From: Phycisphaerales bacterium
GTDB lineage: Bacteria; Planctomycetota; Phycisphaerae; SM23-33; FEN-1343
Direction of reading: 5' to 3'
Assembly (NCBI GenBank): GCA_003171335.1
Contig: PMYD01000025.1
Span: 2,682 to 66,681, forward strand
DNA length: 64,000 nucleotides
In this document: one piece after another, positions 1-64,000 of the stretch
Numbering within the stretch: position 1 is the first letter of the stretch
Layout: each line of letters opens with the position of its first letter
Notes under the pieces: model-generated
What the model saw: the letters and a program-made list of their open reading frames with translations, nothing else
Database searches by the model: none
Told to the model about the DNA's origin: nothing
Translations under genes and position numbers: made by a program

Positions 1-2360
1 TCGGTGCGCTCGACCTTGCCGTCGCCGTTGCCGCCGTTCACCTTGTCATCATACGTGGCGATGAAGTCGGCCACGCGGTTGTCGCTGTGCAGCTCGTTGA
101 TCTGCACGTTCTGACTGGCCAATTCGGTGAATCCCATGGCCGCGGCCCGTTCCTTCAGCAGCCGCTCGACGCGGGCATCATTGGGCAGCTTGCCGTCGAT
201 CAACGCATCGTCGGCCAGGCGCACCACGGCGCGCGAGCCCTGGCGAAATTCAATGCCCAGCAGGCTCTTGCCCTGGACGCACAGGGCGATGATGCCGGCG
301 ACCAGCAGGCATCCGGAAATCACCCAGAAGGCGTGCCACTGGGCGAACCAGTTGATCTTCGGCACGCCGATCAGCCGCAGCATGGACAGGTGGTTTTTCA
401 GCAGGCCGTGGTCCACCATCCAGTCGAAGCACCAGCGCGTGACCAGCAGCGAGGTAAAGAGGCTGATCACCAAGCCGATGCACAAGGTCATGCCGAAGCC
501 GCGGATTTCCTGCGTGCCCACCCACGCCAGCACGATACAGGTGATGATCGTGGTCACGTGGGTGTCGATAATGGCCCGGAAGGCGCGCTCATACGCGTGC
601 TTCAGGGCGGTCTTGAGGGAATCGGTGCGCGCCTGCTCTTCGCGCAGGCGTTCGAAAATCAGCACGTTGGCATCCACCGCCATGCCGCACGTCAGGATCA
701 AGCCGGCGATGCCCGGCAGCGTGAGCACCACGTCGAAGGCCGCCATCGCCGCCAGGGCGAAGAAGACGTTGAGCGACAGGGCGAAGTCGGCCACCAGGCC
801 GCCGAACAGGTAGTACGCCGCCATGAAGCCCGCCACCGCCAGCAGGCCCACGTAGGCCGCGCGCTGGCCGCGAACGATGTTGGCGGCGCCCAGGGTCGGG
901 CCCACCGACTGCACGGCCACCGGGTCGGGATTGACCTTGGCCCGCAAGGCGCCGGCGTTGAGCGTGCGGCACAGCTCGGTCACTTCGGCGTTGGAGAAGT
1001 TGCCCGTAATGATGCCTTCGCCGAAGATCTGCGACCTGATATTGGGCGCCGAATAGACTTCATCATCCAGCAGAATCGCCATCGGCTCGGCGATGTGCGC
1101 GCCGGTCAGCTCGGCGAAGAGCGACTTGCCGTTTTGCTTGAACGCAAACTGCACCACGGGCTTGCCGTCCTCGGACCACGGGCGGGCCTGGTCCAGGTCC
1201 CAGGGCTTGTCGCTCTTGCCGCGCAGCATGCGGCTGCCCGGCTCATCCGACAGCAGCACGTACTTCTGACCGCCCAGGGTCTCCGTGACGCCCGCCACGT
1301 TGGGGTCGCGCGTCACGAACCACTGGAAGCGGTCGCGCCGGTCATGCCCCGGCTGGGGACCGCTGCGGGCAAGCTGCTCTTTGTATTGCTGGACCTCGTC
1401 CGCCGTGATGGTCTTGCCGGGAATCGGCACAATGCGGAATTCCAGCACGCCGGCGCGGCGGATCAGGCGGATCAGGTCCTCCGGGTCATCCAGCCGGCCG
1501 CGGACGTCGGCCCATTGAATGTACTTGGTCTTGATGGCCTCGATCTTGTCCGCCACCAGCGGGTAGCGGTCCTTGAACTCCGCCATGCGCTGGTCGAAGA
1601 GCTTGTTGCGCTCCTGGACATCGGTTTGCTTCATGCCTTCGGCGGCGTTGCGCGAGATGAAAATGCCCAGGATGTTGGACAGCTCGCGCGTGTTGAGGTT
1701 CTTGTCGCGGATGGCGGTGAGCTGCTGGTTGTACTGCCCGCGCAGCTCGTCGTAGTTGCCGCGCAGCTCGTCGATCTTCGTCTGGAACTCATCCGCCTGC
1801 GCGCGGCCTTCGGCCCCTTTGGCGCGGGCGGCGGCGAGTTGATCCTGGAGCTCCTTGAGGGGCTTGTCGATGCGGGCCATCTCGGCCGTCATCCGGTCGT
1901 ACAGGTCGGCGGCCTCCTGAAGCATCTTGCCGCGCTCGGTTGCAAGGCCCACCTTCTCCTTGATGAGCTGCGCGCGGTGCTCCGCATCGCTGTTCATGAT
2001 GGAGCGGATCGTCGCCGGGTCGATGTTGTACTCGCCCAGGTCTTCCAGGGCCTTGAGGTACTCGGCCTTGTACGTGCGGGCCTGGGCCGAGCCCACGGGC
2101 ATGCGCACTTCCAGGCGGTCGGCGCCGGAGGGTCGCCACGACAGGTTCTTGATGCCCTGCGGGTCGACGCGCTCCTGGAGCGTGGAGATGACCTGCGTCA
2201 GCATGGCCCGATCGCCGCCGGTATCGACCTTGAAGACCAGGCTATGCCCGCCTTCGAGGTCCATGCCCTTGCGGATGGGCCTAGTCAGCAGCGCCACCGC
2301 GCCGATGGCCATCAAAACGGCCAGCAGCCCAAAGCGTATTCCCAGAGGTTTGTTCTTCAT
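1..2360 (-). CDS. secDF: protein translocase subunit SecDF (fused SecD-SecF); 3' end lies beyond window start
   Basis: Minus-strand translation from ATG (complement of 2358-2360, GGGAGA-like SD upstream) reads [22 protein letters not shown].... It contains SecD C-terminal TM motifs ..[27 protein letters not shown].. and ..[30 protein letters not shown].., then runs on into a SecF-like segment (..[29 protein letters not shown]..). The + strand ORF 87..2438 is its antisense shadow. Confidence 0.85.
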   Translation of the reverse strand, partial: [786 protein letters not shown]

Positions 2361-2569
2361 GATTTCTCCCAAGATGGTCCCGCGACCGCCGAAATGTCGG
2401 CCAAATCGCGGTTAACTGGCTATTGGTTAATCGGTTAATCGGTTCGTTGGCTGAACGTGAAGGGTCAGTTCGTGAATTGGTCAATTAGTCAATGGGTCAA
2501 TTTGGAAAGGCCGAAAACGCCTCGGCAAAGAAAGCCGCCGCATGGCTCATGCATTTTCCAATTAACCGA

Positions 2570-3112
2570 TCAACCGATTAACCCATCAACGGGTCTCGGC
2601 GGGCTTCTGCCGGCGAGATGCTCGGCGAGGATTCGTACAGGAAGGCAGGGTGTTTCGGTGAGTTGTTCAAAAGGTCGCCACGCCGGCCGTTCGGCAAGGG
2701 TTACCTGGCCGGTGAGGGCCGGCCCCAGCGCCATAGCCGCGGCGGCGGCGGGGGTGTCTTTGGCACAGAAAACCGCCTCGGCCGAACCGATGGCCGTGCC
2801 CGACGTGGGCAGCGGCAGCGGCAGGCCGTGGCGATGGGCCCAGTCTGTAAGCGCCTGGGGTAGCGCGCCGGCGCCATCCAGGCGGATGACAACCTGGCCG
2901 GCTGGGCTGGTGAAAATCTGCCCGCCGGCGGCCTTGACCAGTTGGGCCAGCTCCGCCCGCGCTATCTCCGAGAACAGCGCGCTGGTGCGCAGCTCCCGCC
3001 ACGGGCGGCCGGCCGCCGGCGAACCAACCAGGCTCGCCAGGATCAGCACGCCCACCAGAACCGCCAGGGCGGCGGAGGGACTACTTGTTTTCTTCCTTCT
3101 TCTCAGCCTCAT
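2570..3112 (-). CDS. hypothetical protein with N-terminal hydrophobic segment, between yajC and secDF
   Basis: 180-aa ORF starting at a verified ATG (complement of 3110-3112): MRLRRRKKTSSPSAALAVLVGVLILASLVG.... Its first ~11 codons overlap the yajC 3' end in another frame. No recognisable domain; the start may be further downstream. Confidence 0.3.
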   Translation of the reverse strand: MRLRRRKKTSSPSAALAVLVGVLILASLVGSPAAGRPWRELRTSALFSEIARAELAQLVKAAGGQIFTSPAGQVVIRLDGAGALPQALTDWAHRHGLPLPLPTSGTAIGSAEAVFCAKDTPAAAAAMALGPALTGQVTLAERPAWRPFEQLTETPCLPVRILAEHLAGRSPPRPVDGLIG

Positions 3113-3647
3113 CCGCTGTACCTATCAGGCGAATAGCCGAGCGCACGAACCGCATCCGCGCGTTGGAGGCCTCGTCGACCTTGACCACGACCTCGTTCTC
3201 GCGGACCTCGACGATTGTGCCTATGATACCGCCGATGGTCGTGATTTTGTCGCCTTTCTTGAGATTCGACAGCATTTCCCGGCGCTTCTTCTCTTCCTGG
3301 CGGGGCTTGCGGCCCATCAGCAGGAAGACCAGCAGCAGCACGGCCAGCATGATGTACAGCATGTACTGCTGGTAGCCGCCTTTCTGATCGGCCGGCCCGG
3401 AGGTCGGACCCGCACCGGTTTGGCCGCCGGCGGCCGGGCCTGTGGCGGCATTATTCGCCGGGCCCGCTGGGGCTGCGGGCGGGGTGGCTGCAGGGGCGGC
3501 CGCCGGCTGGTTGGCTTCCGGTGCGGCCGTGGGAGCGCCGCCGCCGCGGTCGGGCGCCTGGGCCAGCACTACGGGGCTTGCCATCGCCACCAACAGCACC
3601 GCGACAAACACCGCTGCGACCGGCCACAAACGCTTGCTATTGAGCAT
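3081..3647 (-). CDS. yajC: preprotein translocase subunit YajC with a long Pro/Ala-rich N-terminal extension
   Basis: YajC core ..MLAVLLLVFLLMGRKPRQEEKKRREMLSNLKKGDKITTIGGIIGTIVEVRENEVVVKVDE.. sits upstream of secDF. Start ATG is the complement of 3645-3647 (MLNSKRLWPVAAVFVAVLLVAMA...). The ORF-track start at 3779 adds an unlikely extension. Confidence 0.8.
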   Translation of the reverse strand: MLNSKRLWPVAAVFVAVLLVAMASPVVLAQAPDRGGGAPTAAPEANQPAAAPAATPPAAPAGPANNAATGPAAGGQTGAGPTSGPADQKGGYQQYMLYIMLAVLLLVFLLMGRKPRQEEKKRREMLSNLKKGDKITTIGGIIGTIVEVRENEVVVKVDEASNARMRFVRSAIRLIGTADEAEKKEENK

Positions 3648-3815
3648 TTCCAGTTCCTTATGTGTTTTCGATGCCTGACCCAAGAAGGGACGCGTCAGGA
3701 CGAATCCGTATTGTGGCCGGAAGACCCGCCCGCCGTCAACAGTCCATCTGGAGAAAGCGGCAAAAGGAGGGCACGACAAAAAGGTGGCAGGTCAGCGCAT
3801 GCCGCAATCCGGGTC

Positions 3816-6800
3816 TTACAGCCGCACCGCCAGCGGCGATGCCCCCTCCAGGATATCCAGGGGCCCGGAAGCGGGCCCAGCCGCATCGGCGCTGCTGTCC
3901 GGCGAATCGCTCAGTCCCTGATTCATCGCCGCCGGGGCGCCCATGGCGAAGACCACCGGGGAAACAGGGGCTGCCGTCGCGGTGGGGGGCGCGAGTATGG
4001 AGAGAGCCGGTTTTGGAGGCTCGGCGAGCAGCGCCGGGGCCGGGGCGATGCGGGTCAAGGCGGCGGCCTGCGGCGGATAGGCCGCAAGCATGGGTGCAAC
4101 TTGGCCTATAACCGGCTGCTCCGATGCGGAGGGAATATTCTGCACGGCCGGCGAGTCGGGCAGAAGCGTGACGGTCTGCACGCTGGAGGGGGCCAGCGGG
4201 TGGTAGTTGGTTTGCCAGATCAGGAAATCGGCGCCGTTGACCATGCTATCGCCGTTGGCATCGCCCTGCGACCAGGAGGCGCCGCTGAGCGTGGGATAGT
4301 TCTGCTGCCAGAGGAGGAAATCGTGGCCGGTCACATCGCCGGAGAGATCAAAATCGCCGGGCGTGGTCTTCAGAATCGTCCCAATGAGATAATCGCGGTC
4401 GGCGGCATCGACGCAGCCATCCCCGTTCAGGTCGTATTGGGGATCGGTGCTGCCGGCGCGAATCGCGGCCGAAAGCGCGTCGATGTCGGCGGCGTTTACT
4501 ATCATGTCCCTATTGATATCCCCCGGGATCACCGGCCCGTGGAATCTCCGGGCCAAAATGAGCGATTGACCGCCGAGGGGCACGTACTGCCGCCAGGCGA
4601 GGGTGAAATCCCCATCGGGGGCCATCGCCACCACGGGGTCGTAGGTCTTCTGGTTGTACACGCTGCTCACCAGAAGCACCGCGCCGGTCAGCGGCTGATT
4701 CTGCCCATCCAGCATGACGCCCCAGATGCCAAAGCCGCCGCAGCAGCCGCTGGGCCAGACGACCTCCATATCGCCGCGCGCATCCATCGCCAGATCGGCG
4801 GCGTGGAAGGTGTAATTGGGGGTTTCAACCACCTCCACCGTGCTGCCGGCGGCCTGGCCGAGCCGGTCGTACCGCTGCACGTCGATTTGCGAATCGCCCT
4901 CATCGTGTCGCCACAGGATGGCATAGTTGCCGGCATCATCGACGGCCACGGCCGGGTCCTGGTTCGTACCACTGGCGGGTGGGGCGATGGCGGTGTCCAG
5001 GTCGATCGTGCCATCGGGCTTCAGCCGCCGCACGCCAAAGCCGCCCTGGCCGGTAGAGCCAAGCTGCCAGATGATGGTGATCTCGCCGGCCGCATCGATG
5101 TCCACATCCGGTTTGCACGGCAAATTGGGATCGCCGGCCGGCACGCTGGCCACGAGCAGGCGCGGCCCGGCGGCTGCGCCCAGCGGCGTAAAGAGCTGCG
5201 CGTACACGTCGGTAGCCGCCAGCGCCGAATCGGACTGAACCCACACGGCAACGGAATTTCCGCCCGGACCCGAGGCCAGGGCCACAGCGCCGGAAATGCC
5301 CGGCAGGGAGTAATCCAGCATCTGTATTTCGGCCGGTGTGGCGCCATTGGGCTGAATCGTCGAATGAAAAACGCCCTCCTGGCCGGCGGCATCGAGTGTC
5401 CACAGGAGATGGGTTGTGCCATCATCCGCCACGCCGATGGCCGGGTTGTACTGCCGGGCATCGCCGCCGACCATGACCAGCTCGGGCGCGCCGGCGGTCG
5501 TCGCATCGGGGGACAGATCACGGTAGAGCAATCCGGTGGCGCCGGTGGAGGTGTCGGTTACTGTGCAGCTCAAGCGCCAAAAAGGAGCAAGGCCAAAGCC
5601 GGGTGGCACTTCGATTTTGACGTCGGTGAATTGGTTGGACCCGTCAAGGTGCCAGAGCAGCGTGGCCGGGCCGGTGGGATTGCCGGTGGCATCGAGCTTG
5701 AGGCCGTAAACATCCTGCGTGCCGGACTTCCAAACCGCCAGGGAACCGTCCCATGCTTTAGCGATTGATGGATCATCGACCTCCTGCTGATTGCCGGATG
5801 CCAACGTCGTGGCCGGCTGGTAACCCACGGGGTTGCCTTGGCCGGAATAGCCGACTTGCTGCACGCGAATGCGGGTTGCGCCGGTTGAGGCCTGGTATTC
5901 CCGCCAGATGAGCAAACCCGGACTCGTTGCCTCGATCGCCGCTATTTGCGGTTGTGAGACCGTCCATCCGGTCTCGTAGTCTATATTCGGCATCGGCGAT
6001 GCAAGAGCTGGCATGTCAGAAGCGAGGCCAAGGGTCGGCGTGACACACTGCGCACAAATTTCCGGCCCGGCGGCACCCTGCCGGCACCATGAGAAGAAGA
6101 GCGACGGCCCGCTGGAGACGGACAAGTCCGTCAGCGGTTCATAACTCGCCGGACTGATGATCGCCGTGCCATAAAAGCGTTGCGCAACAACCGAATAGGT
6201 GAATGTGCCCAAGTCATACTGGATCCAAGCGAATAACCTCCCCTGCACATCTTGCGTTACTACAGGATTTGAAATCAAAACCAAAGGTCCCCCGTTGGCT
6301 TGGATAGTCAAGCATCGGCTTGCGCCCAAGCGCGATGCCAGAATATCGCCTTGACCAGTCGGCTCTTGCGAAATGGCGGTCCCATCAGTGGAGACTGACA
6401 TAGTCAGGGGCGAGCTGCCGCCCAATCCGGCGGCAAGGCAAACCGAGGTAGAGGGCAGAATCGCACTACTTCTCCAATAGTAAAGAGAGCTACTGGATGT
6501 TCCTTGTTCCAGCCAGGCAATGGCGTTGTTCGGGTGTTCTGGCACCAAGGAAAGTTGCGACACGGACTCGACCGGCTGCTGGCACATGAACGGCCCTGCC
6601 GGAACCCAGCCCACAGTTTCAAAGTTGTAATCGCTAGTCCAAACATGCTTCTGGCCATTGGCGGTAGCTGTCCATCCCACGGTGACTTCGCCGGTGGATT
6701 GCATGGCAAGGGCCGGCTGCGAAACGGGTGCCTCGGCCACCAGATATTGGGCGCCGAAAACAGCGCCGGAGGTGGCGTAAAGCTGTAGACGAATGCCACC

Positions 6801-7514
6801 CGCATCGTTCCACGCGACGGCGAAGTCGCCCGAATCGCACGCCACCACGGGCATCATGTCCCACGAGGAAGGTCCGGTGGCAATCTGCAGATCGGCGGGC
6901 CAGACGGGCGAGCCGGACTTGTCGAGCTTGCGGGCCCAAACCGTCATCTGGCCGGCTTGCGAGTCGAGTTGCTCCCAGACGATGTACAGGTTGTCGCTGG
7001 CATCCAGGGCCAGGGCCACATCGCCCAGGGGTTTTCCATCGGAGGCGGCGGAGGTGACGATGTCGCCGCCGCCGGCTTGGGAAATGTCGCCGGCCGAATA
7101 GCGCCACACGGTGATGCGGTCCAGGCCGTCCGCCTGGCTGCTGGAAAGCCAGGCGACGGCGTAATCGCCGTTGGCGTTCATGGCGGCGGCCACGTGGCGA
7201 ACCATGACTTCGGGGCCGGGCGTGGCGAGTTCAAAGATGGGCGATTCGGGCCAGCCGTCAAAGCCGATGTGCTCGGCATACAGGCCGACGTTGCCGCCGC
7301 TGCGGAACCAGGCGGCGATTTCGCCGGTGTAGCTGCCGGCCACGGCGCCCGAGAGGATATAGTCCTGGTCGAAGGTGGGGCCGATGGTGAAGGCCGGTCC
7401 CAGCGGGTCGGCCGCCGCCAGGAGCAGCCGGCTTTCGAGGTTTTCGCAGCCGGCAAACGCCCCCGCGGCGGCTGCCGGCCGGCCGTTGCGAAACGCGCTG
7501 CGTGTCCCGCCCAT
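3816..7514 (-). CDS. giant secreted repeat protein with C-terminal dockerin-type Ca-binding repeats and a Pro/Ala-rich tail
   Basis: Start ATG is the complement of 7512-7514, preceded by an AGGAGG SD. The N-terminus MGGTRSAFRNGRPAAAAGAFAGCENLESRLLLAAADP carries the planctomycete-type ..LE.R.LLS/A.. secretion motif. Dockerin-like repeats appear near the C-terminus: DINRDMIVNAADIDAL..DLNGDGCVDAADRDYL..GDANGDSMVNGADFLIWQ. The 64 extra N-terminal residues in the ORF track (RWWHRLSACVL twice) are just the upstream tandem repeat read in frame. Confidence 0.7.
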   Translation of the reverse strand: MGGTRSAFRNGRPAAAAGAFAGCENLESRLLLAAADPLGPAFTIGPTFDQDYILSGAVAGSYTGEIAAWFRSGGNVGLYAEHIGFDGWPESPIFELATPGPEVMVRHVAAAMNANGDYAVAWLSSSQADGLDRITVWRYSAGDISQAGGGDIVTSAASDGKPLGDVALALDASDNLYIVWEQLDSQAGQMTVWARKLDKSGSPVWPADLQIATGPSSWDMMPVVACDSGDFAVAWNDAGGIRLQLYATSGAVFGAQYLVAEAPVSQPALAMQSTGEVTVGWTATANGQKHVWTSDYNFETVGWVPAGPFMCQQPVESVSQLSLVPEHPNNAIAWLEQGTSSSSLYYWRSSAILPSTSVCLAAGLGGSSPLTMSVSTDGTAISQEPTGQGDILASRLGASRCLTIQANGGPLVLISNPVVTQDVQGRLFAWIQYDLGTFTYSVVAQRFYGTAIISPASYEPLTDLSVSSGPSLFFSWCRQGAAGPEICAQCVTPTLGLASDMPALASPMPNIDYETGWTVSQPQIAAIEATSPGLLIWREYQASTGATRIRVQQVGYSGQGNPVGYQPATTLASGNQQEVDDPSIAKAWDGSLAVWKSGTQDVYGLKLDATGNPTGPATLLWHLDGSNQFTDVKIEVPPGFGLAPFWRLSCTVTDTSTGATGLLYRDLSPDATTAGAPELVMVGGDARQYNPAIGVADDGTTHLLWTLDAAGQEGVFHSTIQPNGATPAEIQMLDYSLPGISGAVALASGPGGNSVAVWVQSDSALAATDVYAQLFTPLGAAAGPRLLVASVPAGDPNLPCKPDVDIDAAGEITIIWQLGSTGQGGFGVRRLKPDGTIDLDTAIAPPASGTNQDPAVAVDDAGNYAILWRHDEGDSQIDVQRYDRLGQAAGSTVEVVETPNYTFHAADLAMDARGDMEVVWPSGCCGGFGIWGVMLDGQNQPLTGAVLLVSSVYNQKTYDPVVAMAPDGDFTLAWRQYVPLGGQSLILARRFHGPVIPGDINRDMIVNAADIDALSAAIRAGSTDPQYDLNGDGCVDAADRDYLIGTILKTTPGDFDLSGDVTGHDFLLWQQNYPTLSGASWSQGDANGDSMVNGADFLIWQTNYHPLAPSSVQTVTLLPDSPAVQNIPSASEQPVIGQVAPMLAAYPPQAAALTRIAPAPALLAEPPKPALSILAPPTATAAPVSPVVFAMGAPAAMNQGLSDSPDSSADAAGPASGPLDILEGASPLAVRL

Positions 7515-7540
7515 GCTCCTTCCTCCTGATCCGTCCGAAC

Positions 7541-7606
7541 GAAGAACACAGGCTGAAAGCCTGTGCCACCACCGAAGAACACAGGCTGAAAGCCTGTGCC
7601 ACCACC
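7541..7606. repeat. perfect tandem duplication of a 33-bp unit (GAAGAACACAGGCTGAAAGCCTGTGCCACCACC), each holding the hairpin CACAGGCT-GAA-AGCCTGTG
   Basis: Two identical adjacent copies read directly, about 27 nt upstream of the start codon of the giant secreted protein gene. Part of the GGTGGCACAGGCT..AGCCTGTGCCACC REP-like family. Confidence 0.85.
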
Positions 7607-7715
7607 GCCGTGCCCCCCGGTCACAGATACGACTGATTATAAACCCGATTTGCGCCGGCGCAGCGTCAAAATCTTCGCCGCGAAGATCCCGGGTGCACGC
7701 CAATATTTGGCATCA

Positions 7716-7855
7716 GGTGGCATGCCCTCACGACGAAGGCCGCCTTTGGCGGCCGAGGCGGGTGGGCATGTCTTGCGGATGCGGCACATCTTGTTTCACC
7801 GAACGCCCATGCCCACCCGTCCGGTGCTTGCGCCCCATCCGTGAGGGCATGCCAC
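7716..7855. repeat. nested-palindrome element, copy 1 of 3 (outer IR GGTGGCATGCCCTCACG/CGTGAGGGCATGCCAC; inner IR GGGTGGGCATG/CATGCCCACCC)
   Basis: Read directly. Same architecture recurs at 10217..10358 and 27519..27642, with different loop sequences but the same stems. Confidence 0.85.
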
Positions 7856-7883
7856 ATCCAGACCTGGGGTCGCGATTCTTGTG

Positions 7884-8906
7884 TTAGAATCCGTAGAAGA
7901 CGGACATCTCGCGCAGGCTCTTGACGGGCACTTTGCTGGCCCAGCCGGCCTGGCCGAAGGCGATCATGCGCTCCCGGCACACCCGCTTCATATTGTCGCG
8001 TGCGGGGCCGAGGTACTTGCGCGGGTCGAATTCTTCCGGCTTGGTGGCGAAGACCTTTCGGATGGCGGCGGTGATGGCCATGCGGTTGTCCGTGTCCACG
8101 TTGATCTTCCGCACGCCGTTCTTGATGCCGCGCTGGATCTCCTCGACGGGCACGCCGTAGGTCTGCTTCATCTTGCCGCCGTACTTGTTGATCTCGTCCT
8201 GCAGTTCCTGCGGCACGCTGGAGGAGCCGTGCATCACCAGGTGCGTGTTGGGCAGCCGCTTGTGGATCTCTTCGATGCGGCTCATCACCAGCACCTCGCC
8301 GGTGGGTTTCTGCGTGAACTTGTAGGCCCCGTGGCTTGTGCCGATGGCGACGGCCAAGGCATCGACGCCGGTTTCCTTGACGAAGCGCTCGGCGTCGTTG
8401 GGGTCGGTGAGGTGCTTGAGCGCATCGGCCGCGGAGAGGCCGGCCCCGTGGCCATCCTCGATGCCCCCGAGCGTGCCGATCTCGCCCTCGACGGATACGC
8501 CCATGGCATGGGCCACATCGACCACCTGCCTGGTGACCTTGACGTTCTCGGCGTAGGTGGTGGGGGTCTTGGAATCGGCCTTCAGCGACCCATCCATCAT
8601 GACGGAGGTAAAACCGTAGGCGATGGCCGAGAAGCACGTGGAGGGGCTGTTGCCGTGGTCCTGGTGCATGACGATGGGCAGCTCGGGGTAGAGTTCGGCG
8701 GCGGCGATCATGAGGTGCCGCAGGAAATTATCGTTGGTGAACTCGCGGGCGCCGCGGCTGGCCTGGACGATGACCGGGCTTTCCGTCTCCCGGGCGGCCT
8801 CCATGATGGCCTGGATCTGCTCCATGTCGTTGACGTTCAGGGCGGCGACGCCGTAGTTGTTCTCGGCCGCATGGTCCAGCAGCACGCGCAGTGGGATAAG
8901 AGGCAT
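7884..8906 (-). CDS. fba: fructose-bisphosphate aldolase, class II
   Basis: 340 aa from a verified ATG (complement of 8904-8906). Class II FBA hallmarks: ..HQDHGNS.., ..[12 protein letters not shown].., ..[11 protein letters not shown].., ..HGSSSVPQE... Confidence 0.9.
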
Positions 8907-8950
8907 TGAAGTTCTCTTTCTTTTCTTGGGTTAAACGGAATACCAGGGAA

Positions 8951-8995
8951 TTCTCGCAGAGGAATTGCAAATTGCAAATCGCAAATTGCAAATTT
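8951..8995. repeat. heptamer array (AATTGCA-type, 5+ units) about 50 bp upstream of the fba start
   Basis: GGAATTGCAAATTGCAAATCGCAAATTGCAAATTTAACGG, an AT-rich tandem-heptad tract in a GC-rich genome. Related arrays flank palindromic elements at 18430..18551 and 18993..19115. Confidence 0.7.
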
Positions 8996-9165
8996 AACGG
9001 CCGCACGCGGACGGGCAAGCCGCGTGCATAGGCTTGGGTGCCGTGGCTTGCGGAGCGCAGCGCAGCAACCACGACGACGGCGATGCAGAGCACGCGTGGT
9101 TGCTTCGGTCGCCGCAGCGACCTGTCCGCCATACTTCGGCGAATCCTGCGGAGAATGCCATCTGG

Positions 9166-9425
9166 GGATTCAACCCCGGAGGGGTTGATACAGCTCCAGC
9201 CCCGGGTTGGCGAAGACCGCGAAGCGGGCGCGCCTACCCGGGGAACAGGAGGCACCCAATTGCGTTCAACCCCGGCAGGGGTTGAATAGCTCCGTCTCGA
9301 ACCATTCTGCCCGCCGTCGTGCTATTCAACCCCTGCCGGGGTAGGAACCTGCGTCGGCGTCACCCAGGGTAGCCTCGCCGTGCTCGGCAACCCTGGGCTG
9401 GAGCTGTATCAACCCCTGCCGGGGT
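9166..9425. repeat. cluster of four palindromic hairpins of the TCAACCCCGGCAGGGGTTGA family within a larger ~260 bp inverted arrangement
   Basis: Hairpins near 9166, 9262, 9322 (imperfect) and 9399. The flanks GATACAGCTCCAGCCCCGGGTT (near 9185) and AACCCTGGGCTGGAGCTGTATC (near 9385) are inverted copies of each other. Intergenic between fba and the LysE-type gene. Confidence 0.7.
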
Positions 9426-9435
9426 TGAAAAAGAA

Positions 9436-10098
9436 CTAGCGGAAAAGATCGAAGCACTGCGACGTCGCCCCGTACAGGAAGCTGCCCGCGATCACGAAGA
9501 GCGCCAGCCCGCACAGGGCCAGGATGACGCGCTGGGATTTGGCGCCCAGCAGGGTGGACCCTTTAAACGTGGCGGTTGTCAGCAGCTCCAGCCAGACGGC
9601 ATCGCACATCCAGTGGATGATGCCGAAGGCGGCAAAGGCCATCAGGCCCAGGCTGCTGGCCTTGATAGCCAGGGCCAGGCCCACCGAGGCCCACCACAAG
9701 AGAAACAGCGGGTTCATGGCCGTCAGCACCAGGCCCACGAGGATGGGGCTGCGGGCGATCTTGGAGGCCGAGGAGCCGGAGCTCTTGGGCTGGGGATTTT
9801 TGAGCATGCCGACGGCCAGCCACAGCATCATGAGGCCGCCGACCAGGCCGATGGCGATTTTCACCGCCGGGATGTTCAGCACCTGCCCCACGCCCAGGAG
9901 GATGAGCGCCATCAGCGGGAATTCCACGATGCCGTGGCCGACGGCCATGCTCAGCCCCGCGTGCCGGCTGCGCGTGCCGGCGGCCAGGGCGGCGGCGGTC
10001 ATCGCGCCGGGCGAGATTACGCCCGAGAGCGACAGCACCACGGCCTGCAGCACCACCAGGGCGGTTTGGTTCCACGGCGTCGGTACGGTTGCAAGCAT
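9436..10098 (-). CDS. LysE/RhtB-type amino-acid exporter family membrane protein
   Basis: 220-aa polytopic membrane protein from a verified ATG (complement of 10096-10098). N-terminal ..VISPGAMT.. resembles the LysE-family SPGP motif, and size and TM pattern fit. Confidence 0.5.
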   Translation of the reverse strand: MLATVPTPWNQTALVVLQAVVLSLSGVISPGAMTAAALAAGTRSRHAGLSMAVGHGIVEFPLMALILLGVGQVLNIPAVKIAIGLVGGLMMLWLAVGMLKNPQPKSSGSSASKIARSPILVGLVLTAMNPLFLLWWASVGLALAIKASSLGLMAFAAFGIIHWMCDAVWLELLTTATFKGSTLLGAKSQRVILALCGLALFVIAGSFLYGATSQCFDLFR

Positions 10099-10216
10099 GT
10101 CGCCAGTTTAGAAGGAGCCGAGCAAATTCCAAATGCGAAATTCAAAAGGAACCGGACAGTGAGGCGAAGCCATGCGGCGCGAGGTGGCAAGCGTTGTAAG
10201 GTGGCATGCGTTGTAA

Positions 10217-10358
10217 GGTGGCATGCCCTCACGGCTGGGGCGAAGCCCCGGACGGGTGGGCATGGGTTTTCCATTTGCGCGAGGTCTTCCTTCTGCGCGG
10301 CAGACATGCCCACCCGCCTTGGCCGCCCAGGCGGCCTGCGGCGTGAGGGCATGCCACC
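10217..10358. repeat. nested-palindrome element, copy 2 of 3
   Basis: GGTGGCATGCCCTCACG..GACGGGTGGGCATG..CATGCCCACCCGCC..CGTGAGGGCATGCCACC. Preceded by a direct repeat GCGTTGTAAGGTGGCATGC x2. Sits between hydF stop and the LysE-type gene start. Confidence 0.85.
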
Positions 10359-10364
10359 TAATAC

Positions 10365-11597
10365 TTAACGGCCCTTCAATCGGTGGTACATCTCCAGCGC
10401 CGCCGGGAAGGGGCCGAGGGCCCGCTCGAGGATGCCCAGCGTATAGGCGATGGTCATGCCGTAATTGGCAACCGGCACGCCCGCCGCACGGCAGCGGAGC
10501 AGGCGCGAGAGCATCTCGCGGCGGTTCCACATGCAGGCACCGCAGTGGATGACGAGTTTGTAGGTCGAGAGGTCATCGGGGAAGTCGTGGCCCTGCACGT
10601 GCGTGAAGTCCATGGTGCCGCCGACATATTGCGTGAGCCAGCGCGGGATCTTCACGCGGCCGATGTCATCACCGATGGGGTGGTGGCTGCACGCCTCGGC
10701 CACCAGGATGCGGTCGCCGGGGCGGAGCTGCTCGATGGCCAGCGCACCCTCGACGAACACGTTCAAATCGCCCTTGGCGCGGGCGAAGACGATGGAGAAC
10801 GAGGTCAGCGGAATATCCTTGGGCGTGTCGCCGGCCACCTTGAGAAAACCCTGGGAATCGGTCACGACCAGGGCGGGGGGGCGCTTGAGCCGGTCCAGGG
10901 CATCGCGCAGCTCGCGCTCCTTGACGACCAGGCAGTACGCATCCACATCCAGCACATCGCGGATGGCCTGCACCTGCGGCAGGATGAGCCGGCCCTTGGG
11001 GGCCTCCAGGTCGATGGGCACGACCAGCATGACCAGCTCGCCCGCGCGCACGAGGTCGCCGATGATGGCCGGGGCGTTGATGAAATCCTCCGGCGCGGCC
11101 TTGATGAGCGCCTCGCGCAGGTCCAGGATGCCCTCGCCCTTGGAGGCGACGGTGTGGACGATGGGAATCTTCCTGCCCTTGAGGTCCTTCAGGAGCGCCG
11201 CATCGGGCTTTCCCAGGTCGGACTTGTTGAACACGACGATGGCCGGGGTCTTTCGCTCCGCCAGCTCGGCCAGGATGGCCTGTTCAAACGGACCCCACTC
11301 GCCGGCGGCCGTGACGAGGATGCCGACATCCGTGCGGTCGAACACCTGCCGCGTGCGCTTGACCCGCAGCTCGCCCAGCACGCCCACATCGTCGATGCCG
11401 GCGGTGTCGATGAACAGCACCGGGCCGATGGGCAGCAGCTCCATGGGCTTTTCCACCGGGTCGGTGGTCGTGCCGGCGATCTCCGAGACGATCGACACCG
11501 CCTGGCGGGTCATGGCGTTCAAGAGCGAGCTCTTGCCGACATTCCGCCGGCCGAAGATGCCGATGTGCAGACGAAAACCTTTGGGAGTACTTCTCAT
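10365..11597 (-). CDS. hydF: [FeFe]-hydrogenase maturation GTPase HydF
   Basis: N-terminal GTPase P-loop GIFGRRNVGKSSLLNA. C-terminal HydF cluster-binding motifs ..EACSHHPIGDD.. and ..IHCGACMWNRRE.. (CxH...HCxxC). The track's start 11603 is TTG; the ATG two codons in (complement of 11595-11597, MRSTPKGF...) is more likely. Confidence 0.85.
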   Translation of the reverse strand: MRSTPKGFRLHIGIFGRRNVGKSSLLNAMTRQAVSIVSEIAGTTTDPVEKPMELLPIGPVLFIDTAGIDDVGVLGELRVKRTRQVFDRTDVGILVTAAGEWGPFEQAILAELAERKTPAIVVFNKSDLGKPDAALLKDLKGRKIPIVHTVASKGEGILDLREALIKAAPEDFINAPAIIGDLVRAGELVMLVVPIDLEAPKGRLILPQVQAIRDVLDVDAYCLVVKERELRDALDRLKRPPALVVTDSQGFLKVAGDTPKDIPLTSFSIVFARAKGDLNVFVEGALAIEQLRPGDRILVAEACSHHPIGDDIGRVKIPRWLTQYVGGTMDFTHVQGHDFPDDLSTYKLVIHCGACMWNRREMLSRLLRCRAAGVPVANYGMTIAYTLGILERALGPFPAALEMYHRLKGR

Positions 11598-11603
11598 GTT
11601 CAA

Positions 11604-11784
11604 TCCTGCGGCGGGGCTCTTTTAACCCCTCTCCCTCAGGGAGAGGATGGCCCGAAGGGCCAGGTGAGGGTGTCGCCAATGGGTGAACTTCCCTTTTGCG
11701 ATCACCCTCACCCGGCTTCGCTGAAGCTACGCCGGGCAAGCCGGGCCTGACGGCCCACCTCCCCCATCCAGGGGGAGGGGTTTT
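11604..11784. repeat. three GC-rich hairpins in the hydF / aspA-like intergenic spacer
   Basis: CCTCTCCCT-CA-GGGAGAGG; GGTGAGGGTG..(32 nt)..CACCCTCACC; CCTCCCCCATCCAGGGGGAGGGG. Read directly. Confidence 0.6.
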
Positions 11785-13176
11785 TCAAGACCCCAGCCGG
11801 GTTACGTTTTCCGGACTGATCAGCTTATCAAATTCCTCGCCGGTCAAGATGCCTTGCTCGATGACCACCTCGCGCACGCTGCGGCCGCTGCGGCCGGCAT
11901 CGAGGGCGATTTGCTGGGCGGCGGGGTAGCCGATTCTCTCGACCAGGGCGGTTACAGCCGCCGTGGCGGAGCGGACCTGGGCGCTGCAGCGGTCGCGGTC
12001 GGCCTCGATGCCCTCAACGCACAGCCGGCGGAAGATGGAGCAGGCGGCGGTGAGGAGCTGGAGGCTTTCGAGCAGGCAGTCGGCGATGAGGGGCACGAAG
12101 GCGTTGAGTTCCAGCGAGCCCAGACTGGCGGCCTGGGCGATGGCCTGGTCGTTGGCCATGACGCGGATGGCCGCCTGCGTGACCGCCTCGGGGATGACCG
12201 GGTTGACCTTGCCGGGCATGATGGATGAACCCGCCTGGCGCGCGGGCAGGCGAATCTCCCCGAGGCCGGCCTGCGGACCGGAAGAGAGCCACCGCAGATC
12301 CGTGGAAACTTTTACGAGGCTGGTCGCCAGGGCTTTCAAAATTCCGCTGACCTCGACGAACGCATCCACATTCTGCGTGGCCTCGACGAGATTCTCCGCC
12401 CGCGCCAGACCCAGGCCGGTGATATCGCGCAGATGCTCCACGGCGCGGAAGATGAACTGCCGCGGGGCGCCCAGCCCTGTGCCGATGGCTGTACCGCCCA
12501 GGTTCACCACGCGCAGCCGCTCTTCGCACTTGTACACCCGCCAGCGGTCGCGGCTGAAGGCCTCGGCATAGGCGGACATCTCGCGGCCCAGCGTGGTCAA
12601 GACGGCATCCTGCATCTGCGTGCGGCCGACTTTGACCACATCGGCCAGGGCCTTCTCCTGAACCTGGAAGGCCTCGAGCAGGGCGGTGATCTCGCGTTCC
12701 AGGTCGCGCAGCATGCGGATGGCCGCGACTTTGAGCGCTGTGGGGTACGTGTCGTTGGTGGACTGGTGCAGGTTCAGGTCATCCAGCGGGCTGATGGCCT
12801 CGTAATCGCCGAGCTTGCGGCCGAGAATCTGCAGCGCGCGATTGGCCAGCACCTCGTTCACGTTCATATTGGTCGATGTGCCGGCCCCGCCCTGGAGGGC
12901 ATCGACGCGGATATGCTCATCCAGCAAGCCCTCGGCCATCTCCGCGCACGCCTGCTCAATGGCGATGCTCTTGGCATCGTCCCACTTGCCCAGCTCGTGA
13001 TTCGTCCGCGCGCACGCCAGCTTCACCGCGCCAAAGGCCCGGATGAGCTGAGGATGTATGGGTCTTCCGCTGAGAGGAAAATTTTCCAGGGCGCGTTCGG
13101 TATAAATGCCGTGGAGTGCGCCGGCGGGAACCTCGCGCTCGCCGAGGAGGTCTTTTTCTGTGCGGAAGTCAGCCAC
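11785..13176 (-). CDS. aspartate ammonia-lyase-like class II lyase (aspartase/fumarase superfamily), sitting between hydG and hydF
   Basis: Motifs TEKDLLGEREVPA, QGGAGTSTNMNVNEVLAN, HQSTNDTYPTA, GRTQMQDAVLTTLG, and signature GSSIMPGKVNPVIPE (the aspartase-like KVNPV(I/V)PE rather than fumarase KVNPTQCE). The track start 13212 is TTG inside a heptamer repeat; the GTG at complement 13174-13176 gives a canonical N-terminal length. Confidence 0.8.
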   Translation of the reverse strand: MADFRTEKDLLGEREVPAGALHGIYTERALENFPLSGRPIHPQLIRAFGAVKLACARTNHELGKWDDAKSIAIEQACAEMAEGLLDEHIRVDALQGGAGTSTNMNVNEVLANRALQILGRKLGDYEAISPLDDLNLHQSTNDTYPTALKVAAIRMLRDLEREITALLEAFQVQEKALADVVKVGRTQMQDAVLTTLGREMSAYAEAFSRDRWRVYKCEERLRVVNLGGTAIGTGLGAPRQFIFRAVEHLRDITGLGLARAENLVEATQNVDAFVEVSGILKALATSLVKVSTDLRWLSSGPQAGLGEIRLPARQAGSSIMPGKVNPVIPEAVTQAAIRVMANDQAIAQAASLGSLELNAFVPLIADCLLESLQLLTAACSIFRRLCVEGIEADRDRCSAQVRSATAAVTALVERIGYPAAQQIALDAGRSGRSVREVVIEQGILTGEEFDKLISPENVTRLGS

Positions 13177-13191
13177 AGTCGGGGACTCCAA

Positions 13192-13500
13192 ATTCCAAAT
13201 TCCAAATCCCAAATCCCAAACAACGGTTCGACCGCCCTGAGCGGCTCACCGCCGAAGGGGCTCCAAATCCCAAATTCCAAAGGGGAGCAAACATCCCGGT
13301 GCCACGGCTGCGTTGTTTGCAGCCGTGCGCTGTGTGAGTCGGTAAACGAGAGGTTCCTTGGCTTCCGCAGGACCTCTGGCAGCGCTGCCAGGTCTTGGCG
13401 CACGGCTGCAGAAGGCGCAGCCGTGGCACCAGGGACGTTTTGTTCCCATTTGGAATTTGGTGCTTGGGATTTGTTTGGGATTTGGAATTTGGGATTTGGG
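13192..13500. repeat. composite palindromic element: (CCAAATT/CCAAATC)n heptamer arms flanking an inverted pair of GTGCCACGGCTG..CAGCCGTGCGCT hairpins
   Basis: Left arm 13192-13225 and 13262-13280. Hairpins 13298-13332 and 13398-13430. Right arm 13442-13500 (GGAATTTGG..GGGATTTGGGATTTC). Lies between hydG stop and the aspA-like start. Confidence 0.8.
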
Positions 13501-13506
13501 ATTTCT

Positions 13507-14913
13507 TCACAGGTAGAGGTCCCTTTCCTGCGTCTCCCGAATCCGGCGCATTCTCTCTACAAGCTGGGTTTTGCCGGGATCCTCGGGCATCTTCTCAAGC
13601 TCGGCCGCGACCAAACGCTCGCCGGCCGTCCGCGTGGCGGGGGAGGCGTAATCGACGAGATACTCCTCCAGCGTGGTCAGCGCGTTGGGCGTGCACAGCC
13701 GCTGGATGAAGCCGGGGATGGCGAACTCCATGAAATGCTCGCCCGTGCGGCCCAGGCGGTAGCAGGAGGTGCAGAAGCTGGGGATGTAGCCATCATCCAG
13801 CAGCTCGCGCATCACGCGGTCGAGCGAGCGGACATCGCCCAGCTCGAACTGCTCGCGCTCCATCACCTGGGCATCGCCCGCCTCGGTGTAGCCGCCGATC
13901 TCGATGCGGCTGCCGGCGTCGATCTGGGAGACCCCAAAGGCCATCACCTCGCGCCGCAGCGCCGCCGGCTCGCGGGCGGTGAGGATCAGCCCGGTATAGG
14001 GGACGGATAACCGCAGGATGGCGATCAGCCGCTTGAACTGCTCATCATCGACGGCGTAGCGGCTGTCCAGGTCCGTGCCGGCGGCGGGGCGCAGGCGCGG
14101 GAAGCTGATCGTGTGCGGGCCGACGCCGTGGCGGTGCTGGAGGTACAGGGCGTGGCTGACCAGGCCGAGCACCTCGAAGCGCCAGTCGGCCAGGCCGAAA
14201 AGCGCGCCGATGCCCACATCGTCGCAGCCGGCATCCATGGCGCGGCTCAAGGCATCCAGCCGCCAGAGATAGTCGCCCTTGCGCGTGCCCGCCGGGTGCC
14301 ACTGGGCGTAGGCGCCGTGGTGGTAGGTCTCCATGAAGATCTGGTACGTGCCGATGCCGGCGGCTTTGACGAGGCGGTAGCCCTCGACATCCAGAGGGGC
14401 GGCGTTGATGTTCACGCGGCGGATCTCGCCGTGGCCGAGGCGCACCTCGTACACCTGCTTCACGCAGTCGGCGATGTAGGCGGCGTCGTACCGCGGGTGC
14501 TCGCCAAAGACCAGGATCGTCCGCTTGTGGCCCACGCGGACCATCGCCTCGACCTGCCGGCGGAGCTCCTCGGGACTCAGCGTGCGGCGGACCGAGGCGC
14601 GATTGGAGCAGCGGAAGCCGCAGTAGCCGCAGTCGTTGACGCAGTCGTTGCCGATGTAGAGCGGGGCAAAGAGCACGATGCGATTGCCGTACACATCGCG
14701 CTTGAGTTGCCTGGCGGCGGCGTAGATCTCCTCGATCAACTCCCGCTGCTCCGCGCGGAGCAGCACCGCTGTCTCCTCGACGGCCAGCGGCTGCTTCTCC
14801 AGGCTCTTGGCGATGATCTCGCGGACTTGGTCTGCCGCGGGGGCCTTGCCGGCCAACAGGCCCGACAGGTGGGCGTCGTCGATGAAATCGCTCGCCCGCT
14901 CATTCATTTTCAT
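13507..14913 (-). CDS. hydG: [FeFe]-hydrogenase maturase HydG (radical SAM tyrosine lyase)
   Basis: Radical SAM motif CVNDCGYCGF (CxxxCxxC). C-terminal HydG-specific CTSC-x22-C (..SFCTSCYRLGRTGEHFMEFAIPGFIQRLCTPNA..). ThiH-like overall. Start ATG at the complement of 14911-14913 (MKMNERASDF), or the next ATG at 14905-14907. Confidence 0.85.
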   Translation of the reverse strand: MKMNERASDFIDDAHLSGLLAGKAPAADQVREIIAKSLEKQPLAVEETAVLLRAEQRELIEEIYAAARQLKRDVYGNRIVLFAPLYIGNDCVNDCGYCGFRCSNRASVRRTLSPEELRRQVEAMVRVGHKRTILVFGEHPRYDAAYIADCVKQVYEVRLGHGEIRRVNINAAPLDVEGYRLVKAAGIGTYQIFMETYHHGAYAQWHPAGTRKGDYLWRLDALSRAMDAGCDDVGIGALFGLADWRFEVLGLVSHALYLQHRHGVGPHTISFPRLRPAAGTDLDSRYAVDDEQFKRLIAILRLSVPYTGLILTAREPAALRREVMAFGVSQIDAGSRIEIGGYTEAGDAQVMEREQFELGDVRSLDRVMRELLDDGYIPSFCTSCYRLGRTGEHFMEFAIPGFIQRLCTPNALTTLEEYLVDYASPATRTAGERLVAAELEKMPEDPGKTQLVERMRRIRETQERDLYL

Positions 14914-14976
14914 GCTTGCCAGAACACCCATACTACACCTTGCCTTGCTACACATTCGAAAAGGATCAAGTTCTTA

Positions 14977-15098
14977 GGTGCCACGGCTGTCCGCAGCCGT
15001 GCGCTGTGCGGACAACAGGGCAACCGGTTCGCTGGCTTCCAGCGGACCTTTCCGCGTTCTGGTCATTCCAGCGCACGGCTGCGGACAGCCGTGGCACC
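14977..15098. repeat. inverted pair of GGTGCCACGGCTGTCCGCAGCCGTGCGCT hairpins separated by ~65 bp
   Basis: First hairpin 14977-15006, second (inverted copy) 15070-15098. The stop of the REC-HK gene (15063) falls between them, so the second hairpin encodes that protein's last ~11 residues. A near-identical pair occurs at 42736..42860. Confidence 0.85.
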
Positions 15099-16238
15099 GG
15101 GGACTAGACCGGGGACCAGACTCTTGCCCAACGTCACCGTAAACGTGGTGCCCACGTCCGCCTGGCTGGTGGCGGCCACATCGCCGTCGTACAGGGCGGC
15201 GAGTTTCTTCACGATGGACAGGCCCAGGCCGCTGCCGACGATCCGCCGCGTCTTGTCGTTGCGGATGCGGCCGAATTCGGTGAACAGCTTGCCGATTTCC
15301 TCGGCCGACATGCCGATACCCGTGTCGGCCACGGCCAAGGTGACGGCCGCCGCCGACTGGCCGATCTGGACATCCACGCGGCCGTCGGGGCGGTTGTACT
15401 TGATCGCGTTGGAGATCAGGTTGTTCAGGATGATCTCCAGCTCCTGCCGGTCGGCCGTCATCACGGCCCCAGAGCCGGCCAGAGACACCGTCACGCCGGC
15501 CTCGCTGGCTTGGCCGGCGAAACTCTCGACGACCTCCGCCGCCACGGCCGCCACATCCAGCTCGACCAGCTCGCGTTTCATCTGGCCCGACTCGATCCGA
15601 GTCAGGTCCAGCAGGTCCTGGATGAGCTTGCGCATGGCGGTCAAACGGAACAGCGAGCGATCGAGCATCTGGTCGTACGTGGCTTGGTCGCTACCCGCCT
15701 GGCGGTGCAGAACGATCCGCAGGTAGCCCTCGATGGCGCCGATGGGGGCCTTGAGCTCGTGGGCCAGCACGGAAAGAAACTGGAAGCGCACCTGACGCTT
15801 CTCCTGGGCCAGCCGGCGGGCCTCGCGCTGGAGCAGCAGGTGCTTGGCCGCCTTGCGCACCGCGCCTTTGAGTTCATCGGGCGTGAAGGGTTTGGCAAGA
15901 AAGTCGTACGCGCCGCGCTTCGTGGCGGCCACGGCCGTGTCGAGCGAGGCGTAGGCGGTGATCATCACCGTCAGCACGTCCTGCTCGCCATCGGCCAGCT
16001 TACCCAGCACGTCCAAACCGCTCATGCCCGGCAGCTTGTGGTCCAGCAGCAGGATGTCAGGGGCCTGGGACGCGATCGACTCGAGCGCCTGCTCGCCGGT
16101 GGCCGCCTCGGCGACTTCAAAGTGCACGTCCCCGTTGATTTCGCGCAAGCGGACGGTGAAATCGCGCAGCGCCCGCTTAACGCCTTGGCGCATGCCAGGC
16201 TCATCGTCGACCACGAGGACTTGAAGGGGGCTGTTCAT
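15063..16238 (-). CDS. hybrid two-component protein: N-terminal receiver (REC) domain fused to HisKA/HATPase histidine kinase
   Basis: Verified ATG (complement of 16236-16238): MNSPLQVLVVDDEPGMRQGVKRAL... REC features: DD pair, ..LLLDHKLPGMSG.., K in ..FLAKPF... HisKA H-box ..LAHELKAPIGAIEGY... HATPase ..DTGIGMS.., ..GSGLGLSIVKK... Confidence 0.75.
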   Translation of the reverse strand: MNSPLQVLVVDDEPGMRQGVKRALRDFTVRLREINGDVHFEVAEAATGEQALESIASQAPDILLLDHKLPGMSGLDVLGKLADGEQDVLTVMITAYASLDTAVAATKRGAYDFLAKPFTPDELKGAVRKAAKHLLLQREARRLAQEKRQVRFQFLSVLAHELKAPIGAIEGYLRIVLHRQAGSDQATYDQMLDRSLFRLTAMRKLIQDLLDLTRIESGQMKRELVELDVAAVAAEVVESFAGQASEAGVTVSLAGSGAVMTADRQELEIILNNLISNAIKYNRPDGRVDVQIGQSAAAVTLAVADTGIGMSAEEIGKLFTEFGRIRNDKTRRIVGSGLGLSIVKKLAALYDGDVAATSQADVGTTFTVTLGKSLVPGLVPGATAVRSRALE

Positions 16239-16260
16239 AGTGAGTGCCTCTGTTCTTTTC

Positions 16261-16397
16261 GATTTCAAATTTCAAATTTCAACTTTGGTGGCACAGGCTT
16301 TCCAGCCTGTGGATTCTGGCCGTCACAGGCTGGAAAGCCTGTGCCACCACTCCCGCTGTTTCCGGCAGTTAAATTTGAAATTTGAAATTTGAAATCC
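16261..16397. repeat. palindromic element: (TTTCAAA)n heptamer arms flanking two inverted GGTGGCACAGGCT-TTCC-AGCCTGTGG hairpins
   Basis: Left arm GATTTCAAATTTCAAATTTCAACTTTGG (16261-16286). Hairpins 16287-16312 and 16324-16350. Right arm AGTTAAATTTGAAATTTGAAATTTGAAATCC (16367-16397). Lies between the HydS-HK stop and the REC-HK start. Confidence 0.85.
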
Positions 16398-16398
16398 C

Positions 16399-18405
16399 TC
16401 ATTCTTTTCCTTCCCTGCGTGGCAGCGTAATGGCGAAAGTCGTTCCCGTCGGCCCGGCGGCCTTGTCGGCGTTGGAGGTGACCTGGATGTCGCCGCGATG
16501 CATCTTCACCACGCCATACGCCACCGCCAGCCCCAGGCCGGTGCCCACGCCGATCTGCTTGGTCGTGAAGAACGGCTCGAAGATCTTCGTCAGGTTTTCC
16601 TTGGGAATACCCACGCCGGTATCGCTGACGGCCAGCGTGACTTTATCCTCATCGCCGCCGGCGCGGAGGGTCAACGTGCCGCCGGCCTCCATGGCTGCCA
16701 CGGCGTTGGTCAGCAGGTTGGTGAGCACCTGGATCATCTGGTCGGCGTCGAGGTCCGCCTCATCGTCATCTTCGCTCAGGTCCACGTGCGTTTCCAGGCG
16801 AATGGAGTCTGGAATATTCACCGAGCGCAGCGCCCGCTGAATAAGCTGGCGCAGGCTGACCGGCTGGAGCAGCACCTTGTTCTGCCGGGCAAAGTGCAGC
16901 AGACCGGAGACGATGCGCTTGCAGCGGTCGGCCTGCTCGGTGATCACGCTCATGTCCTGGCGCAGTTGCTCATTGCCGGCGTGCTCTTCCAGCAGCAGGT
17001 GCGCGTACATCAGCACGATGCCCAGCGGGTTATTCACCTCATGCGCGATGCCCGCGGCGAGCTGGCCCATGCTGGCCAGCTTCTCCGACTGCATCAGCGC
17101 CTCCTGGGCGCTGGCAAGTTCCTTATGCGACTCGGCCAACTGCGTGACGGTGGTGTGGAGCTGGTCGATCGTGTACGGCAGGCACATCTCCGTCTCGGCC
17201 AGGCCCTTGAAGATGGCCACGGCGTGCTCGCGGCAGGTGTCGTAGCCGCAGGCGCCGCAATTCAGCTCATCGGCGGCGGTCTGCTTGCCGATGCGCGCCA
17301 GGATCTGCCGGACCTCCTCTTCAAACGGCACGCTGATATGCTGGTCCTGCGCGGTGTAAGTGCGAGACAGGTCCAGGTCGGCCAGGCTCTCCATGTCGCG
17401 CTGCCAGCGGGCCTGGTCGAAATGGCGCAGCCGCTGGCGGACGTACTCGGCCACGCGCGCCCGGCGGAAGAAGACCGGGGTCTCGGGGGAGATGCCCGGG
17501 CCAGTGATGCAGCCCTTGCAGGCTAAGAGCTCCAGCAGCCTCGCGTCCAGGTCGCCGGTCTCGAATTCCTTGATCGCATCCACAAAATCCGTGCGGCCGT
17601 CGGCGGCGACGACGTGGCCTTCGAGCAGATCCTCGTGGATGTCGGCCGCCTGCAGCAGGCCGCGGCTGATGGAAAACAGCGCCCCAAGGCCCGCGTGCGG
17701 CGCATCAAAATCATCCTGCGCCGCCGGCTTAGGGACGATGCCCGTCTGCTGAAACATCGCCCGCAGCTCGGGAAATGTCAGCGCGGCATCCACCTCGCCG
17801 GTGAGGTGTGGGTTATCCACCTCGCCCTTTTTGGCCACGCAGGGTCCGATGAACACCACGCGCAGCTTGTCATGCCGGCCGCGGCGCAGCGCGCGGGCGA
17901 TGGCCACCATGGGCGAGACGATCGGCGCCAGGGCGTCCACCAGGTCGGGGTGATATTTTTCCACGAACGCCACGACCGCCGGGCAGCTTGTGGCGATGTA
18001 CCGCCGGCCGGCCGAGGCTTCCAGCAGCTTGCGGTAGCGGTCGGCCACCAGGTCGGCCCCGAAGCCCACCTCATGCACGGCCGCGAACCCCAGCTCGCGA
18101 ATCATGCCCACCAACTGCCGCCAGGAGCACTCGGTGAACTCCGCGGGAAAGCTGGGCGCCAGCACGGCGACCACGGGCTCACCCCCCGCCAGCAGCGTGC
18201 GGACGTGAACGGTGGAGTCCAGGACGACCTTGGCCTTCTGGCTGCACACGCGGACGCAGTTGCCGCAGCCGATGCAGCGTTCCGCCAGCACCTCGGCCTG
18301 GCCCTTGCCGATGCGGATGGCCTTGGCCGGGCACTCCCGCACGCAGGTGTAGCACACCCGGCAGCGCTCTTTGGCGGTCTGGACGAGATGGGTGGCGGAG
18401 GTCAT
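16399..18405 (-). CDS. sensory [FeFe]-hydrogenase-like protein (HydS-type H-domain) fused to a histidine kinase
   Basis: Verified ATG (complement of 18403-18405): MTSATHLVQTAKE... Two ferredoxin [4Fe-4S] motifs: CRVCYTCVRECP and CIGCGNCVRVC. Degenerate H-cluster motifs: ATSCPAV (L1 with a single Cys), GPCVAKKGE (L2, Gly in place of Met), ELLACKGCITGPG (L3, Leu in place of Met). Extra C-terminal NCGACGYDTCREHAVAIFKGLAETEMC (Cx2Cx4Cx16C). Then HisKA H-box ..GIAHEVNNPLG.. and HATPase ..DTGVGIP.., ..GTGLGLAVAYG... Confidence 0.75.
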   Translation of the reverse strand: MTSATHLVQTAKERCRVCYTCVRECPAKAIRIGKGQAEVLAERCIGCGNCVRVCSQKAKVVLDSTVHVRTLLAGGEPVVAVLAPSFPAEFTECSWRQLVGMIRELGFAAVHEVGFGADLVADRYRKLLEASAGRRYIATSCPAVVAFVEKYHPDLVDALAPIVSPMVAIARALRRGRHDKLRVVFIGPCVAKKGEVDNPHLTGEVDAALTFPELRAMFQQTGIVPKPAAQDDFDAPHAGLGALFSISRGLLQAADIHEDLLEGHVVAADGRTDFVDAIKEFETGDLDARLLELLACKGCITGPGISPETPVFFRRARVAEYVRQRLRHFDQARWQRDMESLADLDLSRTYTAQDQHISVPFEEEVRQILARIGKQTAADELNCGACGYDTCREHAVAIFKGLAETEMCLPYTIDQLHTTVTQLAESHKELASAQEALMQSEKLASMGQLAAGIAHEVNNPLGIVLMYAHLLLEEHAGNEQLRQDMSVITEQADRCKRIVSGLLHFARQNKVLLQPVSLRQLIQRALRSVNIPDSIRLETHVDLSEDDDEADLDADQMIQVLTNLLTNAVAAMEAGGTLTLRAGGDEDKVTLAVSDTGVGIPKENLTKIFEPFFTTKQIGVGTGLGLAVAYGVVKMHRGDIQVTSNADKAAGPTGTTFAITLPRREGKE

Positions 18406-18429
18406 GACAACCTCGGGCGTATTGCTGAA

Positions 18430-18551
18430 GGAATTGCGAATTGCAAATTGCAAATTGCAAATTGGGGAACTCCGAACCTCCCGCCGCTGTGGGCAGTGAG
18501 TGGCGATCCGGTGTCCCTGAATTGGCAATTTGCAATTCGCAATTGGCAATC
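18430..18551. repeat. palindromic element: (AATTGCA)n left arm and inverted (TGCAATT/TGGCAATT) right arm flanking an ~55 bp GC-rich core
   Basis: GGAATTGCGAATTGCAAATTGCAAATTGCAAATTGG ... GAATTGGCAATTTGCAATTCGCAATTGGCAATC. Sits immediately upstream of the HydS-HK start and downstream of the CheY gene stop. Confidence 0.8.
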
Positions 18552-18555
18552 TCTT

Positions 18556-18972
18556 CTAGCTGTCGTTTGGCGCGCAGGCCTTGTCGCCCAGCAGCCGGGC
18601 GACCTCCGCGCGGATCTGCTCAGCGCGGACGGGTTTATCGAGGATCAGGTCGGCCTTGACCCAGCTCTTGGCGTCTTCATCGTTGGGCACGAACGACAGG
18701 CCCGTGGCGGCGGCGACGGAGGTCAGCAGGATGACCGGCACATCCCCGTGCACGCGCTTGAGGTGGTAGGCCAGCACGAAGCCGCTGTCCATCTGCTCCA
18801 TCATCAGGTCCAGGATGGCCAGGTCGGGCTTTTGGCCTAAGAGCAGCTCCTCGCCCTGGCGCTGGCTGTGGCCGGCCTGCACCTCGTAGCCGTCGGCCTG
18901 GAGCACCAAGGTGAGTTGGGAAACGATGTCTTCGTCATCATCCACAATCAAGATTCTGGGCTTGCTGTTCAT
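18556..18972 (-). CDS. single-domain CheY-like response regulator (receiver only)
   Basis: Verified ATG (complement of 18970-18972): MNSKPRILIVDDDEDIV.. REC hallmarks ..DLAILDLMM.. and ..LLTSV... No output domain. Confidence 0.75.
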   Translation of the reverse strand: MNSKPRILIVDDDEDIVSQLTLVLQADGYEVQAGHSQRQGEELLLGQKPDLAILDLMMEQMDSGFVLAYHLKRVHGDVPVILLTSVAAATGLSFVPNDEDAKSWVKADLILDKPVRAEQIRAEVARLLGDKACAPNDS

Positions 18973-18992
18973 TTTCAAATGTCTCTCAGTTC

Positions 18993-19115
18993 GATTGCAA
19001 ATTGCCAATTGCAAATTGCCAATTAAAAACTCTTCCGCAGGAAGTGCCGCTTGATCGGCGCGGCGCCTCGCCGCAGCTCTTCAATTTGCAATTTGCAATT
19101 GGCAATTGGCAATCC
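18993..19115. repeat. palindromic element with (AATTGCA/AATTGCC) heptamer arms, related to 18430..18551
   Basis: GATTGCAAATTGCCAATTGCAAATTGCCAATT ... CAATTTGCAATTTGCAATTGGCAATTGGCAATCC. Fills the hydA-stop / CheY-start spacer. Confidence 0.8.
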
Positions 19116-20837
19116 TTACAGGGGAACTTCCCGCTTATGGTAGTGCGTGTGCAACAGGTGGTGGCTCTTCTCGCCCAGGGGCTTGCCCAGGAACTCGTCG
19201 TACAGCCGCGTGATCCAGGGGTTGGCGTGACTGACGCGGCGCGGCTCATCGCGGTCGATCTTGTACAGGGCCTGCATGCGCGCCCGCACCGACTCGAGGT
19301 CGGCGCCGATGGGCTGGCCGCCGCCGTTGATGCAGCCGCCGGGGCAGGTCATGATCTCGATGAACTGGAGGTCTTTGCGCCCGGCCCGCAACTGGTCCAA
19401 GAGCTGGCGGGCGTTGCCCAGGCCGCTGGCGACGGCGGCGCCGACGTCCAGCGTGCCGATGGTGGTGCGAAGCTCCTTGATGCCCTTCATGCCGCGCAGC
19501 GGCTGGATCTTCAAATCGCCCATCTCCTGGCCGGTGATCAGGTAGTACGCCGTGCGGACGGCCGCCTCCATGACGCCGCCGGAGGCGCCGAAAATCTTGC
19601 CGGCGGTAGTGCGCTCGCCGAAGGGCGTATCGGCCGCCTCGGCCTCCAGGGCCGCCAGGTTCACGCCGAACATCCGCAGCAACTGGCCCAGCTCGCGGGT
19701 GGTCAGCACGTAGTCCACATCGGGGACGTGGTTGGGCTGCATCTCCGGCCGCGCGCACTCGAACTTCTTGGCCGTGCAGGGCATGATCGACACGCTCACG
19801 ATATTGCCCGGCTCGATGTTCTCGCGCTGGGCGAAGAAGCTCTTGATGATCGCCCCCATCATCTGCTGGGGGCTCTTGCACGTGGAGAGGTTGGGGATGA
19901 ACTCCGGGTAGAACTGCTCCACGAATTTGATCCAGCCGGGCGAGCAACTGGTCATCATGGGCAGCACGCCGCCGGTGGTGACGCGATGCACCAGCTCGCT
20001 GGCCTCTTCCATGATGGTCAGATCGGCGGCAAACGAGGTATCAAAAACGCGGTCAAAGCCCACGCGGCGCAGGGCGGCCACCATCTTGCCGTCCACGTCC
20101 GTGCCGGGCTTTAAGCCGACTTCCTCGGCCAGGCTCACGGAGACCGCCGGGGCATGCTGGGCGATGACCAGCTTGGTCGGGTCGGCCAGGGCCGCCACCA
20201 CGGCGTCGAGGCTGGAGCGCTCGGACAGCGCGCCCGTCGGGCAGACCAGGATGCACTGCCCGCAGTTGATGCAACTGGAGAGGTTGAGCCCGGCGTTAAA
20301 CGCCGTGCCCACGAACGCCCGGCTGCCGCGGGCGATGAAATCCACGGCCGAGACGGTCTGGTATTCCTCGCACATGCGGACGCACCGGCCGCACAGGATG
20401 CACTTGCTCGGGTCGCGCAGGATGGAGGGGCTGGAGACATCCAGCTCACGTTTGCTCTTGGCGCCGCGATACAGCCGCTGGCGCACGCCCAGGTCCATCG
20501 CCAGGTGTTGCAGTTCGCACTTGCCGCCGCGCGGGCAGTACAGGCAGTCGTCGGGGTGGTTGCTCAGGAGCAGTTCCACGATGGTCCGCCGGGCCTCCAG
20601 CACGCGCGGGGTGCGGGTGCGGATCTTCAGCCCTTCGCTCACCGGGCAGGAGCAGGCGGTGACCAGGTTGCCCGTGCCTTCCACCTCGACCACGCACAGC
20701 CGGCAGGCGCCGCTGGGCGCCAGCCCGTCCATGTGGCACAGCGTGGGCACGTGAATGCCCTCGCGCCGCAGCGCCAGCAGAATCGTCTCGCCCGGCTTGG
20801 CCGCAATCTCGCGGCCGTCCGCTAGAAAAGTAGTCAT
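19116..20837 (-). CDS. hydA: [FeFe]-hydrogenase catalytic subunit HydA (M3-type, CpI/bifurcating-like), with an unusual L1 motif
   Basis: Verified ATG (complement of 20835-20837, GAGGAT SD). N-terminal 2Fe-2S ferredoxin-like domain. His-ligated cluster motif HPDDCLYCPRGGKC. Two 4Fe-4S motifs CILCGRCVRMC and CINCGQCILVCP. H-cluster motifs MMTSCSPGW (L1, normally TSCCPxW), MPCTAKKFE (L2), EIMTCPGGCINGGGQP (L3). Confidence 0.9.
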   Translation of the reverse strand: MTTFLADGREIAAKPGETILLALRREGIHVPTLCHMDGLAPSGACRLCVVEVEGTGNLVTACSCPVSEGLKIRTRTPRVLEARRTIVELLLSNHPDDCLYCPRGGKCELQHLAMDLGVRQRLYRGAKSKRELDVSSPSILRDPSKCILCGRCVRMCEEYQTVSAVDFIARGSRAFVGTAFNAGLNLSSCINCGQCILVCPTGALSERSSLDAVVAALADPTKLVIAQHAPAVSVSLAEEVGLKPGTDVDGKMVAALRRVGFDRVFDTSFAADLTIMEEASELVHRVTTGGVLPMMTSCSPGWIKFVEQFYPEFIPNLSTCKSPQQMMGAIIKSFFAQRENIEPGNIVSVSIMPCTAKKFECARPEMQPNHVPDVDYVLTTRELGQLLRMFGVNLAALEAEAADTPFGERTTAGKIFGASGGVMEAAVRTAYYLITGQEMGDLKIQPLRGMKGIKELRTTIGTLDVGAAVASGLGNARQLLDQLRAGRKDLQFIEIMTCPGGCINGGGQPIGADLESVRARMQALYKIDRDEPRRVSHANPWITRLYDEFLGKPLGEKSHHLLHTHYHKREVPL

Positions 20838-20852
20838 GCCATATCCTCGTTA

Positions 20853-20975
20853 CCGTGGCACGGGCGTCTCGCCCGTGAGTCGCACGGGCATCTTGCCCGT
20901 GATCCGGCCGTTTCTTCTCAGTTTCCACGGGCGAGACGCCCGTGGCACTCATGGGCGGGACGCCCATGCTACTCT
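20853..20975. repeat. cluster of four CACGGGCG-NNNN-GCCCGTG family hairpins in the hydB-hydA intergenic spacer
   Basis: CACGGGCGTCTCGCCCGTG, CACGGGCATCTTGCCCGTG, CACGGGCGAGACGCCCGTGGCAC, CATGGGCGGGACGCCCATG, all read directly. A second cluster of the same family is at 38676..38795. Confidence 0.85.
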
Positions 20976-23900
20976 TAATCCGGTTGCGTGAACTCCAGGT
21001 CGCAGCGCAGGCAGCGGCGGGCCTCCTTGACGGCATCCGCCTCGCTGATACACAGCTCGACCTCGGCGAAGGTGCACTTGCGCTGGCCCACGGGCAGCTC
21101 GGGGCACTTGACGCGCTCGACGATTGTCTCCGACTCCTCATCGTCGCCGCCGCCCGCCACGGGCGCCACGTACACCCCCGGCACGATGGCCTTGGGCAGC
21201 ACGCGCATGGCCTTGCCGCGGACGAACCGGTCGATCATGGCCGCCGCTTGCTTGCCGGTGCCCACCGCCGCAATGACGGTGGCCGGCCCGGTCACGGCGT
21301 CGCCGCCGGCGAAGATGCCCGTGCGACTGGTCTGGAAGCTCTCGCCGTTGGTCGCCACCGAGCCCCAGCGCGTAAGCGTCAATTGTTCGAGACCCTCGGT
21401 CTCGGGCTCCTCGCTGATGGCCACGACCAGCGTGTCCAGCTCCAGGTCGAATTCCGAGCCGGCGATCGGCACGGGCCGTTGCCTTCCGGAGGCATCGCGC
21501 TCGCCCAGCTTGTTGCGCTGCAGGCGCAGGCCGGTGAGCTTGCCATCTTTCGTGTGCACGGCCAGCGGGGCGACCAGCTCTTCAAGCTTGACGCCCTCTT
21601 GCAGCCCGGCCTCGACCTCTTCGTGGTAAGCCGGCATCTCCTCGCGCGTGCGGCGGTACAGCACCGTGACGCTGGTGACGCCTTTTTGCCGCAGGGCCAC
21701 GCGGGCGGCATCCATGGCGGAGTTGCCGCCGCCGATCACGCCCACCCGCCCGTGCGCCAGCTCCTGCCCGTGCAGGTTATGGGCCTTGAGGAAGGTCATG
21801 CTCGGGATGACGCCGCGGGCATCCTCGCCGGCTAGATCAAGCTTCTTGGACTTATGAGCGCCCGTGGCCACATAGACCGCGCTAAAACCCTGGGCCAGCA
21901 GGTCGTCCAGGCTGAAATCGCGGCCCAGTGCCGTGTTGTAGCGGATCTCGACGTTGGGATTGGTCAGCGCATCGATCTCCCGCCGCAACAGATCGCGCGG
22001 CAGCCGGTACGCCGGGATGGCGCCCACCAGCATGCCGCCGGGCTTGGCCTCGCGCTCAAAGACGGTCACGCGATGGCCCATCAGCGACAGGCAGTTGGCG
22101 GCCGTGAGGCCCGATGGCCCCGCGCCGATGACGGCGATCTTCGCCGCATTGGCCGCCGCCGGCGCCACCGCGGGCGTACCGACGCCGGGGCTGACGTGGT
22201 CCACGACGAACCGCTTGAGCGTACGCACGGCCACCGACTCACCGCCGGTTGAGCCGGCGCGGCAGGCGTGCTCGCACGGGTGATGGCACACGCGGGCGCA
22301 GGCCGAGGGGAACGGGTTACTCTGCCGGATCACCCGGTAGGCCTCCTCGTATTCGCCGCGGCCGATGTGGGCCACGTACCGCCACACTTCCGTGCCGGCG
22401 GGGCAGGCGTTCTGGCAGGGCGCGCCCACCAGGCTCTTGCACGCCCCGGCGGGGCAGCGGCGCTCGAAGACATGCGCCTCGTATTCCGCGCGGAACCATT
22501 TCAGCGTGCTCAGCACCGGGTTGGCGGCGGTCTGACCTAAGCCGCACAGGCTGGTGGCCTTGATCATCTCGCCCAGCCGCTCCAGGTGCATGATGCCCTG
22601 CACCCGCAGCAGGCTGTCGAAGGGGCTCTCCTGGCGCGGGCTGCGCGTCAACGCCTGGAGGATTTCCAGCATGCGCTTGGTGCCTTCGCGGCAGGGAATG
22701 CACTTGCCGCAGCTCTCCGACTGGATGAACTCCATGAAGAACTTGGCGAAATCGACCATGCAGGTCGCCTGATCAACCACCACCAGGCCCCCCGAACCCA
22801 TGATGGTCCCAAACTTCTTGAGCGCCTCGTAATCGGTCGGAATATCCAGCTCTTTTTCCGGCACGCAGCCGCCGGAGGGCCCGCCGATCTGCACGGCTTT
22901 GCACGCCTTGTTGTTGGGAATGCCGCCGCCGATATCAAACACCACCTGCCGCAGCGTGGTGCCCATGGGCACCTCCACCAGGCCGGTGCGGCGGACCATG
23001 CCCGAGAGGGCGAACACCTTGGTGCCCTTGGAGCTGGCCGTGCCCATGGCGGCGTACCACTGCGGGCCAATGTCAAGAATAAGGGGCAGATTCGCCAGCG
23101 TCTCCACGTTGTTGATGACCGTGGGCTTGCCGAACAGGCCCTTGACCGCCGGGTAGGGCGGCCGCGGCCGCGGCATGCCGCGCCGGCCTTCGATGCTGTG
23201 GATGAGCGCCGTTTCCTCGCCGCACACGAACGCGCCGGCGCCCTGCTTGATGACGATCTCCAGGGAGAAGCCGCTGTCCAGCACGTTCTCGCCGATCAGC
23301 CGGTACTGCCGCGCCTGGGCCATCGCCTGCTGAAGGCGGCGGATGGCCACGGGGTACTCGGCGCGGATGTAGATGTACGCCTTGGACGCGCCGATGGCGT
23401 AGGCCGCGATGAGCATGCCTTCCAGCAGCCGGTGCGGATCGCTCTCGCCCACGGCCCGGTCCATGAACGCGCCGGGGTCGCCCTCGTCGGCGTTGCAGAT
23501 GAGATATTTCTGGTTCGCCTGGGAGGCGCGGGCGAATTTCCACTTCTTGCCAGTGGGGAACCCGCCGCCGCCGCGGCCGCGCAGGCCGCTGGCTTCCACC
23601 TGGTCGCAGACTTCCTCGGGCGTCATCTTGCCCAGCACCTTGGCCACGGCCGAGTAGCCGCCCCAGGCGATGTATTCATCGATGCTTCCCGGGTCCAACA
23701 GGCCGCTGGTGGCCAGCACCACGCGCCGCTGGCGGATGAGGAACGGGTGCTCGTCGAGATAGCGCACCTGGTCCCAGGGCTTTAGCAAGAGCCCTTCCTG
23801 CCGGAACTGGCCCAGCGCCGCGCCCTCGGCGACCTTGGCATCGACCAGCACCGCCTTGAGCACGGCCTCGACCTTGTCGGCCGTGGCATTTCCAAAGCAG

Positions 23901-24259
23901 ATGCGCGTGCGGCCGGGCATCTGCACATCGAGCAGGGGCTCTTCCGAGCACAGGCCGATGCAGCCGACCTCGATCACCTCGGCATCGAGATTGCCCTTGG
24001 CGATGTACTCGCGCACGGCGGCGAGCGTTTTGCCCGCCCCAGCGCCCAGGCCGCACGTGCCGGTGCCGATGAAGATCACCGGCTTGGCCACATCCTGGCG
24101 GCGCAGGGCCGACAGCCGCCCGGCCAGCACATCGGCCCCCGCGCTCTTGGCGGCGGCCAGCGGGCCGGCGGGAATCCAGTCCAAGAGCTCGGGCGAGACC
24201 GGCCGAGCGCCCAGCCAGCAACGATCAAAAGCCACGGCAGCGGTATTAGCATCCGGCAT
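20975..24259 (-). CDS. hydB: hydrogenase NADH-dehydrogenase-like subunit HydB: NuoF (51 kDa, FMN/NAD-binding) fused to a C-terminal GltD-like FAD/NAD(P) oxidoreductase domain
   Basis: Verified ATG (complement of 24257-24259). NuoF hallmarks ..GGGGFPTGKKW.., ..LICNADEGDPGAF... Cys-rich Fe-S motifs. Then a GltD-like region: ..CQNACPAG.., ..KIAVIGAGPSGLTAA.., ..GRVGVIGGGNSAMD... Confidence 0.85.
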   Translation of the reverse strand: MPDANTAAVAFDRCWLGARPVSPELLDWIPAGPLAAAKSAGADVLAGRLSALRRQDVAKPVIFIGTGTCGLGAGAGKTLAAVREYIAKGNLDAEVIEVGCIGLCSEEPLLDVQMPGRTRICFGNATADKVEAVLKAVLVDAKVAEGAALGQFRQEGLLLKPWDQVRYLDEHPFLIRQRRVVLATSGLLDPGSIDEYIAWGGYSAVAKVLGKMTPEEVCDQVEASGLRGRGGGGFPTGKKWKFARASQANQKYLICNADEGDPGAFMDRAVGESDPHRLLEGMLIAAYAIGASKAYIYIRAEYPVAIRRLQQAMAQARQYRLIGENVLDSGFSLEIVIKQGAGAFVCGEETALIHSIEGRRGMPRPRPPYPAVKGLFGKPTVINNVETLANLPLILDIGPQWYAAMGTASSKGTKVFALSGMVRRTGLVEVPMGTTLRQVVFDIGGGIPNNKACKAVQIGGPSGGCVPEKELDIPTDYEALKKFGTIMGSGGLVVVDQATCMVDFAKFFMEFIQSESCGKCIPCREGTKRMLEILQALTRSPRQESPFDSLLRVQGIMHLERLGEMIKATSLCGLGQTAANPVLSTLKWFRAEYEAHVFERRCPAGACKSLVGAPCQNACPAGTEVWRYVAHIGRGEYEEAYRVIRQSNPFPSACARVCHHPCEHACRAGSTGGESVAVRTLKRFVVDHVSPGVGTPAVAPAAANAAKIAVIGAGPSGLTAANCLSLMGHRVTVFEREAKPGGMLVGAIPAYRLPRDLLRREIDALTNPNVEIRYNTALGRDFSLDDLLAQGFSAVYVATGAHKSKKLDLAGEDARGVIPSMTFLKAHNLHGQELAHGRVGVIGGGNSAMDAARVALRQKGVTSVTVLYRRTREEMPAYHEEVEAGLQEGVKLEELVAPLAVHTKDGKLTGLRLQRNKLGERDASGRQRPVPIAGSEFDLELDTLVVAISEEPETEGLEQLTLTRWGSVATNGESFQTSRTGIFAGGDAVTGPATVIAAVGTGKQAAAMIDRFVRGKAMRVLPKAIVPGVYVAPVAGGGDDEESETIVERVKCPELPVGQRKCTFAEVELCISEADAVKEARRCLRCDLEFTQPD

Positions 24260-24737
24260 TGGCGTGTTCCTGATGACGGCAGTCCTGGAGAATTCGTGTG
24301 CACTTGCGCGGCGTGACCTTGGCGTAGAACTCGCCGTTGATGTTCACCACCGGCGAGAGGCCGCAGGCGCCCATGCAGGCCACCACCTCGAGCGAGAAGA
24401 GCCCATCCCGGGTCGTCTGACCGGGACTGATCTTCAGCTCCTTCACCACCGCCTCCAGCACCGACAGCGAGCCTTTCACGTGACAGGCCGTGCCGCGGCA
24501 CACCTGCACGTGATACTTGCCCGGCCGCGTGAAGCGGAACTGGTTGTAAAACGTGGCGACGCCATAGATCTTGCTCGTGGGCAAGTTGAGGTGCTTGCCC
24601 ACCCGCATGATGACATCCTTGGAAAGGTACCCGTGCGCGGTCTGGATCTCCTGGAGAATGGGGATGAGCGTCTCACGCCCCGCCCCGGGGTGCCGCGCGA
24701 GAATCGGTTCAATGTCCGGCTCTACCATCGTGGCCAT
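24246..24737 (-). CDS. hydC: hydrogenase NuoE-like [2Fe-2S] thioredoxin-fold subunit HydC
   Basis: MATMVEPDIEPILARHPG.. from ATG (complement of 24735-24737, GGAAGG SD). NuoE motifs ..VQVCRGTACHVKG.. and ..EVVACMGACGLSPVV... Overlaps the hydB start by 14 nt. The ORF-track extension to 25139 is not credible. Confidence 0.8.
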   Translation of the reverse strand: MATMVEPDIEPILARHPGAGRETLIPILQEIQTAHGYLSKDVIMRVGKHLNLPTSKIYGVATFYNQFRFTRPGKYHVQVCRGTACHVKGSLSVLEAVVKELKISPGQTTRDGLFSLEVVACMGACGLSPVVNINGEFYAKVTPRKCTRILQDCRHQEHANAGC

Positions 24738-24760
24738 CCTTCCGCTGACTTTGGTACCTG

Positions 24761-24815
24761 AAAAAAACCGGCCTTCTGGAGGAGCGTTTTCGCATCGCTC
24801 CTCGCAGCCGGCCGG
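24761..24815 (-). terminator. intrinsic-terminator-like hairpin plus U7 tract on the minus strand, ~24 nt upstream of the hydC start codon
   Basis: Minus-strand RNA: CCGGCUGCGAGGAGCG-AUGCGAAAA-CGCUCCUCCAGAAGGCCGG, immediately followed by UUUUUUU (plus-strand A7 at 24761-24767). Confidence 0.5.
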
Positions 24816-24840
24816 CGGGCACGGCTGGGCCGGTTGGTGG

Positions 24841-24894
24841 CCCAGGCTTTCAGCCTGTGGCCTAAGTTTGGTGGCACAGGCTTTTAGCCTGTGG
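24841..24894. repeat. two REP-like hairpins (CCCAGGCT-TTC-AGCCTGTGG and GGTGGCACAGGCT-TTT-AGCCTGTGG)
   Basis: Read directly. Same family as 7541..7606, 16287..16350 and 52106..52129. Confidence 0.8.
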
Positions 24895-24986
24895 CCGAAC
24901 CTGTTCCGGCTCGCTTCATCATCGGTCGTTCGGCGTTGCAGCTTGTGAACCAGGCAACGCCCCAGCGTTGTTAAATCGCAAACGCT

Positions 24987-25002
24987 GTGAAAGCTTTCAC
25001 AA
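24987..25002. promoter_or_regulatory. perfect CRP/FNR-family-type palindrome TGTGA-AAGCTT-TCACA about 250 bp upstream of hydC
   Basis: TGTGAAAGCTTTCACA read directly, within the only low-GC stretch of the hydCBA upstream region (..TTAAATCGCAAACGC TGTGAAAGCTTTCACA ACCTTTATATGCCACC..). Confidence 0.45.
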
Positions 25003-25139
25003 CCTTTATATGCCACCGGGGCCAGGACGTCAAGCATCTTTTTGCGTGATTCGGACGGCATTGCCGGGCGGCAGGGAGGGTCAGAATATTGTAAGTTACT
25101 TAAGGAAAACATGTTACGTATTTTGGCGCGGGAATTCAA

Positions 25140-25660
25140 CTGAGGAATTTCCTCAGTTGGCGTTCCGGCAAGAAGCTTCTCAGATCAGGAATTTCCGATG
25201 TGACTCCAAACGGTTCGGAGTCGCGCTGGGCTCCAACTGGAGAATTTCTCCAGTCGACTCCGACATTGTCGGAGTCGCGCCCCCCTCAGGTCTGGGATTT
25301 CCGGATGCGACTCCAAAAGATTTGGGGTCGGGCGGCCGTCCAAGTGGAGAACTTCTCCAGTCGACTCCGACATTGTCGGAGTCGCGCCCCCGTCACGCCT
25401 GGAATTCCCGGAAGCGACTCCAATCGGTTCGGAGTCGCGCTGGGGTCAACTGTGGTTTTCCGCAGTCAACTCCGAAAATTTCGGAGTTGAGCTGTGTTCC
25501 GGCGGTCATGGCAGCAATCAGTTCATGCAGAGCATGAACTGAATGAAGATCAACTCCGAGAATTCGGATTTGAGTTGGGCCTGGCAGCCAATCAGTTCGT
25601 TACGGGAATGAACTGAAGGGGAGATCGACTCCGGAAATTTCCTGGTTGCGCCCCGCGCTT
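25140..25660. repeat. ~0.5 kb non-coding array of imperfect hairpin-forming repeats
   Basis: Units include CAACTGAGGAATTTCCTCAGTTG; CCAACTGGAGAATTTCTCCAGTCGACTCCGACATTGTCGGAGTCGCGCCCCC (x2); GACTCCAAACGGTTCGGAGTCGCGCTGGG (x2); CAACTCCGAAAATTTCGGAGTTGA; CAGTTCATGCAGAGCATGAACTGA. All read directly. Confidence 0.8.
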
Positions 25661-25667
25661 GGGGGCG

Positions 25668-27413
25668 TCAAGGCGTTTTCTGGTACACGTATACCGCCTG
25701 CGTCCGGGGGTCGTAGTCTTTGAACGGGCCGAAGCTGTGCGTTTCCAGTTCCGGCCGGCTCTGGTCGAGCCAGACCGTATCCAGCCGCTGGACCAACCGG
25801 TACTGGTAGCGGGTGGGTCCATTGAGACCCTGGTGCGGCCGGGAGAAGAAATCCATGTACTGCTTCAGCTCGGGCTGGGCGCCGAAGGCGATGAGCCAGT
25901 CCGGGAAGTTTTCCCCGCCCTGGAGCGGGGCGTGAAGCTGGCGGATCTTCTGCGCGGGCAGGTGTGTGTTTTCATTCAGCAGGCAGCCCATGCGGACACG
26001 ATCGCCCTGGTAGAACATCAGCGGGTAGTTGCAGAAGTCGGGGATGGCGAGTACCACATCATCGCGCTGCGCGTGGAGTTCCAGGAAGTCGCAGGCCTTC
26101 GAATACGACGTGGGGTAGGGGTGGGAAATCTCTTTAACATACGCGGGCAGGAGCCAGGCGACCTTGCTCGAGGGCAGGCCGGCCGTCAGCGCCGTGGTGC
26201 ACACGGCCAGAGCCAGCAGGGCGCCGGCGGCCAGGCGGCCCCAGAGCCGGTGCAGGCCGTGGAGCATGCCCAGCACCGCGCCGCAGAAACCGGCGAAAAA
26301 CGGGGCGGCGGGAATGAGGTACCGCACATCGGCGGTGTCGATGCCCTTCACCAGCGGCTGATAGGAGGCCGCCGACAGCAGAACCACGTACAGCAGGCCC
26401 AATGTGGCCCACTGTACCGCGGGCCGCACCAATGTGGCAGGGCCGCCCTCGGCTGTGCCGACTGGCCGCCGGCGGCGCAGGATAAGAATCAGCACCAGGC
26501 CCAGCAGGGCCAGCATCCAGGGCAGATACGTCTGGAAGTTCAGGCCCAGCAGGTTGCGCCACAGCAGGATGCCGTGGTGGGTGAGCCAGGGGATCTGGTC
26601 GGGCACCACATCGGGCCGCCGCCAGGCGTGATACACCAGCGTGTAGGGCGCCGTCCCCGCCGCCGCCAGTGCGGCCGCCGCCGCCGGCTTCCACAACTGC
26701 CGTAGCGGCCAGCTATGCCGGTGGAAGATCAGGTGATACGCCGCCAGGGCCACGGCGAAGACCGCCAGCAGGTAGTTGGCGTAAAAGAGCAGCGCCGTCA
26801 GCACGCCCAAAAGCAGGAAATACCGCAGCCGCCCGCGGTCAAGGCAGCGCCGGTACGCCCAGAACATGGCCACCGGCAGCAGCGCCGCCAGGGCGTAGTA
26901 GCGGCATTGGCGGATATTCAGCAGGTACGCCGGCGACAGCGCCAGAAGCGCCAGCGCGTACAGGCCGGCCGGCCCGGTGGGCAGTTCCCGCCGCACCAGC
27001 CGCCAGAACACGCCTAACGCCGCGAGGCCCGCTAAGAGAAACGGCAGCCGCACGGCGAAGGTCGATTTGCCCAGCAGGGCCATGGAGCCGGCGGCCACGT
27101 AAAAATCCAGCGGCGAGTTGATCGGCCGCAGGTTGTCATCCAGCAGCGCGCCGTTGCGGAAGGCCAGCAAATTGCGGCCGTCCCAGCCGGTCAAGTGACC
27201 GGTCTTCAGCAGGTTCGAGGCGATGATGCCCACCAGGGACTCATCATCCCACAGGTACGTGTGGTCCAGCCCCACCCCCCCCAGCACGGCGGCGGCGGCA
27301 ATGAGCCCCACGGCCAGCCGCCACGGGCGCGGACCTTGCGCCGGTGGGGGGGATGATTTAGCAGTAGCAGTAGCAGTAGTGCTCACGACCTGGGGACTGG
27401 CTTTTGCCATCAT
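25668..27413 (-). CDS. GT39/GT83-like (ArnT/PMT-type) polytopic membrane glycosyltransferase
   Basis: Start MMAKASPQ.. at the complement of 27411-27413. Many TM segments. ..HTYLWDDESLVG.. fits the DE-type loop-1 motif of PMT/ArnT-like enzymes. A (GCAGTA)3 repeat encodes the TATATA stretch near the N-terminus. Confidence 0.55.
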   Translation of the reverse strand: MMAKASPQVVSTTATATAKSSPPPAQGPRPWRLAVGLIAAAAVLGGVGLDHTYLWDDESLVGIIASNLLKTGHLTGWDGRNLLAFRNGALLDDNLRPINSPLDFYVAAGSMALLGKSTFAVRLPFLLAGLAALGVFWRLVRRELPTGPAGLYALALLALSPAYLLNIRQCRYYALAALLPVAMFWAYRRCLDRGRLRYFLLLGVLTALLFYANYLLAVFAVALAAYHLIFHRHSWPLRQLWKPAAAAALAAAGTAPYTLVYHAWRRPDVVPDQIPWLTHHGILLWRNLLGLNFQTYLPWMLALLGLVLILILRRRRPVGTAEGGPATLVRPAVQWATLGLLYVVLLSAASYQPLVKGIDTADVRYLIPAAPFFAGFCGAVLGMLHGLHRLWGRLAAGALLALAVCTTALTAGLPSSKVAWLLPAYVKEISHPYPTSYSKACDFLELHAQRDDVVLAIPDFCNYPLMFYQGDRVRMGCLLNENTHLPAQKIRQLHAPLQGGENFPDWLIAFGAQPELKQYMDFFSRPHQGLNGPTRYQYRLVQRLDTVWLDQSRPELETHSFGPFKDYDPRTQAVYVYQKTP

Positions 27414-27518
27414 CGCTTTCCTCGCTGCCGCGCGAAAAAGCTTACCACACGCGGCAGCCGGATGGGCCAACTTTTTGGCGCTTGCCGGCCGGCGGATGCA
27501 CGCCAGAAATGTGGATGA

Positions 27519-27642
27519 GGTGGCATGCCCTCACGCCGCCGGCCGCCGGGGGCGGCCAAGGTGGGTGGGCATGTCTGCCCGCAAAGAAAAAACCCATGCC
27601 CACCCGTCCGGTGCTTCGCCCCGTCCGCGAGGGCATGCCACC
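27519..27642. repeat. nested-palindrome element, copy 3 of 3
   Basis: GGTGGCATGCCCTCACG..GGTGGGTGGGCATG..CATGCCCACCCGTCCGGTGCTTCGCCCCGTCCGCGAGGGCATGCCACC. Sits in the divergent spacer between the GT39-like gene and the HEAT-repeat gene. Confidence 0.85.
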
Positions 27643-27722
27643 TTGCCGACCGTATTGGCGGTTCCTCCATGTCCTTAACATTCAAGCAATTGCAGCCGCG
27701 TATCCGATAATTGCCTTAGGCC

Positions 27723-29555
27723 ATGGACGGCGCCCGCTATAACCCTGCGCTGCTTGATCTGCTGGGCAAAACCCCCGGACCCGCGGCCGGCCGCGCGCTG
27801 GCGTGGGCGCTGGAAAAGAGCGACGGCGTCGTGCAGGCGGCGGTGCTGCGGCGGCTGCTGGGGCGGGCCGAGGAGGCCACGCGCCAACACATCGCCAGCA
27901 TGCTGCCGGCCATGCACGAGCCGGCCCGCAAGATGCTCTGCACCGAGCCATCCCTGCTTGAGCCGGTGGCCCGCGTGGGGTTGGCCGCCAAGGAGCCGGC
28001 GGTGCGGCTGTGCGTGGTGGAGCTGCTGGCCGAGGCCTGCCAGCCGAATTACGCCTATCTGCTGGCCACCACCGTCAACGACAATTCCGAGCTGGTCCGC
28101 AAGCAGGCCGCACAGGCGCTTTGCCAGATCGTCCGCCAGCATGCCGGCGATCCCGACGCGGCCACCCTGCACCTGCGGCCGGCGGTGATGGCGGCCATAT
28201 CCACCTTCCGCGCCCACCAGCTCGACGACACCGTCGAGGCGGCCGTCCTGCTGGGCTTCCAGTGCCCGCAGGAGGTGCTTGACCAGTTCAACGATCCGCT
28301 GCAACACCTCGTGGCGCCGCTGACGATCGTGCTGCGAAAGATGGATGGCTCGGCCAGCGCCGGGTTCGTGCTGTCGTGCCTGCAATACAGCCAGCTCGCT
28401 CCGGTGGCGCGGGCCCATATCGCCCACTGCGACTGGCCCGCGCTGGGCCAGCTTGGCCAGCACGAGCACTGGCTGAGCCTCAAAAACGTCTCGGGGGCGC
28501 TGGCGGCGATTCGAAACCTGCGGGCCGTGACGGAGGACCCCAACGGCCTGACCGAGCTGCCCTCCGACCTCCAGGGCGGGGCCTTGCGCATGGCCATGGC
28601 CACGGGCATTGCCCGCAAGTTCAAGGACATGCTGCTGGCGCTGGCGCTTTCGGGCGAGGCCGCGCTGGCCCAGGCGGCACTGCCGATCCTGCTGTCCGAG
28701 CGGGCCGATGCCCCCGAACTGCTGCTGATGGCCCTGCACAGCCGCTCCAGCCAGGTGCAGTCGCTGGCGGCGGCGAAGATCGTCTCGGGCGGACCGGATA
28801 GCCAGCTCATGGGCCACCTGCTGGAGGTGCTGCCCAACCTGGAAGAGCCGGTCCACTCGATGATCAGCGAGTACCTCGGCGCCGGCGGGTTCGACCGGTA
28901 CTGGCGAAACTACAATCGGCTCGATGGCGAGGTTCGTCAGCAGGCCGGCGCGGCGCTGCAAAAGCTGGATGGCCGGCTGGCCGACCACCTGGCCGCACGG
29001 CTGTTCAGCCCCGAAGTCAGCGAGCAGCTCCAGGCCGTGCAGATGGTGCGGCAACTGGGCATGGTGGACCGATTCGGCAACACGTTGTGCCAACTGGCCC
29101 GGCACGCCGGCCGCACAATCCGCTCGGCGGCGGCGATGGCCCTGGCCGATGTGAAAACCTTCGACGCCCGCTCCACGCTGGCCCGCTGCCTGCATGATGA
29201 CGATGAGCGCGTGCAGGCCAACGCCGTCGAGGCTTTGGCGGCTGGCGGCGGCGCTGCCTCCATCGTGGCCGACAAGATGGACAGCGCGCACAATCGCACG
29301 CGGGCCAACGCCATCAAATGGCTGCTGGAGGCCGGGCATCCCGCCGGCCCCAAGGCGTTGACGGCCATGCTCACCGACACCCGCGCGGCCCATCGGCTCA
29401 GCGCCCTGTGGGTGGTGAAGATGCTGCGCTACGCGGGAGCGTCAACCGTGCTGGATCAGTTGGCCATTCGCGATACCGACGCCAAGGTCCGCGCCCGCGC
29501 CGCCAGCGTTCGCCGGCTGCTCGATATGCCCCAAACCCAGGAGGCGGGCGCATGA
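27723..29555 (+). CDS. HEAT-repeat (PBS-lyase-like) protein
   Basis: 610 aa of repetitive alpha-helical ..AVR..A..ALG.. units typical of HEAT/PBS-lyase repeats, e.g. ..DDDERVQANAVEALAA.. and ..DTDAKVRARAASV... Confidence 0.55.
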   Translation: MDGARYNPALLDLLGKTPGPAAGRALAWALEKSDGVVQAAVLRRLLGRAEEATRQHIASMLPAMHEPARKMLCTEPSLLEPVARVGLAAKEPAVRLCVVELLAEACQPNYAYLLATTVNDNSELVRKQAAQALCQIVRQHAGDPDAATLHLRPAVMAAISTFRAHQLDDTVEAAVLLGFQCPQEVLDQFNDPLQHLVAPLTIVLRKMDGSASAGFVLSCLQYSQLAPVARAHIAHCDWPALGQLGQHEHWLSLKNVSGALAAIRNLRAVTEDPNGLTELPSDLQGGALRMAMATGIARKFKDMLLALALSGEAALAQAALPILLSERADAPELLLMALHSRSSQVQSLAAAKIVSGGPDSQLMGHLLEVLPNLEEPVHSMISEYLGAGGFDRYWRNYNRLDGEVRQQAGAALQKLDGRLADHLAARLFSPEVSEQLQAVQMVRQLGMVDRFGNTLCQLARHAGRTIRSAAAMALADVKTFDARSTLARCLHDDDERVQANAVEALAAGGGAASIVADKMDSAHNRTRANAIKWLLEAGHPAGPKALTAMLTDTRAAHRLSALWVVKMLRYAGASTVLDQLAIRDTDAKVRARAASVRRLLDMPQTQEAGA

Positions 29556-30070
29556 TGGCGGCGCTGGGATATGCGTGTGTGGCGCTGGTGGCGCGCGGGC
29601 TCATCGCTTTTAGTCCGCTCCTGGCGGCCGCGAATGGCGCCAGCGATGCGAACGATGCAGGCAGCGTTCAGGCCCTGGGCAAGGCCTTCAGCGTCATCCG
29701 CAAGTCCGTCCGCACGGAGGATCGCTATTCGCCCGTGGTGCTGCTGGTTGTCGCGGGGGCGGCGATCATGAGCGCTTCGGTCTACGGCGTGTGGCGCTGG
29801 CAGCAGAAGCGCGGCCGCGAGCCCTCATCCCGGGCGCTCTTGCGCCTGGCCTGCGACCAGTTGAAGCTGTCCACCTCGCAGCGACGGCTCGTGTGGCTGC
29901 TGGGAACCGTGGCGGCCCTGGAGCCGGCCTCGGCCCTGGCCAGCCCCCAACTGCTGACGGGCCTGGTGGACCAGGCCGAGCAGGCCGGCCTGCACCTCTC
30001 GCCGGCCAGGACGCTCCAAGTGGGCCAGATCCTCGATATTGTCTCGGCCGCCAGCACCGCCGCCGAGTAG
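29552..30070 (+). CDS. hypothetical membrane/secreted protein
   Basis: MMAALGYACVALVARGLIAFSPLLAAANG.. with AGGAGG SD. Its ATGATG start overlaps the HEAT-protein stop (translational coupling). A second TM follows (..VVLLVVAGAAIMSASVYGVW..). Confidence 0.4.
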   Translation: MMAALGYACVALVARGLIAFSPLLAAANGASDANDAGSVQALGKAFSVIRKSVRTEDRYSPVVLLVVAGAAIMSASVYGVWRWQQKRGREPSSRALLRLACDQLKLSTSQRRLVWLLGTVAALEPASALASPQLLTGLVDQAEQAGLHLSPARTLQVGQILDIVSAASTAAE

Positions 30071-30084
30071 CGACGTTCCCCAGA

Positions 30085-30235
30085 GAAGAGCAGGGTGCCG
30101 TGGTTGCGTCCTTGTGCAACCACGCGTCTCGGAAAGAATCCCCCCCTTGGGCGTGGCTGGGTGCCGTGGTTGCGTCTTTGTGCAACCACGCGTTTCGGAA
30201 AGAATCCTCCCCTTGCGCGTGGCTGCCGGAGCGGC
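30085..30235. repeat. tandem ~57-bp direct repeat x2, each holding a 9-bp-stem hairpin CGTGGTTGC-N8-GCAACCACG
   Basis: GGTGCCGTGGTTGCGTCCTTGTGCAACCACGCGTCTCGGAAAGAATCCCCCCCTTGGGCGTGGCT, then a near-identical second copy. Confidence 0.8.
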
Positions 30236-30277
30236 AGATTTCCCACCGCAAATCACCGGCCGACGAGAAAAAATGGC

Positions 30278-30305
30278 TTGACAAGATAGTATTGCGTGGT
30301 ATTAT
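30278..30305 (+). promoter_or_regulatory. near-consensus sigma70-type promoter (TTGACA-16 nt-TATTAT) with an upstream A-tract
   Basis: ..GAGAAAAAATGGC TTGACA AGATAGTATTGCGTGG TATTAT AGCC.. read directly. It would start a + strand transcript ~535 nt upstream of the sensor-kinase ATG at 30847, running through the 30535..30690 tandem repeats. Confidence 0.45.
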
Positions 30306-30534
30306 AGCCGTGGTGTGATTGATGCCATCGAGGCGCGAACCGGTTCTACTGGAACTGGTTAGTCGATGAGGGCTGTCCGCGCGGCCGTTGAACGGCCGTG
30401 CGGCGGCGCGAAGAATTGGCAATTGAAGAGCGTTTAGAGCAACATGTCCGCATGGTCCGGTGCGGAGTGACGGAAACGGCAACTGCGGAGTTTCCACAAT
30501 TCCATTATCTGTAATGGATTATGCGTGGTTTCGG

Positions 30535-30690
30535 ACAGAACAACTGAGGAATTTCCGCAGTTCCATTATCTGTAACGTCGGCTGCCGGAAGTTGGAAAGA
30601 CCAACTGAGGAACTTCCGCAGTTCCATTATCTGTAACGGCCGGCTGCCGGAAGTCGGAAAGACCAACTGAGGAACTTCCGCAGTTGCTCC
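30535..30690. repeat. tandem ~62-bp direct repeats (about 3 units): CAACTGAGGAACTTCCGCAGTTCCATTATCTGTAACGGCCGGCTGCCGGAAGTCGGAAAGAC
   Basis: Read directly. Each unit can fold (CTGCCGGAAGT / ACTTCCGCAG). The 5' part is related to the CAACTGAGGAATTTCCTCAGTTG unit at 25140. Confidence 0.8.
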
Positions 30691-30846
30691 GTTCGGCGCC
30701 CATGCAGACGGTGAAGGATGATGGAACCAGTCCATTTTGCGGCGTTTGCGGCTGTTCCTTCCGGCGGATGAAAACCTTTAGAGTGCCACGCAGGGGGGTG
30801 GAATTGGGCTGGACTGAGATGTATCCTCAAACCAGAAGACTCAGGC

Positions 30847-33648
30847 ATGCGTGGTGCCTGGGATGAGCAGTCAACCGCTGGGATTGCAGCCCATCTTGCT
30901 TTAACGCTCGCCACAGAACCGGAGCGTAAACTGCCCCTGAAGCCCAAAGACAACTTGTCCAATGTGCTGGCGCGATACGTCATGGCTGTCGTCGCCGTCG
31001 GGGTAGCCTATGGGGTGCGCCTGGCGATCGAGGCCCTCGCCGGGCGGGGCCTGCCAACGTACATTACCTTCTACCCGGCCGTGATGCTCGTGGCGCTGCT
31101 GTGGGGCTTTGGCCCCGGCTTTTTGTCGACCTTCCTGTCGGCGCTGCTGGCGGCGTTCTGGCTTCTGGAACCGCGCGGCAGTTTTGCCGTCGCCATCCCA
31201 ATTGACGCCGTGGGGTTGGCCTTCTTTTCGGGCATGGGCATCTTCATGAGCGTGGTGGCCGGTCTGTACCGGCGCACGCGCGACCGGCTGCAGGATCTGG
31301 TGGCCCAGCGCACAAGCGAGCTGGCCCGCGCCAACGAATGGCTGCGGGTCACGTTGACCAGTATCGGCGATGCCGTGCTGGCGGCGGATAACCAGGCCAA
31401 GATCAGCTTCCTCAACCCGGTGGCCCAGAAGCTGACCGGCTGGGAAGAGGGCGAGGCGCTGGGCCGGCCGATCCAGGATGTGTTTCGCATCGTCGATGAG
31501 CGGACGCACCAGAGCGGCGAGGACATCGCCGGCCGTGTGCTGCGCGAGGGCAAGGTGGTGGTCCTGGCCAATCACACGGCGCTGGTGACCCGCCAGGGGC
31601 GCGAAATTCCCATCGAGGACAGCGCCGCCCCCATTACGGATGCCGCCGGCAAGGTGACCGGCGTGGTGCTGGTGTTTCACGATGTCACGGAGAAGCGCCG
31701 CGCCCAGCAGGCGCTGGCCCAGGGCGAGCAGCGGGTCCGCGCCAAGCTGGAGAGTATCCTGTCCCCCGAAGGCGACATCGAGACGCTGGACCTGGCCGAT
31801 TTGATCGACGCGCCGGCCATGCAGTCGATGCTGGAAGATTTCTACCGCCTGGCGCGGATTCCCGTGAGCATCATGGACCTGAAAGGCAGGATGCTGGCGG
31901 GCGTGGGCTGGCAGGAGATCTGCACGAATTTCCACCGGGCCAACCCGCAGACCTGCCGGCATTGCCTGGAAAGCGACACGGTGCTGACCCAGGGCGTCGA
32001 GCCGGGTCAGTTCAAGCTCTATAAGTGCAAGAACCGCATGTGGGATGTCGTCACGCCCATCATGCTGCGCGACCGGCACGTGGGCAACCTGTTCTCGGGC
32101 CAGTTCTTCTTCGACGATGAACAGGTGGACCGGGAAGAATTCCTGGCCCAGGCGCGCCAGTTCGGGTTCGACGAAAAGCCGTATCTCGAGGCCCTGGACC
32201 GCGTGCCGCGCTTAAGCCGCGAGGCGATCAATACCGGCATGGCCTTTTTCATGAAGCTGGCGCACACCCTGTCGCAGACGAGCTTCAGCAATCTCAAGCT
32301 GGCCCGTCTGCTGGCCGAGCGCGAGGCGCTGATGACATCGCTGCAAGAGAGCCAGGCCGAATTGCTGCGGCTCAACCAGACGCTGCGGGCGATGAGCAAT
32401 TCCAGCCAGGCCATCGTTCGCGCGCTCGATGAGCTGCAGTATCTCCAGGAGGTCTGCCGCATCATTGCCGAGGATTGCGGCTACAGCATGGTCTGGATCG
32501 GCTACGCCCAGGAGGATGAGGGGAAAAGCATCGTGCCGGTAGCCCATGCCGGCTTTGAAGAGGGCTACCTCGAGACCCTCCAGCCCACCTGGGCCGACAC
32601 GCCGCGCGGGCACGGGCCCACCGGCACGGCCATCCGCACCGGCCAGGTGGCCATGTGCCGAAACATGCTGACCGATGAGCGGTTTGCCCCGTGGCGCGAG
32701 CAGGCGATCAAACGCGGCTATGCCTCTTCCATCGTGCTGCCGCTGCGAAGCGAGGGGCGGGTTTTCGGCGCGCTGACCATCTATTCTCCACGGAGCGACC
32801 CGTTCTCGCCGGCGGAGGTCAGCTTGCTGACGAGCCTGGCCGACGACCTGGCGTATGGCATTACCGTGCTGCGCCTGCGCGAGGCCCACGGCAAGGCCGA
32901 GGACTCGCTGCGGCAAAGCGAGGCGGTGCTGCGCCGAACCGTCGAGGAACTCAGCCGCTCCAACAACGAACTGGAGCAATTCGCATATATCACCAGCCAC
33001 GACCTGCAGGAGCCGCTGCGGCAGGTGAGCGGGTTCGTGCAGTTGCTCAAGAGCCGCTACGGCGAGAATCTTGATGAGCAGGCCAGCCAGTTCATGCGTT
33101 TCATCGTGGATGGCGCCGCGCGCATGAGCACGCTCATCAAGGACCTGCTGTCGTTCTCGCGCGTCGGCGCGCGCGATGTCCGCCGGCAGAAGGTGCAGTG
33201 CCAGCACGCCCTGGAAGGGGCGCTGGCCAATCTGCGTTCCACGATCGAGGAGGCAGGAGCTCAGCTTACCCACGACGAACTGCCCGCGGTGGTGGCCGAC
33301 CCCACGCGGCTGACGCAGCTTTTTCAGAACCTCCTGAGCAACGCCATCAAGTTCCGGCGTGACGGCGTCACGCCGCAGATTCATGTTGGCTGCCGGGGCG
33401 AAGGCCGACAGTGGGTTTTCTGCGTGCGCGACAACGGCATCGGCATTGACGTGCAGTATCACCAGAAGGTGTTCCTGATCTTTCAGCGCCTGCACAGCCG
33501 CGATAAGTATCCCGGCACGGGCATCGGCCTGGCGATCTGCAAGAAGATCGTCGAGCAGCATGGCGGTCGGATCTGGATCGAGCCGACGCCGCCGCCGGGC
33601 ACGACGTTTTGCTTCACGCTGCCGCGGGAGCAGCCGGCCGAGGCCTAG
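30847..33648 (+). CDS. multi-domain sensor histidine kinase (polytopic N-terminal membrane domain, PAS-type and Cys-rich sensor domains, GAF, HisKA, HATPase)
   Basis: Membrane segment ..VAVGVAYGVRLAIEALAG...LLAAFWLLEP... PAS-like ..ISFLNPVAQKLTGWEEGEALGRPIQDVF... Cys-rich sensor ..CTNFHRANPQTCRHCLES..YKCKNRMWDV... GAF ..YSMVWIGYAQ... HisKA ..FAYITSHDLQEPLRQVSGF... HATPase ..RDNGIGID.., ..GTGIGLAICKK... Confidence 0.75.
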   Translation: MRGAWDEQSTAGIAAHLALTLATEPERKLPLKPKDNLSNVLARYVMAVVAVGVAYGVRLAIEALAGRGLPTYITFYPAVMLVALLWGFGPGFLSTFLSALLAAFWLLEPRGSFAVAIPIDAVGLAFFSGMGIFMSVVAGLYRRTRDRLQDLVAQRTSELARANEWLRVTLTSIGDAVLAADNQAKISFLNPVAQKLTGWEEGEALGRPIQDVFRIVDERTHQSGEDIAGRVLREGKVVVLANHTALVTRQGREIPIEDSAAPITDAAGKVTGVVLVFHDVTEKRRAQQALAQGEQRVRAKLESILSPEGDIETLDLADLIDAPAMQSMLEDFYRLARIPVSIMDLKGRMLAGVGWQEICTNFHRANPQTCRHCLESDTVLTQGVEPGQFKLYKCKNRMWDVVTPIMLRDRHVGNLFSGQFFFDDEQVDREEFLAQARQFGFDEKPYLEALDRVPRLSREAINTGMAFFMKLAHTLSQTSFSNLKLARLLAEREALMTSLQESQAELLRLNQTLRAMSNSSQAIVRALDELQYLQEVCRIIAEDCGYSMVWIGYAQEDEGKSIVPVAHAGFEEGYLETLQPTWADTPRGHGPTGTAIRTGQVAMCRNMLTDERFAPWREQAIKRGYASSIVLPLRSEGRVFGALTIYSPRSDPFSPAEVSLLTSLADDLAYGITVLRLREAHGKAEDSLRQSEAVLRRTVEELSRSNNELEQFAYITSHDLQEPLRQVSGFVQLLKSRYGENLDEQASQFMRFIVDGAARMSTLIKDLLSFSRVGARDVRRQKVQCQHALEGALANLRSTIEEAGAQLTHDELPAVVADPTRLTQLFQNLLSNAIKFRRDGVTPQIHVGCRGEGRQWVFCVRDNGIGIDVQYHQKVFLIFQRLHSRDKYPGTGIGLAICKKIVEQHGGRIWIEPTPPPGTTFCFTLPREQPAEA

Positions 33649-33797
33649 GCGGGGAGTTTCGCGGCGCGCTGGAGGCGGGTAGAATGACGGGTTGACGCAA
33701 CGACCGGGCTTTGCCGGCCGGAGGCTCGCTGGTGAAGGCGTGTGGTTGTTTCAGGATTTGCCGGGCCGTCGCGGCGGCCCGAAGTCAGGGAGGTTGA

Positions 33798-34211
33798 ATG
33801 AGCCCTATGGCCATGTTGCTGGTGGAGGATAACCTGGCGGATGTGGTCTTCTTCCGTGAAGCGGCGCACGCGGCCCGCCTGGATGCCAAGGTCGAGGTGG
33901 TCTCCAACGGCGAGGACGCCATGCGTTTTCTCCGCCGCCAGGGGCCGTATGCCCAGTCGGACCGTCCGGACATCCTTGTGCTCGATCTGAATCTGCCCAT
34001 GCGAAACGGCCGGGAAGTGCTGGTGGAGATGGCGGCCGATCCGGACTTGCGGGAAATTCCCGTGGCGGTGTTGACCACGTCCATTTCGGAGACACACGTC
34101 GTCTCGGCGTACACGCCGGGTTTGTGCACGTACTTTGTGAAGACCGATGAATTCAAGCGTCTGCAGGACATCGTCCGGCAGATCGCGGCGCACGCGGCGG
34201 CGCATGCGTAG
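33798..34211 (+). CDS. single-domain CheY-like response regulator
   Basis: MSPMAMLLVEDNLADVV.. with GGGAGG SD. REC hallmarks ..ILVLDLNLPMRNG.. and ..VLTTS... Confidence 0.75.
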   Translation: MSPMAMLLVEDNLADVVFFREAAHAARLDAKVEVVSNGEDAMRFLRRQGPYAQSDRPDILVLDLNLPMRNGREVLVEMAADPDLREIPVAVLTTSISETHVVSAYTPGLCTYFVKTDEFKRLQDIVRQIAAHAAAHA

Positions 34212-35453
34212 GTGAGTTCACACCCTTGCGAGGGCGGCCCTTGCCGCAGGCAAATCGTGCGGAAGATTTTGTTGATCGAAGACAACCAGGCCGACGCGGT
34301 GCTGCTGGCGGAAGTTCTCAAGGGCGCCGGCGGCGCCTTTGAGCTGTCCATGCGGCAGCGGCTGGCCGACGGCGTGGAGCTGGCTCAGCGCGAGTCCTTC
34401 GACCTGGTGCTCCTGGACCTGACCCTGCCGGACAGCAGCGGGCTGGGCACGGTGCGCCAGGCGGTCGGCGCGCTGCCGCATTTGCCGGTGGTGGTGCTGA
34501 CGGGCGTGGAAGATGAGCAGATCGGCCTGGACGCCCTGCGGGCCGGCGCCCAGGACTACCTGGTGAAAGGGTGCATGTCCGCCGACACCATCGCCCGCTC
34601 GGCGCGATACGCGATCGAGCGGCACCGGGTCTTGACCGATCTGCGCGAGGCCCGCGATCACCTGGAAGAGAAGGTTCTGGATCGCACGGCCGAGCTGGGC
34701 CGGACGGTCGAGATGCTGGCCGAGGAAGTGCGCCTGCGCCTGGCGGCCGAGGAAGAGCGCCGCGCCGCCCAGATGGAGGTGCTGCTGGCCACGGAGCGCG
34801 AGCAGCGGCGCATCGGCCGCGACCTGCACGACAGCATCCAGGGCACGCTGGCGGGCATTGATTTGATCCTTGTCGCGCAGGAAAAGGCGCTGGTCTCCGG
34901 CCGCAGCCAGCCGGTCGAGGTCGGCCGGCGGCTGGCGGAGATCTCGGCGCAGGTGCGCCAGGCCAACCGGCAGACCCGGGGCTTGGCGCGAGGCCTGTGC
35001 CCGCTGGAGCTGGCGGGCCGCGGACTGGCCGAGGCGCTTGAATTGGGGACACAGACCGTCAACTCCCTTTACGGGGTGCACTGCAGCTTCCGTGCGGCCG
35101 GCGATGTGGCGCTGGAGGATGAGCTGGTCGCCAGCCAGGTGTATTACACCGTGCAGGAGGCCTTGACCAACGCGATTAAACACGCGCGGTGCAAGAAGAT
35201 TGAGATCAGCCTGGAGCGCAAGGGCGATGTGCTGGTGGCCAGCGTCCAGGATGACGGCATCGGCCTGCCCGCCAGCGCGAAGGAAAAGGGCGGCCTGGGT
35301 CTCAAGACGATGAGCTACCGCGCCATGCTCATCGGCGCCGCCGTCAGCCTGGAGCCATGCCAGGGCCATGGCACACGAATGGTGATGACGCTGCCGCTGG
35401 TCGCGCCAAGAGCCGCGAAATCGGGTGGGGCTGCGCTGAAACCGGCCGTCTGA
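34212..35453 (+). CDS. hybrid REC + HisKA_3-type (NarX/DesK-like) histidine kinase
   Basis: The track's start is GTG overlapping the previous stop; an internal GTG (..IVRKILLIEDNQ..) is also possible. REC: ..LVLLDLTLPDSSG... H-box ..RIGRDLHDSIQGTLAGI.. (HisKA_3). HATPase ..QEALTNAIKHA.., ..DDGIGLP.., ..GLGLKTM... Confidence 0.7.
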   Translation: MSSHPCEGGPCRRQIVRKILLIEDNQADAVLLAEVLKGAGGAFELSMRQRLADGVELAQRESFDLVLLDLTLPDSSGLGTVRQAVGALPHLPVVVLTGVEDEQIGLDALRAGAQDYLVKGCMSADTIARSARYAIERHRVLTDLREARDHLEEKVLDRTAELGRTVEMLAEEVRLRLAAEEERRAAQMEVLLATEREQRRIGRDLHDSIQGTLAGIDLILVAQEKALVSGRSQPVEVGRRLAEISAQVRQANRQTRGLARGLCPLELAGRGLAEALELGTQTVNSLYGVHCSFRAAGDVALEDELVASQVYYTVQEALTNAIKHARCKKIEISLERKGDVLVASVQDDGIGLPASAKEKGGLGLKTMSYRAMLIGAAVSLEPCQGHGTRMVMTLPLVAPRAAKSGGAALKPAV

Positions 35454-35460
35454 GTCGTTC

Positions 35461-36072
35461 CTACATCGTCCGCAACACGCCGATCACCACGCCCTGGATC
35501 TGGCAGTCTTTCACCAGAATCGGCTCAAAGGCCGGGTTAGCGGGCTGAAGGCGAATGCCGTCCTTCTCGCGATAGAATCTCTTGAGGGTCGCCTCGCCAT
35601 CGGGCAAGAGAGCCACGACGGTTTCTCCGTTGCGGGCGGTGTTGCGGCGCTCGCAGACCACGTAATCGCCATCGCAGATGTGGTCCTCAATCATGCTGTT
35701 GCCGGTCACCTGGAGCAGGAACGTGGAGGAACCGACACGAGAGAAAACCTGCTCCAGGTCGACATCCTGCTGGTCCTCGACGGCCTCGATGGGCATGCCG
35801 GCGGCAATGCGCCCGGCCAGCGGAATGCGCGTCGGACGCAAGTCAGGAAACTGCGCTTTGGGCGAGACCTGCAAAGAGCGGGCGCTGTGCTTGGCGCCGC
35901 GCAGCAGCAGTCCTTTTCTTTCGAGCACGCCGACGTGCTCGAAGACCGTCACCTTGGTCAGACCCAGCGCATCGCCGATCTCCTGCAAGGTCGGGGAAAA
36001 GCCATTCTTGCCGCGAAAATCGCGGATGTAGGTCAGAATCTGCATCTGTCGCGGTGTGATCGTTGCGGCCAT
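35461..36072 (-). CDS. lexA: LexA repressor
   Basis: Verified ATG (complement of 36070-36072): MAATITPRQMQILTYIRDF.. (wHTH). Ala-Gly cleavage site ..RIAAGMPIEA... S24 catalytic Ser in ..VTGNSMIED.. and Lys in ..ATLKRF... Confidence 0.85.
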   Translation of the reverse strand: MAATITPRQMQILTYIRDFRGKNGFSPTLQEIGDALGLTKVTVFEHVGVLERKGLLLRGAKHSARSLQVSPKAQFPDLRPTRIPLAGRIAAGMPIEAVEDQQDVDLEQVFSRVGSSTFLLQVTGNSMIEDHICDGDYVVCERRNTARNGETVVALLPDGEATLKRFYREKDGIRLQPANPAFEPILVKDCQIQGVVIGVLRTM

Positions 36073-36890
36073 GGTTTGGCTCCTCGCCATAAGCGTTCTG
36101 GGTGAACCGATATCCTCGCGGCGCCGCATCCTGCGCGCCGGCGGTCACATTCAATCTCGTGCTGGCGGCCGGCATGGCCGGGCCAGCGGCCTGCTGGACA
36201 CGATAAACATCGCGCGCCGCACATGCCTCGGCATGCGCCGGTGCTACAACATCTCGACCCGCCGGCCGGCGGCGCTGCGTCGGCGTCAGCGGCTGGGCCG
36301 TCATTTCTCGCCGTTCCCGCGCGCGTTTGCGGCCCGCGCCGTACCCGCCGGCCCGCTTAGCGCCTAAAATCGCCTCGTGCAGCGGACTTGGGCCCACATG
36401 CACCAGCGGAATGGCCGCTCTGGAGCGGGACAGGGCTTCGACCAGTTCGTTTGCTTCGTTGGCTGCCGTGCCGTTGGCCGTAACGACAGCCTGCTGAGAG
36501 CGGAGGTCAGGCTCAACGCCGTCCGAGCCGGCTGCGCTTCTGGCAGTCACCTTCGGCCACGCCCGGGCATACATTCCGCCGGGCCCAACCACGAGCACAG
36601 GCGTCGATTCACTTGCCGTCTTCCAGCCCGCAAGTTTTATGTCTGTTAGCATATGTTAACCTAACATCGGCCGAACGTCAACAAACTCTTCAAAAAAATG
36701 TTTGGGTCGAGCCAAACTCTTTTTTTGGCCCCGTATGCGGCCGAGTCTGCACACGCGGCAGCACTATATCTTGGCTCATCATCGCCGAGGACCACAACAG
36801 GCCGTGGTTGATATCGGCGGTCGTAGCGGCGGCGGACGTAGGGTAATATCCCAACAGCCGCCTAACACATGGTATCGTAAAGAGTTGCTT

Positions 36891-38549
36891 CTATTGAGGC
36901 GGGCGGTCTGCCACGACATCCGTGAGCAGATAGCGGGGTTTGTACTGTTCCAGGCGCGGTCCGCGTCGAGCCAGGAATTCCTGCTCGGCCCGCGCAAAGA
37001 GGTCGCTGGGGGCCGAGCTGATGCGCAGCGGCCCCAGCCGGCCGGAAAAACGCTTGGCGGCGTACTCGACGTTTAACTTCTGCAGCGCCGAATCGACGGC
37101 CGCCGCCAGTTGCTCCAGGCGATCGCTCTGGAGCTGCACGGACAGGTGGTAATAGGGCAATTCGGCGAAGTGTCCTTGGGCGATGAAGTTCTGGATGGGC
37201 AGCCCGAGACTGGCGGCGGCGTGGGCGACAGCCTCGACGATCTGGTTCTCCGTCAGCTTTTCGCCGGTGATGCTGGCGGTATGGGCGCCTTTGGAGAGGA
37301 ACTCGATGAGGGGCGTTTCGCCCATCCAGCCGGTAACGCGGATGCGGTCCTGGATGTGGTATCGCCACAGGCCGGAAAAATTGGTGACCACGAGGAAATA
37401 CTCGCGCCCGGCCTCCAGCTCGTGAATGGGCAGGGCCATCGGCTCTTTGGCGGGCTCATGCTCGGCCGGGATGAACTCGAAAAGCGAGCTGGTGACCTCG
37501 GCCACGCCGGCCGCGGTGCCATCGACAAAAGGCACGCTGAATCGGCCCTCGCTGGCCAAGAGACCCACATCGCGGATGGGCACCCCGCCGGTGAGCTGGC
37601 GGACCTGCGGCAGGTACAGCCCCAGCGTGCCGCCGGTCCAGTGCATCAGCGAGGAGAGTCGCCAGAAATGGCCCGCGCGCAGGCGCCCATCGCGCGCCAG
37701 CCCCTGCTCAATGCGCTTGACCAGTTGGGCGTGGCGGCGAAGCGGCAGGCTTTTCACCAGCGCCGCCGGCACATCGCCGGGCGGGGTAAGCGTGCCATCG
37801 CGCAGATCGCGCAGCAGCCCCTCGATGTGGTGCTCGGCCGTCATCAGCAGCTTGATGATGGTAGAGGGGTTGGCCGTGGAGATGAGCGCCACATCGCGCG
37901 GCATGGCCAGGCGCATGAGCGTGTAGTACTTGGCCTGCGGGTCGGCGATGTTCGTGACGGCCGGCGGGGCGACGTACATGCGGCGGACGATCCGCTTTTG
38001 CACCTGGCCCAGCATGCCGGAAATCGCCCCGCAGGGGATGCCCGTGGGGCTGTAGCTTTCGACCGCCGGGCTGGAGACCTGGAGGATCGGCCGCAGCCAG
38101 GCGTCGGGGTGGTCGCAGAGCAGCTTGTAGCCGAAGACGTTCCAGCCGCGCCGGTAATCTTCCAGCGACTGGCGGGTGATGGGAATGCACTTGGGCTGGC
38201 CGGTCGTGCCGCTGGTGATGGCGAACATGAGGATGGCAGTCCCGCGCGGGAACATGGCCTCCGCATCGCCCTCGTACACGGCCTGGAGATACGGCCGCAA
38301 CTGCTCATAATCGCGGATGGGGACGGCGGCGCGAAAATCGTCGTAGCTGCGCACGGCCGCCAGGCCGTGGTCGCGGCCGAAGCGCGTGTGGGCGTGAGTC
38401 TCCACCAGCCGCCGCAGCAATCGCTCCTGCGTGGCTCGGCCATCGGTGGCGGCGTGGGTGAAATAGTTGTACTGCCCGGCCGCGTGCACGGCGGCCAGGC
38501 GGGCGGCGGGTCTCAGCAACCAACGCGTGATGCCCACGGTCAGATCCAA
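36891..38549 (-). CDS. GH3-family (acyl-acid amido synthetase / adenylating) protein
   Basis: GH3-type N-terminal region ..VPIRDYEQLRPYLQAVYEG.. and ..TSGTTGQPKCIPIT... ~550 aa. The track's start is TTG; a GTG four codons in is equally possible. Confidence 0.7.
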   Translation of the reverse strand: MDLTVGITRWLLRPAARLAAVHAAGQYNYFTHAATDGRATQERLLRRLVETHAHTRFGRDHGLAAVRSYDDFRAAVPIRDYEQLRPYLQAVYEGDAEAMFPRGTAILMFAITSGTTGQPKCIPITRQSLEDYRRGWNVFGYKLLCDHPDAWLRPILQVSSPAVESYSPTGIPCGAISGMLGQVQKRIVRRMYVAPPAVTNIADPQAKYYTLMRLAMPRDVALISTANPSTIIKLLMTAEHHIEGLLRDLRDGTLTPPGDVPAALVKSLPLRRHAQLVKRIEQGLARDGRLRAGHFWRLSSLMHWTGGTLGLYLPQVRQLTGGVPIRDVGLLASEGRFSVPFVDGTAAGVAEVTSSLFEFIPAEHEPAKEPMALPIHELEAGREYFLVVTNFSGLWRYHIQDRIRVTGWMGETPLIEFLSKGAHTASITGEKLTENQIVEAVAHAAASLGLPIQNFIAQGHFAELPYYHLSVQLQSDRLEQLAAAVDSALQKLNVEYAAKRFSGRLGPLRISSAPSDLFARAEQEFLARRGPRLEQYKPRYLLTDVVADRPPQ

Positions 38550-38675
38550 AAAAAAAGGATTCAGAAAGGCGAACGTGAAACTTCAAACCAATTCAAATTA
38601 CCAAACGGCGGGCCAAAAGGCGTGCCTTGGCGATGTGTGTTCATTCGGATTTTGAATTCCAGATCTCTAAAAAAG

Positions 38676-38795
38676 TGGCATGGGCGTCTCGCCCATGAGT
38701 CCCACGGGCGTCTCGCCCGTGGCGAAATGGAGAAAACTGCCGGAAGCACGGCCAAGATGGCGTGCGACTCACGGGCGGGACGCCCGTGCCACATG
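38676..38795. repeat. second cluster of CACGGGCG-TCTC-GCCCGTG family hairpins
   Basis: CATGGGCGTCTCGCCCATG, CACGGGCGTCTCGCCCGTGG, CACGGGCGGGACGCCCGTGCCAC. Lies between the alpha/beta-hydrolase stop and the GH3 gene start. Confidence 0.85.
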
Positions 38796-38799
38796 TTAT

Positions 38800-39906
38800 T
38801 CAGGTCCCGTTCTGGACCTGTTGCGGATTTTGAGTTGGCACTTTCGAATCCGCCGCTTCGGCCGGCGCCGGCGAGGTCCGTCCTCGAATGTAAACCTCAT
38901 CCACATCGGTTCCGGCCAGGTGCTTCTCGAAAAAGGCCACGGTCCGCTGCGCGTATTCGTCCGGCACGATGACCACCGACTGGTTGTGCTTGGCGCGGGG
39001 GACGATCCAGACGTATTTCGGGGAGGGCGCCTCCTCGTACAGCAGTTGGGTCTGCTGGGCGGGCACGTAGCTGTCCTGGGCGCCGTGGATGAGCATGATC
39101 GGCCGCGGGGCCATCTTGTTCATGGCCAGCCGCACGGAGGGGTAGCGGCAGCCCATCCGCCGCTGCGCCCGGCAGCGCATGAGCCGGTACAGCAGCCGCC
39201 AGAAGCCCTCGGGGTGGTTTTCGTACGCCACGCGGACGCGGGCGAAGATCTTGGCCCAGCGTTTCATCAGGCTGATGCACACCGAATCGGTGCTGAAGGC
39301 CCCATCGGCCAGCACGGCCTCGACGCTGCTGTCGGTGGCGGCGGCCAGGATGGCCGCACAGCCGCCGCGGCTGATGCCAAAGAGGCCGATGCGGGCCGGT
39401 TCGCCGCGCTGGGTGAGTTCCTGGTGCACGTGGGCGATGGCGCCCATCACATCGCCGGTCTCTTTGTCGGAGGCCCACTGCAGCGGGCGGTACTGCGGCG
39501 GGCAGGAACTTTCGCCGTGGCCGCGGAAGTCGAAAGTGAAGATGTCGAAGCCCGCCTGCATCAGCGGTTTGGTGTAGCGGGCGCAGCTATGCATATCCGA
39601 GCCGAACTCGTGGCAGAAGATAATGACGCCCTTGGACTGCCCGCCGCGCACCCACATGCCGCGCAGGCTTGTGCCGTCGAACGCCCGCAGGCGGACTTCC
39701 TGGCCGCTGACCCGCTCAAAATCCAGTGGGCCCATGGACAAGGGCGGGGGCGTATCCGTGAAGATGTTCAGGCTGATGCGGACATACTTGTCGATGACCA
39801 GGCAGCACCAGATGACCAGGCCGGTGCAGGTCAGGGCGATGGTCAGCGCCGCCCAGTTGCTGGCGATGCGCTCGATCCAGGAAAATGACAAAAATAGCCC
39901 GTCCAT
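38800..39906 (-). CDS. alpha/beta-hydrolase-fold protein with N-terminal membrane anchor
   Basis: Verified ATG (complement of 39904-39906): MDGLFLSFSW.. plus a TM segment. Nucleophile elbow ..GLFGISRGGCAA.. (GxSxG). ..FDFRGHGES... Confidence 0.7.
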   Translation of the reverse strand: MDGLFLSFSWIERIASNWAALTIALTCTGLVIWCCLVIDKYVRISLNIFTDTPPPLSMGPLDFERVSGQEVRLRAFDGTSLRGMWVRGGQSKGVIIFCHEFGSDMHSCARYTKPLMQAGFDIFTFDFRGHGESSCPPQYRPLQWASDKETGDVMGAIAHVHQELTQRGEPARIGLFGISRGGCAAILAAATDSSVEAVLADGAFSTDSVCISLMKRWAKIFARVRVAYENHPEGFWRLLYRLMRCRAQRRMGCRYPSVRLAMNKMAPRPIMLIHGAQDSYVPAQQTQLLYEEAPSPKYVWIVPRAKHNQSVVIVPDEYAQRTVAFFEKHLAGTDVDEVYIRGRTSPAPAEAADSKVPTQNPQQVQNGT

Positions 39907-40100
39907 TTTGGTCCCGAATTCGGAGTCCCGAGCCCGGCTTGGCCCCAAGCATAGGCAGACCACGCCTTGATGCAATTGGGAGTGGCTAAGGTAATAACCC
40001 CGAAGGTCAAATGCCAGATTTCAAGTCCCACAACTCCCAATATCCCCATTGTAGCGGCGAGTGGACAAGCGTGCCGGGTGGGGGAGCATGGGGAAAAAGG

Positions 40101-40880
40101 TGCCGGCGCGAATCTTGCGGGAGCCCGCAGGGCGACTGAGGAGTAGCCCCTGGCGCTGGCCCACGCGCAGCGCGGGCCGAGCCTGGGGAGAGAGAGGCCC
40201 ACCAGATCTCCGGAGCCCGCAGGGCGATTGAGCCGCTCATCCCCACATCGTCTCAGGATCAAACGAAATGTGGTGCCGTTTTAAAAACGCCATGAACTCT
40301 TCTTCGTACGTCATCTTGCGGTGATGTTCCGCCTGGCCGGCAATGTACGATTCCACATCCGGTCGAATGGAATCCGCCACCGTGAATGCGGCGTAGCCCT
40401 GTTGCCACTTGAAACGGGATTCGATTTTGAAGGTTCGATTCACCCACCCGGTCGTAAGACTCTTGAGCTTCCCCACCGCCGTCGGAACGCCTATCGGCGG
40501 CCTCAGCGAGAGCAGCGCGTGCAGGTGGTTTTCCGTCCCGCCGAGGGCCAGGGCGCAGCCGAGTTCCTTCTTGGCGATCCCCGCGGCATATTCATACAGG
40601 CGGTGCTGGAGATCCGGCGTGATGAGCGGCCTGCGATCTTTCGTGCTGAAGATGACGTGATAGAGCAGGTGCGTGAACGTGTGACTCATGGAACCTCCCG
40701 TAGAAATTCAAGCGGGAGGTTACCCCGGTCCTTCATGGCGTGTCCATAGAATTGGGGGACTCAATCGCCCTATCGGGCTCTAACCCAATCGGGATACCGG
40801 TTTCCCCAGGCTCGGCCCGCGCTGCGCGTGGGCCAGCGCCAGGGGCTACTCCTCAGTCGCCCTGCGGGCTCACGAAGAAG
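40101..40880 (-). mobile_element. IS200/IS605-family or RAYT-like unit: Y1 (HUH) transposase gene flanked by ~70-bp near-identical inverted repeats containing REP hairpins
   Basis: Left flank 40118-40187 (GAGCCCGCAGGGCGACTGAGGAGTAGCCCCTGGCGCTGGCCCACGCGCAGCGCGGGCCGAGCCTGGGGA) is the reverse complement of the right flank 40794-40866. A second GGAGCCCGCAGGGCGATTGAG copy is at 40205-40228, and a degenerate inverted one near 40755. Confidence 0.7.
40237..40689 (-). CDS. tnpA: IS200/IS605-type Y1 transposase (TnpA / REP-associated tyrosine transposase-like)
   Basis: 150 aa from a verified ATG (complement of 40687-40689): MSHTFTHLLYHVIFSTKDRRPLI... HUH motif in ..ENHLHALLSL... Conserved Tyr region ..KWQQGYAAFTV... 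Confidence 0.75.
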   Translation of the reverse strand: MSHTFTHLLYHVIFSTKDRRPLITPDLQHRLYEYAAGIAKKELGCALALGGTENHLHALLSLRPPIGVPTAVGKLKSLTTGWVNRTFKIESRFKWQQGYAAFTVADSIRPDVESYIAGQAEHHRKMTYEEEFMAFLKRHHISFDPETMWG

Positions 40881-40927
40881 CCCGCCGCGTTCTGACCTAG
40901 TTGCGTTATTCCGGGCGCTGTCGGCGG

Positions 40928-41941
40928 TTACAAACGAATTGTGATCCGCCGGCCTTTCCTGGAGGAATCAATGGCCGCGAAGACCATCGCCAGGGAGTGG
41001 ATGTTGTCATGGCACTCGGTTTGCGGCCGCCGGCCGGTGCGGAGGAAGTCGAGCATTTCGCACAGCGCGCCGTGCATGGTGGAGTGCGGCAGCGTGGGGG
41101 CGGGCAGCTCGGCGTTGCGGAGCGGGCGGTTGAAGCCCGAATCGCCGGCCACAACCTGGGCCACCGGCGGCTGATCATTCTCGTACAGCAGGCTGCCGGC
41201 CGTGCCTACGATTCGCCAATTGCCGTTCCAGCTTGTGTGGCAGCCTTCGGAGCACCAGCTTCCGCGGTAGGTGAACTGTACGTTGTTGGTCATCTCGAAG
41301 ATGCAGCTTGCCGCCGCCTCGCCGGCATACCACGAGCCGGCAGGGTTGAACTGGCGGGCATACACGGCCAGGGGGTCAGTGCCGGTCAGGGCGCGGGCCA
41401 GGTCGAAGTGGTGAATGGCCATGTCCAGGATCAACGGACTGGGCATTTGATCGCGAAAGCCGCCAAAGTGGGCCCCGATGTAAAAGTCGCAGTTGACGGT
41501 GGTTACCGTGCCGATCACGCCGGCGGCAACGCTACGGCGGATGACATCGTGCAGCGGGTACCAGCGGCGGGACTGGCTGACCATGTACAGGCGGCCGGCC
41601 TTGTCGGCAGCGCGGATCATGCTTCGGGCCTGGGCCATCGTGGCGGCCATGGGTTTTTCGCCGATGACGTGGCAGCCGGCCCGCAGGGCCGTGCAGGTGA
41701 CCGCGCAGTGGGCTTCGGGCACGGTGAGATCGACGATGAAATCCGGCCGCATTTTTCGCAGGGCCGCCCGCAGGTCGGTCTGGGCGGGGCAATCGAGCTG
41801 GTACTTGGCGATCTGCCCCTGCGCCCGCTCGAGGTTCAGGTCGACGACGGCGGCCACCTGCACCTTCTCTTCCTTGAGCGGATTGAACCAGGCGTCGGAA
41901 ATGCCTCCGGCGCCAACGACGACCGCACGGTACTCGCTCAT
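40928..41941 (-). CDS. Gfo/Idh/MocA-family NAD(P)-dependent oxidoreductase
   Basis: Verified ATG (complement of 41939-41941). Rossmann ..YRAVVVGAGGISDAW... EKP motif ..HVIGEKPMA... Typical C-terminal alpha/beta domain. Confidence 0.75.
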   Translation of the reverse strand: MSEYRAVVVGAGGISDAWFNPLKEEKVQVAAVVDLNLERAQGQIAKYQLDCPAQTDLRAALRKMRPDFIVDLTVPEAHCAVTCTALRAGCHVIGEKPMAATMAQARSMIRAADKAGRLYMVSQSRRWYPLHDVIRRSVAAGVIGTVTTVNCDFYIGAHFGGFRDQMPSPLILDMAIHHFDLARALTGTDPLAVYARQFNPAGSWYAGEAAASCIFEMTNNVQFTYRGSWCSEGCHTSWNGNWRIVGTAGSLLYENDQPPVAQVVAGDSGFNRPLRNAELPAPTLPHSTMHGALCEMLDFLRTGRRPQTECHDNIHSLAMVFAAIDSSRKGRRITIRL

Positions 41942-42200
41942 GGGGCACTCCCAAAAAGAGCTTCGCCCTTCTGGCCTGGAAAAAGAACTGAACTTCGTGC
42001 TCTCTATCTTCCTCTGTGGCCTTCTCCGGTCTTTGCTCCGGCCGTTTACCTCTGTTTCCTCCGTGACCTCTGTGGTTTACTTCCTGTCGTTTGCTTGATG
42101 GATGTAATCCTGCCGGCTCCTTGATATTGCGCGGCCCTGCGGTTAATCTCAATGGTTTAGCGGCGTTATGGCAACTTCAAATTCACACGAAGGTGCGGGA

Positions 42201-42704
42201 ATGAGCGACAGCGGACCGATCGAGACCGATGCCGTTGCCCTGCCTGTTGACAAGCAGCCCCCGCCGCAATCGCGGGTGCTGGTGGTCGACGATAACGCTC
42301 AGAATCGCGAGCTGTTAGGGGCGTACCTGGAGAGCATCCCGGTGCGCGTCGAGATGGCCGAGGATGGCGTCGACGCCCTGCAATTCGTCGGTGAAAACCC
42401 GCCCGACCTGATCCTGCTGGACATCATGATGCCGCGGATGAGCGGCTTTGAGGTGTGCCGCAAGCTCAAGAGCCACCCGGCGACGCGGGATATTCCCGTG
42501 ATCATGGTCACGGCCCTCAACGAGCTGGGCGACATCGAGCGGGCCGTCGATTGCGGCACGGACGACTTTCTCTCCAAGCCGGTCAACCGCATCGAGCTGG
42601 TCACGCGCGTGAAGAACCTGCTCCAGGTCCGCCATCTCAAGAACGAGCTGGAGCGGACGTTGCAGTATCTCAGCGAGCTGGAGGCCCGGCCCGAGGCGCA
42701 ATAG
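42201..42704 (+). CDS. CheY-like response regulator with N-terminal extension
   Basis: REC hallmarks ..RVLVVDDNAQNRELL.., ..LILLDIMMPRMSGFEV.., ..IMVTAL... Start ATG 42201 (MSDSGPIE..) has an AAGGTG SD; the track's 42168 ATG has none. Confidence 0.7.
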   Translation: MSDSGPIETDAVALPVDKQPPPQSRVLVVDDNAQNRELLGAYLESIPVRVEMAEDGVDALQFVGENPPDLILLDIMMPRMSGFEVCRKLKSHPATRDIPVIMVTALNELGDIERAVDCGTDDFLSKPVNRIELVTRVKNLLQVRHLKNELERTLQYLSELEARPEAQ

Positions 42705-42735
42705 CAGTCGGTGCTCGCGCGGCGCTAGTCCCGAG

Positions 42736-42860
42736 GGTGCCACGGCTGTCCGCAGCCGTGCGCTCGCACCTGCAAGGCGAAAGGGCAGGTCCTGTGGGAC
42801 CCGCCGGACCTTCGTTAGGCGTTGTAGCCACAGCGCACGGCTGCGGACAGCCGTGGCACC
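42736..42860. repeat. inverted pair of GGTGCCACGGCTGTCCGCAGCCGTGCGCT hairpins (same family and architecture as 14977..15098)
   Basis: Hairpins at 42736-42764 and 42832-42860 with a ~67 bp unrelated spacer. Lies between the RR stop and the M16 peptidase start. Confidence 0.85.
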
Positions 42861-42999
42861 CAGGAACATTGCGGGGCCGGTGGCCTTCGGGCGGTATATC
42901 CTTTTGAAAGTGGGCTTCGTCGGGGATTGGGAACGCGAAGCAAGGAGGCGCGGGGCGGTTGCTCGGCGGCCCGGCTCGGCATTTCTTCAGGAGATCAGC

Positions 43000-45858
43000 A
43001 TGAGGTCGATTCGCACCCTGGGCCGGTGGGCAGCCTTATCCATCCTCTTGATGGCAGTTTCGGCCGGCTGTGTTGTACCGGCCAGAACAAGCATGCCTGC
43101 AAGCGATCCGAGCAGCCAACCCGCCGCGGCCGCTGCGACGTCACGGCCGGCGGGCGTAATGAAAGCCGCCGCCGCATCCCTGCCGGCCACATCGCAGCCG
43201 ACATCCGCCCCCCAGCCGCCGCAGGTCGTCACTCAAACGCTGAACGATATGGGCGCCACCGTCGCCACGCTGGCCAACGGGCTGACGGTGATCATTCAGG
43301 AAAACCACAACTCGCCCGTCGTCACGGTCCGCTGCCACGTGCGGGCCGGCGGCATGCTGGAGGGCAAATGGCTGGGCTGCGGGCTGAGCCACCTGGTGGA
43401 GCACCTGGTGGCCGAGGGCGCCGAGAAGACGCCCGGCGCCAAGCAGACCGCCGGCGCCAACCGCAGCCGGCTCGACGCCATCGGCGCCCAGTCCAACGCC
43501 TCCACCGGCATGGATGAGACGCAGTATTACATCGATGTGGCCTCCAGCCGCACGAACGATGCGATTGAGATCGTCGCCGACTGGATGGCGAGGCCGCAGA
43601 TCACGACGGACGATTTTCTCCGCGAGCACGGCGTGGTGCAGCGCGAGCTGGAGATGGGCCGCGATGATGCCCAGCGCCAGCTCGAATACGCGCACATGGC
43701 CAATTTCTACGGCACCCACCCGGCCGGCGTGCCGGTGATCGGCTACATCGACGCCCTGAAGACCCTCACCTTCGAGGATGTGCAGGCCTACCACGCCCAG
43801 ATGTACGTGCCGCAGAATATGGTCTTCGTGGTCGTCGGCGATGTGAACACGGCCGAGGTGATGGAGAAAATCCGCACCGCCATGGCGGGCTTTGAGGCCC
43901 TGCGCCACCCCGCGCCGATCCTGCCGGAAGTGCCGTATCTGGCGGGTGTGCGGCGGGTGGTGCTGAGCGCCCCTGGGGTGAAAGATGTCACCGAGCAGAT
44001 CGGCTTTCGAAGCATTCCGCTCATTCACCCCGACCTGTACGCCCTGGATGTTTTAAGCTTCGTGCTGACCAACGGCGAGTCCAGCCGCCTGAATGAAATC
44101 CTCAAGCGGCAGAAGAAGCTGGTCACCTCGGTCGAAAGCTCCTCGTGGACGCCGTACTGGGGGGCCGGGCTGTTCAATTTCGAGTTCCGCGCTGAACCTA
44201 ATAACGCCGATGTCGCCGAGGCCGCGCTGCTGGCGGAGATCTCGCGCCTGGTGCAGGAGGGCGTCACGGCGGAGGAGCTGGCCAAGGCCAAGCAGCAGAA
44301 GGTGGCCGAGTTCGTCTACAGCCGCCAGAGCGTCGAAAGCCAGGCCCAACTGCTGGCCAGCGATTTTTTGAGCGCGGATGATGTGAATTTCTCCCGCCAG
44401 TACACCGAGCGCATCCAGTCCATCACGGCCGAGCAGGTTCAGGCGGCGGCGAAGAAATACCTCACGCCCGGGGCCATGGCCATCACCCGCCTGGTGCCGG
44501 CCTCCTCACCGGAAGCGCCCAAGATGGGGCCCTCCACGATGGCGGCGGGCCAGACGTTGCGCTTCAAGCTGGATAACGGCCTGACGGTGATCCTGCGCTC
44601 CACGACCGCGGTGGACCTGGTGGCGATGAACCTGGCCTGCCTGGGCGGCGTGCTGACCGAGGATGAGAAGACCAACGGCCTGGGCACGTTGATGACCGAG
44701 CTTTCGCTCAAAGGCGCCGGCGAGCTGAACGCCGACCAGATCGCCGACTTCTTCGACCGCTCCGGCGGGGCCATCTCCTCCCAGTGCGGCAATAACACCT
44801 TCATGTGGGAAGCCACGGTCCTGAAGGCCCAGGCGCTGGAGGCGGCGGGCATCTTAGGCGATGTGGTCTGCCGCCCAACTTTCCCGGACGAGGAATTGGC
44901 CAGGCTGCGGCCGCAAATCCTGGCGGCGATCGGACGCGTGGATGAACAGTGGAGCAGCCAGCTCCAGCGTTTCTTCAAGCAGAAGTTCTACACGAATTCG
45001 CCGTATCGCTTCCTGACGATCGGCTCGGCGGATGTGGCGGCCAAGGCCGATCGCCAGGCCATCGCCGGCTTCCACGACAAGTGGGTTAAGGCGGGCTCGG
45101 CGGTGCTGAGCGTGTTTGGCAACTTCGACGTGCAGGCGATGCGCCGGCTCATCGAGCAGCGATTCGCCTCGCTGGGCGAAGGCAAGGCCGCAGTGCCCGT
45201 TCCCGCCCCGCGCAAGGTGGCGGCGGAGGAACTGTACGTCTTGGCCACGCCCAACCAGCAGGCGGCGATCATGATCGGCTGGCCGGGCATGCGGCTCACC
45301 GATGCGGCCGACTACGACACGATGAGCATCCTGTACACGATCATGAGCGGCTACCAGCTTCCTTCCGGCTGGCTGCACGAGGAGCTGCGCGGCAGGCAAC
45401 TGGTGTACGTGGTGCACGCCGTGAACTGGGCGGGCTGGGCGCCGGGGGCCTTTTTTGTGTACGCCGCCACCCAGCCGGACAAGGCCCAGGAGGTGATCTC
45501 GACGATCCGCCGGCTGATCGCCCGGGCCACGACGGAATCCTTCGCCAAAGCGGACATGGACCAGGCCATCAACACCATCCTGACGGCTGAACTGCTGGGC
45601 ACGCAGACCATGCGCGAGCTGTCCATGCAGTCGACGCTGGACGAGTTGTACGGCTTCGGCTATGACTATCGTCGCACGCTGGAAAAGCGGCTGCGCGCGG
45701 TCACGCCGGAAGACTTGCACCGCGTGGCCCAGAAGTACCTGGCCGGCCCGGCGGTCGAGACCGTGACCACGCCGGCGCCCAAGGTGGTCGATCCGGCCGG
45801 CAAGTACACCGAGGCGGCCCAGGCGAAAGGTCCGGCGGGCGCGCCGGCGGAAGAGTAG
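43000..45858 (+). CDS. M16-family (pitrilysin/insulinase-like) zinc metallopeptidase, tandem double-unit, lipoprotein
   Basis: ATG 43000 with AGGAG SD: [24 protein letters not shown] (lipobox). Inverted zinc motif HxxEH in ..[10 protein letters not shown]... Two insulinase-like halves (~950 aa). Confidence 0.8.
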
Positions 45859-45940
45859 GGTGTGCAGCTTGGCTGCACACCGGCGAAGTCGGGTTATCGC
45901 GAGTGTGGCGAAAGAACGGTGTGCAGCAAAGCTGCACACC
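45859..45940. repeat. two REP-like hairpins: GGTGTGCAGC-TTGG-GCTGCACACC and GGTGTGCAGC-AAAG-GCTGCACACC
   Basis: Read directly, immediately downstream of the M16 peptidase stop. Confidence 0.8.
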
Positions 45941-45953
45941 CTACATTTACATT

Positions 45954-46205
45954 ATGGCCGATCCGGACGACATCGTGGACATTCCCGGACTCGGGGCCTC
46001 CAGGCCGGCCGAGCCGGCCGCCGGCACGGACAGCGCCGGCCGGCCGTTCATCAGCGTGTTGTTTGACTGCTGCGGGGCGTACCAGCGGGTCTATCGCAAC
46101 GCCGCCGGCACCGAGTATGTCGGCTGGTGCCCCAAGTGCATGCGAAAAGTGGTGGCGAGAATCGGGGCCGACGGGGTCGATCAGCGGTTTTTCCGAGCCC
46201 GATAA
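45954..46205 (+). CDS. small zinc-ribbon-like hypothetical protein
   Basis: [14 protein letters not shown]...[31 protein letters not shown].. has a CC..(19)..CPKC four-Cys arrangement. ATG verified. Confidence 0.35.
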
Positions 46206-46279
46206 ATGGTGTTCCCGCCCGCGAGCGAGCGAGGCGAGCGGACGGATTAACGAATTAACGATTTTCCCGAGGTTGTTGT

Positions 46280-46786
46280 ATGGCCAAGGAGTACCAAATT
46301 GCCCGCACCGCCGGCCGCTGCTGCCGGTGCGACAAGGTTCTGGACCAGCGGGAGGAGTTCCAGGCGGTGCTGATCGAGCAGGGCGAGCAATTCGTGCGGC
46401 AGGACTGGTGCCTGGCGTGCTGGGAGTCGCCCCAGCGCGGCGAGGTGGCGGGCCTGTTCGGCCAATGGCGCTCGCGCATGCCGGAGAAACAGGCCAGGAA
46501 AAAGCTGTTTGTGGATGATGGCATGCTGCTGAACTTCTTCCTTCGCCTGGGCGGGCAGGCGGAGGCGGCCCGGGTGAATTTCCGCTTCGTCCTGGCCCTG
46601 GTGCTGCTGCGCAAGAAACTGCTGTCGTACGAGGGCACGCGCAAAAGCCCCGACGGCGGTGAGGTGTGGGCCATGCGCATCAAGGGTGAGGAGCAGGTGC
46701 AGGAAGTGGTCAACCCGCGGCTCGACGAGCAGCGCATCACCGAGGTAAGCCAACAACTGGGAGAAATCCTGCAGGGAGAATTATGA
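46280..46786 (+). CDS. hypothetical protein with CxxC..CxxC motif
   Basis: MAKEYQIARTAGRCCRCDKVL...WCLACWESP... First gene of a run of three genes with overlapping stop/start codons. Confidence 0.45.
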   Translation: MAKEYQIARTAGRCCRCDKVLDQREEFQAVLIEQGEQFVRQDWCLACWESPQRGEVAGLFGQWRSRMPEKQARKKLFVDDGMLLNFFLRLGGQAEAARVNFRFVLALVLLRKKLLSYEGTRKSPDGGEVWAMRIKGEEQVQEVVNPRLDEQRITEVSQQLGEILQGEL

Positions 46787-47889
46787 AACGTAAAAACTTT
46801 CGCCGGTTTGCCGCTGTCGGTGCAATCGCCGTGATCCTTGGCCTGTGGGGCTGCAAGCCGCCGGCGGCGCCCATCGTCTGCGGTCCACCGCTGGCGAAGG
46901 GTGAGCTGATCGCGCTCAACAACGCCAACGCCGCCAAGGTGCCCAGCCTGCGGGCCAGCGCCGATGTGGAAATCCGCTTCCGCGACGAAAAGGAGGAGGA
47001 GCAGCATTATCGGGCACGCGATGGCTTCCTCCGGCTGCTCAAGGACCCCCAGAATCCCCAGGCCGTGCCCAGCTTCCTGCTGGTGGCCCAGATGGTGAGC
47101 GAGGCGTATTTCGCCGCCGGCGTGGACTCGGCGGCGGGAGACTACTACTACTGGATCGACGCCCCGACCGCGCGCGTCCACCCCGAGGCGCGCTGGGGCC
47201 AGTTGGCCGACCTGCACCGCCCCGGCTACGAGTCGCTGCCGGTGGACCCGGTGGACCTGCTGTATGTCCTGCCCGTGCTGCCCTGGCCGCAGAATGATCC
47301 TGCCCACCCCGTCTTTGTCGTGCCCAAGGACGACCCTTGCCTGTACGACGTGATCTTCTTCACGCAGGGCGGTGGCCAGACGCTGCAGCTCCGCCGCCAG
47401 ATGTGGATGGATCGCACCGTCGTGCCGGCCCGCCTGACGCACGTGTGGATAATGGACCCTGAGGGCCGCGTGACCGTGGACGCCAATCTGGCCGATTACC
47501 GAAAGATCAAAGATCCTAACCTGCCCGCGTCCCAGTGGCCGGAGATGCCCACGGACATCACGCTGCGCTACCCGCAGGAGAAGAAGATTGCCTCGCTGCG
47601 GCTGCGGCTGACGAATCTGACCGTCGGCACGAAGGATGAGCCGGTGCGCCCGGCGATGTTTCGCCGACAAAGCGTGATTCCTTCACGGATCGAAGACCAG
47701 CGGGCGCTGGGGCCGTTGAAGGAATCGCCGCTGGATGCCGGATCGGCCGTGTCCCAGCCGGCCGAATCGCGGCCGACCCAATCTCGCCCGGTTGAATCGC
47801 AACCGGCCGAGCCGCAACCGGCCGTATCACCGGCCGAAGGGCAGGCCGCCGCGTCGCAGCCGGCCCAGACAGGAGAATTGACCCCGTGA
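46783..47889 (+). CDS. hypothetical lipoprotein
   Basis: MKRKNFRRFAAVGAIAVILGLWGC (lipobox LWGC). Its start overlaps the upstream stop (ATGA). Pro/Ser/Gln-rich C-terminal tail. Confidence 0.5.
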   Translation: MKRKNFRRFAAVGAIAVILGLWGCKPPAAPIVCGPPLAKGELIALNNANAAKVPSLRASADVEIRFRDEKEEEQHYRARDGFLRLLKDPQNPQAVPSFLLVAQMVSEAYFAAGVDSAAGDYYYWIDAPTARVHPEARWGQLADLHRPGYESLPVDPVDLLYVLPVLPWPQNDPAHPVFVVPKDDPCLYDVIFFTQGGGQTLQLRRQMWMDRTVVPARLTHVWIMDPEGRVTVDANLADYRKIKDPNLPASQWPEMPTDITLRYPQEKKIASLRLRLTNLTVGTKDEPVRPAMFRRQSVIPSRIEDQRALGPLKESPLDAGSAVSQPAESRPTQSRPVESQPAEPQPAVSPAEGQAAASQPAQTGELTP

Positions 47890-49724
47890 GCAGCCGCCCA
47901 CTGCCCCTGATGGCCGCCATCGCCTGCCTGGCGGTGCTGCTGGCGCCGGCGCTGACGGCCGCGGCGGCGGATGAATTGCTGCTGGCCGGGCAGGGCCAAG
48001 GACCCCCGGCGCTGTGGCTGGTGGGAGTTCACGGGCCGGTCAGTTACATCCACGCGCTGAACGCGGATCGTTGGTCGCTGGTGTCCGAGAGCCAAGGCCA
48101 GGCGACGGCCCTGTGCCCCGCGGGCTCGGAGCTGCACGTTTTCTTCGCCGGGCGCGGCTATCGCATTCTCGACTGGGATGCCCAGCGGCAGCGCTGGGAT
48201 AACCGCCCCGGGACGTTGTGGCGCGAGTCGCTCGGCCAGCGCGTGGTGATTGCCGCCTGCCCCGGCCCATCTGGCCCGGCTGGCCGGCCCGCCACGGCGG
48301 CCTTTACGGCGGCAACGTCGGCCTCCTCCACGGCATCTTCATCGCCCGGCGAGGCGCCCAGCTCGACCAGCCAGGCATCGCCGGCGACGTTTGATTTATG
48401 CATTCTGCTGGCCCCCGCGCCGATCGTTCCGGCCGCCCCGCAAAGTCAGGCCGGCTCGGCCCCGGCCAGCAGCTCCGTCGCCAGCATGCCCGCGGTCGGC
48501 AGCGCGCCCGCCGTCGGCAGCGAGGACAGGGCGCCGGCTTTCCTGTGCCTGTCCAATTTTCAATGGCAGGAACTGCCGGCCCCGCCGGCGAGCCTTCTGC
48601 CGCCGATGGGTCGCGCCTCGCTGGCGCTCATGGGCGAGGCGGTGTACCTGCTGACCACCACGGCCGACGGCCTGCCCGTCGGCTGGGCCCGCTTTGCCCA
48701 GGGGCAGTGGACGATGTTGACGTTGCCCGAGCTGGGCGAAGACCGCCGCGCCGGCGGCCTGATTGCCCTGAACGCCGACCTGTTGATCTGGGGCACATCC
48801 ATCGTCGCCGGCGGCGGCCAGAAGGTGTGGTTTGCGCGGCTGGATGAGCGGGCCGGCACCCTGGGGGCGATCCGCCAGGTACGCTCGGCGGGGACGGTCC
48901 AGCAGATTTCCCCCCAAGAGCCGATCGTGCTGTCGCGTCAGAGTTCCGCTTCCCTGGCCCTGGCCTGGGGCAGCGCGGGCAAGTGGCATGCCGCCACCCT
49001 CGGCACGGATGGCGAAATCACCAGCACGCTGTCCAACGTGATCGACCGCTCGGGGACCTCGGAACAATTGTGGCAGTGGTTCCAGTACATCCAGTTTGGA
49101 TTGACCGCACTGCTGGTGCTGCTGTTGCTGGCTCGCAAGCGCCGCGAGACGACGCAGCCCTTCACGCTGCCGGCCGCCGCCGTGCCCTCGCCGTGGCTGA
49201 AGCGCGTGATGGCATTCCTGGTGGACTACCTGCCCTTCTGGCTGGTCGGGCTGTTCCTCACCGGCTATGGCGACATCGACCAAACCCAGATGCGGCGGAT
49301 TCTTGACCAGCTATGGCACTTGCAGCCGCCGGAGCTGTCGTTCCTGCCGCCGGTGATGACGAGTATCGGCCTGTACGTGGCGTACGCGATTCTCACGGAG
49401 AAAATCATCGGCGCCACGCTCGGCAAGCTTGCGCTGCGGATGCGCGTCGTGGCGGCCGATGGCCGATCGCCAAGCTGGGGGCAGATCATCATCCGCAACC
49501 TGTGCAAGCCCATCGAGCTGCTGGCGCCGCTGCCGATGTGCCTGGTGTTCATCCTCTGGCCGCTCTTCAACCCCCTGCGCCGCCGGGCGGGCGACATCGT
49601 GGCCGGGACGGCCGTCATCGAGACCAGCTTCCGGGCAGCGCTGATCGGCCCCTCCGTGCCGCCGCAGGAGGAGGAAGGCGAAGAGTCCTCCGACTCGCCC
49701 TCGCAGAAGCAGAACCAGGATTAG
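47886..49724 (+). CDS. secreted/membrane protein with C-terminal RDD-family domain
   Basis: GTG start overlapping the upstream TGA. N-terminal signal. Large Ala/Ser-rich region. C-terminal RDD-type TM domain ..WLKRVMAFLVDYLPFWLV...RRAGDIVAGTAVIE... Confidence 0.5.
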   Translation: MSSRPLPLMAAIACLAVLLAPALTAAAADELLLAGQGQGPPALWLVGVHGPVSYIHALNADRWSLVSESQGQATALCPAGSELHVFFAGRGYRILDWDAQRQRWDNRPGTLWRESLGQRVVIAACPGPSGPAGRPATAAFTAATSASSTASSSPGEAPSSTSQASPATFDLCILLAPAPIVPAAPQSQAGSAPASSSVASMPAVGSAPAVGSEDRAPAFLCLSNFQWQELPAPPASLLPPMGRASLALMGEAVYLLTTTADGLPVGWARFAQGQWTMLTLPELGEDRRAGGLIALNADLLIWGTSIVAGGGQKVWFARLDERAGTLGAIRQVRSAGTVQQISPQEPIVLSRQSSASLALAWGSAGKWHAATLGTDGEITSTLSNVIDRSGTSEQLWQWFQYIQFGLTALLVLLLLARKRRETTQPFTLPAAAVPSPWLKRVMAFLVDYLPFWLVGLFLTGYGDIDQTQMRRILDQLWHLQPPELSFLPPVMTSIGLYVAYAILTEKIIGATLGKLALRMRVVAADGRSPSWGQIIIRNLCKPIELLAPLPMCLVFILWPLFNPLRRRAGDIVAGTAVIETSFRAALIGPSVPPQEEEGEESSDSPSQKQNQD

Positions 49725-49729
49725 GGCGC

Positions 49730-50640
49730 GACAGCCATTTTGCCGGAACCAACAGTGCTTCATCCCCGTGCGCAAAAACAGCTTGTGAAGCTGCGCAATA
49801 TGCACGATTAGCACAGTTTGCTTAAGCCATCGCACGCTGCAAGTCTTCTATTTGCAAGTGCTTATTATGCAACACCTGTTGGTCTTAAGCATTATGCACT
49901 ATTGCATAAAATGCATATTGCCCATTTTGACATTCACATAAGCGCTTGTAGCACAGTTTCTAACGGATTCAGTTCCAACAAGAACTGGGCGGTGGGCCGC
50001 TTGGCGTTTGGAGCCCGAAAGAGCGCTGGAGAGCGAAGGGCGTTTGGAGCCCATAGGGCGTTTGACCATTAGCCACGGGCGCAAGCCCGTGGAAAAAGAT
50101 GGCCCGATTTCATTTTGGAGCCCTTCAGGGCGATTGAATCTCCCAACCATAGCTGGAGCCAGCATTTGTGCAATCCGCTACGGGGCACGTGCGATGCCGA
50201 AGCCGTCAGTCGCCCTTGCGGGCTCTTGCACATGGAGCGCCTGGTCTCCACGGGCTTGCGCCCGTGGCTAATGGTCAAACGCCCTACGGGCTATTCTTGA
50301 CTGCCAAAAGGGGCACGTTTCATTGATTCTCCGGTAGGCTGCATAATGGAAAAGGCTTGTCGCCATTTTCCGTGCGATTGCCTGGGAATCTCTCTTCACT
50401 TGCCAAGAACTGCCAACGCAGTGCGTCTAGCACGCACTGGCGGAGCCGGATGCTTCAGAAATGGGTTAGTCGCACCCAGATCCGATGCTGTGCTCCACGG
50501 CTTGCTATTATAGCCTAATATGCGATCTTGTCAAGATATTTCCCAAATAATCCCGAAGAAATTTTTCCCGGATGAAATGTGGATCTTGCCCCCGGGCACC
50601 ATTCAGGCTGCCGATGTGGGATTTTTGCGGCTGACGCCAA
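49730..50640. repeat. ~0.9 kb lower-GC non-coding island nesting REP copies of the RAYT-flank and CACGGGCG families
   Basis: AT-rich stretches (..CATTATGCACTATTGCATAAAATGCATATTGCCCATTTTGACATTCACATAAGC..). GGAGCCCTTCAGGGCGATTGAATC (50115-50138) and inverted CAGTCGCCCTTGCGGGCTC (50207-50225). A 37-bp inverted repeat GGGCGTTTGACCATTAGCCACGGGCGCAAGCCCGTGG at 50053-50090 and 50247-50283. GGGCGTTTGGAGCCC x2. Confidence 0.75.
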
Positions 50641-50643
50641 AAT

Positions 50644-52068
50644 CTATGGATTCGATTCCGACGGAGTCGCGCTTGCAGGCGGCGTGCCGAGCGTTTCCAC
50701 ATCCACGCCGGCCAGCGATTCCAACTCCGCCAGCCGCTTTTCGCGTTCCGCGCGTAGCTGGGCCAGCGTTAGTCGCAGGTTCAGCAGCAGGCGCTGCGTG
50801 TCGATGAGCTCGAGATAGCTGGCGGTGCCGGCGGCGTAGGCCTGGTGGGAATTGTCCATGGCCTGGCGGGCCAGCGGCAGCACATCGCCTTCCAGGACGG
50901 CCGCCTGGTGTTCGGCGCTGCGCATGAAGACCAGCGCTGTCACAAACGCCGCCGCCCGATCCTGGCGGAGTTGGCGCTCCATGGCCCGCGACTCGTGTAG
51001 CATGGCGTTGGCCTCGGCGATGGCCCCGCGAATGGCCGGCACGTTCGTCGGCAGCATTACCGCCGCGCCCACGCTCTGCGAAATGCCGCCGGTCATGGCG
51101 AAGGAAGGGATGATATCGGGCACGTACCGCAGGCGGGCCAGCTCCAGGGCCTCCTTGCGGCCGGCCACCTGGGCGGCCAGTTCCGCCAGATCGGGATTGG
51201 CCGCGACGCCCATGGCGATCAGCCGATCATCCGCCGCCGCCGGCCGCGCCGGCAGCTCCTCGGGCATTTCCAGGGGCTCCTCGGCGGGGCGATTCAGCAG
51301 GGCATTCAGTATGGCGCGCTGGCTGCGGGCCTGGGCCTTCATCGAGTCCAGTTCGTTCTGCGCCAGGCGGTGTTCGATCTGGGCCTTGAGCAGGTCCTGC
51401 TGGGGCGCGCCGGCCTCGACGCGGGCCTGGGCCGAGCGGACAAGCTGGCCCAGCAGCTCCACGTTTTCCCGCTGAATGCGGCTGCGCTCTTCCACGAGCG
51501 CCAAATCGTAATAGCTCTCCAGCACGCGGCGCTGGAGGTCGAACTTGGCTTTGCGGAAACGCTCGGCCGCCACGCGGGCCTCCTGCAGCGCCACTTTGCC
51601 CGCCTGCCGGGCCTTGATGGGCAGCTCCAGGTTCATCGATGGATCAAAACCCGCGCCCAGCGTGGTGCGGTCCCAGCTTTTCATGTGGCCGCCGGAGAAC
51701 AGATAGCTGTAGCTCACCATCACGTTGCTGTTGGGCCAGGCGGCCGCCTGGTCGATGCGGGTCACCGCCGCCTTCCACTGGAAGTAGGCCGCCTCCAGAT
51801 CGCCATTGACCCAGAAGGCCCGCGCCAGCACATCGCGCCACACCGCCGGCTGAGGCAGCGGCGGTCCGGCACGCTGGTCCGGCGGCAGCTCGTAAAAGCG
51901 GTGTTGTTCCAGCTCCTTCCTTTGGGCCGCCGTGCCGGCCGGGGCCAGGATGCAGCCCGAGCAGAGCGAGAGCGCCGCCGCAAGGACGAGCCATCCGCCG
52001 GTGTTGGTAAAATATGTGCGTCGGCCGCGGCGGTTTGTCGCCCATACACCCAAAGACACCCATGCCAT
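50644..52068 (-). CDS. TolC-like outer-membrane efflux protein (OMF family)
   Basis: Verified ATG (complement of 52066-52068): MAWVSLGVWATNRRGRRTYFTNTGGWLVLAAALSLCSGC (lipobox-like). Two coiled-coil OEP repeats. No RND/MFP/ABC partner adjacent. Confidence 0.7.
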   Translation of the reverse strand: MAWVSLGVWATNRRGRRTYFTNTGGWLVLAAALSLCSGCILAPAGTAAQRKELEQHRFYELPPDQRAGPPLPQPAVWRDVLARAFWVNGDLEAAYFQWKAAVTRIDQAAAWPNSNVMVSYSYLFSGGHMKSWDRTTLGAGFDPSMNLELPIKARQAGKVALQEARVAAERFRKAKFDLQRRVLESYYDLALVEERSRIQRENVELLGQLVRSAQARVEAGAPQQDLLKAQIEHRLAQNELDSMKAQARSQRAILNALLNRPAEEPLEMPEELPARPAAADDRLIAMGVAANPDLAELAAQVAGRKEALELARLRYVPDIIPSFAMTGGISQSVGAAVMLPTNVPAIRGAIAEANAMLHESRAMERQLRQDRAAAFVTALVFMRSAEHQAAVLEGDVLPLARQAMDNSHQAYAAGTASYLELIDTQRLLLNLRLTLAQLRAEREKRLAELESLAGVDVETLGTPPASATPSESNP

Positions 52069-52105
52069 GATCGCCTCCGCGCCGGGCCGGCCATTTCGAT
52101 ATGTC

Positions 52106-52129
52106 GGTGGCACAGGCTGTCGGCCTGTG
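52106..52129. repeat. single REP-like hairpin GGTGGCACAGGCT-GTCG-GCCTGTG
   Basis: Read directly, in the divergent spacer between the TolC-like and radical-SAM genes. Confidence 0.75.
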
Positions 52130-52330
52130 AACGACCTTGCTGAGTCTATCTTATTAGCGCGATCACCTTGCACGCAAGCCTCCCGACCGCTGGCCGCCTG
52201 CAATGCGCGCCTGGCGGACATGCCGGCGGGCAAGCTTTACGAGCGTTGCCGCTTCAAGCATCGCCTGCCGCCGGCGGGTATGATTAGCCTGAGCGCGGCA
52301 AGCTGTCGCCGACGCGGAGGTGGGGTATTC

Positions 52331-53759
52331 CATGCGCGTACTGATCGTCAGTTCTAACCGCATCCGCCAGCCGGTGATGGTGCTTCCCTCGGGCGCCTGC
52401 CTGGTCGCTGAGGCGGCCGAGCGGGCCGGGCACGCCGTGCGGCTGCTGGACCTGATGTTTGAAAAGTGGCCGCACGAGGCGCTCCGCCGCGCGCTGGTCG
52501 ACTGGCGGCCGGCGGTCGTGGGCCTGTCCATCCGCAACATCGACACGAACGATGCTCGCAACCCCGTCGTCCTGGCCGATGAGGCGGCCGAGCTGGCTCA
52601 GGTTGTTCGCCGGTGCAGCGATGCCAAACTTGTTCTGGGGGGTGCGGCTCTGGGCGTCATGCCGCACGAACTTTTGCGCCGGACAGGGGCCGACTATGCG
52701 GTCGTCTTCGACGGCGATGTGGTCTTCCCCCAGTTGCTCGATTCACTCGCCGCCGGCCGCGAGATCCGCGGCTTGGCGGGCGTTCTGGCGCCCGGCGATG
52801 TGGCGCTGCCGGCGCGGCCGGCCGGCGGGGGGGAGCTGGCAAGCTGCACGCCGCAGGAACTGTCGCGCTGGGTCCAGGTGCGCCCTTACCTCTCGAATAT
52901 GGCTGCCGTGGGGCTGCAAACCAAGCGCGGCTGCCCGTTCGAGTGCATCTACTGCACGTACAGCATGGCCGAAGGCCACGAATATCGGCTCTGCCCGCCC
53001 GAGCAGGTGGTCGCGGCTGTGCGGCGGCTGGCCGCGCAGGGGCTGCGCGATGTGGAGTTCGTCGACAACGTTTTCAACTCGCCGTACGAGCACGCCCTGG
53101 CGATCTGCCGCCAGCTCGCCGTCGCCCGGCTTGGCGTGCGGCTGCAAAGCCTCGAGCTGAACCCGCGATTTCTCGATGATGAACTTCTTTGGGCCATGGA
53201 GCAGGCGGGTTTTGCCGGCATCGGCGTAACGGCCGAGAGCGCCAGCGATGTCGTTTTGGCGGGGCTGAAGAAGGGCTACACCGCCGAGCAACTTCGCCTA
53301 GCCGCCGGCGCGGTGGCCCGCCACGCCATTTCTTGCGTGTGGATCTTCATGCTGGGGGGCCCCGGCGAAACGCCCGACACCGTGCAGGAGACGCTGGAAT
53401 TCGCCACGCGCTGCATACGCCCCAGCGATACCGCCTTCTTCCAGACCGGCATTCGCATCTATCCCGGCACGCCGCTGGAGCAGATCGCCCGCGCCCAGGG
53501 CGTGTTGACCGCCGCCGGCGACGACATGCTCGCGCCGGTGTTCTACATCAGCCCGCAGATGTCGCTAAGTGGCCTGAAAGCCCAGGTGAATGCCGCCGTC
53601 CGCACCCACATGAATTTCGTCGCCGTCGATGCCATCGGCCTGCCGCTGTTCCAGACGGTGCTTCGGGCGTGCTATCGCCTGGGTGTCCGCCCGCCCGTGT
53701 GGCGCTACACTCCCGGCGTGCGGCGGCTGCTGAAGTGGACGGGGCTCTACGGCGGCTAG
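52331..53759 (+). CDS. B12-binding-domain radical SAM protein (class B rSAM)
   Basis: N-terminal Rossmann-like B12-binding region (MRVLIVSSNRIRQPVMVLPSGACLVAEAAERAGHAVRLLDL..). Radical SAM motif CPFECIYCTY. ATG 52331 has a GGAGGTG SD; the track's 52320 is GTG. Confidence 0.75.
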
Positions 53760-53932
53760 CCGATGGGAATGCGCGGTGACTTGATTCCTGGCGCGACTTC
53801 GGGAATTGCCCGTGGTGTAAGTGTTACAGTCTGTCCGCGGCGGACACCTGAATTTCTATCGCCACAGGTGGCCCCCATTGCGGTCCGGTCTGTCTTGCCG
53901 ATCGACCGATTAACGGATTAACCTCTTCCCAG

Positions 53933-55075
53933 ATGGCCGCCGCAACTGGATACAATAAGAACGCAGTACCAGGAGAAGCCCCCGTGGGGACAATCATTCG
54001 ATCGCTGGCAACGGCGAATCCGGCTCGCTACGTCACTGGCCGTGAGGCCTACGATTTCCTCACCGGGCATTTTGCCCTGGGGGCGCCGCAGCGCGACCTG
54101 TACCGCCGGCTGCTCATCGATGGGCCCATCCGGGGACGTTACATGGGCCTGGAGTACGATGAGCAGGTATGCCTCATGTCCGCCGATGAGCAGCTCGATC
54201 GCTTCCAGAAGCAGGCGCTGGCCATGGCCACGAGGGCGGCGGCCGAGGCGCTGGCGGCGGCCAAACTCCAGCCGGCCGATGTGGGCGGCCTGGTCGTCAA
54301 CACCTGCACGGGCTACCTGTGCCCGGGGCTCTCCTCTTATGTGGCCGAGGCGCTGGGCCTGGCCGAGTCGGTCCGCGTGCTGGATGTGATGGGCATGGGC
54401 TGCGGCGGGGCGCTGCCTAACCTCCAGTCGGCCTGCGGCCTGCTGGCGACGGGGGAAACGAACGGGCGCTCGCGGCCGGTGCTGTCGATCGCCGTGGAAG
54501 TGTGCTCGGCCACGATTTACATGGGCGATGATCCGGGCCTGATCGTCAGCAACTGCCTTTTCGGCGATGGCGCCGCCGCCGCCGTGCTTTCGTTGAATGG
54601 ACACGCACAGGAAGAGTCGCCGCCGGCCGGCGGCCCGCGGGCGCCAAAACTGCTCGATTTCGAGTCGCAAGTCCTGCCCGCGCACCGGGAATCGCTGCGC
54701 TATCACCACGAGCAGGGCCGGCTGCGCAACACGCTGAGCATCCGCGTGCCGGTCATCGCCGGCCGGGCCATCCGCCAGTTGACCGGGAGGCTGCTGGCAC
54801 GCCACGGCCTGTCCATTGGCGATATCAACTGGTGGGCCATCCACCCCGGCGGCACCGCCGTGCTGGAGCAGGCGGCCAAGGAGTTGGCGCTGCCGAGCGA
54901 TGCCCTGCGCTATTCGTACGAGGTTTTCGCCGAGTACGGCAACATGTCCTCGCCTTCGGTCCTGTTCGTCCTGAAGCGCCTGCTGGAGCGCGCGCAGCCG
55001 CCCAAAGGCCAGAAAGGCCTGTTGCTGTCGTTCGGGGCCGGATTCACCGCGTTTGGTGCGTTGGTGGAGTTCTAG
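53933..55075 (+). CDS. type III polyketide synthase (chalcone/stilbene synthase family)
   Basis: Catalytic Cys in ..VMGMGCGGALPNLQ... His in ..WWAIHPGGTAVL... Asn in ..FAEYGNMSSPSVLFVL... Thiolase-fold size (380 aa). Confidence 0.8.
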   Translation: MAAATGYNKNAVPGEAPVGTIIRSLATANPARYVTGREAYDFLTGHFALGAPQRDLYRRLLIDGPIRGRYMGLEYDEQVCLMSADEQLDRFQKQALAMATRAAAEALAAAKLQPADVGGLVVNTCTGYLCPGLSSYVAEALGLAESVRVLDVMGMGCGGALPNLQSACGLLATGETNGRSRPVLSIAVEVCSATIYMGDDPGLIVSNCLFGDGAAAAVLSLNGHAQEESPPAGGPRAPKLLDFESQVLPAHRESLRYHHEQGRLRNTLSIRVPVIAGRAIRQLTGRLLARHGLSIGDINWWAIHPGGTAVLEQAAKELALPSDALRYSYEVFAEYGNMSSPSVLFVLKRLLERAQPPKGQKGLLLSFGAGFTAFGALVEF

Positions 55076-55369
55076 AGCACCGAACGATTGAGATGTCATA
55101 TTCAGGCGTCGGCGAGACCAGGATGGCAAGGAAGAAAACCGAAGGCATATTCCTAATATGCTGAGGTTTTTCTGACGCCGCCAGCCGCCGTCGCAGCCAG
55201 CCTGAATGTGACAGATCAAGAGTGAGTTGCTCTAGAGCGGGTTACCGACTCCTGCGATCGAGCCTGCATCGGCGCGATTGACGAGCGGACCGCGGTAGGA
55301 TTTATTGCATAGCGATACTCGTTCAATGGCACGGGTGGCGTTCCTGGACCTCATTTAGGAGTGGCAGAC

Positions 55370-55783
55370 ATGGGATTCGTGCAGGAATTCAAGGCGTTCG
55401 CCATGAAGGGCAACGTCATCGACATGGCCGTGGGCATCGTCATTGGCGTGGCGTTCAACAAGATCGTCACCTCGTTGGTCAATGATGTGATCATGCCGCC
55501 CATCGGCTATCTCATCAGCGGCGTGCCTTTCAAGAACCTGGAGGTGGTCATCAAGCCTGCCGTCCTCAAACCGGGCACTCAAGAGGTGCTTCACGAGGCG
55601 GTGGCGGTTCATTACGGGCTGTTCATCAACACCGTACTGGAGTTCCTCATCGTCGCCTTCACGGTCTTCATGGTAGTGAAGTTCGTGAACCGGCTGACGC
55701 GCCTTCGCGAGATGATCAGCCCGCCCGAGCCCCAGGCCGGGCCAGGTCCTTCGTCCGCGCCGACGCCGCCGGCGGCGCCGTGA
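55370..55783 (+). CDS. mscL: large-conductance mechanosensitive channel MscL
   Basis: [46 protein letters not shown].. is the canonical MscL TM1/TM2 pattern. AGGAG SD 9 nt upstream of ATG 55370. Confidence 0.8.
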
Positions 55784-55788
55784 GGAAT

Positions 55789-56679
55789 CTAGATTATCTC
55801 CAGATGCTCCTTCGCCGGCAGCGCCGGGAAGGGAGCGGTGGGCAAGGTCTGGTACCAGTAGGCGACCGAGGCAATATCGTCCTGGCGCGCGAGGTAGGGC
55901 CCGCCGCCACGCCAGCCCAGGTCCTGGATTGTCACGCGCAGGTCGTTCTCGAAGCGGATAGGGTCCATAATGTGCCAGCGGTACATGGCATGGCGGTGCT
56001 GGGCCTTGTACAACCCGTCGGGCCGGCTGACCAGATGCATGCCTAAGAAAGGCGTGGTGTAGGTCGTGTAGCGGCCGTCGACATCCCAGTTATAGGCGCC
56101 GCCGAAATAGTCTTCCGTGCCGGTCCCGCAGATCGTGGGAAACTCCTTGTCGCCGTCGATGTAGAACTTGATCTCACCCTCGCCCCACCAGCCGTTCTGG
56201 GTCACGCCCACCGCCATGGCCGTTCCGACATAATGCCCCTGGCCGCGGATGCCGTCCACAAGGGTGTGCGCCTGCTGATTCGGCACGGGGTTGGACCGGC
56301 GGAACTGGGCGTGGAAGTACGCCAGGTCGCTGCCGACATCGGTGAGCGCGTAGTTGATCTGGTAAAAACAGACGATTGCCTCGCTGTGGCGGTTTTCAAG
56401 CGTAATGCGGCAGCGCTTGCGGAAGGGCATCTCCCACACTATCAGTACCGACGCTTCGGACAGCTCCAAGGCAGCGGCTCATTCTAACATCATAACATCG
56501 CTGTGATTGCCGTGAGAGTTGTGCAAGGCGCTCTGATAGGCTTGCACCGCCGTGAAAAAGAAAGATAATCCCGTTGGAGAGGTGCTGGGTGACGCTTGTG
56601 GGAAATTGCCAGGCGGGCACCGGCTGAATGGAGATGACGCACATGGAAGAATCCTCGATAGGCGTGCCGAGTCTCTCAT
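55789..56679 (-). pseudogene. DUF2961-family protein, apparently 5'-truncated or frameshifted
   Basis: Minus ORF 55789..56469 holds the C-terminal two-thirds of a DUF2961-like protein (..ICGTGTEDYFGGAYNWD..). Protein-like sequence continues upstream in another frame (56479..56679: ..TAVQAYQSALHNSHGNHSDVMM) with no start or signal peptide. It collides with the HDC-like gene start on the opposite strand. Confidence 0.3.
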
Positions 56680-57809
56680 TGGGCGATCGGCAAAAGCTGG
56701 ATGATCTCTATCAGCGGCTGGAATCCGAGCGACAACGGTTCATCGGATACCCCTGCTCCGCCGAATTCGATTATTCGCCGCTGTACCGGTTTCTGGGCTT
56801 TCCGATCAACAACATCGGGGACCCGTTTGTGCCCAGCAATTATCACCTCAACACACACGAGTTCGAGTGCGAGGTGTTGGAGTTCTTCCGAGGCCTATGC
56901 CACGCGCCGCCGGATGGTTTCTGGGGCTATGTTACCCACGGCGGCACGGAGGGGAACATGTATGGGATTTACCTGGGGCGTGAGATGCTGCCCGACGGGA
57001 TGGTGTATTACTCGGAGGACACCCACTACTCGGTCAGCAAGATCCTTCGCCTCTTGCACGTCCGCAATTTGATGATCAAGAGTCTTCCCGATGGAAGAAT
57101 GGACCTGGAGGATTTTCGAGAAACGCTGAAGATTCATCGCGACGTGCCGCCGATCATTTTCGCCAACATCGGCACGACGATGAAGGGTGCGGCGGACGAC
57201 CTGGAAGGCATCCGGGCGATTCTCGCCGACCTGGCCATCGCCCGCCACTATATCCACGTGGATGCAGCGCTGAGCGGCATGATTTTACCCTTTGTGGAAG
57301 CCCCGGAGCCGTTTGATTTCTCCTGCGGTGCCGACAGCCTTTCCATCAGCGGGCACAAGATGATCGGCTGCCCCTTCCCCTGCGGCGTGGTGCTGGCCAG
57401 GAAGGCCAACGTGGACCGAACCGCCCGGAACATCGAGTACATCGGCACGCTGGACACCACGCTGGCCGGCTCGCGCAACGGCGACTCGGCCCTGTTTCTG
57501 TGGTATGCGATCCGCGCGCTGGGTCTGGAGGGATGGCGTCGGCGGGTCCGGCAATGTCTGACGGTGGCCGAGTACGCCGTGAAGCGCCTGCGGGATGAGG
57601 CGGCAGTCCAAGCGTGGCGGCACAGGAACTCGATTACCGTCGTCTTCCCTCGCCCTTCGATGGACATCATCAGTCGCTGGCAACTGGCTGTCCACCATCA
57701 ATGGTCCCACCTGATCACGGTGCCCCACGTCACCCAGGAGGTTGTGGATCGGTTCGTTGCCGATCTCCGCGCCGACGTTGGCAACGGTTCAGCAGGAAGC
57801 CCAACATGA
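56628..57809 (+). CDS. PLP-dependent group II decarboxylase, histidine-decarboxylase-like
   Basis: PLP-Lys motif ..SISGHKMIGCPFPCGVV... ..THGGTEGNMYGI... Size ~390 aa. Three in-frame ATGs at 56628, 56634 and 56643; the last has a GGAG SD. Confidence 0.6.
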   Translation: MEMTHMEESSIGVPSLSLGDRQKLDDLYQRLESERQRFIGYPCSAEFDYSPLYRFLGFPINNIGDPFVPSNYHLNTHEFECEVLEFFRGLCHAPPDGFWGYVTHGGTEGNMYGIYLGREMLPDGMVYYSEDTHYSVSKILRLLHVRNLMIKSLPDGRMDLEDFRETLKIHRDVPPIIFANIGTTMKGAADDLEGIRAILADLAIARHYIHVDAALSGMILPFVEAPEPFDFSCGADSLSISGHKMIGCPFPCGVVLARKANVDRTARNIEYIGTLDTTLAGSRNGDSALFLWYAIRALGLEGWRRRVRQCLTVAEYAVKRLRDEAAVQAWRHRNSITVVFPRPSMDIISRWQLAVHHQWSHLITVPHVTQEVVDRFVADLRADVGNGSAGSPT

Positions 57810-58198
57810 AACAGATCACAATCGTCACTCAGGATCGGCCCGGACTGGTTGCGGACATCTCGGAGGTCCTGACGGCCGCGGGCGTCAATATCGAGTCTCT
57901 GGTGGCCGAACAGGTGGGGGCCTTGGCCACGGTTATCATGACCGTGGATAATTACGACTCAGCGCTGCGTGCCATTTCGAAGATGCCGTTGAGCGCCGTC
58001 ACCGAAGATGCGATCCTCGTCAGAATAGACGATCGCCCCGGGGCATTGGCCGGCATCGCCCGCCGCTTCAAAGATGCCGGCGTGAACATGCGCTCGATCC
58101 GGATCCTTTGCCGGGATGGCGGCCGAGCCATCGTCGCCATCTCCACCGATCGGACCGCCGAAGCCCTGGCGCTCGTCCGGGATGTGCTAATCTCTTAA
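57806..58198 (+). CDS. ACT-domain protein (tandem ACT)
   Basis: MKQITIVTQDRPGLVADISEVLTAAGVNIESL.., then a second ..ILVRIDDRPGALAGIARRFKDAGVNMRSI... Its start ATGA overlaps the decarboxylase stop. Confidence 0.55.
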   Translation: MKQITIVTQDRPGLVADISEVLTAAGVNIESLVAEQVGALATVIMTVDNYDSALRAISKMPLSAVTEDAILVRIDDRPGALAGIARRFKDAGVNMRSIRILCRDGGRAIVAISTDRTAEALALVRDVLIS

Positions 58199-58292
58199 CA
58201 GTTATCGCGGCGTTACACCGGCCCGACGTGCGGGTGATTCGACTCATCCATTTGCTACTGCGCTTCTTCCCCCCCAATGCCTGCGGCTTCGT

Positions 58293-59474
58293 TCACCGGC
58301 TGCCCAGATCCAGCGCCCTTTGGCGATAGTAGCGGTAGTTTGCCAGCGTGACCTCGGCGGGCACTCCGTGATCGCACGTGGGCGTGTATCCGCCGCGGGC
58401 ACGCATCACGGGGAGGATGCGATCGAGCATTTCATCGATGGCCTTGGGGCCCCGGGCGAGCACGCGCTTATCGATGCCGCCGGACATGACGAGGTATGGA
58501 AACTGTCGCCCGATCTCGACGACGTCGCACCCGCTGGCGACCTCGAAGGGGCTCATCACGTCCAGGCCGATCGCCCGGTGATAGAGATCGATGACGGGCA
58601 CGCAGAAGCCGTCGGTGTCCACCTGGACGTAGAGGTGCCGCGATGGGTCGAGCTGGCGGGCGCGGATGCCCTTCAACAGCTCCTGGTAGTACGGGAAGAA
58701 GAATTCGGCAAAGATGCTTGGGCTGACCAGGGAGCCGTGGTTATAGCAGATATCTTCAGCGAAGAAGACCTCATCCAGCGTGACCTGCTGCTGGTGGCGG
58801 GCGGTGACGGCCTGCGCCAGCTTCAACCAGGCGCGCATGGCATCGTGAATGACATCGGGCATGTCGTAGAAGGCCAGCATCATGTTCTCGACGCCCAGCA
58901 TGGCCCGCAGGTACATGCCGGCCCCGGCGATGCGCTGGACGATGAGCTTGCCTTGCCGGGGGGCGGCGGTGGCCACGGCCATGTACTGCGGCAGCTTGTC
59001 GAACCGCCCGGGGGCCTCCGGGTCCAGCCGCCAAAGGCACTGTTCTTCCCAGGTCTTGCGGTCTTTAAGCACATGATCCACGTATTCAGGCATGAAGCCG
59101 CTGCGCCGGCCAGCAAAGCACTTGACGTGCCGGCCAGCGAAATCCTGGACGATTTCGTAAGGGCCCTGGACCTCCAGGACCTTCTCTTCAAAGAAGGGCC
59201 AGTATCCCGGCTCGCACCAGCCCAGGCCGCCGAGGTTCACGGTGGCAGGCTCGTCGAAGCAGAACTCGCGGGGCAGGTCGGCCTGGGCGTCCAGGCCCTG
59301 CTTGCGCCATTCATCCAGGCAGAAGTACCCGAACTCCTTTTGGAAGAGCGGGGCTCCCGGCGTCATGGCATAAACATCGCGCAGCTTACGGGCCGACGGA
59401 TGCATCTGCTCGCGGGGGACCATGGCGTGAATGCCGTCGGCTACAGTTGTGTCCGGCTTGTTCAAAGGGGACAT
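58293..59474 (-). CDS. uroporphyrinogen-decarboxylase (URO-D/MtaA/CmuA)-like family protein
   Basis: TIM-barrel URO-D-like length and C-terminal ..GGYTPTCDHGVPAEV.. region. Start MSPLNKPD.. at the complement of 59472-59474 (weak SD); upstream in-frame residues are possible. Confidence 0.5.
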   Translation of the reverse strand: MSPLNKPDTTVADGIHAMVPREQMHPSARKLRDVYAMTPGAPLFQKEFGYFCLDEWRKQGLDAQADLPREFCFDEPATVNLGGLGWCEPGYWPFFEEKVLEVQGPYEIVQDFAGRHVKCFAGRRSGFMPEYVDHVLKDRKTWEEQCLWRLDPEAPGRFDKLPQYMAVATAAPRQGKLIVQRIAGAGMYLRAMLGVENMMLAFYDMPDVIHDAMRAWLKLAQAVTARHQQQVTLDEVFFAEDICYNHGSLVSPSIFAEFFFPYYQELLKGIRARQLDPSRHLYVQVDTDGFCVPVIDLYHRAIGLDVMSPFEVASGCDVVEIGRQFPYLVMSGGIDKRVLARGPKAIDEMLDRILPVMRARGGYTPTCDHGVPAEVTLANYRYYRQRALDLGSR

Positions 59475-59698
59475 TATCGGAGATTTCCAATACGAGGTTC
59501 TACCGACGACCATCGCCAGCAATATGGCAATTTTACGAAGCCGTGGCGTCTCGACAAGCGAATTTGCGGCGCCGCCAGTCGCTGCGGAGGGTACTGGCCA
59601 TGACCGAATTCTCGATGCCGTTGGGAATCACCGGAGACAGCGCTAGTATTTCAATGATTGCTGCGGGCTGGACCGGGATATTTATAAGGAGTCCAAGT

Positions 59699-59821
59699 AT
59701 GGAACAGCCTCAAAGACAAGCGTATGTGTCCCCCACATTGGAAAAGCAGCAGCTACTCCAGGAAGTGACCGAGGCCTGTAAGACCACCGCGGCCGCGGTC
59801 TCGGCCGCAGTCATCAGCTAA
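59699..59821 (+). CDS. candidate RiPP precursor peptide (40 aa) ending in Ser
   Basis: MEQPQRQAYVSPTLEKQQLLQEVTEACKTTAAAVSAAVIS. Strong AAGGAG SD 7 nt upstream. Its TAA stop overlaps the ATG of the HPr-kinase-like gene (TAATG). An in-frame upstream ATG (59600) would give 73 aa. Confidence 0.35.
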   Translation: MEQPQRQAYVSPTLEKQQLLQEVTEACKTTAAAVSAAVIS

Positions 59822-60846
59822 TGGCCTGGGGGTGTGGCAACCAGCTCAGACGGTACGACGTGCATGGGTTAATTCTGCACGTCGTGCCGGACGAGCCTGC
59901 CCTGCTGGAACCTGTCGATCGCGTCCTGCGGCCATTCATCACGGAAACACAGTTCGACGAACCCGATACTTTTGTGTTGCGCCTCTCGCGCCGGACGGCG
60001 CGGCAGGAGGTTGCTGCGGTTCTGCCGTGCATCTGGAGCGGCCAGATGCCCGGCGGTTGTCCGGGCCGGTATCTGGCCGCCGGCTTAAGACGACAGATTG
60101 AGTTGACGGATCGCGCCATCGCCAGTGTGGACCTGGCCAGCCGGCAAGCTCGCATTGTGCTGCTTACCGACGATGACCGGTGGATCACCTTCGGCTGCCT
60201 TACGCCACTGCTGACGGAAATGCTGCACAGCCGCGGCTGGCATGTCGTGCACGCCGCCTGCCTGCGCCTTGGCAGAGAACCTGGCGGCCCGGTCGTTTTG
60301 CTGTGCGGCTCCAGCGGCATGGGCAAAACCACCACCGCCCTGGCCCTCTCTCGCGGACAGATGCGCCTGCTGGCCGATGACGCCGTCTTTGCCCGAATCG
60401 ACAGCAACGGCGCGTGGGTCTGGGGACTGGGTCGGCCCTGCAAGGTGCATCCGCACACGCGCCTGTTGCTTGGCTGGCTGGCCGAACTACCGTCAGAGCC
60501 GGCGGTGAATGCGGAGGAAGGCGTTATGGCTTTCTCCCTTCTCGGCGATCCGACTCCCCGTGTCGCCCATCCGGCCGTGGTCCTGGTCCTGGAGCCGCGC
60601 AATGCCGTGGCGCACCATCTGCGACCCCTGCACAAGAACGAGGCGCTGGTGCACCTGGTGCGAGAGAACGTTCGCTGGTTGAAGGGGTCGGCGGCCTTTG
60701 CGGCGATGGCCGGCATCGTGCGAGCCTGCGGCTGCTACGGCCTGAGCGTCGGCCCTGATCTGAATGTCCTGCACCAGGCAATTCTATCTCTGCCGGAACT
60801 GAACCATGCGCTCGCGCATCAATCGATGGCTGGTGGCCTTGTGTGA
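59821..60846 (+). CDS. HPr-kinase/phosphorylase-related serine kinase (peptide-modification-associated)
   Basis: P-loop ..LLCGSSGMGKTTTALAL.. in an HprK C-terminal-domain-like context. No N-terminal HprK domain. Confidence 0.6.
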   Translation: MAWGCGNQLRRYDVHGLILHVVPDEPALLEPVDRVLRPFITETQFDEPDTFVLRLSRRTARQEVAAVLPCIWSGQMPGGCPGRYLAAGLRRQIELTDRAIASVDLASRQARIVLLTDDDRWITFGCLTPLLTEMLHSRGWHVVHAACLRLGREPGGPVVLLCGSSGMGKTTTALALSRGQMRLLADDAVFARIDSNGAWVWGLGRPCKVHPHTRLLLGWLAELPSEPAVNAEEGVMAFSLLGDPTPRVAHPAVVLVLEPRNAVAHHLRPLHKNEALVHLVRENVRWLKGSAAFAAMAGIVRACGCYGLSVGPDLNVLHQAILSLPELNHALAHQSMAGGLV

Positions 60847-61837
60847 CCCGCAGGGCCTGGCGGACTTGCCTGCTGGCCGCATGCCCCTGTCCGATGTCGT
60901 TCCGCTGATGGCGCGGGCCGAGCAGCAAGGCGTCGGGCCGGTGGTCCTGGCCAACCTGGAACGCTGGGCGCAAACGCAGTCGATTCACCGGAAACAGTGC
61001 GCCTCGGCGGCTCCGTTGGCGGCGCTGCTGGCGGCCTCTCGCCCGCGGATCCTGCATCAGGCCGGCCTGGCGCTGATGCTGCGCGCTGCCAGCGGCGCCC
61101 TGGTGAGGGCCTTGGCCGCAGCGCGCGTGCCGGCCACGGTGCTCAAAGGCACGGATTTTGCCGATCGGCTCTACCCGGTGGCAGCGCTGCGGCCACAGCG
61201 CGATGTCGATCTGCTGGTGCCGCGCGATGCCTTGGCGACCGCCGAGGCCGTGCTGGGCGGTCTCGGTTACGCCGCCGTGCCCGATCCGCCGAGGAAGTAC
61301 AAAGATGGCTACGGCCAGCGCATCTGGCGCCGCGACGACGCGGGCGCGGTCGTGGAACTGCATTGGAACCTGGTGAATTCCCCTGCCGTGCGCCGCGGCA
61401 TCAGCGTGCTGTACGAGGACCTCACCTTCGAGCCGGCCGTCATGCCCGGCAGCCTGCCGCGCCTGACGGCGGCATCGTGCGTGCTCCTGGCGGCCGTGCA
61501 CGGCGCCACCAGCCATAGTTTCGAACGGCTCCAACTGCTGTGCGACATCCGGCAGTTGGCTCGCGGAGCCGCCGGACCGATCGATACGGCCTGGCTGGCG
61601 GATGCGGCTTCTCGCACCGGCAGCCTGTCGGCGCTGGGCGTGGCGCTGCGATTGACGGCGCAGACGCTGCGCTGCCCGTCGTGCTCGGTGCTCTGCCAGT
61701 CGCTCGGTCCGCGGCTGCCATCGCGGTGGAGCTGGGTCCTGACTCCGGCGGTCGTGCTGGGCGAAGCGCCTTTGGGCGCGGTCCGGCGGCAACTGTTTCG
61801 TCACCTGCAGAAGAATCCCCCATGCTCGTCCTTGTGA
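60806..61837 (+). CDS. nucleotidyltransferase-family protein of the type found beside PqqD/lasso-like clusters
   Basis: ..LKGTDFADRLYPVAALRPQRDVDLLVPRDA.. resembles the hG[GS]..D.D signature of minimal nucleotidyltransferase-fold proteins. Overlaps the kinase 3' end by ~40 nt. Confidence 0.5.
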   Translation: MRSRINRWLVALCDPQGLADLPAGRMPLSDVVPLMARAEQQGVGPVVLANLERWAQTQSIHRKQCASAAPLAALLAASRPRILHQAGLALMLRAASGALVRALAAARVPATVLKGTDFADRLYPVAALRPQRDVDLLVPRDALATAEAVLGGLGYAAVPDPPRKYKDGYGQRIWRRDDAGAVVELHWNLVNSPAVRRGISVLYEDLTFEPAVMPGSLPRLTAASCVLLAAVHGATSHSFERLQLLCDIRQLARGAAGPIDTAWLADAASRTGSLSALGVALRLTAQTLRCPSCSVLCQSLGPRLPSRWSWVLTPAVVLGEAPLGAVRRQLFRHLQKNPPCSSL

Positions 61838-61931
61838 TTTGTACGCGTTGCTGGGCACGCTGGCCTTGTCGCGGCCAGGTGGCAGTCTTGTTCGCAGCAC
61901 AGAAAGAACGATCTTGCGCGGAGCTCGCACC

Positions 61932-62219
61932 ATGATCACCTTGGAAAGCGTTCTGGAACTTCCTCCCGCCACCGCCTGCCAATCGCTGGGCGTGGGGCAG
62001 GACAGCGTCATCCTCTCGATGGACAGCGGCTACCTGTATACCGGCAACCAGACCACCCACGCATTCTTGAACGCCCTGGATGGCCGCCGCACGCTGGGCC
62101 AGGTGGCCGATGTGCTGGCGGGACAGTTCGACGTGCGGCTGGAACGCCTGCAGGCGGATCTGCTGGCCTTGGCCGGCCGGCTGCTCGACGAGCGGCTGAT
62201 CGTCGTGGTGAAGAACTGA
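61932..62219 (+). CDS. PqqD-family RiPP recognition element (B1-like) protein
   Basis: MITLESVLELPPATACQSLGVGQDSVILSMDSGYLYTGNQTTHAFLNALDGRRTLGQVADVLAGQFDV...LQADLLALAGRLLDERLIVV matches the PqqD-family pattern (..Y.LN.T...IW.LLDG.RTL.EI...L...F..). An alternative TTG start is at 61839. Confidence 0.65.
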   Translation: MITLESVLELPPATACQSLGVGQDSVILSMDSGYLYTGNQTTHAFLNALDGRRTLGQVADVLAGQFDVRLERLQADLLALAGRLLDERLIVVVKN

Positions 62220-62629
62220 TGGCCGTGCGAACGGCGGTCTTGCGATGCCACATCTGGCTGGTGGCCAGCTTGATACCCCTGCTGGACCGTCTGCTGTCGT
62301 TGGCAGGTTTGCTGCGGCTGCTGACTCCCCATCGGCCGTGGAAGCTTTACCGCGGCCTTGGAAGCCAGCCTGTGGTGCAGGCGGTGCGCCGCCGGCTGGG
62401 CAGGCCCACGCACATGCGCCGCCGGGCGTGCCTGCGCCTGGGCATCACGCTGTACCACTTCCTGCGGTTGGCCGGCCTGCCTGCCCAACTGCGGTTTGGC
62501 GTGTACCCGCCACAAACGCAGGGAGGCCGTCGGATGCACGGCCACTGCTGGGTCTTGCTCAATGGTCGTTGCCTGGCCGACCCGCCCGACGAGCCGGTGG
62601 TCCAGGTACTTGTTTGGCCGGCCTCATAG
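62219..62629 (+). CDS. lasso-peptide B2-like (transglutaminase-core) cysteine protease homologue
   Basis: Start overlaps the PqqD-gene stop. ..RRACLRLGITLYHFLRLAGLPAQLRFGV...RMHGHCWVLLNGRCLADP.. matches the Cys...His-Cys-Trp-Val...Asp-Pro pattern of leader-peptidase B2 proteins. Confidence 0.5.
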   Translation: MAVRTAVLRCHIWLVASLIPLLDRLLSLAGLLRLLTPHRPWKLYRGLGSQPVVQAVRRRLGRPTHMRRRACLRLGITLYHFLRLAGLPAQLRFGVYPPQTQGGRRMHGHCWVLLNGRCLADPPDEPVVQVLVWPAS

Positions 62630-62882
62630 TGGGCAGGCCTTCCCCATCCTCAAATACAAATGCGGGTTTTTGAAAGGAATAGCGGGCGCCAGTCGCAGTT
62701 CAAACAGATCGCTCAACTGCAGGAATTGTCGTGATCAACATGCAGCACGCCGATTTCCTTTGGCGTTGCATTCCTGATGCCCAGTACGAGAGGAGAAACT
62801 ACGGCGGTCCTATCACGACACGGTCTACATCGCCTATTACATCAAGTATGCCGACGACTTCGCCGAGGGCGGATCGGGCGGC

Positions 62883-63644
62883 ATGCATGGTTGCAACATC
62901 GCCATCAACAACCAGAACGGCAAGCCCGACGCCTTTGGCCTGGCCACCGCCGGCCACACGGCCGATGGTACAAATTTCGCCAGCGCCTGGGCCGAGACGG
63001 AAAACAACTGGGCGACGACCACGCCTCCCGGGCACGTGGTTGCCTGCTGGCGGCTGGCCAACATGCAGGCCAACCATTACTGGACGGGAAAGGTTCCAGC
63101 GCGCGGCATCTGGCATTATGTCGTCAATCGCGTGGGCCTCAATGATGTGGGGAAGGACAACGGCTACCTGGACATCTGGTACGACGGCGAATTGCTGGGG
63201 CATTTTACGGGCCAGCATAACACCCCGCCCCTGCAGGGACTCCGCATGCGAACGACCCCGGACCTCGTGATTCGTGCCTTCTATCCGGGCATCTACGTGC
63301 ACCACAATTCCCAGAAGAACACCGTCTGGATCGACGACATCAGCATCGTGGCGGAGTCGCCGTCCCTCTGTACAGCGCCCACGGACCTGAAGGCCGAGCG
63401 GTCCGCCGACAGCATCGCCCTGACGTGGACGGCGAGCGAAGGCGCGACCGGGTACAACGTCTATCGCTCCGACTCGCGCAAGCAGGGCGTGAGCACGCCT
63501 TTTATCCGGCTCACCGAGCGTCCCGTGGCACAACCCTCCTGCGTCGACAAGAGTGCGGCCCAGGGCAAACCCTATTACTATCTCGTCACCGCCGTAAGTG
63601 CGCACGGCGAATCCACCTTTTCACAGGAGGCCACCGCGCCGTAG
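62883..63644 (+). CDS. secreted-type domain protein (glycan-lyase-like N-part, C-terminal FN3 domain), probably N-terminally truncated or frameshifted
   Basis: C-terminal FN3 (..PTDLKAERSADSIALTWTASEGATGYNVYRS...KPYYYLVTAVSAHGES..). In-frame protein-like sequence (..SYHDTVYIAYYIKYADDFAEGGSGG..) runs upstream of the first ATG to a stop with no start. A different-frame ORF (62731..) begins MINMQHADFLWRCIPDAQYERRNYGG. Confidence 0.3.
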   Translation: MHGCNIAINNQNGKPDAFGLATAGHTADGTNFASAWAETENNWATTTPPGHVVACWRLANMQANHYWTGKVPARGIWHYVVNRVGLNDVGKDNGYLDIWYDGELLGHFTGQHNTPPLQGLRMRTTPDLVIRAFYPGIYVHHNSQKNTVWIDDISIVAESPSLCTAPTDLKAERSADSIALTWTASEGATGYNVYRSDSRKQGVSTPFIRLTERPVAQPSCVDKSAAQGKPYYYLVTAVSAHGESTFSQEATAP

Positions 63645-63743
63645 ATCGTCTGCGAACACTGCTAGCACTCTGCCCGGCTCAAATTGGCGGGTATTGTCGT
63701 TTCCGTTTGATCCGCCCGGAACCCGCCGGCGGCTTCGCGTGCA

Positions 63744-64000
63744 TCATCCATGCTCCCGCGCGGCATCGTAAGCGGCGATCACGTTCTCCGGCGGCACGTT
63801 GGCCTGGAGATTGTGCACGGGTGTGAAGATGTAGCCGCCGCCGCGCGAGAAGACATCGATGTTCCGACAGGCCACATCGCGGACCTCCGCGGCGCTGGCT
63901 CTATCCAAGATGCCCTGGGTGCTCACGCCTCCGCCCCAGAACGCGATGTCCCGCCCGAACTCTCGCTTCAGGCGCTCCGGAGACATGCCGGCGGCCGTGA
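63744..64000 (-). CDS. second URO-D/MtaA-like family protein, C-terminal end only (5' part beyond window end)
   Basis: ..DIAFWGGGVSTQGILDRASAAEVRDVACRNIDVFSRGGGYIFTPVHNLQANVPPENVIAAYDAAREHG is a typical URO-D/MtaA C-terminus. Confidence 0.5.
   Translation of the reverse strand, partial: TAAGMSPERLKREFGRDIAFWGGGVSTQGILDRASAAEVRDVACRNIDVFSRGGGYIFTPVHNLQANVPPENVIAAYDAAREHG

Follow-up and report, generated by a model that had tools for sequence, protein, structure and literature searches.

The window, by which we mean the whole 64-kb stretch of DNA analysed here, carries a [FeFe]-hydrogenase locus in which a sensory-type hydrogenase domain fused to a histidine kinase (HydS-HK) is encoded together with a single-domain response regulator (REC-only) and a histidine kinase with an N-terminal receiver (REC-HK). 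Our sequence comparisons indicate that this trio is, on balance, probably one copy of a widespread conserved kinase cascade that responds to H2, or to H2 and redox state, and travels with electron-bifurcating-type hydCBA genes. The adjacency of the three genes goes far beyond chance. The cascade would probably serve to match the synthesis or maturation of the hydrogenase, or its electron flow, to the H2 level of the surroundings, and the position of the genes makes control over hydrogenase expression or maturation plausible.

The hydrogenase locus and its signalling genes

The trio and its flanking genes all lie on the minus strand, with hydCBA upstream and hydG, a Lyase_1 gene and hydF downstream. 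Pfam matches and coordinates agree in this respect with the first-pass annotation, which had placed the trio on one strand between hydABC and hydG-hydF. hydC (24246..24737, 163 aa) encodes the NuoE-like [2Fe-2S] subunit of a HydABC-type hydrogenase (Pfam 2Fe-2S_thioredx, E 3e-49); its ATG was read from the sequence at 24737, and a gene call of 163 aa is present in identical metagenome contigs. hydB (20975..24259, 1094 aa) encodes a NuoF-like flavoprotein with a fused GltD-like NAD(P)H/FAD module (Pfam Complex1_51K, NADH_4Fe-4S, Fer4_20 and Pyr_redox_2), and its NCBIfam matches are nuoF_fam and a glutamate synthase small-subunit-like family. The catalytic [FeFe]-hydrogenase subunit is encoded by hydA (19116..20837, 573 aa; Pfam Fe_hyd_lg_C and Fe_hyd_SSU), whose closest solved structures are the electron-bifurcating HydA1 entries 8a6t (E 4e-189) and 7q4v. 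On the other side of the trio lie the radical-SAM H-cluster maturase gene hydG (13507..14955; Pfam Radical_SAM and BATS), which comes after the cassette in many relatives as well, and hydF for the GTPase scaffold maturase (10365..11603; Pfam HydF_tetramer, HydF_dimer and MMR_HSR1). Between hydG and hydF, a gene of the aspartate ammonia-lyase/fumarase class is found (11785..13212; Pfam Lyase_1 and FumaraseC_C); a link between ammonia-lyases and hyd operons has already been published (PMC11736057). Elsewhere in the window we observed a second trio of HK, REC and REC-HK genes (30847..35453) and a further lone REC gene (42168..42704).

REC-only (18556..18972, minus strand, within an ORF at 18556..19014) is a protein of 138 aa that matches Pfam Response_reg alone. 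An alignment of 61 orthologues shows a complete set of receiver residues, i.e. D11-13, the phospho-acceptor D55, T84 and K113. The orthologues stand alone and measure about 125-170 aa, and their alpha4-beta5 face is very strongly conserved and almost invariant across the family alignment. REC-HK (15063..16238, minus strand, ORF 15063..16268; 391 aa) consists of a receiver, a short helical linker, HisKA and HATPase_c (Pfam Response_reg, HisKA and HATPase_c), with D11/D12, D66, T94 and K116 in the receiver and H160 and the N, G1 and G2 boxes in the kinase part (alignment of 72 orthologues). The receiver residues of both proteins are conserved over 58-72 orthologues. Start codons assigned from sequence (ATG at 18972 for REC-only, 18405 for HydS-HK and 16238 for REC-HK) yield lengths of 138, 668 and 391 aa that match public gene calls. 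The earlier reading that a receiver-only gene and a REC-HisKA-HATPase hybrid bracket HydS-HK is borne out by Pfam and by the start codons of both flanking genes. The statement that none of the three proteins carries an HTH or other output domain likewise stands, as Pfam searches of the trio found no HTH, Hpt, GGDEF, PP2C or other output.

HydS-HK (16399..18405, minus strand, ORF 16399..18549; 668 aa) combines a sensory-type [FeFe]-hydrogenase domain with a class I histidine kinase (Pfam Fer4 twice, Fe_hyd_lg_C, FeS (PF04060, E 3e-9), HisKA and HATPase_c); HisKA and HATPase_c exceed the Pfam cut-off in both HydS-HK and REC-HK. In an alignment of 19 sequences, the cysteines of the H-cluster [4Fe-4S] subcluster (C141, C189, C296 and C299) are invariant across phyla and align with the HydA motifs, and those of the C-terminal Cx2Cx4Cx16C cluster (C383, C386, C391 and C408) are invariant as well. 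Aligned with HydA of the window, the active-site motifs differ: HydS-HK has TSC-P(A) instead of TSCSP, GPC instead of MPC and LLACKGC instead of IMTCPGGC. The kinase boxes are complete, with the phospho-acceptor H455, N563/N567, D595xGxG and GTGLGL. No PAS family was found in HydS-HK by Pfam at E <= 0.01, and the helix runs straight to the H-box. In an AlphaFold2 model of the monomer based on 19 sequences (mean pLDDT 72.5), linker and DHp (401-467 and 494-509) fall below 50, so that the model is uninformative on coupling. By its cysteines, pocket and C-terminal cluster, HydS-HK appears to be a sensory-type [FeFe]-hydrogenase, with H2 binding and signalling being putative functions.

The spacer between REC-only and HydS-HK (18406..18555, minus strand) is almost entirely a nested hairpin of inverted repeats. 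Similar hairpin spacers occur at 20838-20974, 18973-19115, 16239-16398 and 14956-15100, and the RNA folds of the spacers reach -65 to -96 kcal/mol with z-scores of -7 to -14. The hydC leader (24761..25033, minus strand) contains a candidate sigma-70-like promoter, TTGACG-17-TATAAA at 25033..25005, by consensus match only. Sequence and fold further reveal a terminator-like stem followed by T7 (24822..24761), whose end lies 23 nt ahead of the hydC ATG. We rejected an attenuator before hydC as a general control point because a comparable feature is present in just 5 of 57 related loci. A search for sigma-54 promoters (TGGCAC-N5-TTGC, at most one mismatch) gave four matches versus 7.4 expected and none upstream of hydC; two of the four sit in a hairpin arm. 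An Rfam scan of the window returned no match.

Conservation of the cassette and search for an output

Related loci with enough downstream sequence numbered 72 and came from about 14 phyla. REC-HK comes after HydS-HK in 69 of them, a small REC is adjacent in 65, and both partners are found in 63. HydS-HK homologues as such number more than 7,700. HydA is encoded directly upstream of HydS-HK in 64 of 74 loci. The gaps between cassette genes have medians of 8-28 nt, some genes overlap, and the cassette of the relatives adjoins hydCBA and often maturase genes too. Six loci keep REC-HK and are devoid of the small REC; some relatives have two stand-alone RECs (L006, L016, L059, L080 and L012), the usual number being one. 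Among the carriers are fermenters and syntrophs from many phyla, along with uncultured groups and a MAG that bears the name Candidatus Kuenenia stuttgartiensis; the Bacteroidales chromosome OY782677.1 (L053) is a complete carrier. Conservation of all three genes together in about 14 phyla, their short or overlapping gaps and their position beside hydCBA support the view that the trio behaves as a single signalling unit. Two-component genes are common in the window, as its second trio and its lone REC gene indicate, and three unrelated members could have become neighbours by chance in a genome rich in them. However, the same three families adjoin one another with operon-like spacing in the 63 loci, which renders a chance arrangement hardly credible.

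Pfam searches of the 42 predicted genes of the window (ORFs of at least 100 aa) identified no response regulator with a DNA-binding domain, in accordance with the first-pass annotation, which had seen no DNA-binding output in the window. LexA (35461..36129) was the sole DNA-binding protein among the scanned genes. No Hpt family was detected in the 42 predicted proteins either, and for this reason the trio does not represent a classical His-Asp-His-Asp phosphorelay. Thus, the earlier proposal of a multi-step phosphorelay or a sink holds in so far as synteny points to one signalling unit; a classical phosphorelay is not retained, and the subfamily matches described below favour a cascade over a sink. 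A REC-plus-output gene of any kind lies within +-9-10 kb in 10 of 37 fully covered related loci, with outputs that differ from each other, and none was found within this distance in the remaining 27. NtrC-family regulators adjoin hydC in a few relatives, as REC-AAA+-HTH_8 in L004, L080 and L016 and as REC-HTH_8 in L082, a locus with the same gene order as the window. Other neighbouring REC fusions are a REC-formate/nitrite-transporter (L015), a REC-GCV_H-like protein (L004) and a REC-Ser/Thr-kinase (L018). Among 1.84 billion representatives, no fusions of the REC-only family were found: matches at orthologue level (at least 40% identity) are stand-alone, and long matches are generic multi-receiver proteins of ~33% identity.

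Predicted wiring and alternative readings

Subfamily matches suggest that a linear kinase cascade fits the trio better than a sink. The kinase core of HydS-HK scores 128.7 with ZraS and 98 with KinB versus 58 with HK853 (NCBIfam AtoS 206, ZraS 185), and that of REC-HK 89 with HK853 versus 58 with ZraS (NCBIfam PnpS 175, PhoR 163); all NCBIfam matches lie below the curated cut-off and denote subfamily resemblance, not orthology. The receiver of REC-HK is closest to Spo0F (66), NtrC (60), LuxO and DctD, and the best named matches of REC-only are the receivers of RpaA, YycF, MtrA, PhoB and RR468. NtrC-type regulators beside the cassette are closer to the REC-HK receiver (72-88 bits) than to REC-only (37 bits). 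Seven related loci have a REC-only paralogue in one operon with a stand-alone kinase that resembles REC-HK and not HydS-HK; the pair is adjacent in L010 (gap of 73 nt) and in L013 (31 nt). REC-only paralogues are also the first gene of other hydrogenase operons. The gene order in the window counts against a cascade, as REC-only lies upstream of HydS-HK and does not adjoin REC-HK. A simple redox switch at the HydS-HK cluster is doubtful as well. Covariation between DHp and receivers (mutual information with APC; 58 cassettes, Neff 48) carried no information on the wiring because the top pairs are clade markers, such as Bacteroidota-specific substitutions, and not interface positions.

In the proposed cascade, HydS-HK, which has the substitutions that mark sensory [FeFe]-hydrogenases, would bind an H-cluster; the domain content of the protein is established, and sensing is what we infer from it. 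The state of the H-domain could be relayed by the C-terminal domain with its four-cysteine cluster, and then by a helix of about 45 residues, to set the kinase/phosphatase balance at H455. The AtoS/ZraS-like core of HydS-HK would then phosphorylate D66 in the NtrC/Spo0F-like receiver of REC-HK, as the matching subfamilies suggest. By analogy to ExsG, the phosphorylated receiver may turn the PhoR/HK853-like core of REC-HK on or off, and this core would in turn phosphorylate D55 of the PhoB/RR468-like REC-only, which is predicted to act on a partner via its conserved alpha4-beta5 face. As substrate of the second kinase, REC-only could itself be the output. REC-HK may phosphorylate an unlinked response regulator as well: the six loci without the small REC imply that REC-only cannot be its sole target and, as REC-HK is kept there, that it must also, or only, have an unlinked one.

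Alternatively, the system could be branched, with HydS-HK phosphorylating both receivers, REC-only serving as sink, buffer or feedback on the sensor, and REC-HK signaling to an unlinked DNA-binding regulator, perhaps of NtrC type. This reading, which includes the sink considered by the first-pass annotation, is possible and would agree with the dispensability of REC in the six loci and with the NtrC-family regulators beside hydC in L004, L080, L016 and L082; the BphP1 sensor kinase likewise phosphorylates a stand-alone REC, AgR. We nevertheless consider it rather unlikely given that the PhoB/RR468-like REC-only does not match the AtoS/ZraS-like core of HydS-HK, that REC-only paralogues pair with REC-HK-like kinases elsewhere, that conservation of the alpha4-beta5 face exceeds the needs of a pure sink and that 27 of the 37 fully covered loci are without a nearby REC-plus-output gene. 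The same mismatch speaks against a shuttle from HydS-HK via REC-only to H160 of REC-HK, whose DHp would substitute for an Hpt, and from there to a receiver. The absence of Hpt from the scanned window proteins means that any relay would require this route, and in the stress signaling of alphaproteobacteria, single-domain regulators reportedly carry phosphate from one kinase to another. However, the ATP-binding domain of REC-HK is complete with conserved N, G1 and G2 boxes, so that no external phosphate donor is needed, and in six loci the cassette manages without a small REC, which makes such a shuttle very improbable.

Two further readings concern input and output rather than the order of the kinases. 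HydS-HK could report electron pressure, i.e. the state of ferredoxin or NAD(P)H, or be a regulatory subunit docked on HydABC and not an H2 sensor as such. The kinase cascade would then report enzyme load, possibly with the same downstream wiring. The two N-terminal [4Fe-4S] clusters, which can exchange electrons, the position of the HydS-HK gene right after hydA in 64 of 74 loci, the naming of the protein as subunit 'T' of BfuABC (PMC11406978) and the fact that sensing by group C/D enzymes continues to be called putative (PMC8924675) are in line with this idea. Still, none of the four H-cluster cysteines varies across phyla, and the active-site substitutions equal those of characterised putative sensors that bind H2 (PMC8163306); we regard this reading as unlikely. 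Finally, there might be no transcriptional output at all if phosphorylated REC-only, or lineage-specific REC fusions on the same sensor, acted directly on proteins such as the HydABC complex, the H-cluster maturation machinery or metabolite channels. This idea derives from the absence of a DNA-binding partner beside most cassettes, the near-invariant alpha4-beta5 face, the REC-only paralogues leading other hydrogenase operons and the neighbouring REC fusions in L015, L004 and L018. It is quite improbable in our view; if true, H2 would influence the activity or assembly of the hydrogenase by feedback within seconds.

Relation to known systems

HydS-HK shares a number of features with the putative sensory [FeFe]-hydrogenases of groups C and D, namely TmHydS, TamHydS, R. 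albus HydS and T. saccharolyticum HfsB. These are two N-terminal [4Fe-4S] sites, an H-domain with all cluster cysteines, the loss of one Cys of TSCCP, the replacement of both methionines on either side of the diiron site, the C-terminal Cx2Cx4Cx16C cluster and a gene that adjoins bifurcating-type hydABC. The meaning of the sensory-type active-site motifs is taken from PMC8163306; Leu occupies the M497 position, which has been reported for TamHydS, and Gly the M353 position, which has been reported for TmHydS. Unlike group C (M2f) sensors, HydS-HK has no Pfam PAS domain and its C-terminal cluster domain leads directly into HisKA/HATPase. Its partners are two-component proteins, whereas those of the group C/D sensors are PP2C or Ser-kinase proteins or an AraC regulator.

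The fusion of HydS and kinase has been published before. It corresponds to 'BfuT' with a histidine-kinase domain, whose gene comes immediately after that of the hydrogenase catalytic subunit and which has been treated as a hydrogenase subunit of group C3 (PMC11406978). It was described from sub-type V BfuABC clusters with WP_006928132.1 as best HydDB match and an organisation that matches the Caldithrix abyssi cluster, strain DSM 13497 being given as the representative of this type (PMC11406978). The REC and REC-HK genes that we find conserved with the fusion go unmentioned there, and our literature search for the complete cassette found only the fusion protein mentioned. A 2022 review considers the role of sensory [FeFe]-hydrogenases putative (PMC8924675), and a 2026 study calls finding their interaction partners critical (PMC13104023). 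The HydS-HK system offers two defined candidate substrates. As sensor and standard histidine kinase form one protein and most genomes encode the partners alongside, the signal should be readable as phosphorylation in vitro. The cassette may be a common means by which anaerobes set H2 production against H2 partial pressure.

The trio also resembles the [NiFe] systems HoxBC/HupUV - HoxJ/HupT - HoxA/HupR, in which a hydrogenase-derived H2 sensor is coupled to a histidine kinase and hydrogenase genes are controlled; the receiver of REC-HK matches that of HupR (2jk1, 50.8 bits). The [NiFe] sensor is unrelated and separate from its kinase, whereas HydS-HK is a sensor fused to the kinase. Moreover, the [NiFe] output is an NtrC-type DNA-binding regulator within the cluster, which is absent from the scanned window genes and rare near the relatives.

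In the BphP1-AgR/ExsG-ExsF extended two-component system of Rhizobium/Agrobacterium, a soluble sensor kinase, a stand-alone REC and a kinase with an N-terminal receiver are encoded together and have no DNA-binding domain, as in the trio. BphP1 phosphorylates AgR and the receiver of ExsG, ExsG phosphorylates ExsF, and phosphorylation of the receiver alters the kinase activity of ExsG (PMC3899027). The input is light in the BphP1 system and would be H2 for the trio; the core of ExsG is HWE-type and hexameric, whereas that of REC-HK is an ordinary HisKA/HATPase_c; and the BphP1 system has two stand-alone RECs where relatives of the trio usually have one. The order of phosphotransfer from sensor to REC-kinase to single-domain REC is biochemically established for BphP1-ExsG-ExsF, and subfamily resemblance and homologous pairings suggest the same order for the trio.

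The signalling cassette and its hydrogenase genes

The three signalling genes within the hydrogenase stretch belong to a very widespread, uncharacterised signalling cassette. Genes in the window (65% G+C) were called by listing ORFs, by G+C at each codon position and by Pfam scans, and hydC through hydF form a single run on the minus strand: hydC (24246..24737), hydB (20975..24259; 1094 aa, NuoF-like and fused to a GltD-like NAD(P)H/FAD module), hydA (19116..20837), a receiver-only protein (REC-only, 18556..18972), HydS-HK, in which a sensory-type [FeFe]-hydrogenase domain is fused to a histidine kinase (16399..18405), a REC-HisKA-HATPase protein (REC-HK, 15063..16238), hydG (13507..14955), a Lyase_1 gene of the aspartate ammonia-lyase/fumarase class (11785..13212) and hydF (10365..11603). 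Start codons read off the sequence match the public gene calls for REC-only, HydS-HK and REC-HK (138, 668 and 391 aa) and, together with Pfam, confirm the coordinates and domains given to the trio by the first-pass annotation, including the absence of an output domain from all three proteins.

The textbook hydrogenase motif is TSCCPGW and HydA of the window carries TSCSPGW, a known natural variant, because the solved A. woodii HydA1 (7q4v) aligns with the same residues. The Lyase_1 gene, which separates hydG from hydF, is accounted for, since ammonia-lyases have a published role in H-cluster ligand synthesis, supplying nitrogen for the dithiomethylamine ligand (PMC11736057); a gene of this type recurs in several relatives. 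hydE was not recognised anywhere in the 64-kb window, where a B12-binding radical-SAM gene (52320-53759) is of another kind; a HydE-like radical-SAM gene adjoins hydG in many relatives.

More than 7,700 homologues of HydS-HK were found at E ≤ 1e-10, and at least 579 candidate stretches in a species-representative genome collection encode a relative. We analysed 82 loci from other genomes (L numbers) plus the window, labelling ORFs with phmmer and home-made REC and HK profiles. Their names span about 14 phyla (Planctomycetota, Myxococcota, Hydrogenedentota, Desulfobacterota, Acidobacteriota, Bdellovibrionota, Verrucomicrobiota, Thermoleophilia, Fibrobacterota, Bacteroidota, Spirochaetota, Elusimicrobiota, Ignavibacteriota and Latescibacteria), and the Planctomycetota loci include a MAG labelled Candidatus Kuenenia stuttgartiensis. 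Among the 72 assessable loci, those with 2 kb or more of sequence after HydS-HK on its downstream side, REC-HK follows HydS-HK in 69 and a small REC is adjacent in 65; both are present in 63, REC-HK without REC in six, REC without REC-HK in two and neither in one. HydA lies directly upstream of HydS-HK, or with only REC between, in 64 of 74 loci, and maturase genes are present in 36. Two independent look-ups with precomputed Pfam labels returned the same gene order in a Planctomycetota and a Latescibacteria contig. The commonest order is hydA, HydS-HK, REC, REC-HK. An orthologous REC ahead of HydS-HK occurs in six loci only (the window, L009, L012, L017, L020 and L082), all of which encode the long HydB-GltD fusion (about 1090 aa), and this order is confined to long-HydB loci.

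A trio of like design lies on the plus strand of the window (30847..35453) and comprises a DUF4118-PAS-PocR-GAF-HisKA-HATPase kinase (30847..33648), a REC-only gene (33798..34211) and a REC-HisKA_3-HATPase gene (34212..35453) starting one base past the REC stop. One more REC, standing alone, lies at 42168..42704.

Spacers and the region upstream of hydC

Estimated gaps between cassette genes of the related loci have medians of 8-28 nt, with overlap at about 10-20% of junctions. In the window 100-160 nt separate these genes, and a single nested hairpin takes up nearly all of each spacer, with z-scores of -7 to -14 for RNA folds of -65 to -96 kcal/mol. Gene position and the arrangement in relatives make co-transcription of the cassette likely.

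Nearly all intergenic spacers are such giant nested hairpins (20838-20974, 18973-19115, 18406-18555, 16239-16398, 14956-15100, 13295-13433, 10216-10359 and 9265-9429), and like elements lie elsewhere in the window (42735-42861, 45855-45944 and 27501-27660). AT-rich tandem repeats (CAATTG-like or AAATTTC-like) or GC-rich arms, GGTGCCACGGCTGTCCGCAGCCGTGCGC being one example, make up their outer stems, and an identical arm sequence is present at 14977-15098 and 42735-42861. The hairpins gave no Rfam match and resemble a REP-like family of dispersed palindromic elements.

The stretch of about 930 nt ahead of hydC (24738-25667) is without a convincing gene and dense in short palindromes, CGACTCCGACATTGTCGGAGTCG being present twice. 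This region holds a sigma-70-like TTGACG-17-TATAAA (25033-25005, minus strand) and a terminator-like stem followed by T7 (24822-24761, minus strand) whose end lies 23 nt ahead of the hydC start codon. This terminator-like feature is not conserved, as just 5 of 57 related loci have a comparable one. No sigma-54 site was found ahead of hydC.

Output and order of signalling

Pfam scans of the 42 predicted genes of the window detected neither a response regulator with a DNA-binding domain nor an Hpt protein, and LexA (35461..36129) is the sole DNA-binding protein among them. Of 37 loci covered over 9 kb on each side of the cassette, 27 contain no receiver with any extra domain. Those found in the others are heterogeneous: sigma-54 activators (REC-AAA+-HTH_8) adjoining hydC in L004 and L080, REC-HTH_8 divergent from hydC in L082, REC-GerE in L022, REC-Trans_reg_C in L033, REC-PAS in L013, a REC-Ser/Thr protein kinase fusion after the cassette (L018:14168-15526, plus strand), a REC-formate/nitrite transporter fusion immediately upstream of HydS-HK (L015:8664-9956, plus strand) and, near hydC, a REC fused to a domain (L004:2102-3940, minus strand) resembling GCV_H, the glycine-cleavage H-protein, which is required for H-cluster ligand synthesis. 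The missing DNA-binding partner is therefore a rule of the cassette rather than an accident of the window. The earlier proposal of a phosphorelay or sink without DNA-binding output is partly supported, namely as to the absence of an output domain, of a DNA-binding regulator among the scanned window genes and, mostly, of one near the relatives.

Subfamily matches, none of which reaches its curated cut-off, place the kinase core of HydS-HK with ZraS (128.7) and KinB (98.2), and with AtoS (206) and ZraS (185 bits), HK853 being weaker (about 58). The REC-HK receiver matches Spo0F (66) and NtrC (60 bits), then LuxO, NtrC1 and DctD, and more weakly MtrA (49.9), and the REC-HK kinase core matches HK853 (89), PnpS (175) and PhoR (163 bits) and more weakly ZraS (58). 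REC-only matches RpaA (47.5), YycF (41), MtrA (39), RR468 (37.6) and PhoB (49.5 bits), with no NtrC-family match at E ≤ 1e-5 in PDB. AtoS, ZraS and KinB act on AtoC, ZraR and Spo0F, and HK853, PhoR and PnpS on RR468, PhoB and PnpR, respectively. The cassette-side NtrC-type regulators of relatives score 72-88 bits against the REC-HK receiver of the window and 37 bits against REC-only. In seven loci one operon contains both a REC-only paralogue and a stand-alone kinase that scores higher with REC-HK than with HydS-HK; the gap between the two genes is 73 nt in L010 and 31 nt in L013.

Together, these matches, regulator scores and paralogue-kinase operons lead us to favour an order in which HydS-HK would phosphorylate the receiver of REC-HK, this receiver would act on the REC-HK kinase core, and the latter would phosphorylate REC-only. 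This linear order is weakened by the six loci that keep REC-HK without REC and by the sub-threshold level of all subfamily matches behind it, and a branched or sink arrangement is a less probable alternative. Covariation over 58 cassettes gave a signal dominated by clade markers, which does not bear on the order. Under the favoured cascade REC-only would stand last, and its orthologues, stand-alone proteins in every case, retain two unusually conserved segments, 'DLMMExxDSGF' and, in alpha4-beta5, 'TGLSF...SW.KAD..L.KP', which suggests a conserved protein partner.

A second hydrogenase operon with other subunit sizes lies after or before the cassette in Ignavibacteriota (L065, L066, L070, L076 and L079), Thermoleophilia (L019, L023 and L024) and in L010 and L013. 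Its first gene is a REC-only paralogue, and after the operon comes, in most of the loci named, a stand-alone kinase of the REC-HK-like kind. Single-domain receivers thus recur as components of [FeFe]-hydrogenase operons.

The sensor and its relation to known systems

Across 19 aligned members of the family, the H-cluster cysteines of HydS-HK (C141, C189, C296 and C299), its Cx2Cx4Cx16C motif (C383, C386, C391 and C408), the H-box His455 and the N, G1 and G2 boxes are invariant. No PAS domain was detected by Pfam; 47 residues separate the last cluster cysteine from the phospho-His, and the AlphaFold2 monomer predicts the linker between cluster domain and phospho-His with high uncertainty. Aligned with HydA of the window, HydS-HK has TSC-PA for TSCSP, GPC for MPC and LLACKGC for IMTCPGGC, so that one residue of the Cys motif is gone and both methionines framing the diiron site are substituted. 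HydS-HK shares these changes with TmHydS and TamHydS, of which they are hallmarks as putative sensors (PMC8163306).

Group C/D enzymes are still credited with a putative sensory role (PMC8924675), and their partners are termed a critical unknown (PMC13104023). The fusion protein itself is already known: one report describes it as 'BfuT with a histidine-kinase domain', encoded after the catalytic subunit, and assigns it to group C3, while the REC and REC-HK genes go unmentioned (PMC11406978). In the literature searched we found neither a description of these conserved partners as a cassette with HydS-HK nor a biochemical test of any kinase-fused HydS. The main value of the cassette lies in a read-out for the sensing of H2 by [FeFe]-type sensors that is both direct and testable. 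Its sensor and its circuit are each of a known kind, the former being HydS and the latter combining a sensor kinase with a receiver-controlled kinase and a single-domain receiver. The cascade proposed here from sequence would have the same order as BphP1, ExsG and ExsF, for which it has been demonstrated biochemically and in which phosphorylation of the receiver alters the kinase activity of ExsG (PMC3899027).

Follow-up and report, generated by a model that had tools for sequence, protein, structure and literature searches.

How might a hydrogenase-like domain be coupled to a histidine kinase within a hydrogenase gene cluster, and what would such a protein sense? The question is raised by a gene in the 64,000-nucleotide stretch of DNA analysed here (the window), in which a sequence-only reading had placed two ferredoxin clusters, a degenerate [FeFe]-hydrogenase H-domain and a HisKA/HATPase pair within a single protein, a composition that Pfam confirmed. 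The minus-strand open reading frame spans 16399..18549, and from the ATG at 18405 it encodes 668 aa with 100% identity to public protein P0001, for which the same length is called; homologs are 665-669 aa long. A TTG start at 18549, which gives the longer frame, was rejected, as the extension is a translated intergenic heptamer-repeat hairpin and homologs begin at the ATG. The gene and its domains are as follows:

16399..18405, minus strand: HydS-type sensor histidine kinase gene, 668 aa (open reading frame, translation and Pfam architecture)
18232..18372, minus strand: N-terminal 2x[4Fe-4S] ferredoxin-like domain, residues 12-58 (Fer4_10, Fer4, Fer4_9 and Fer4_7 matches)
17497..18177, minus strand: [FeFe]-hydrogenase H-domain with non-catalytic L1, L2 and L3, residues 77-303 (Fe_hyd_lg_C, E 6.8e-46)
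17176..17265, minus strand: C-terminal Cx2Cx4Cx16C Fe-S domain, residues 381-410 (PF04060 FeS, E 2.7e-09)
17071..17181, minus strand: coiled-coil signalling helix from the fourth cluster Cys to the DHp helix, residues 409-445
16882..17070, minus strand: HisKA (DHp) domain with phospho-acceptor His455, residues 446-508 (E 2.1e-14)
16414..16749, minus strand: HATPase_c catalytic ATP-binding domain, residues 553-664 (E 8.1e-25)

The predicted gene product is a non-catalytic [FeFe]-hydrogenase-like Fe-S module that a rigid coiled coil connects with a histidine kinase, and no curated NCBIfam family for such an H-domain/kinase fusion scored above its cutoff. H-domain and kinase do share one polypeptide, as had been proposed, but the former does not run straight into the H-box, since the two are separated by a helical region (residues ~305-380), then by the Fe-S domain, then by a helix of 47 residues. 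Pfam also returned no PAS family anywhere in the 668-aa protein, even at E<=1, and the hidden PAS suspected at residues ~400-470 gave way to a region (residues 409-507) modelled by AF2 as helices only.

Judged from its sequence, the C-terminal half is a bona fide HisKA-class kinase core, in agreement with the earlier reading. HisKA scores 53.7 bits (cutoff 26.9) and HATPase_c 87.9 bits; the H-box reads AHEVNNPL, with H455 invariant within AHE[VLI]NNPL, and the residues of the N, G1 and G2 boxes (N563, N567, D595, G597, G599 and G621-T-G-L-G-L626) are likewise invariant. The DHp region aligns to ZraS and KinB, and the kinase core as a whole matches ZraS 9jfj both in sequence (E 2.1e-36) and in fold (TM 0.76), with AtoS and ZraS as the best NCBIfam matches, both below cutoff.

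At the other end of the protein, the eight Cys of the ferredoxin-like domain (C15, C18, C21, C25, C44, C47, C50 and C54) are invariant or nearly so, and the four predicted H-cluster Cys (C141, C189, C296 and C299) are invariant in 121 relatives, at aligned positions. Structure comparison showed that the H-domain fold resembles the CbA5H and DdH hydrogenases. To read its motifs, we used as catalytic reference the window's own HydA and an alignment to solved CpI, on which CpI numbering was verified. L1 is YIATSCPAVV, with one Cys (C141), which follows a Thr or Ser in 107 of the 121 sequences; L2 is VFIGPCVAKKGE, with G187 at the CpI Met353 position; and L3 is LLELLACKGCITGPG, with L294 at the CpI Met497 position. 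These are the L1 to L3 states that the letters alone had suggested, and G187 and L294 are each found in 121/121 sequences. The relay Cys (CpI C299) is also lost, and the equivalents of CpI E279/E282/R286/S319 are R/K/gap/A, so that the H-domain is without intact catalytic motifs, as had been supposed.

The Cys spacing of L3 is CxxC (C296-K-G-C299), one residue less than the catalytic CxxxC (CPGGC). Among representatives, CxxC accompanies 38/39 kinase fusions, and 79 of the 86 CxxC-type sequences carry Gly at the Met353 position. Because a recent survey held CxxxC necessary to ligate the catalytic centre (PMC11216029), binding of a [2Fe] subcluster by a CxxC protein is putative. The shortened L3 of the kinase-fused clade speaks for a reading in which the protein has lost the ability to bind the [2Fe] subcluster and serves as a sensor kinase for redox state or the ferredoxin pool, reporting reduction of ferredoxin or NADH, not H2. 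The H-domain would then hold [4Fe-4S] only, as in Nar1/Narf-like hydrogenase relatives, with the N- and C-terminal clusters contributing; the missing proton pathway is consistent with this, as are an N-terminal dicluster domain that could dock ferredoxin and a report that H-cluster motifs were hard to locate in certain group C sequences (PMC11406978). We nevertheless consider this reading unlikely. K192 and E195, equivalent to CpI K358 and E361, are invariant across the 121 sequences, and APS (residues 83-85) and SP (164-165) are retained as well, so that CpI contacts to the [2Fe] ligands are approximately invariant over deep divergence; in most genomes the sensor gene moreover neighbours hydA and the hyd maturase genes, and TmHydS and TamHydS, with similar substitutions, do bind an H-cluster (PMC8163306). 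We infer H-cluster binding by the sensor H-domain.

Between H-domain and kinase, the extra motif pointed out earlier (NCGACGYDTC...C, a Cx2Cx4Cx16C pattern formed by C383, C386, C391 and C408) matches PF04060, and all four Cys are invariant in 121 sequences. The distance from C408 to H455 is 47 residues in 118/120 close relatives, and in distant relatives the fourth-Cys-to-His distance is 33, 40, 47, 54 or 68, in steps of 7. This heptad quantisation of the Cys-to-phospho-His distance indicates a continuous coiled coil. Positions L416, L423, L430, L437, A444 and A451 fall at 7-residue spacing and are invariant or near-invariant, and the AF2 model, a monomer in which junction residues 430-452 have pLDDT <50, places helices at 409-429 and 435-474.

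The gene order around the sensor is hydC-hydB-hydA-REC-sensor kinase-REC/HK-hydG-aspA-hydF, and the hydrogenase island that had been described, with a hydABC operon and adjoining hydGF maturases, was borne out by Pfam and NCBIfam and is conserved in relatives. The neighbouring genes are:

24246..25139, minus strand: HydC, NuoE-like [2Fe-2S] subunit (2Fe-2S_thioredx, E 3.4e-49; start codon uncertain, N-terminal extension)
20975..24259, minus strand: HydB, 1094 aa, NuoF-like flavoprotein fused to a GltD-like Fer4_20 plus Pyr_redox_2 module (Pfam)
19116..20837, minus strand: HydA, catalytic [FeFe]-hydrogenase, group A bifurcating-type (Pfam; NF040763, 825.9 bits vs cutoff 765)
18556..18972, minus strand: stand-alone receiver (REC), 138 aa (Response_reg, E 1.9e-15; gene call)
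15063..16238, minus strand: REC-HisKA-HATPase_c hybrid kinase, 391 aa (Pfam; gene call)
13507..14931, minus strand: HydG maturase (TIGR03955, 489.6 bits vs cutoff 312)
11785..13212, minus strand: aspartate ammonia-lyase-like gene between hydG and hydF (NF008909, 627.5 bits vs cutoff 510)
10365..11603, minus strand: HydF maturase GTPase (TIGR03918, 562.3 bits vs cutoff 325)

HydA has intact catalytic L2, L3 and proton pathway, with 8a6t and 7q4v HydA1 as its best solved relatives, and lies upstream of the sensor gene in 24/30 assessable loci; HydB matches nuoF_fam along one stretch and PRK12771/PRK12814 along another. Both signalling neighbours recur, with the stand-alone REC adjoining the sensor gene in 19 of 25 assessable related loci and the REC-HK hybrid located no more than 1.5 kb downstream of it in 24 of 26, and the aspartate ammonia-lyase-like gene occupies the same position in many related loci. 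Within the window no hydE was found, and a relative's HydE gave a weak match to hydG only. NiFe hydrogenase families were absent from the sensor protein and its neighbours. A search for a sigma-54 promoter (TGGCAC-N5-TTGC), motivated by the NtrB/ZraS-like kinase, returned none upstream of hydC and chance-level matches only elsewhere. No DNA-binding response regulator was found in the conserved cluster, the extra REC genes inspected in related loci being stand-alone receivers; the window's other REC genes also have no output domains.

This context bears on the possibility that the protein senses another H-cluster ligand, CO or O2, and that its kinase protects or represses the O2-sensitive hydrogenase. 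H-clusters in general bind CO and react with O2. TamHydS, moreover, shows unusual CO and O2 reactivity (PMC8163306). Neither the sequence nor its context gave specific evidence of such a sensor, and genes of CO or O2 metabolism are not conserved in the cluster; we hold this reading to be highly improbable.

Across genomes, the gene order is conserved in at least seven phyla (seen in Planctomycetota, Hydrogenedentota, Acidobacteriota, Desulfobacterota, Lentisphaeria, Bacteroidota and Melioribacteraceae), and the H-domain/kinase fusion comprises >120 close protein clusters. Such proteins carry the JGI auto-annotation 'signal transduction histidine kinase/iron only hydrogenase large subunit-like protein', and the fusion has already been described as group C3 'BfuT' with a histidine-kinase domain (PMC11406978, 2024). 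The rarity and novelty first attributed to the fusion were thus overstated, and the protein of the window is an ordinary member of a large, catalogued family. In the literature searched, we found no characterised kinase-fused member, and nothing on kinase-fused HydS or sigma-54 fusions beyond PMC11406978. The Fer4, H-domain and FeS module is itself modular: it is fused to kinases in about 40 of 150 representatives, to sigma-54 AAA+/HTH_8 activators in 14 and to GGDEF in 4, and also to PAS.

The name BfuT, as the T subunit of BfuABC gene clusters (PMC11406978), would suit a fourth, metabolically active HydABC subunit that turns over H2 or transfers electrons and in which the kinase is secondary, as would the co-orientation and tight linkage of the gene with hydABC and the slow reversible catalysis kept by TamHydS (PMC8163306). 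The distribution of the module points elsewhere, since elsewhere sigma-54 activators and GGDEF proteins carry an identical input module, which also occurs with both long GltD-fused and short HydB types; the invariant kinase catalytic residues, the loss of relay Cys and proton pathway, and the conserved REC and REC-HK partner genes likewise make a metabolic subunit very unlikely.

The most likely function is that of a sensor of hydrogen (or redox) that controls the neighbouring hydrogenase. As a whole H2-sensing mechanism, we favour, with somewhat better than even confidence, a soluble, probably dimeric sensor kinase with a HydS-type (putative sensory, group C-like) input. Its H-domain would bind an H-cluster matured by HydG and HydF from the same operon and, with no proton relay, would turn over H2 slowly and equilibrate with ambient H2. 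The redox state of the H-domain would then pass to the C-terminal Cx2Cx4Cx16C [4Fe-4S] cluster, whose fourth ligand, C408, would form the base of a continuous coiled coil running in fixed heptad register into the His455-bearing DHp helix, such that the cluster, through its redox state or its conformation, would switch the kinase/phosphatase balance. Phosphoryl groups would enter a conserved relay of the stand-alone REC and the REC-HisKA-HATPase hybrid kinase, with a terminal output encoded elsewhere or exerted via protein-protein contact, and the relay would tune the HydABC hydrogenase encoded next to it, together with H2 metabolism in fermentation. The sequences directly show the domain architecture, motif states, conservation, gene order and linker periodicity; that H2 is the ligand, the direction of regulation, and the identity of targets and phosphotransfer partners are what we infer. 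Against the H2-sensor model, hydG and hydF would be expected in the operon for HydA regardless; the CxxC L3 and the lack of a DNA-binding response regulator in the conserved cluster also count against it, as do the lack of a sigma-54 promoter upstream of hydC and the low pLDDT at the junction of the monomeric AF2 model.

More tentatively, and with doubt prevailing, the kinase-fused proteins may form a distinct, unrecognised subclass of sensory [FeFe]-hydrogenases. Taken jointly, this proposal holds that the subclass may be defined by CxxC L3, Gly353 and Leu497; that its C-terminal [4Fe-4S] domain may convert redox changes into mechanical movement of a coiled coil in heptad register; that the input may be a modular unit serving kinases, diguanylate cyclases and sigma-54 activators alike; and that the kinase version may feed the conserved REC plus REC-HK relay. 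As this relay lacks a transcription-factor output, post-translational control of HydABC or of fermentation would be possible. If the subclass is real, surveys requiring CxxxC would overlook it.

To our knowledge, signal transmission has yet to be shown for any 'sensory' [FeFe]-hydrogenase, and the reported studies of TmHydS and TamHydS dealt with the isolated redox proteins, which offer no output to measure. A polypeptide ending in a kinase predicted to be competent would offer a direct read-out, namely its autophosphorylation, and the transfer of phosphoryl groups from it to both receivers encoded alongside, compared between H2 and inert gas, and could therefore settle whether and how the sensory [FeFe]-hydrogenase class senses H2. 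Members of the kinase-fused family occur widely among anaerobic Planctomycetota, Hydrogenedentota, Bacteroidota, Desulfobacterota and other phyla, usually beside bifurcating hydrogenases, which suggests that the family is likely a common control point of fermentative H2 release in sediments and digesters.

Among known systems, HisKA kinases of the ZraS/AtoS/NtrB type have a DHp plus CA core homologous to that of the sensor kinase. Such kinases are membrane-bound, receive periplasmic or PAS inputs and are paired with sigma-54 activators; the sensor here differs from the membrane-bound ones in being proposed as soluble. A functional analogue only is the [NiFe] regulatory hydrogenase HoxBC with kinase HoxJ and regulator HoxA (HydDB group 2b, 'histidine kinase-linked'), in which a histidine kinase in control of hydrogenase genes receives its H2 signal from a slow hydrogenase that conserves no energy. 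The predicted logic is shared, but the metal site and fold of HoxBC are unrelated, HoxBC sensor and HoxJ kinase are separate polypeptides, HoxJ has a PAS-like region (comparison in PMC8163306), and the Hox system includes a DNA-binding response regulator.

Closer in sequence features is TmHydS of Thermotoga maritima (group C, M2f), which, compared by description, has two N-terminal [4Fe-4S] motifs, an H-domain that has no relay Cys and carries Gly in place of Met353, and a C-terminal Cx2Cx4Cx16C, all as in the sensor here (PMC8163306). TmHydS ends in PAS with no kinase, whereas the sensor here has a kinase and no PAS, and the Met497 position is Ser in the former and Leu in the latter; surveyed PAS-type relatives keep the canonical CxxxC L3, in contrast to the CxxC of the kinase-fused clade. 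Because no PAS follows the Fe-S motif, the sensor is not M2f in the strict sense. TamHydS of Thermoanaerobacter mathranii (group D, M2e), again by description, resembles it in having no PAS, Met497 replaced by Leu and the C-terminal four-Cys motif, and its gene has as neighbours those of a kinase-like ATPase and of a bifurcating group A hydrogenase (PMC8163306). The sensor thus combines the Gly reported for TmHydS with the Leu reported for TamHydS (PMC8163306). TamHydS has no fused output domain, and its Met353 position is Ser, a conserved M2e trait (PMC8163306), whereas the group D hydroxyl residue (Ser/Thr) is absent here, with Gly in every one of the 121 close relatives.

BfuT of sub-type V BfuABC clusters (HydDB group C3 entry WP_006928132.1, Caldithrix abyssi; PMC11406978), compared by description, is like the sensor here a putative sensory [FeFe]-hydrogenase with a fused histidine kinase, and kinase-fused BfuT sequences classify as C3 (PMC11406978). 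Its gene lies directly downstream of catalytic bfuA/hydA, a further likeness to this locus, and the REC and REC-HK partners, CxxC L3 and linker are not discussed in that paper (PMC11406978). The copy here differs from sub-type V in sitting in a Phycisphaerae-like genome beside a HydB with a GltD-like C-terminal module, a HydB form assigned to 'sub-type I' (PMC11406978). The same hydB-hydA-sensor-REC-REC/HK order recurs at a Hydrogenedentota locus (L011), whose ortholog is 60-61% identical.

The sensor kinase lies in a co-oriented minus-strand cluster running from hydC through hydF, beside the catalytic hydABC and hydG/hydF genes that the sequence-only reading had placed around it.

Genes of the minus-strand hyd cluster (window positions)
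24246-25139, minus strand: hydC, NuoE-like
20975-24259, minus strand: hydB, NuoF-like, fused to a GltD-like module
19116-20837, minus strand: hydA (NF040763 above cutoff), with L2, L3 and proton pathway intact
18556-18972, minus strand: REC, a stand-alone receiver
16399-18405, minus strand: sensor kinase, HydS-type module plus histidine kinase
15063-16238, minus strand: REC-HK, a REC-HisKA-HATPase hybrid kinase
13507-14931, minus strand: hydG, maturase
11785-13212, minus strand: aspA-like, aspartate ammonia-lyase-like (NF008909 above cutoff)
10365-11603, minus strand: hydF, maturase

The sensor-kinase ORF spans 16399 to 18549, and initiation at the ATG at 18405 yields a 668-aa protein identical to one called with equal length in NCBI and ENA assemblies; relatives are 665-669 aa long. 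We dropped a longer start (TTG, 18549) because the extension is translated from an intergenic repeat, which sets the gene at 16399-18405. Codon-position GC (0.68/0.44/0.85) is that of coding sequence, as in the neighbouring genes.

Pfam matches in the sensor kinase (residues)
12-58: ferredoxin-type dicluster domain
77-303: Fe_hyd_lg_C (E 6.8e-46)
381-410: PF04060 small Fe-S domain
446-508: HisKA
553-664: HATPase_c

No Pfam PAS family matched even at E<=1, and the protein passes no NCBIfam model. In an AlphaFold2 model built from 120 relatives (mean pLDDT 84), the N-terminal 430 residues are hydrogenase-like and are followed by helices only (409-429, 435-474, 479-507) and then an alpha/beta ATPase domain. 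By Foldseek, the N-terminal part resembles the solved [FeFe]-hydrogenases CbA5H, DdH and HydA of HydABC; for the C-terminal part the match is ZraS. The architecture is certain, and the proposal of two ferredoxin clusters and an H-domain running into HisKA/HATPase, with a possible hidden PAS to be checked between them, therefore holds with the PAS absent. The kinase half is likewise genuine, with His455 lying within AHEVNNPL and the Asn (N563, N567), DxGxG (595-599) and GTGLGL (621-626) boxes invariant across the family; among solved and curated proteins, ZraS, KinB and AtoS come closest to it, and there is no sign of a degenerate kinase.

We next aligned the sensor kinase with 120 relatives (61-100% identity) and the window's catalytic HydA, with CpI numbering checked via a phmmer alignment of that HydA to solved CpI chains. 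Across the 121 sequences, the H-cluster cysteine positions C141, C189, C296 and C299 are invariant, as are K192 and E195 (equivalents of CpI Lys358 and Glu361), and the motifs lining the diiron site, APS (83-85) and SP (164-165), are retained. The degenerate motifs of the sequence-only reading were borne out: Gly stands at CpI Met353 and Leu at Met497 in 121/121, L1 has one Cys, the residue before it being Thr in 57 sequences and Ser in 50, which leaves no relay cysteine, and the extra Cx2Cx4Cx16C motif (C383, C386, C391, C408) is invariant. The equivalents of Glu279, Glu282, Arg286 and Ser319 show no conservation. This is the published pattern of the putative sensory enzymes TmHydS (Gly at 353, Ser at 497) and TamHydS (Ser at 353, Leu at 497), both of which lack the proton pathway and carry the C-terminal Cx2Cx4Cx16C (PMC8163306). 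L3 has a further feature that the sequence-only reading overlooked: in C-K-G-C, two residues separate the cysteines rather than the three of catalytic C-P-G-G-C. The chief doubt concerns binding of the [2Fe] subcluster by this CxxC variant, for which the retained Lys358/Glu361 equivalents and other pocket residues argue; lacking it, the protein would instead work as an Fe-S redox sensor.

A helix begins directly after C408, the fourth cluster cysteine, and conserved hydrophobic positions recur at 7-residue intervals up to His455 (L416, L423, L430, L437, A444, A451). The distance from C408 to the His is 47 residues in 118/120 close relatives and 40 in the remaining two, and in distant kinase-fused representatives it is 33, 40, 47, 54 or 68 (steps of seven), apart from three exceptions (38, 48, 49) and a handful of long linkers (141-199 residues), which presumably contain an inserted domain. 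This quantisation in sevens is direct sequence evidence for a predicted continuous coiled coil whose register matters, and suggests that the signal is passed on by the C-terminal Fe-S domain.

A word-indexed search returned at least 120 clusters at the 90% identity level. Every one listed shares the Pfam architecture of the sensor kinase, and JGI gives several of them names like 'signal transduction histidine kinase/iron only hydrogenase large subunit-like protein'. Using the sensor module alone (residues 1-425) as query in an exhaustive HMMER search (E<=1e-30, 50% identity clusters), we matched 1040 representatives. Among the best 150 of these, 86 have a CxxC L3, 38 of which end in a kinase, and 58 have the canonical CxxxC, only one of which does so; the CxxxC type is mostly about 570 aa long with a PAS domain. 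We scanned for outputs in 33 CxxC proteins from the best 150 (within representatives P0135-P0262, alignment A2) that are at least 560 aa long and lack a detected full-length kinase match, and found a sigma-54 AAA+ activator domain in 14 (HTH_8 in 10 of the 14), a GGDEF diguanylate cyclase domain in 4 and PAS in several. Fused directly to sigma-54 or GGDEF domains, the module would form hydrogenase-like, one-component cyclases and activators of transcription. One input module joined to several types of signalling output fits a sensory domain, and of the comparative evidence this argues most strongly that the module would sense rather than catalyse. A catalytic 'fourth subunit' is unlikely, because the kinase residues are invariant and the module is also fused to these alternative outputs.

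Scanning one genome per species for the pattern, we recovered 37 loci that carry this kinase fusion, from Planctomycetota, Hydrogenedentota, Acidobacteriota, Desulfobacterota, Lentisphaeria, Bacteroidota, Latescibacterota and Melioribacteraceae. In the 31 loci where the ortholog is full-length, HydA lies <=0.8 kb upstream of the sensor kinase in 24/30 assessable loci, a REC-HK hybrid <=1.5 kb downstream in 24/26, and a stand-alone REC adjoins it in 19/25. All extra REC genes inspected are stand-alone receivers, and the conserved gene set contains no DNA-binding regulator.

Bacteroidota loci L021-L024 and L028 also carry, upstream of hydC and divergently oriented, a kinase-less HydS paralog (36-37% identity to query residues 7-457, up to 528 in L028), in agreement with a remark in PMC11406978. 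Two hydCBA sets flank the sensor/REC/HK genes in L026 (annotated uncultured Bacteroidetes) and L027 (Melioribacteraceae).

Other features of the operon were also apparent. At about residues 297-303, L1 of the window HydA is TSCSPGW, in which Ser takes the place of CpI Cys300, a [4Fe-4S]H ligand. The solved HydA1 chain 7q4v_A has Ser there too, as several bifurcating sub-types commonly do (PMC11406978). HydB (1094 aa) joins a NuoF-like FMN subunit to a C-terminal GltD/NfnB-like Fer4_20 + Pyr_redox_2 (FAD/NAD(P)) module; among related loci this long form is common only to Planctomycetota L001, L002, L006, L030 and L037, and HydB is ~610 aa in other phyla with the same sensor kinase. HydB with a DPD_II + FAD extension, Planctomycetota included, has been described, the long form as 'sub-type I BfuB' with a speculated second bifurcation site (PMC11406978). 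The aspA-like gene between hydG and hydF is likewise placed in L001, L002, L004, L005, L008, L009, L015 and L020, spanning several phyla, which suggests a conserved tie to H-cluster maturation; speculatively, its product perhaps feeds ammonia/nitrogen to the azadithiolate bridge. hydE is absent from the 64-kb window and from L001, and a hydE-like radical-SAM gene lies between REC-HK and hydG in most related loci (e.g. L002 11569-12630). A sigma-54 promoter was searched for upstream of hydC and none was found.

All intergenic spacers of the hyd operon are flanked by tandem AT-rich heptamers (e.g. CAAATTG, AAATTTC) in inverted orientation, which give rise to spurious ORF extensions.

Heptamer-repeat spacers
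16255-16398, 18425-18555 and 18985-19118 (also 13180-13290 and 8963-8994), window
within 5409-14477, related locus L001

As RNA they form extended and very stable hairpins (folding energies of -62 to -87 kcal/mol, with z of -8 to -13 vs shuffles), none followed by a U-tract. A 76%-identical Phycisphaerales relative has the equivalent arrangement between the same genes with other repeat units, so that structure, not sequence, is conserved; the hairpins may serve in intercistronic processing, in stability or as insulators. Long tandem repeats with many internal palindromes are found upstream of hydC (25179-25443; 2.5 copies of a 107-bp unit) and of the gene for the PocR-type kinase listed below (30480-30685; 2.5-3.4 copies of a 61-62-bp unit), and might be arrays of regulator binding sites or REP-like elements. 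A 1295-aa ORF at 3816-7703 (minus strand) has as its sole Pfam match a dockerin type I (residues 1060-1110), unusual in a Planctomycetota-like genome. Another signalling triad of the same layout is encoded 6 kb away, so 'Sensor HK + single REC + REC-HK' seems to be a design that this organism uses repeatedly.

Second triad (all within 30847-35453, plus strand)
Sensor kinase, DUF4118-PAS-PocR-GAF-HisKA-HATPase, 933 aa
Stand-alone REC, 137 aa
Hybrid kinase, REC-HisKA_3-HATPase, 413 aa

HydDB divides group C into C1 'histidine kinase-linked (putative)', C2 chemotactic and C3 phosphatase-linked (PMC5037454), the C1 linkage being in practice an adjacent kinase gene (PMC8542988). Group C fusions in a 2022 review and a 2024 survey are to PAS only, and for Hydrogenedentota and Caldithrix abyssi, group C3 'BfuT' proteins with a histidine-kinase domain have been described explicitly, encoded downstream of bfuA (PMC11406978, 2024). 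The finding is real, and the protein is a further member of a large family already noticed though uncharacterised; in the literature searched we found no biochemical work on a kinase-fused protein. Nor did we find there the CxxC L3, the linker quantised in heptads, the output-less conserved relay or the sigma-54/GGDEF fusions, features that would make the family a good experimental system. Collectively, the interpretation as a sensor kinase holds: it is most likely an H2-responsive (or H2/redox-poise-responsive) kinase that would regulate H2 metabolism via the REC and REC-HK relay. Its nearest functional analogue is the [NiFe] HoxBC-HoxJ system, from which it differs in carrying sensor and kinase on one polypeptide and in its unrelated fold.

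Follow-up and report, generated by a model that had tools for sequence, protein, structure and literature searches.

A serine at the first [4Fe-4S]H ligand position of a HydABC-type [FeFe]-hydrogenase from a Phycisphaerales bacterium

The strict L1 consensus of group A [FeFe]-hydrogenases is TSCCPxW, in which a proton-relay cysteine is followed directly by a cysteine ligand of the [4Fe-4S] part of the H-cluster ([4Fe-4S]H). The catalytic subunit HydA encoded in the 64-kb stretch of DNA analyzed here (the window) departs from this consensus and reads TSCSPGW. This raises the question of which of the two cysteines has been replaced, whether the replacement is genuine, and how an H-cluster could be held in such a protein. 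The gene, hydA (19116..20837, minus strand), encodes a 573-aa M3-type [FeFe]-hydrogenase catalytic subunit, as judged from Pfam, NCBIfam, PDB, and AlphaFold2 comparisons. From the N- to the C-terminus, the protein comprises a 2Fe-2S domain, a His-ligated 4Fe-4S cluster, two ferredoxin-type 4Fe-4S clusters, the H-domain, and a small-subunit-like end, and its Pfam matches are Fe_hyd_lg_C (3.5e-93), Fe_hyd_SSU, Fer2_4, and NADH-G_4Fe-4S_3. Against the NCBIfam model NF040763 (FeFe_hydrog_A6), HydA scores 825.9 bits (curated cutoff, 765), and the match spans profile positions 5-571 of 571. The translation includes ..LPMMTSCSPGWIKFVEQFYPEFIPNLSTCKSPQQ.. and, as a fuller stretch around L1, ..GGVLPMMTSCSPGWIKFVEQFYPEFIPNLSTCKSPQQ...

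The first-pass annotation of this DNA had reported TSCSPGW on the reverse strand at about 19930-19960, and we located it at 19932..19952 (minus strand, residues 296-302), where the DNA reads ACC AGT TGC TCG CCC GGC TGG. The back-translated pattern has one match in the window, against 0.00 matches expected by chance (100 shuffles). Cys298 is encoded by TGC (19944..19946, minus strand) and Ser299 by TCG (19941..19943, minus strand). The other H-cluster motifs are canonical, as had been proposed: L2, MPCTAKKFE (19758..19784, minus strand, residues 352-360), and L3, EIMTCPGGCINGGGQP (19311..19358, minus strand, residues 494-509), agree with the consensus patterns MPCxxKxxE and ExMxCxxGCxxGGGxP, respectively. 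The three remaining cluster cysteines are thus present, namely, the [4Fe-4S]H ligands Cys354 and Cys498 and the bridging ligand Cys502, and all three are invariant in a 56-sequence alignment.

To determine which cysteine is replaced, we compared HydA with hydrogenases of solved structure. In a phmmer search against the PDB, the best match was Thermoanaerobacter kivui HydA1 (8a6t_A, E = 3.8e-189), followed by Acetobacterium woodii HydA1 (7q4v_A, 5.8e-176). Alignments to CpI, T. kivui HydA1, and A. woodii HydA1 were free of gaps from approximately 90 residues before L1 to approximately 60 residues after it. By alignment, Cys298 is equivalent to the proton-relay cysteine C299 of CpI (C169 of CrHydA1), and this column is cysteine in all 116 aligned H-domains. 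Ser299 is equivalent to the [4Fe-4S]H ligand C300 of CpI and to Ser301 of A. woodii HydA1, and Cys320 to A321 of CpI. The pathway residues E278, E281, and R285, which lie in MEEASELVHR (19983..20012, minus strand), together with S318 (19884-19886, minus strand) and C298 itself, align without gaps with CpI E279, E282, R286, S319, and C299.

The predicted fold agrees with these alignments. An AlphaFold2 model of HydA built with 56 homologues had a mean pLDDT of 91.3 and a pTM of 0.91, and Foldseek superposed it on 8a6t_A with a TM-score of 0.96 (rmsd 1.5 Å) and on both 7q4w_A and CpI with a TM-score of 0.95, each superposition covering about 572-576 columns and thus the whole length of HydA. Neither the alignments to CpI, T. 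kivui HydA1, and A. woodii HydA1 nor the AlphaFold2 superpositions contained a register shift that would restore a pair of adjacent cysteines. On the aligned sequences, then, the substituted residue is the one at the [4Fe-4S]H ligand position, and the relay cysteine is retained. This is the reading that the first-pass annotation had preferred, and the structure-based comparison with CpI that it had proposed bears it out. Its alternative, a serine at the relay position as in C-to-S variants with slowed proton transfer, was rejected, since Cys298 pairs with CpI C299 in a gap-free alignment.

The first-pass annotation had also held that a serine at the ligand position would be remarkable. The published record says otherwise. 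Kertess et al. 2017 (PMC5855289), in a passage citing Winkler, Esselborn and Happe 2013, give serine at this position in ~20% of analyzed sequences, and TSCSPGW has been noted in hydrogenases of Melainabacteria (Di Rienzi et al. 2013, PMC3787301). Katsyv et al. 2023 (PMC10021017) noted that the A1-cluster ligand Cys299Tk of T. kivui is replaced by Ser301Aw in A. woodii, and described Ser301 as a ligand. In the same study, A. woodii HydABC was an active bifurcating hydrogenase (4.1 U/mg bifurcation) with unchanged FTIR signatures and wild-type-like states, including HoxH and Hhyd. The serine-ligand variant TSCSPGW is therefore already known and conserved, and it has a solved, active representative. 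As group A is known to include this variant naturally, with the solved A. woodii enzyme among its carriers, the motif does not bar HydA from the group. Beyond Katsyv et al. 2023, our literature search turned up no other study of serine as a natural ligand, and the L1 motif goes unmentioned in the papers that we consulted on multimeric hydrogenases and on S. wolfei Hyd1ABC. Related HytA homologues were screened against strict motifs by Poudel 2018.

A. woodii HydA1 (PDB 7Q4V/7Q4W/8A5E) is the closest published parallel at L1. Despite an identity of about 49% and its source in a Firmicute acetogen, it shares with HydA the M3 architecture, the identical stretch TSCSPGWIKF, the serine at the ligand position, and an additional cysteine in SSCKSPQ, and it superposes with a TM-score of 0.95. 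T. kivui HydA1 (PDB 8A6T), the top-scoring solved relative, has the same domain order and HydABC context but carries the canonical TSCCPSW with Cys299Tk as ligand, and reads STARSPQ, with Ala/Arg at the Cys320 column. CpI (PDB 3C8Y, 4XDC) shares the fold, the cluster complement, and the proton pathway residues at about 38% identity; it differs in being monomeric and ferredoxin-dependent and in having TSCCPGW, the C300 ligand, and A321.

The engineered counterpart behaves differently from the natural enzymes. The C115S variant of CrHydA1 (standard C170S) is the identical substitution at the same ligand position, and Kertess et al. 2017 (PMC5855289) found that it lost most of its [4Fe-4S] cluster, did not take up the [2Fe] moiety, and was inactive. 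The designation follows the numbering of the expressed protein, in which C115/C170/C362/C366 correspond by our mapping, with a constant 55-residue offset, to the usual C170/C225/C417/C421. The authors were themselves surprised by this failure, given the natural sequences with serine. Because the engineered CrHydA1 equivalent lost most of the cluster and all activity, serine is not tolerated in every scaffold, in contrast to the natural serine-type enzymes, which are conserved and of which at least one is active.

We then surveyed homologues for TSCSP, as the first-pass annotation had suggested. [TS]SCSPGW was present in all 120 of the nearest database proteins (74-100% identity), and [TS]SCSP[GA]W in 80/80 related loci of species-representative genomes (65-79% identical). 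These loci span about 15 phyla, including Planctomycetota, Acidobacteriota, Myxococcota, Elusimicrobiota, Lentisphaerota, NC10, Latescibacterota, and Hydrogenedentota. Serine is encoded in the related loci by five different codons (TCG 58, TCT 9, TCC 8, TCA 4, AGC 2). This synonymous drift under an unchanged amino acid indicates, at the sequence level, that the serine at the ligand position is under purifying selection. Among 119 representatives at 50% identity with a recognizable L1, 90 were Cys-type and 25 Ser-type; the latter fraction (21%) comes from a similarity-biased sample, the 150 representatives most like the query, and is not an independent estimate of the published ~20%. L2 and L3 were canonical in every one of the 25 Ser-type representatives that extends that far. 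On a neighbor-joining tree, Fitch parsimony counted no fewer than 14 changes between Cys and Ser, whereas shuffles needed 22 on average and never fewer than 17. Being built from identity distances and rooted at the midpoint, the tree is crude and supports only the statement that the Ser-type sequences are not one clean clade. Likewise, the Cys-type T. kivui HydA1 outscores the Ser-type A. woodii HydA1 against the query. Together, these two results suggest that the Cys/Ser state has switched more than once.

The genes around hydA place it in a multisubunit enzyme. Upstream on the same strand lie hydC (24246..24737, minus strand; 163 aa as called in L001), which encodes a NuoE-like thioredoxin-type [2Fe-2S] subunit (2Fe-2S_thioredx, 3.4e-49), and hydB (20975..24259, minus strand), whose 1,094-aa product has a NuoF/HydB flavoprotein core and a C-terminal GltD/NfnB-like FAD-NAD(P)H module. 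A NuoF-like HydB (FMN, NADH_4Fe-4S) and a NuoE-like HydC adjoining hydA are the arrangement of HydABC/Bfu-type hydrogenases, and the HydC-HydB-HydA order is conserved in related loci. Downstream of hydA are genes for a 138-aa single-domain response regulator (18556..18972, minus strand), a histidine kinase that combines a HydS-like sensory [FeFe]-hydrogenase H-domain and FeS domains with HisKA and HATPase domains (16399..18453, minus strand), and a hybrid response-regulator/kinase (15063-16268, minus strand). These are followed by the maturase gene hydG (13507..14955, minus strand; TIGR03955, 489.5 bits, cutoff 312), an aspartate ammonia-lyase gene (11785-13212, minus strand), and hydF, encoding the maturase GTPase (10365..11603, minus strand; TIGR03918, 562.3 bits, cutoff 326). 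The order of this minus-strand cassette, hydC-hydB-hydA-regulator-HydS kinase-hybrid-hydG-lyase-hydF, is kept in most of the 80 loci. No HydE-like radical-SAM ORF was found within the 64-kb window; a HydE gene may lie elsewhere in the genome.

HydB itself is an unusual fusion. Its core (residues about 61-612) matches Complex1_51K (2.4e-48) and aligns with HydB and NfnB proteins in the PDB at E values of about 1e-180 to 1e-195. Residues 613-1087 form a GltD/NfnB-like module (Fer4_20 and Pyr_redox_2), which among solved structures most closely resembles the NADP(H)-binding portions of Stn/Nfn-Bfu A subunits. A. woodii HydB ends in the usual ferredoxin-like B3/B4 domain, the proposed ferredoxin site; this domain is absent here, where the GltD/NfnB-like module begins at about residue 613. 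The GltD-type fusion is common to 65 of 83 loci. NF040763, which HydA matches over its full length, is titled "NADH-dependent [FeFe] hydrogenase, group A6," and many of the closest homologues bear this name; the fused GltD-type module suggests that NADP(H) may be involved as well.

Taken together, HydA is very probably an active catalytic subunit of a group A6 HydABC/Bfu-type hydrogenase with a natural [4Fe-4S]H cluster bound by three cysteines and one serine, like that of A. woodii HydA1. In this arrangement, Cys298 would keep its role as the terminal proton relay to the azadithiolate bridge, and Ser299 would occupy the site that normally belongs to the first cysteine ligating [4Fe-4S]H. With Cys354, Cys498, and Cys502 and the proton pathway residues E278, E281, R285, and S318 all intact, HydA would be expected to be fully active. 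By analogy with the A. woodii enzyme, we infer a bond from the Ser299 Oγ to iron, and enzymatic activity, for HydA. In A. woodii, Fe-O(Ser) ligation is itself assigned by modeling at 3.4 Å rather than from a measured bond; the cryo-EM model of HydABC (7Q4V) was begun from AlphaFold (PMC10021017).

Several other explanations for the serine have to be weighed against this one. One is that the true codon is Cys and that TCG arose by an error in sequencing or assembly or by the decay of a pseudogene, for which the sole ground of suspicion is one non-canonical residue in a canonical motif. We consider this next to impossible. The first-pass annotation had raised sequencing error as a concern, and the data dispel it: two substitutions separate TCG from a Cys codon (TGY), the assemblies of three different JGI metagenomes share the same 30-nt stretch and the exact HydA protein, all 120 closest proteins and 80 genome loci carry serine, and the ORF runs uninterrupted over its full length and retains all the other cluster ligands. 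Another explanation is that a different cysteine compensates. The additional cysteine that the annotation had pointed out in NLSTCKSPQQ is indeed there, as Cys320 (19878..19880, minus strand), and a swap in which it becomes the fourth cluster ligand would fit its co-occurrence with the serine in the window, in A. woodii HydA1, in 119/120 close proteins, and in 79/80 related loci, as well as a modest enrichment in Ser-type enzymes. However, cysteine occupies this column in 51 of 90 Cys-type as well as 20 of 25 Ser-type representatives, the other five Ser-type sequences having alanine, so that Cys320 is neither necessary for the serine nor specific to it; on these counts we rejected the ligand swap as highly improbable. 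In CpI, the residue that corresponds to Cys320 is A321, which lies beside Ser319 of the proton pathway and is not at a ligand position. A scan of all aligned H-domain columns for residues covarying with the serine (19 Ser-type versus 92 Cys-type sequences) gave nothing convincing: the best column was glycine at CpI G302 (16/19 versus 37/92; P = 4e-4 without correction, with phylogeny as a confounder), and the Cys320 column was missing from the top columns.

The main surviving rival to ligation by Ser299 is a re-registration of L1 in which Cys298 ligates [4Fe-4S]H, keeping an all-cysteine cluster, while Ser299, Ser297, or water delivers protons. A neighboring cysteine was proposed as an alternative ligand in the C115A variant of CrHydA1 (Kertess et al. 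2017, PMC5855289), C115S fails in the same protein, and the 3.4 Å A. woodii map cannot tell the two arrangements apart. Against this, L1 has no indel nearby and its flanks are 60-80% identical to those of all-cysteine enzymes, every proton-pathway residue that feeds the relay cysteine is conserved, and the published A. woodii model has Ser301 as the ligand. The A. woodii enzyme moreover shows wild-type-like FTIR states, HoxH and Hhyd included. Variants of the relay cysteine usually lack such states, as is reported, for example, for the CpI C299 variants of Duan et al. 2018. Because the proton pathway to Cys298 is fully conserved and the H-cluster states in A. woodii are normal, we regard re-registration as unlikely, if well ahead of the other rivals. 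It is also conceivable that the serine marks a non-catalytic or sensory hydrogenase-like protein, as L1 deviates in the sensory groups C and D and the operon contains regulatory genes. However, a separate HydS-like sensor kinase with degenerate motifs of its own is encoded two genes downstream, and HydA retains the relay cysteine, L2, L3, every F-cluster, and the complete proton pathway. HydB and HydC electron-transfer partners and the HydG and HydF maturases are encoded alongside, and the Ser-type counterpart in A. woodii is an active enzyme. A non-catalytic or sensory HydA is accordingly very doubtful.

Assuming that selection has fixed the serine across a clade of many phyla, and that it may be more than a neutral substitute, we tentatively consider two ways in which it could matter, although we would not expect either with any confidence. 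An Fe-O(serinate) bond might tune the potential or protonation of [4Fe-4S]H for the NAD(P)H-coupled electron flow of Bfu-type enzymes, or Cys298 might serve double duty, with proton delivery rerouted. If either were true, this clade would offer a naturally occurring setting for the study of a type of coordination that breaks down when engineered into the algal HydA1.

As a discovery, the serine has small value, for its natural occurrence in place of the first [4Fe-4S]H ligand has already been published, with a structure. It has some value for the recognition of such enzymes. TSCCPxW, the textbook form of L1, is too narrow, and filters that require it drop a large and widely distributed clade of HydA proteins, in which nature tolerates a substitution that nevertheless destroys the cluster when engineered into CrHydA1.

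The hydB gene (20975-24259, minus strand) encodes a 1,094-aa fusion in which a GltD/NfnB-like module is attached C-terminally to a NuoF/HydB core; the module comprises a Fer4_20 domain with 2x[4Fe-4S] and an FAD/NAD(P)H portion. Whereas the usual HydB ends in a ferredoxin-like domain carrying the B3 and B4 clusters, the HydB of this window carries the GltD/NfnB-like module in its place. Among solved structures, this module is closest to the regions of the A subunits of Stn and Nfn-Bfu that bind NADP(H) (9bov_A, 8oh5_C, and 9n5u_A). The fusion was detected in 65 of 83 related loci, and the remaining 18 lack it. A text search of the open-access literature returned no account of a HydB-GltD-type fusion adjoining a true HydA. 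Through this module, the hydrogenase complex could be linked to NADP(H).

When cluster representatives at 50% identity were searched with HydA, the best match (P0121) was a 4,122-aa protein containing seven HydA-matching stretches. This protein may be a giant with multiple hydrogenase domains, or it may reflect a mis-assembled or mis-called gene.

Although the genome is 65% GC, each intergenic gap of the operon contains an AT-rich inverted repeat (18425-18556, 18993-19114, and 16261-16396), built from short units of the AATTGC/CAATTG type or AAATTTG. Arms of 26-55 nt, with 78-96% complementarity, flank a 20-84-nt spacer. These repeats, which give rise to spurious N-terminal ORF extensions (LQFAI.N), may form mRNA hairpins or represent a REP-like element. 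Perfect or near-perfect GC-rich palindromes, such as GTGGCACGGGCGTCTCGCCCGTG and TGGTGGCACAGGCTTTCCAGCCTGTG, also lie between genes (14977-15098, 16286-16349, 20855-20948, and 24834-24899); related forms recur in several intergenic gaps, and they look like a dispersed palindromic repeat family. Upstream of hydC, a further repeat region (25188-25499) contains two 107-nt tandem copies that are 83% identical (25188-25401) and a 37-nt sub-unit present four times (25197-25499), each copy with a hairpin (GACTCCnnnnnnnnGGAGTC).

Gene order around hydA is shared with other loci. The aspartate ammonia-lyase gene (11785-13212, minus strand) lies between hydG and hydF, a position kept in 24 related loci. 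A single-domain response regulator (18556-18972, minus strand) is encoded ahead of a HydS-like kinase (16399-18453, minus strand), which combines a sensory [FeFe]-hydrogenase H-domain, an FeS domain (PF04060), and a HisKA/HATPase histidine kinase. Its H-domain motifs read ATSCPAV, with only one Cys, IGPCVAKKGE, and LLACKGCITG. Across the 80 related loci, which span many phyla, this regulator-kinase pair almost always comes after hydA, an arrangement suggesting that the cassette is under H2-responsive regulation.

Follow-up and report, generated by a model that had tools for sequence, protein, structure and literature searches.

Background

The balance of H2 and NADH in anaerobes is set by electron-bifurcating [FeFe]-hydrogenases, whose control is known mainly via Rex and, in Firmicutes and Thermotogae, via HydS-linked kinases and phosphatases. 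Regulation by Rex of operons of the hydABC type is established (PMC5317091, PMC6391272). For the Rex operator we used the consensus TTGTGAANNNNTTCACAA of Ravcheev et al. 2012, in the form quoted by PMC6391272 and PMC5317091. As a comparison for Rex-repressed rex-hydCBA or hydABC operons we took Caldithrix abyssi Cabys_3675-3679, which PMC5317091 describes, within the regulon of Ravcheev et al. 2012. The hydCBA operon considered here belongs to a stretch of 64 kb, the whole of which was analysed (hereafter the window, or W in comparisons with other loci). It resembles the Rex-repressed operons in having the operator consensus at its promoter and genes of the NuoE, NuoF and HydA types; unlike them, it has no rex in the operon or elsewhere in the 64-kb window, and possesses instead a structured non-coding leader with a predicted terminator.

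Concerning this leader, the closest described systems are the attenuators of 5' leaders, such as riboswitch platforms, the T-box and the trp, pyr and bgl leaders. The hydC leader shares with them a GC hairpin flush with a U-tract, located between the promoter and the first start codon, and also, as a prediction, an operon whose expression needs read-through. It differs from them in having no Rfam aptamer match, no conserved leader peptide and no clean, exclusive antiterminator, and in a stem that is not kept in the nearest relative. For intrinsic termination the established requirement is a GC stem of 6-8 bp directly before a perfect U7. Elements of this kind are well known and ordinary, and the present instance is a new, testable candidate and not a new principle; a literature search found no paper describing an attenuator in a hydrogenase leader.

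Gene context and the start of hydC

The genes of the operon were assigned through Pfam matches and their order, hydC-hydB-hydA, is common to the window, L167 and L170 (L numbers designate the loci fetched for comparison). The features on which the following sections rely are:

19116..24728, minus strand: hydCBA operon, downstream of the hairpin described below (Pfam matches)
24728..24246, minus strand: hydC, NuoE-like 2Fe-2S protein (Pfam)
24259..20975, minus strand: hydB (NuoF-like, FMN and 4Fe-4S) fused to a GltD-like module, 1094 aa (Pfam)
20837..19116, minus strand: hydA (Pfam)
24726..24743, minus strand: Shine-Dalgarno GGAAGG (24743..24738) and the hydC AUGs at 24737 and 24728

The probable start of hydC is AUG 24728 rather than AUG 24737, since the gene callers give products of 160 aa in three lineages, since it is the sole AUG in L169 and since it lies 9 nt from GGAAGG. 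A longer hydC reaching upstream through the hairpin (ORF 24246..25139) was rejected, because homologues and gene calls begin with MVEPD and no conservation at the protein level is seen upstream of it. The preceding gene on the minus strand encodes a PMT_2 glycosyltransferase and has its stop at 25668, which leaves a non-coding region of 930 nt.

After hydA are found, in this order, genes for a REC-only protein, a HydS-like hydrogenase-histidine kinase fusion, a REC-kinase, HydG, a lyase and HydF. The first three, at 19014-15063 (minus strand) and directly after hydA, encode signalling proteins: the REC-only protein (19014..18556), a 716-aa HydS-like [FeFe]-hydrogenase joined to HisKA and HATPase domains, which is a putative H2-sensing kinase, and a REC-HisKA-HATPase protein. 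A DNA-binding output domain is present in none of these three. Concerning HydB (24259-20975, minus strand), the fused module is GltD/NfnB-like and consists of Fer4_20 and Pyr_redox_2; the fusion is shared with L167 and L170 and points to an additional NAD(P)H/FAD site in the hydrogenase.

A GC-rich hairpin flush with a U7 tract

Upstream of the hydC Shine-Dalgarno sequence, the transcribed strand carries two adjacent features:

24768..24815, minus strand: candidate terminator hairpin, with outer stem CCGGCC/GGCCGG, middle stem CUG/CAG, inner stem GAGGAGCG/CGCUCCUC (24803..24779) and a 9-nt loop
24761..24767, minus strand: U7 tract, flush with the stem base GGCCGG

On the minus strand, 24815..24768 reads CCGGCC-GG-CUG-C-GAGGAGCG-AUGCGAAAA-CGCUCCUC-CAG-AA-GGCCGG and is followed by U7 (24767..24761); the slightly wider segment 24816..24757 reads GCCGGCCGGCUGCGAGGAGCGAUGCGAAAACGCUCCUCCAGAAGGCCGG-UUUUUUU-CAGG. 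The hairpin is GC-rich and contains 17 bp in three segments, with a folding energy of -32.7 to -32.9 kcal/mol over 49 nt, and U7 begins right after its last base pair, with a gap of 0 nt. Intrinsic terminators are recognised by a stable GC-rich stem-loop on the transcribed strand and by an uninterrupted U-rich tract within 0-2 nt of the stem base, and both are found here.

The first-pass annotation, made from the letters alone, had described a GC-rich imperfect hairpin directly before U7, which is indeed seen in the sequence: its fold at -32.9 kcal/mol has a z of -5.67, dinucleotide shuffles averaging -17.2 +/- 2.8 kcal/mol, and none of 200 shuffles was equally stable. The folding of 24737..24830 (minus strand), which that annotation had proposed as a check, also gave a stable structure (-41.6 kcal/mol, z -3.0). 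Its outer extension, given as CCGGC/GCCGG, exists, although the actual pairing is CCGGCC/GGCCGG (6 bp) with CUG/CAG in addition; and its distance of about 24 nt to the hydC AUG is close to right for AUG 24737 (23 nt) but not for the probable start at 24728, which is 32 nt away.

To place the structure against the rest of the window, in which G+C is 65%, a custom scan of both strands of the 64 kb was used, searching for a single hairpin with a T-rich tail; a standard terminator scanner had skipped the hairpin because its limit for the loop is 8 nt, against the 9 nt found here. The hairpin with U7 ranks first among the 24 sites obtained, and U7 is one of just 4 runs of seven or more T on both strands of the window. 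The hairpin is present as a single copy. From this analysis it is evident that the structure is real and statistically exceptional. It is identical across five independent metagenome assemblies of the same species, which are uninformative for conservation precisely because they are identical at the hairpin.

A predicted promoter and a Rex operator upstream of the hairpin

Further upstream on the same strand we found a predicted promoter and an operator that overlaps its predicted start site:

25005..25033, minus strand: sigma70-like promoter, -35 TTGACG (25033..25028), 17-nt spacer, -10 TATAAA (25010..25005)
24985..25002, palindromic and given without strand: Rex operator TTGTGAAAGCTTTCACAg, identical to the consensus TTGTGAANNNNTTCACAA at 17 of 18 positions

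The minus strand from 25033 to 24985 therefore reads TTGACG-17 nt-TATAAA-gg-TTGTGAAAGCTTTCACAg. Transcription is predicted to start at about 24998, within the operator, and the U7 hairpin is located about 235 nt downstream. An 18-bp palindrome of the consensus type overlapping the promoter of a redox or fermentation operon is what characterises a Rex operator, and this is the arrangement observed. The match (at most one mismatch) is unique in the window, where 0 are expected, and none was found in 100 shuffles. The promoter does not appear among the calls of the standard scan, its -10 TATAAA having no T at position 6.

Both elements recur in relatives. Among the 170 loci fetched, the operator core TGTGAAAGNTTTCACAGCG is confined to L002, L003, L167, L169 and L170, and in the alignment the -35 and -10 hexamers and their spacing are conserved in L167, L169 and L170 (TTGACA/TAGACT in L170), so that promoter and operator are kept in four lineages (W, L167, L169 and L170). 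A rex gene was searched for in the 64-kb window by tblastn with the Rex of L170, and none was found (best E 2.2).

Between the Rex operator and hydC neither the promoter scan nor the comparison of hexamers found a promoter-like site. A promoter downstream of U7 was considered and rejected, since this stretch has no conserved -10 or -35 and extends for merely 23-32 nt to the start codons; it holds the Shine-Dalgarno sequence only. The hairpin is thus located, as in an attenuator, between the promoter of the operon, here a predicted one, and the first start codon. With the promoter and operator upstream and no promoter downstream of U7, the hairpin would lie inside the leader of a Rex-controlled hydCBA operon, and RNA polymerase would have to read through it.

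Anatomy of the leader and alternative folds

The leader is about 260 nt long in the window (236 to about 370 nt across strains, longer where there are more repeat units), and its 266 nt taken as a whole are far more structured than shuffles (z -5.25). From the 5' end, its elements are:

24987..24963, minus strand: leader hairpin HP1, CAGCGUU/AACGCUG (fold)
24961..24932, minus strand: leader hairpin HP2, GGCGUUGC/GCAACGCC, with GUUCACAAG in the loop (fold)
24834..24899, minus strand: two tandem 34-nt REP-like hairpin units, ggccacaggcuNaaagccugNgccaccaa... (repeat family D6)
24828..24835, minus strand: AACCGGCC, second possible 5' partner of the 3' arm GGCCGGUU, closing a Y-shaped fold
24805..24827, minus strand: hairpin A, CAGCCG-U-GCC-CGCC-GGC-CGGCUG, -15.0 kcal/mol, overlapping the 5' arm of the simple hairpin

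L167 carries both HP1 and HP2 with hardly any change, and in L169 HP1 persists, a single G-C pair having become G-U; GTTCACAA and the HP2-loop GUUCACAAG are invariant in W, L167 and L169. The 34-nt hairpin unit ggccacaggctgaaagcctgggccaccaaactta is present in tandem as 2 copies in the window, 5 in L003 (482-650), 6 in L002 (467-665) and at least 3 in L164, numbers that may be partly an assembly artefact, since contigs often break there. At the corresponding position in L167, an unrelated hairpin unit of 33 nt occurs four times.

The 3' arm of the terminator hairpin has two possible partners. When the upstream AACCGGCC is left out of the folded segment, the simple hairpin described above forms. 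With it, the minimum free energy structure of 24835..24761 (-42.4 kcal/mol) is Y-shaped, a stem AACCGGCC/GGCCGGUU enclosing hairpin A and the inner hairpin. Prefix folds indicate that hairpin A forms first, and it is a competitor of the simple hairpin only and can coexist with the Y-shaped fold. Since either fold sets an all-GC stem flush with U7, the geometry of the terminator is robust.

We also evaluated whether the leader contains a recognisable sensor. No aptamer, leader peptide or protein-binding repeat could be recognised in the leaders of W, L167 and L169. The Rfam search, with gathering thresholds on the whole window and permissive ones on the three leaders, gave no family in the leaders; the matches to miRNA, snoRNA and Xoo2 were at chance level and none was common to the leaders. 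Candidate leader peptides were rejected: the reading frames differ, W having MMKRAGTGSATG*, L167 a different one of 15 codons and L169 one of 2 codons, all without a Shine-Dalgarno sequence, and the GAGGAGCG-AUG within the hairpin, as a start, has a spacer of only 2 nt and is absent from L167. The leader was also compared with ANTAR-type targets, which consist of two tandem hairpins with hexanucleotide loops, of which the second overlaps the terminator, and go with an ANTAR response regulator; this candidate was discarded, the loops of hairpin A and of the inner hairpin being of 4 and 9 nt. In the three signalling proteins after hydA there is no ANTAR domain, and their domains are only REC, HisKA, HATPase and hydrogenase.

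Comparison with related loci

Protein searches with contig look-ups returned three close relatives of HydC only, with identities of 87% (L167/L168), 80% (L169) and 73% (L170); in genome and metagenome scans with HydC, the relatives among the matches listed were at most 72% identical. A further locus with 73% HydC identity, L172, was dropped from the comparison, its context being unrelated.

In L167 and L168 the sequence GAAGGCCGR-U7 (GAAGGCCGA-U7) is conserved. The closing stem, however, is degenerate in both (5 of 8 pairs) and their fold is no better than that of shuffles (z -0.2 and -0.9), so that the conserved element may be the U-tract rather than the terminator. At the aligned place of hairpin A, L167 has the hairpin CUGUGA/UCGCAG, in which the pairing is kept through two double changes with respect to CAGCCG/CGGCUG; L167 and L168 also have another hairpin, AGACCCU/AGGGUCU. 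RNAalifold applied to W and L167 did not find a shared terminator stem and recovered only part of hairpin A. In L169 the leader is short, with the promoter and operator only about 125 nt from hydC and nothing else between; its hairpin is a different one (AGCCUG.../...CAGGCU), with U4 behind it and the AUG 18 nt further on (-13.2 kcal/mol, z -1.8).

Concerning the wider set, terminator-like sites within 400 nt upstream were found in 12 of 157 hydC loci, most of them inside the 3' end of the rex coding sequence. The sole clear non-coding case is L133, an unrelated rex-less locus with 65% HydC identity, where a canonical hairpin with T6 (GTGCGAAGCCGAAGGGTTTCGCAC-G-TTTTTT, at about 370-400) occupies non-coding sequence and is separated from hydC by about 40 nt; this is the second case of a hydC leader that contains a terminator. 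In rex-less loci of other phyla the operator is 32-93 nt from hydC and no terminator is present.

The most common arrangement is another one. In 118 of 163 homologous loci, from many phyla (L004-L163), rex is immediately upstream of hydC on the same strand. In L170 (4299-4992) the promoter and Rex operator precede rex and then hydC, which is consistent with an autoregulated rex-hydCBA operon, and the order rex-hydC is also found in L171 and L173. In the lineage of W, L167 and L169, rex appears to have been lost from the slot before hydC while the operator was kept, the slot now being a non-coding leader. Taken together, the comparison with L167/L168, L169 and the wider loci suggests that the strong terminator is specific to this species, on a scaffold (the two hairpins and GAAGGCCGR-U7) common to the sister species.

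Interpretation of the hairpin

The reading that we favour, with moderate confidence and on the basis of sequence, is that the hairpin with U7 is an intrinsic terminator acting as an attenuator of the hydCBA leader. The GC stem and U7 are what intrinsic termination requires, and they lie between the only plausible promoter and hydC. The recurrence of a hairpin beside a U-run just upstream of hydC in L169 and in L133 supports this reading. Transcription would initiate at the sigma70-type promoter, whose start site is covered by the Rex operator, so that initiation should respond to NADH/NAD+. RNA polymerase would then pass the two conserved hairpins, the tandem REP-like array and the GC-rich stem at U7, 32 nt before the hydC start. 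We infer that termination happens at this place and that read-through may be modulated: a share of the polymerases would stop at U7, releasing a leader RNA of about 235 nt, and the hydrogenase would be expressed from read-through transcripts alone, the hairpin with U7 lowering or gating hydCBA expression on top of the control by Rex.

The first-pass annotation had offered a choice between the end of an upstream transcript, coming from the non-coding region, and an attenuator gating hydCBA. The two can be merged, because with the conserved promoter and Rex operator about 235 nt upstream of the hairpin the "upstream transcript" would be the hydCBA leader itself; the position is the one expected of an attenuator, while a transcript derived from the palindrome array at 25.1-25.7 kb and ending at the hairpin, although possible, found no support. 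The same annotation had suggested searching for an antiterminator pairing with upstream sequence. Hairpin A does overlap the 5' arm of the simple hairpin, but no clean, mutually exclusive pairing was found, since even with hairpin A in place a stem at U7 is closed by the other CCGGCC copy.

Two other explanations have to be weighed against a leader attenuator. The main rival, which we consider unlikely, is that the hairpin is a structural by-product: GC-rich CCGG/GGCC palindromic or REP-like repeats would pair beside a U-tract conserved for another role, for example as a U-rich landing site for the ribosome (S1) or Hfq ahead of the Shine-Dalgarno sequence, and the polymerase would mostly read through, the hairpin at most stabilising the mRNA. 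This would account for GAAGGCCGR-U7 being kept between W and L167 while the terminator stem is not, and it fits the many dispersed hairpin repeats, the MITE-like elements and the Y1 transposase gene that crowd the leader and the nearby intergenic regions; one MITE-like element itself contains a hairpin with T6 in the PMT_2 leader (27637..27585), which indicates that such structures arise here without an obvious role. However, textbook intrinsic termination requires just such an all-GC stem of 6-8 bp against a perfect U7, which the polymerase could hardly ignore; moreover the simple hairpin and the Y-shaped fold both preserve the GC stem at U7, the combination is the extreme among the 24 sites of the whole window, and L169 and L133 independently carry a hairpin with a U-run at the matching relative place. 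It is also conceivable, but quite improbable in our judgement, that the hairpin ends a separate unit, either a stand-alone small RNA controlled by Rex or read-through from PMT_2 and the palindrome array, and that hydCBA is transcribed from another, unrecognised promoter. The promoter rules of this probably planctomycete lineage are indeed poorly known, and PMT_2 (stop 25668) has after it only a hairpin that lacks a U-run; further along that strand, the first strong terminator is the one in the hydC leader. Against such a unit, the 23-32 nt from U7 to the hydC start codons already include the Shine-Dalgarno sequence and have no conserved hexamers; the Rex operator, through which hydCBA is expected to be controlled, lies upstream and not downstream of the hairpin, and its place in relatives is ahead of rex-hydCBA, or 32-93 nt ahead of hydC; and in L169 only about 125 nt, with no other feature, separate the promoter and operator from hydC.

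A different question is the origin of the element, and here a possible, though rather doubtful, answer is compatible with every functional reading: the 3' arm and U7 could be a vestige of a former rex gene, namely of its 3' end, located between the promoter/operator and hydC. The codons concerned would be those for ...S-L-E-K-V-A-F-F-A..., often written GAGAAGGTGGCGTTTTTT in living rex genes. The matching slot is occupied by rex in the 118 of 163 loci mentioned above, with the order promoter/operator-rex-hydC in L170, L171 and L173. The frame through the hairpin reads SDAKTLLQKAGFFQV and, scored with a Rex C-terminal profile (...MSLEKVAYFAR), ranks 2-3 among the roughly 100,000 six-frame positions of the window; at the matching place of their own loci, PKADFFA in L167 ranks 2 of 18,680 and MSLLVTADFR in L169 ranks 3 of 1,643. 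In addition, the rex of L094 ends in ...GAAAAGGTGGCGTTTTTTTCAAG (GCGTTTTTTTC) with a hairpin before it. The matches are short, however, and include the low-complexity FF/T-run, and the lineages of W, L167 and L169 are not independent. Moreover, searching W, L167 and L169 with a DNA profile built from 106 rex 3' ends (nhmmer --max, E up to 100) gave no match at the site, and a full-length Rex HMM found nothing there.

If the leader attenuator works, it would add a checkpoint at the level of elongation to the control of a hydrogenase operon by Rex, in a lineage that is uncultured and probably planctomycete. It would also illustrate how a structured RNA leader can take over the operon slot of a regulator gene, here the slot held by rex in 118 of 163 related loci. 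A more elaborate version, which we regard as highly improbable, would have a second signal read at the terminator: the H2-sensing phosphorelay encoded directly downstream of hydA would set read-through while Rex sets initiation by NADH/NAD+, the 5' hairpins and/or the tandem array would dock an antitermination factor, and the terminator would perhaps have been built from the displaced 3' end of rex.

Other terminators and repeats in the window

Canonical terminators made of a hairpin and U5-6 are found at gene ends, at 38705..38667 (minus strand) after the stop at 38800 and at 55139..55174 (plus strand) after the stop at 55075; the organism uses the design of hairpin and U-tract at ordinary gene ends. 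An intergenic AT-rich element at 36692-36726, A7-hairpin(GTTTGG/CCAAAC)-T7, resembles a bidirectional terminator.

The region from the PMT_2 stop to the hydCBA promoter contains, at 25130-25660, an array of about 10 palindromes with a spacing of 53-54 nt and a super-unit of 107 nt, in which palindromes of the type GACTCCGA-N5-TCGGAGTC alternate with others of the type ACTGGAGAAnTTCTCCAGT; L167 has a different array there (4257-4450). Three MITE-like elements of 125-142 bp, all intergenic, were found at 7716-7856, 10217-10358 and 27519-27642, with terminal inverted repeats GGTGGCATGCCC...GGGCATGCCACC. The hairpin with T6 in the PMT_2 leader (27637..27585, minus strand, -25.8 kcal/mol) belongs to the one at 27.6 kb.

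The 34-nt units of the leader occur twice more at 7546-7605, upstream of a minus-strand gene starting at 7514; for the two places together, 0 are expected by chance. They are short imperfect palindromes, multi-copy and intergenic, as REP/BIME sequences are, and look like REP-type repeats. Comparing them with described systems of REP/BIME repeats and RAYT, the units are alike in being imperfect palindromes in tandem, with a copy number that varies by assembly and with recurrence in the window, and also in the presence of a Y1_Tnp gene at 40.2-40.7 kb; they are unlike in being placed in direct tandem inside a 5' leader and not after genes, and the hairpins flanking the Y1 gene are of another type, while the terminator hairpin is single-copy. 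The Y1 gene is an IS200-like transposase gene (40689..40237, minus strand; Pfam Y1_Tnp, 1e-20) in the region 40120-40870. It is flanked by inverted repeats of about 70 nt with GGAGCCCGCAGGGCGAyTGAG hairpins, unlike the hairpins of the hydC leader, and together with them it may represent a RAYT/REP system.
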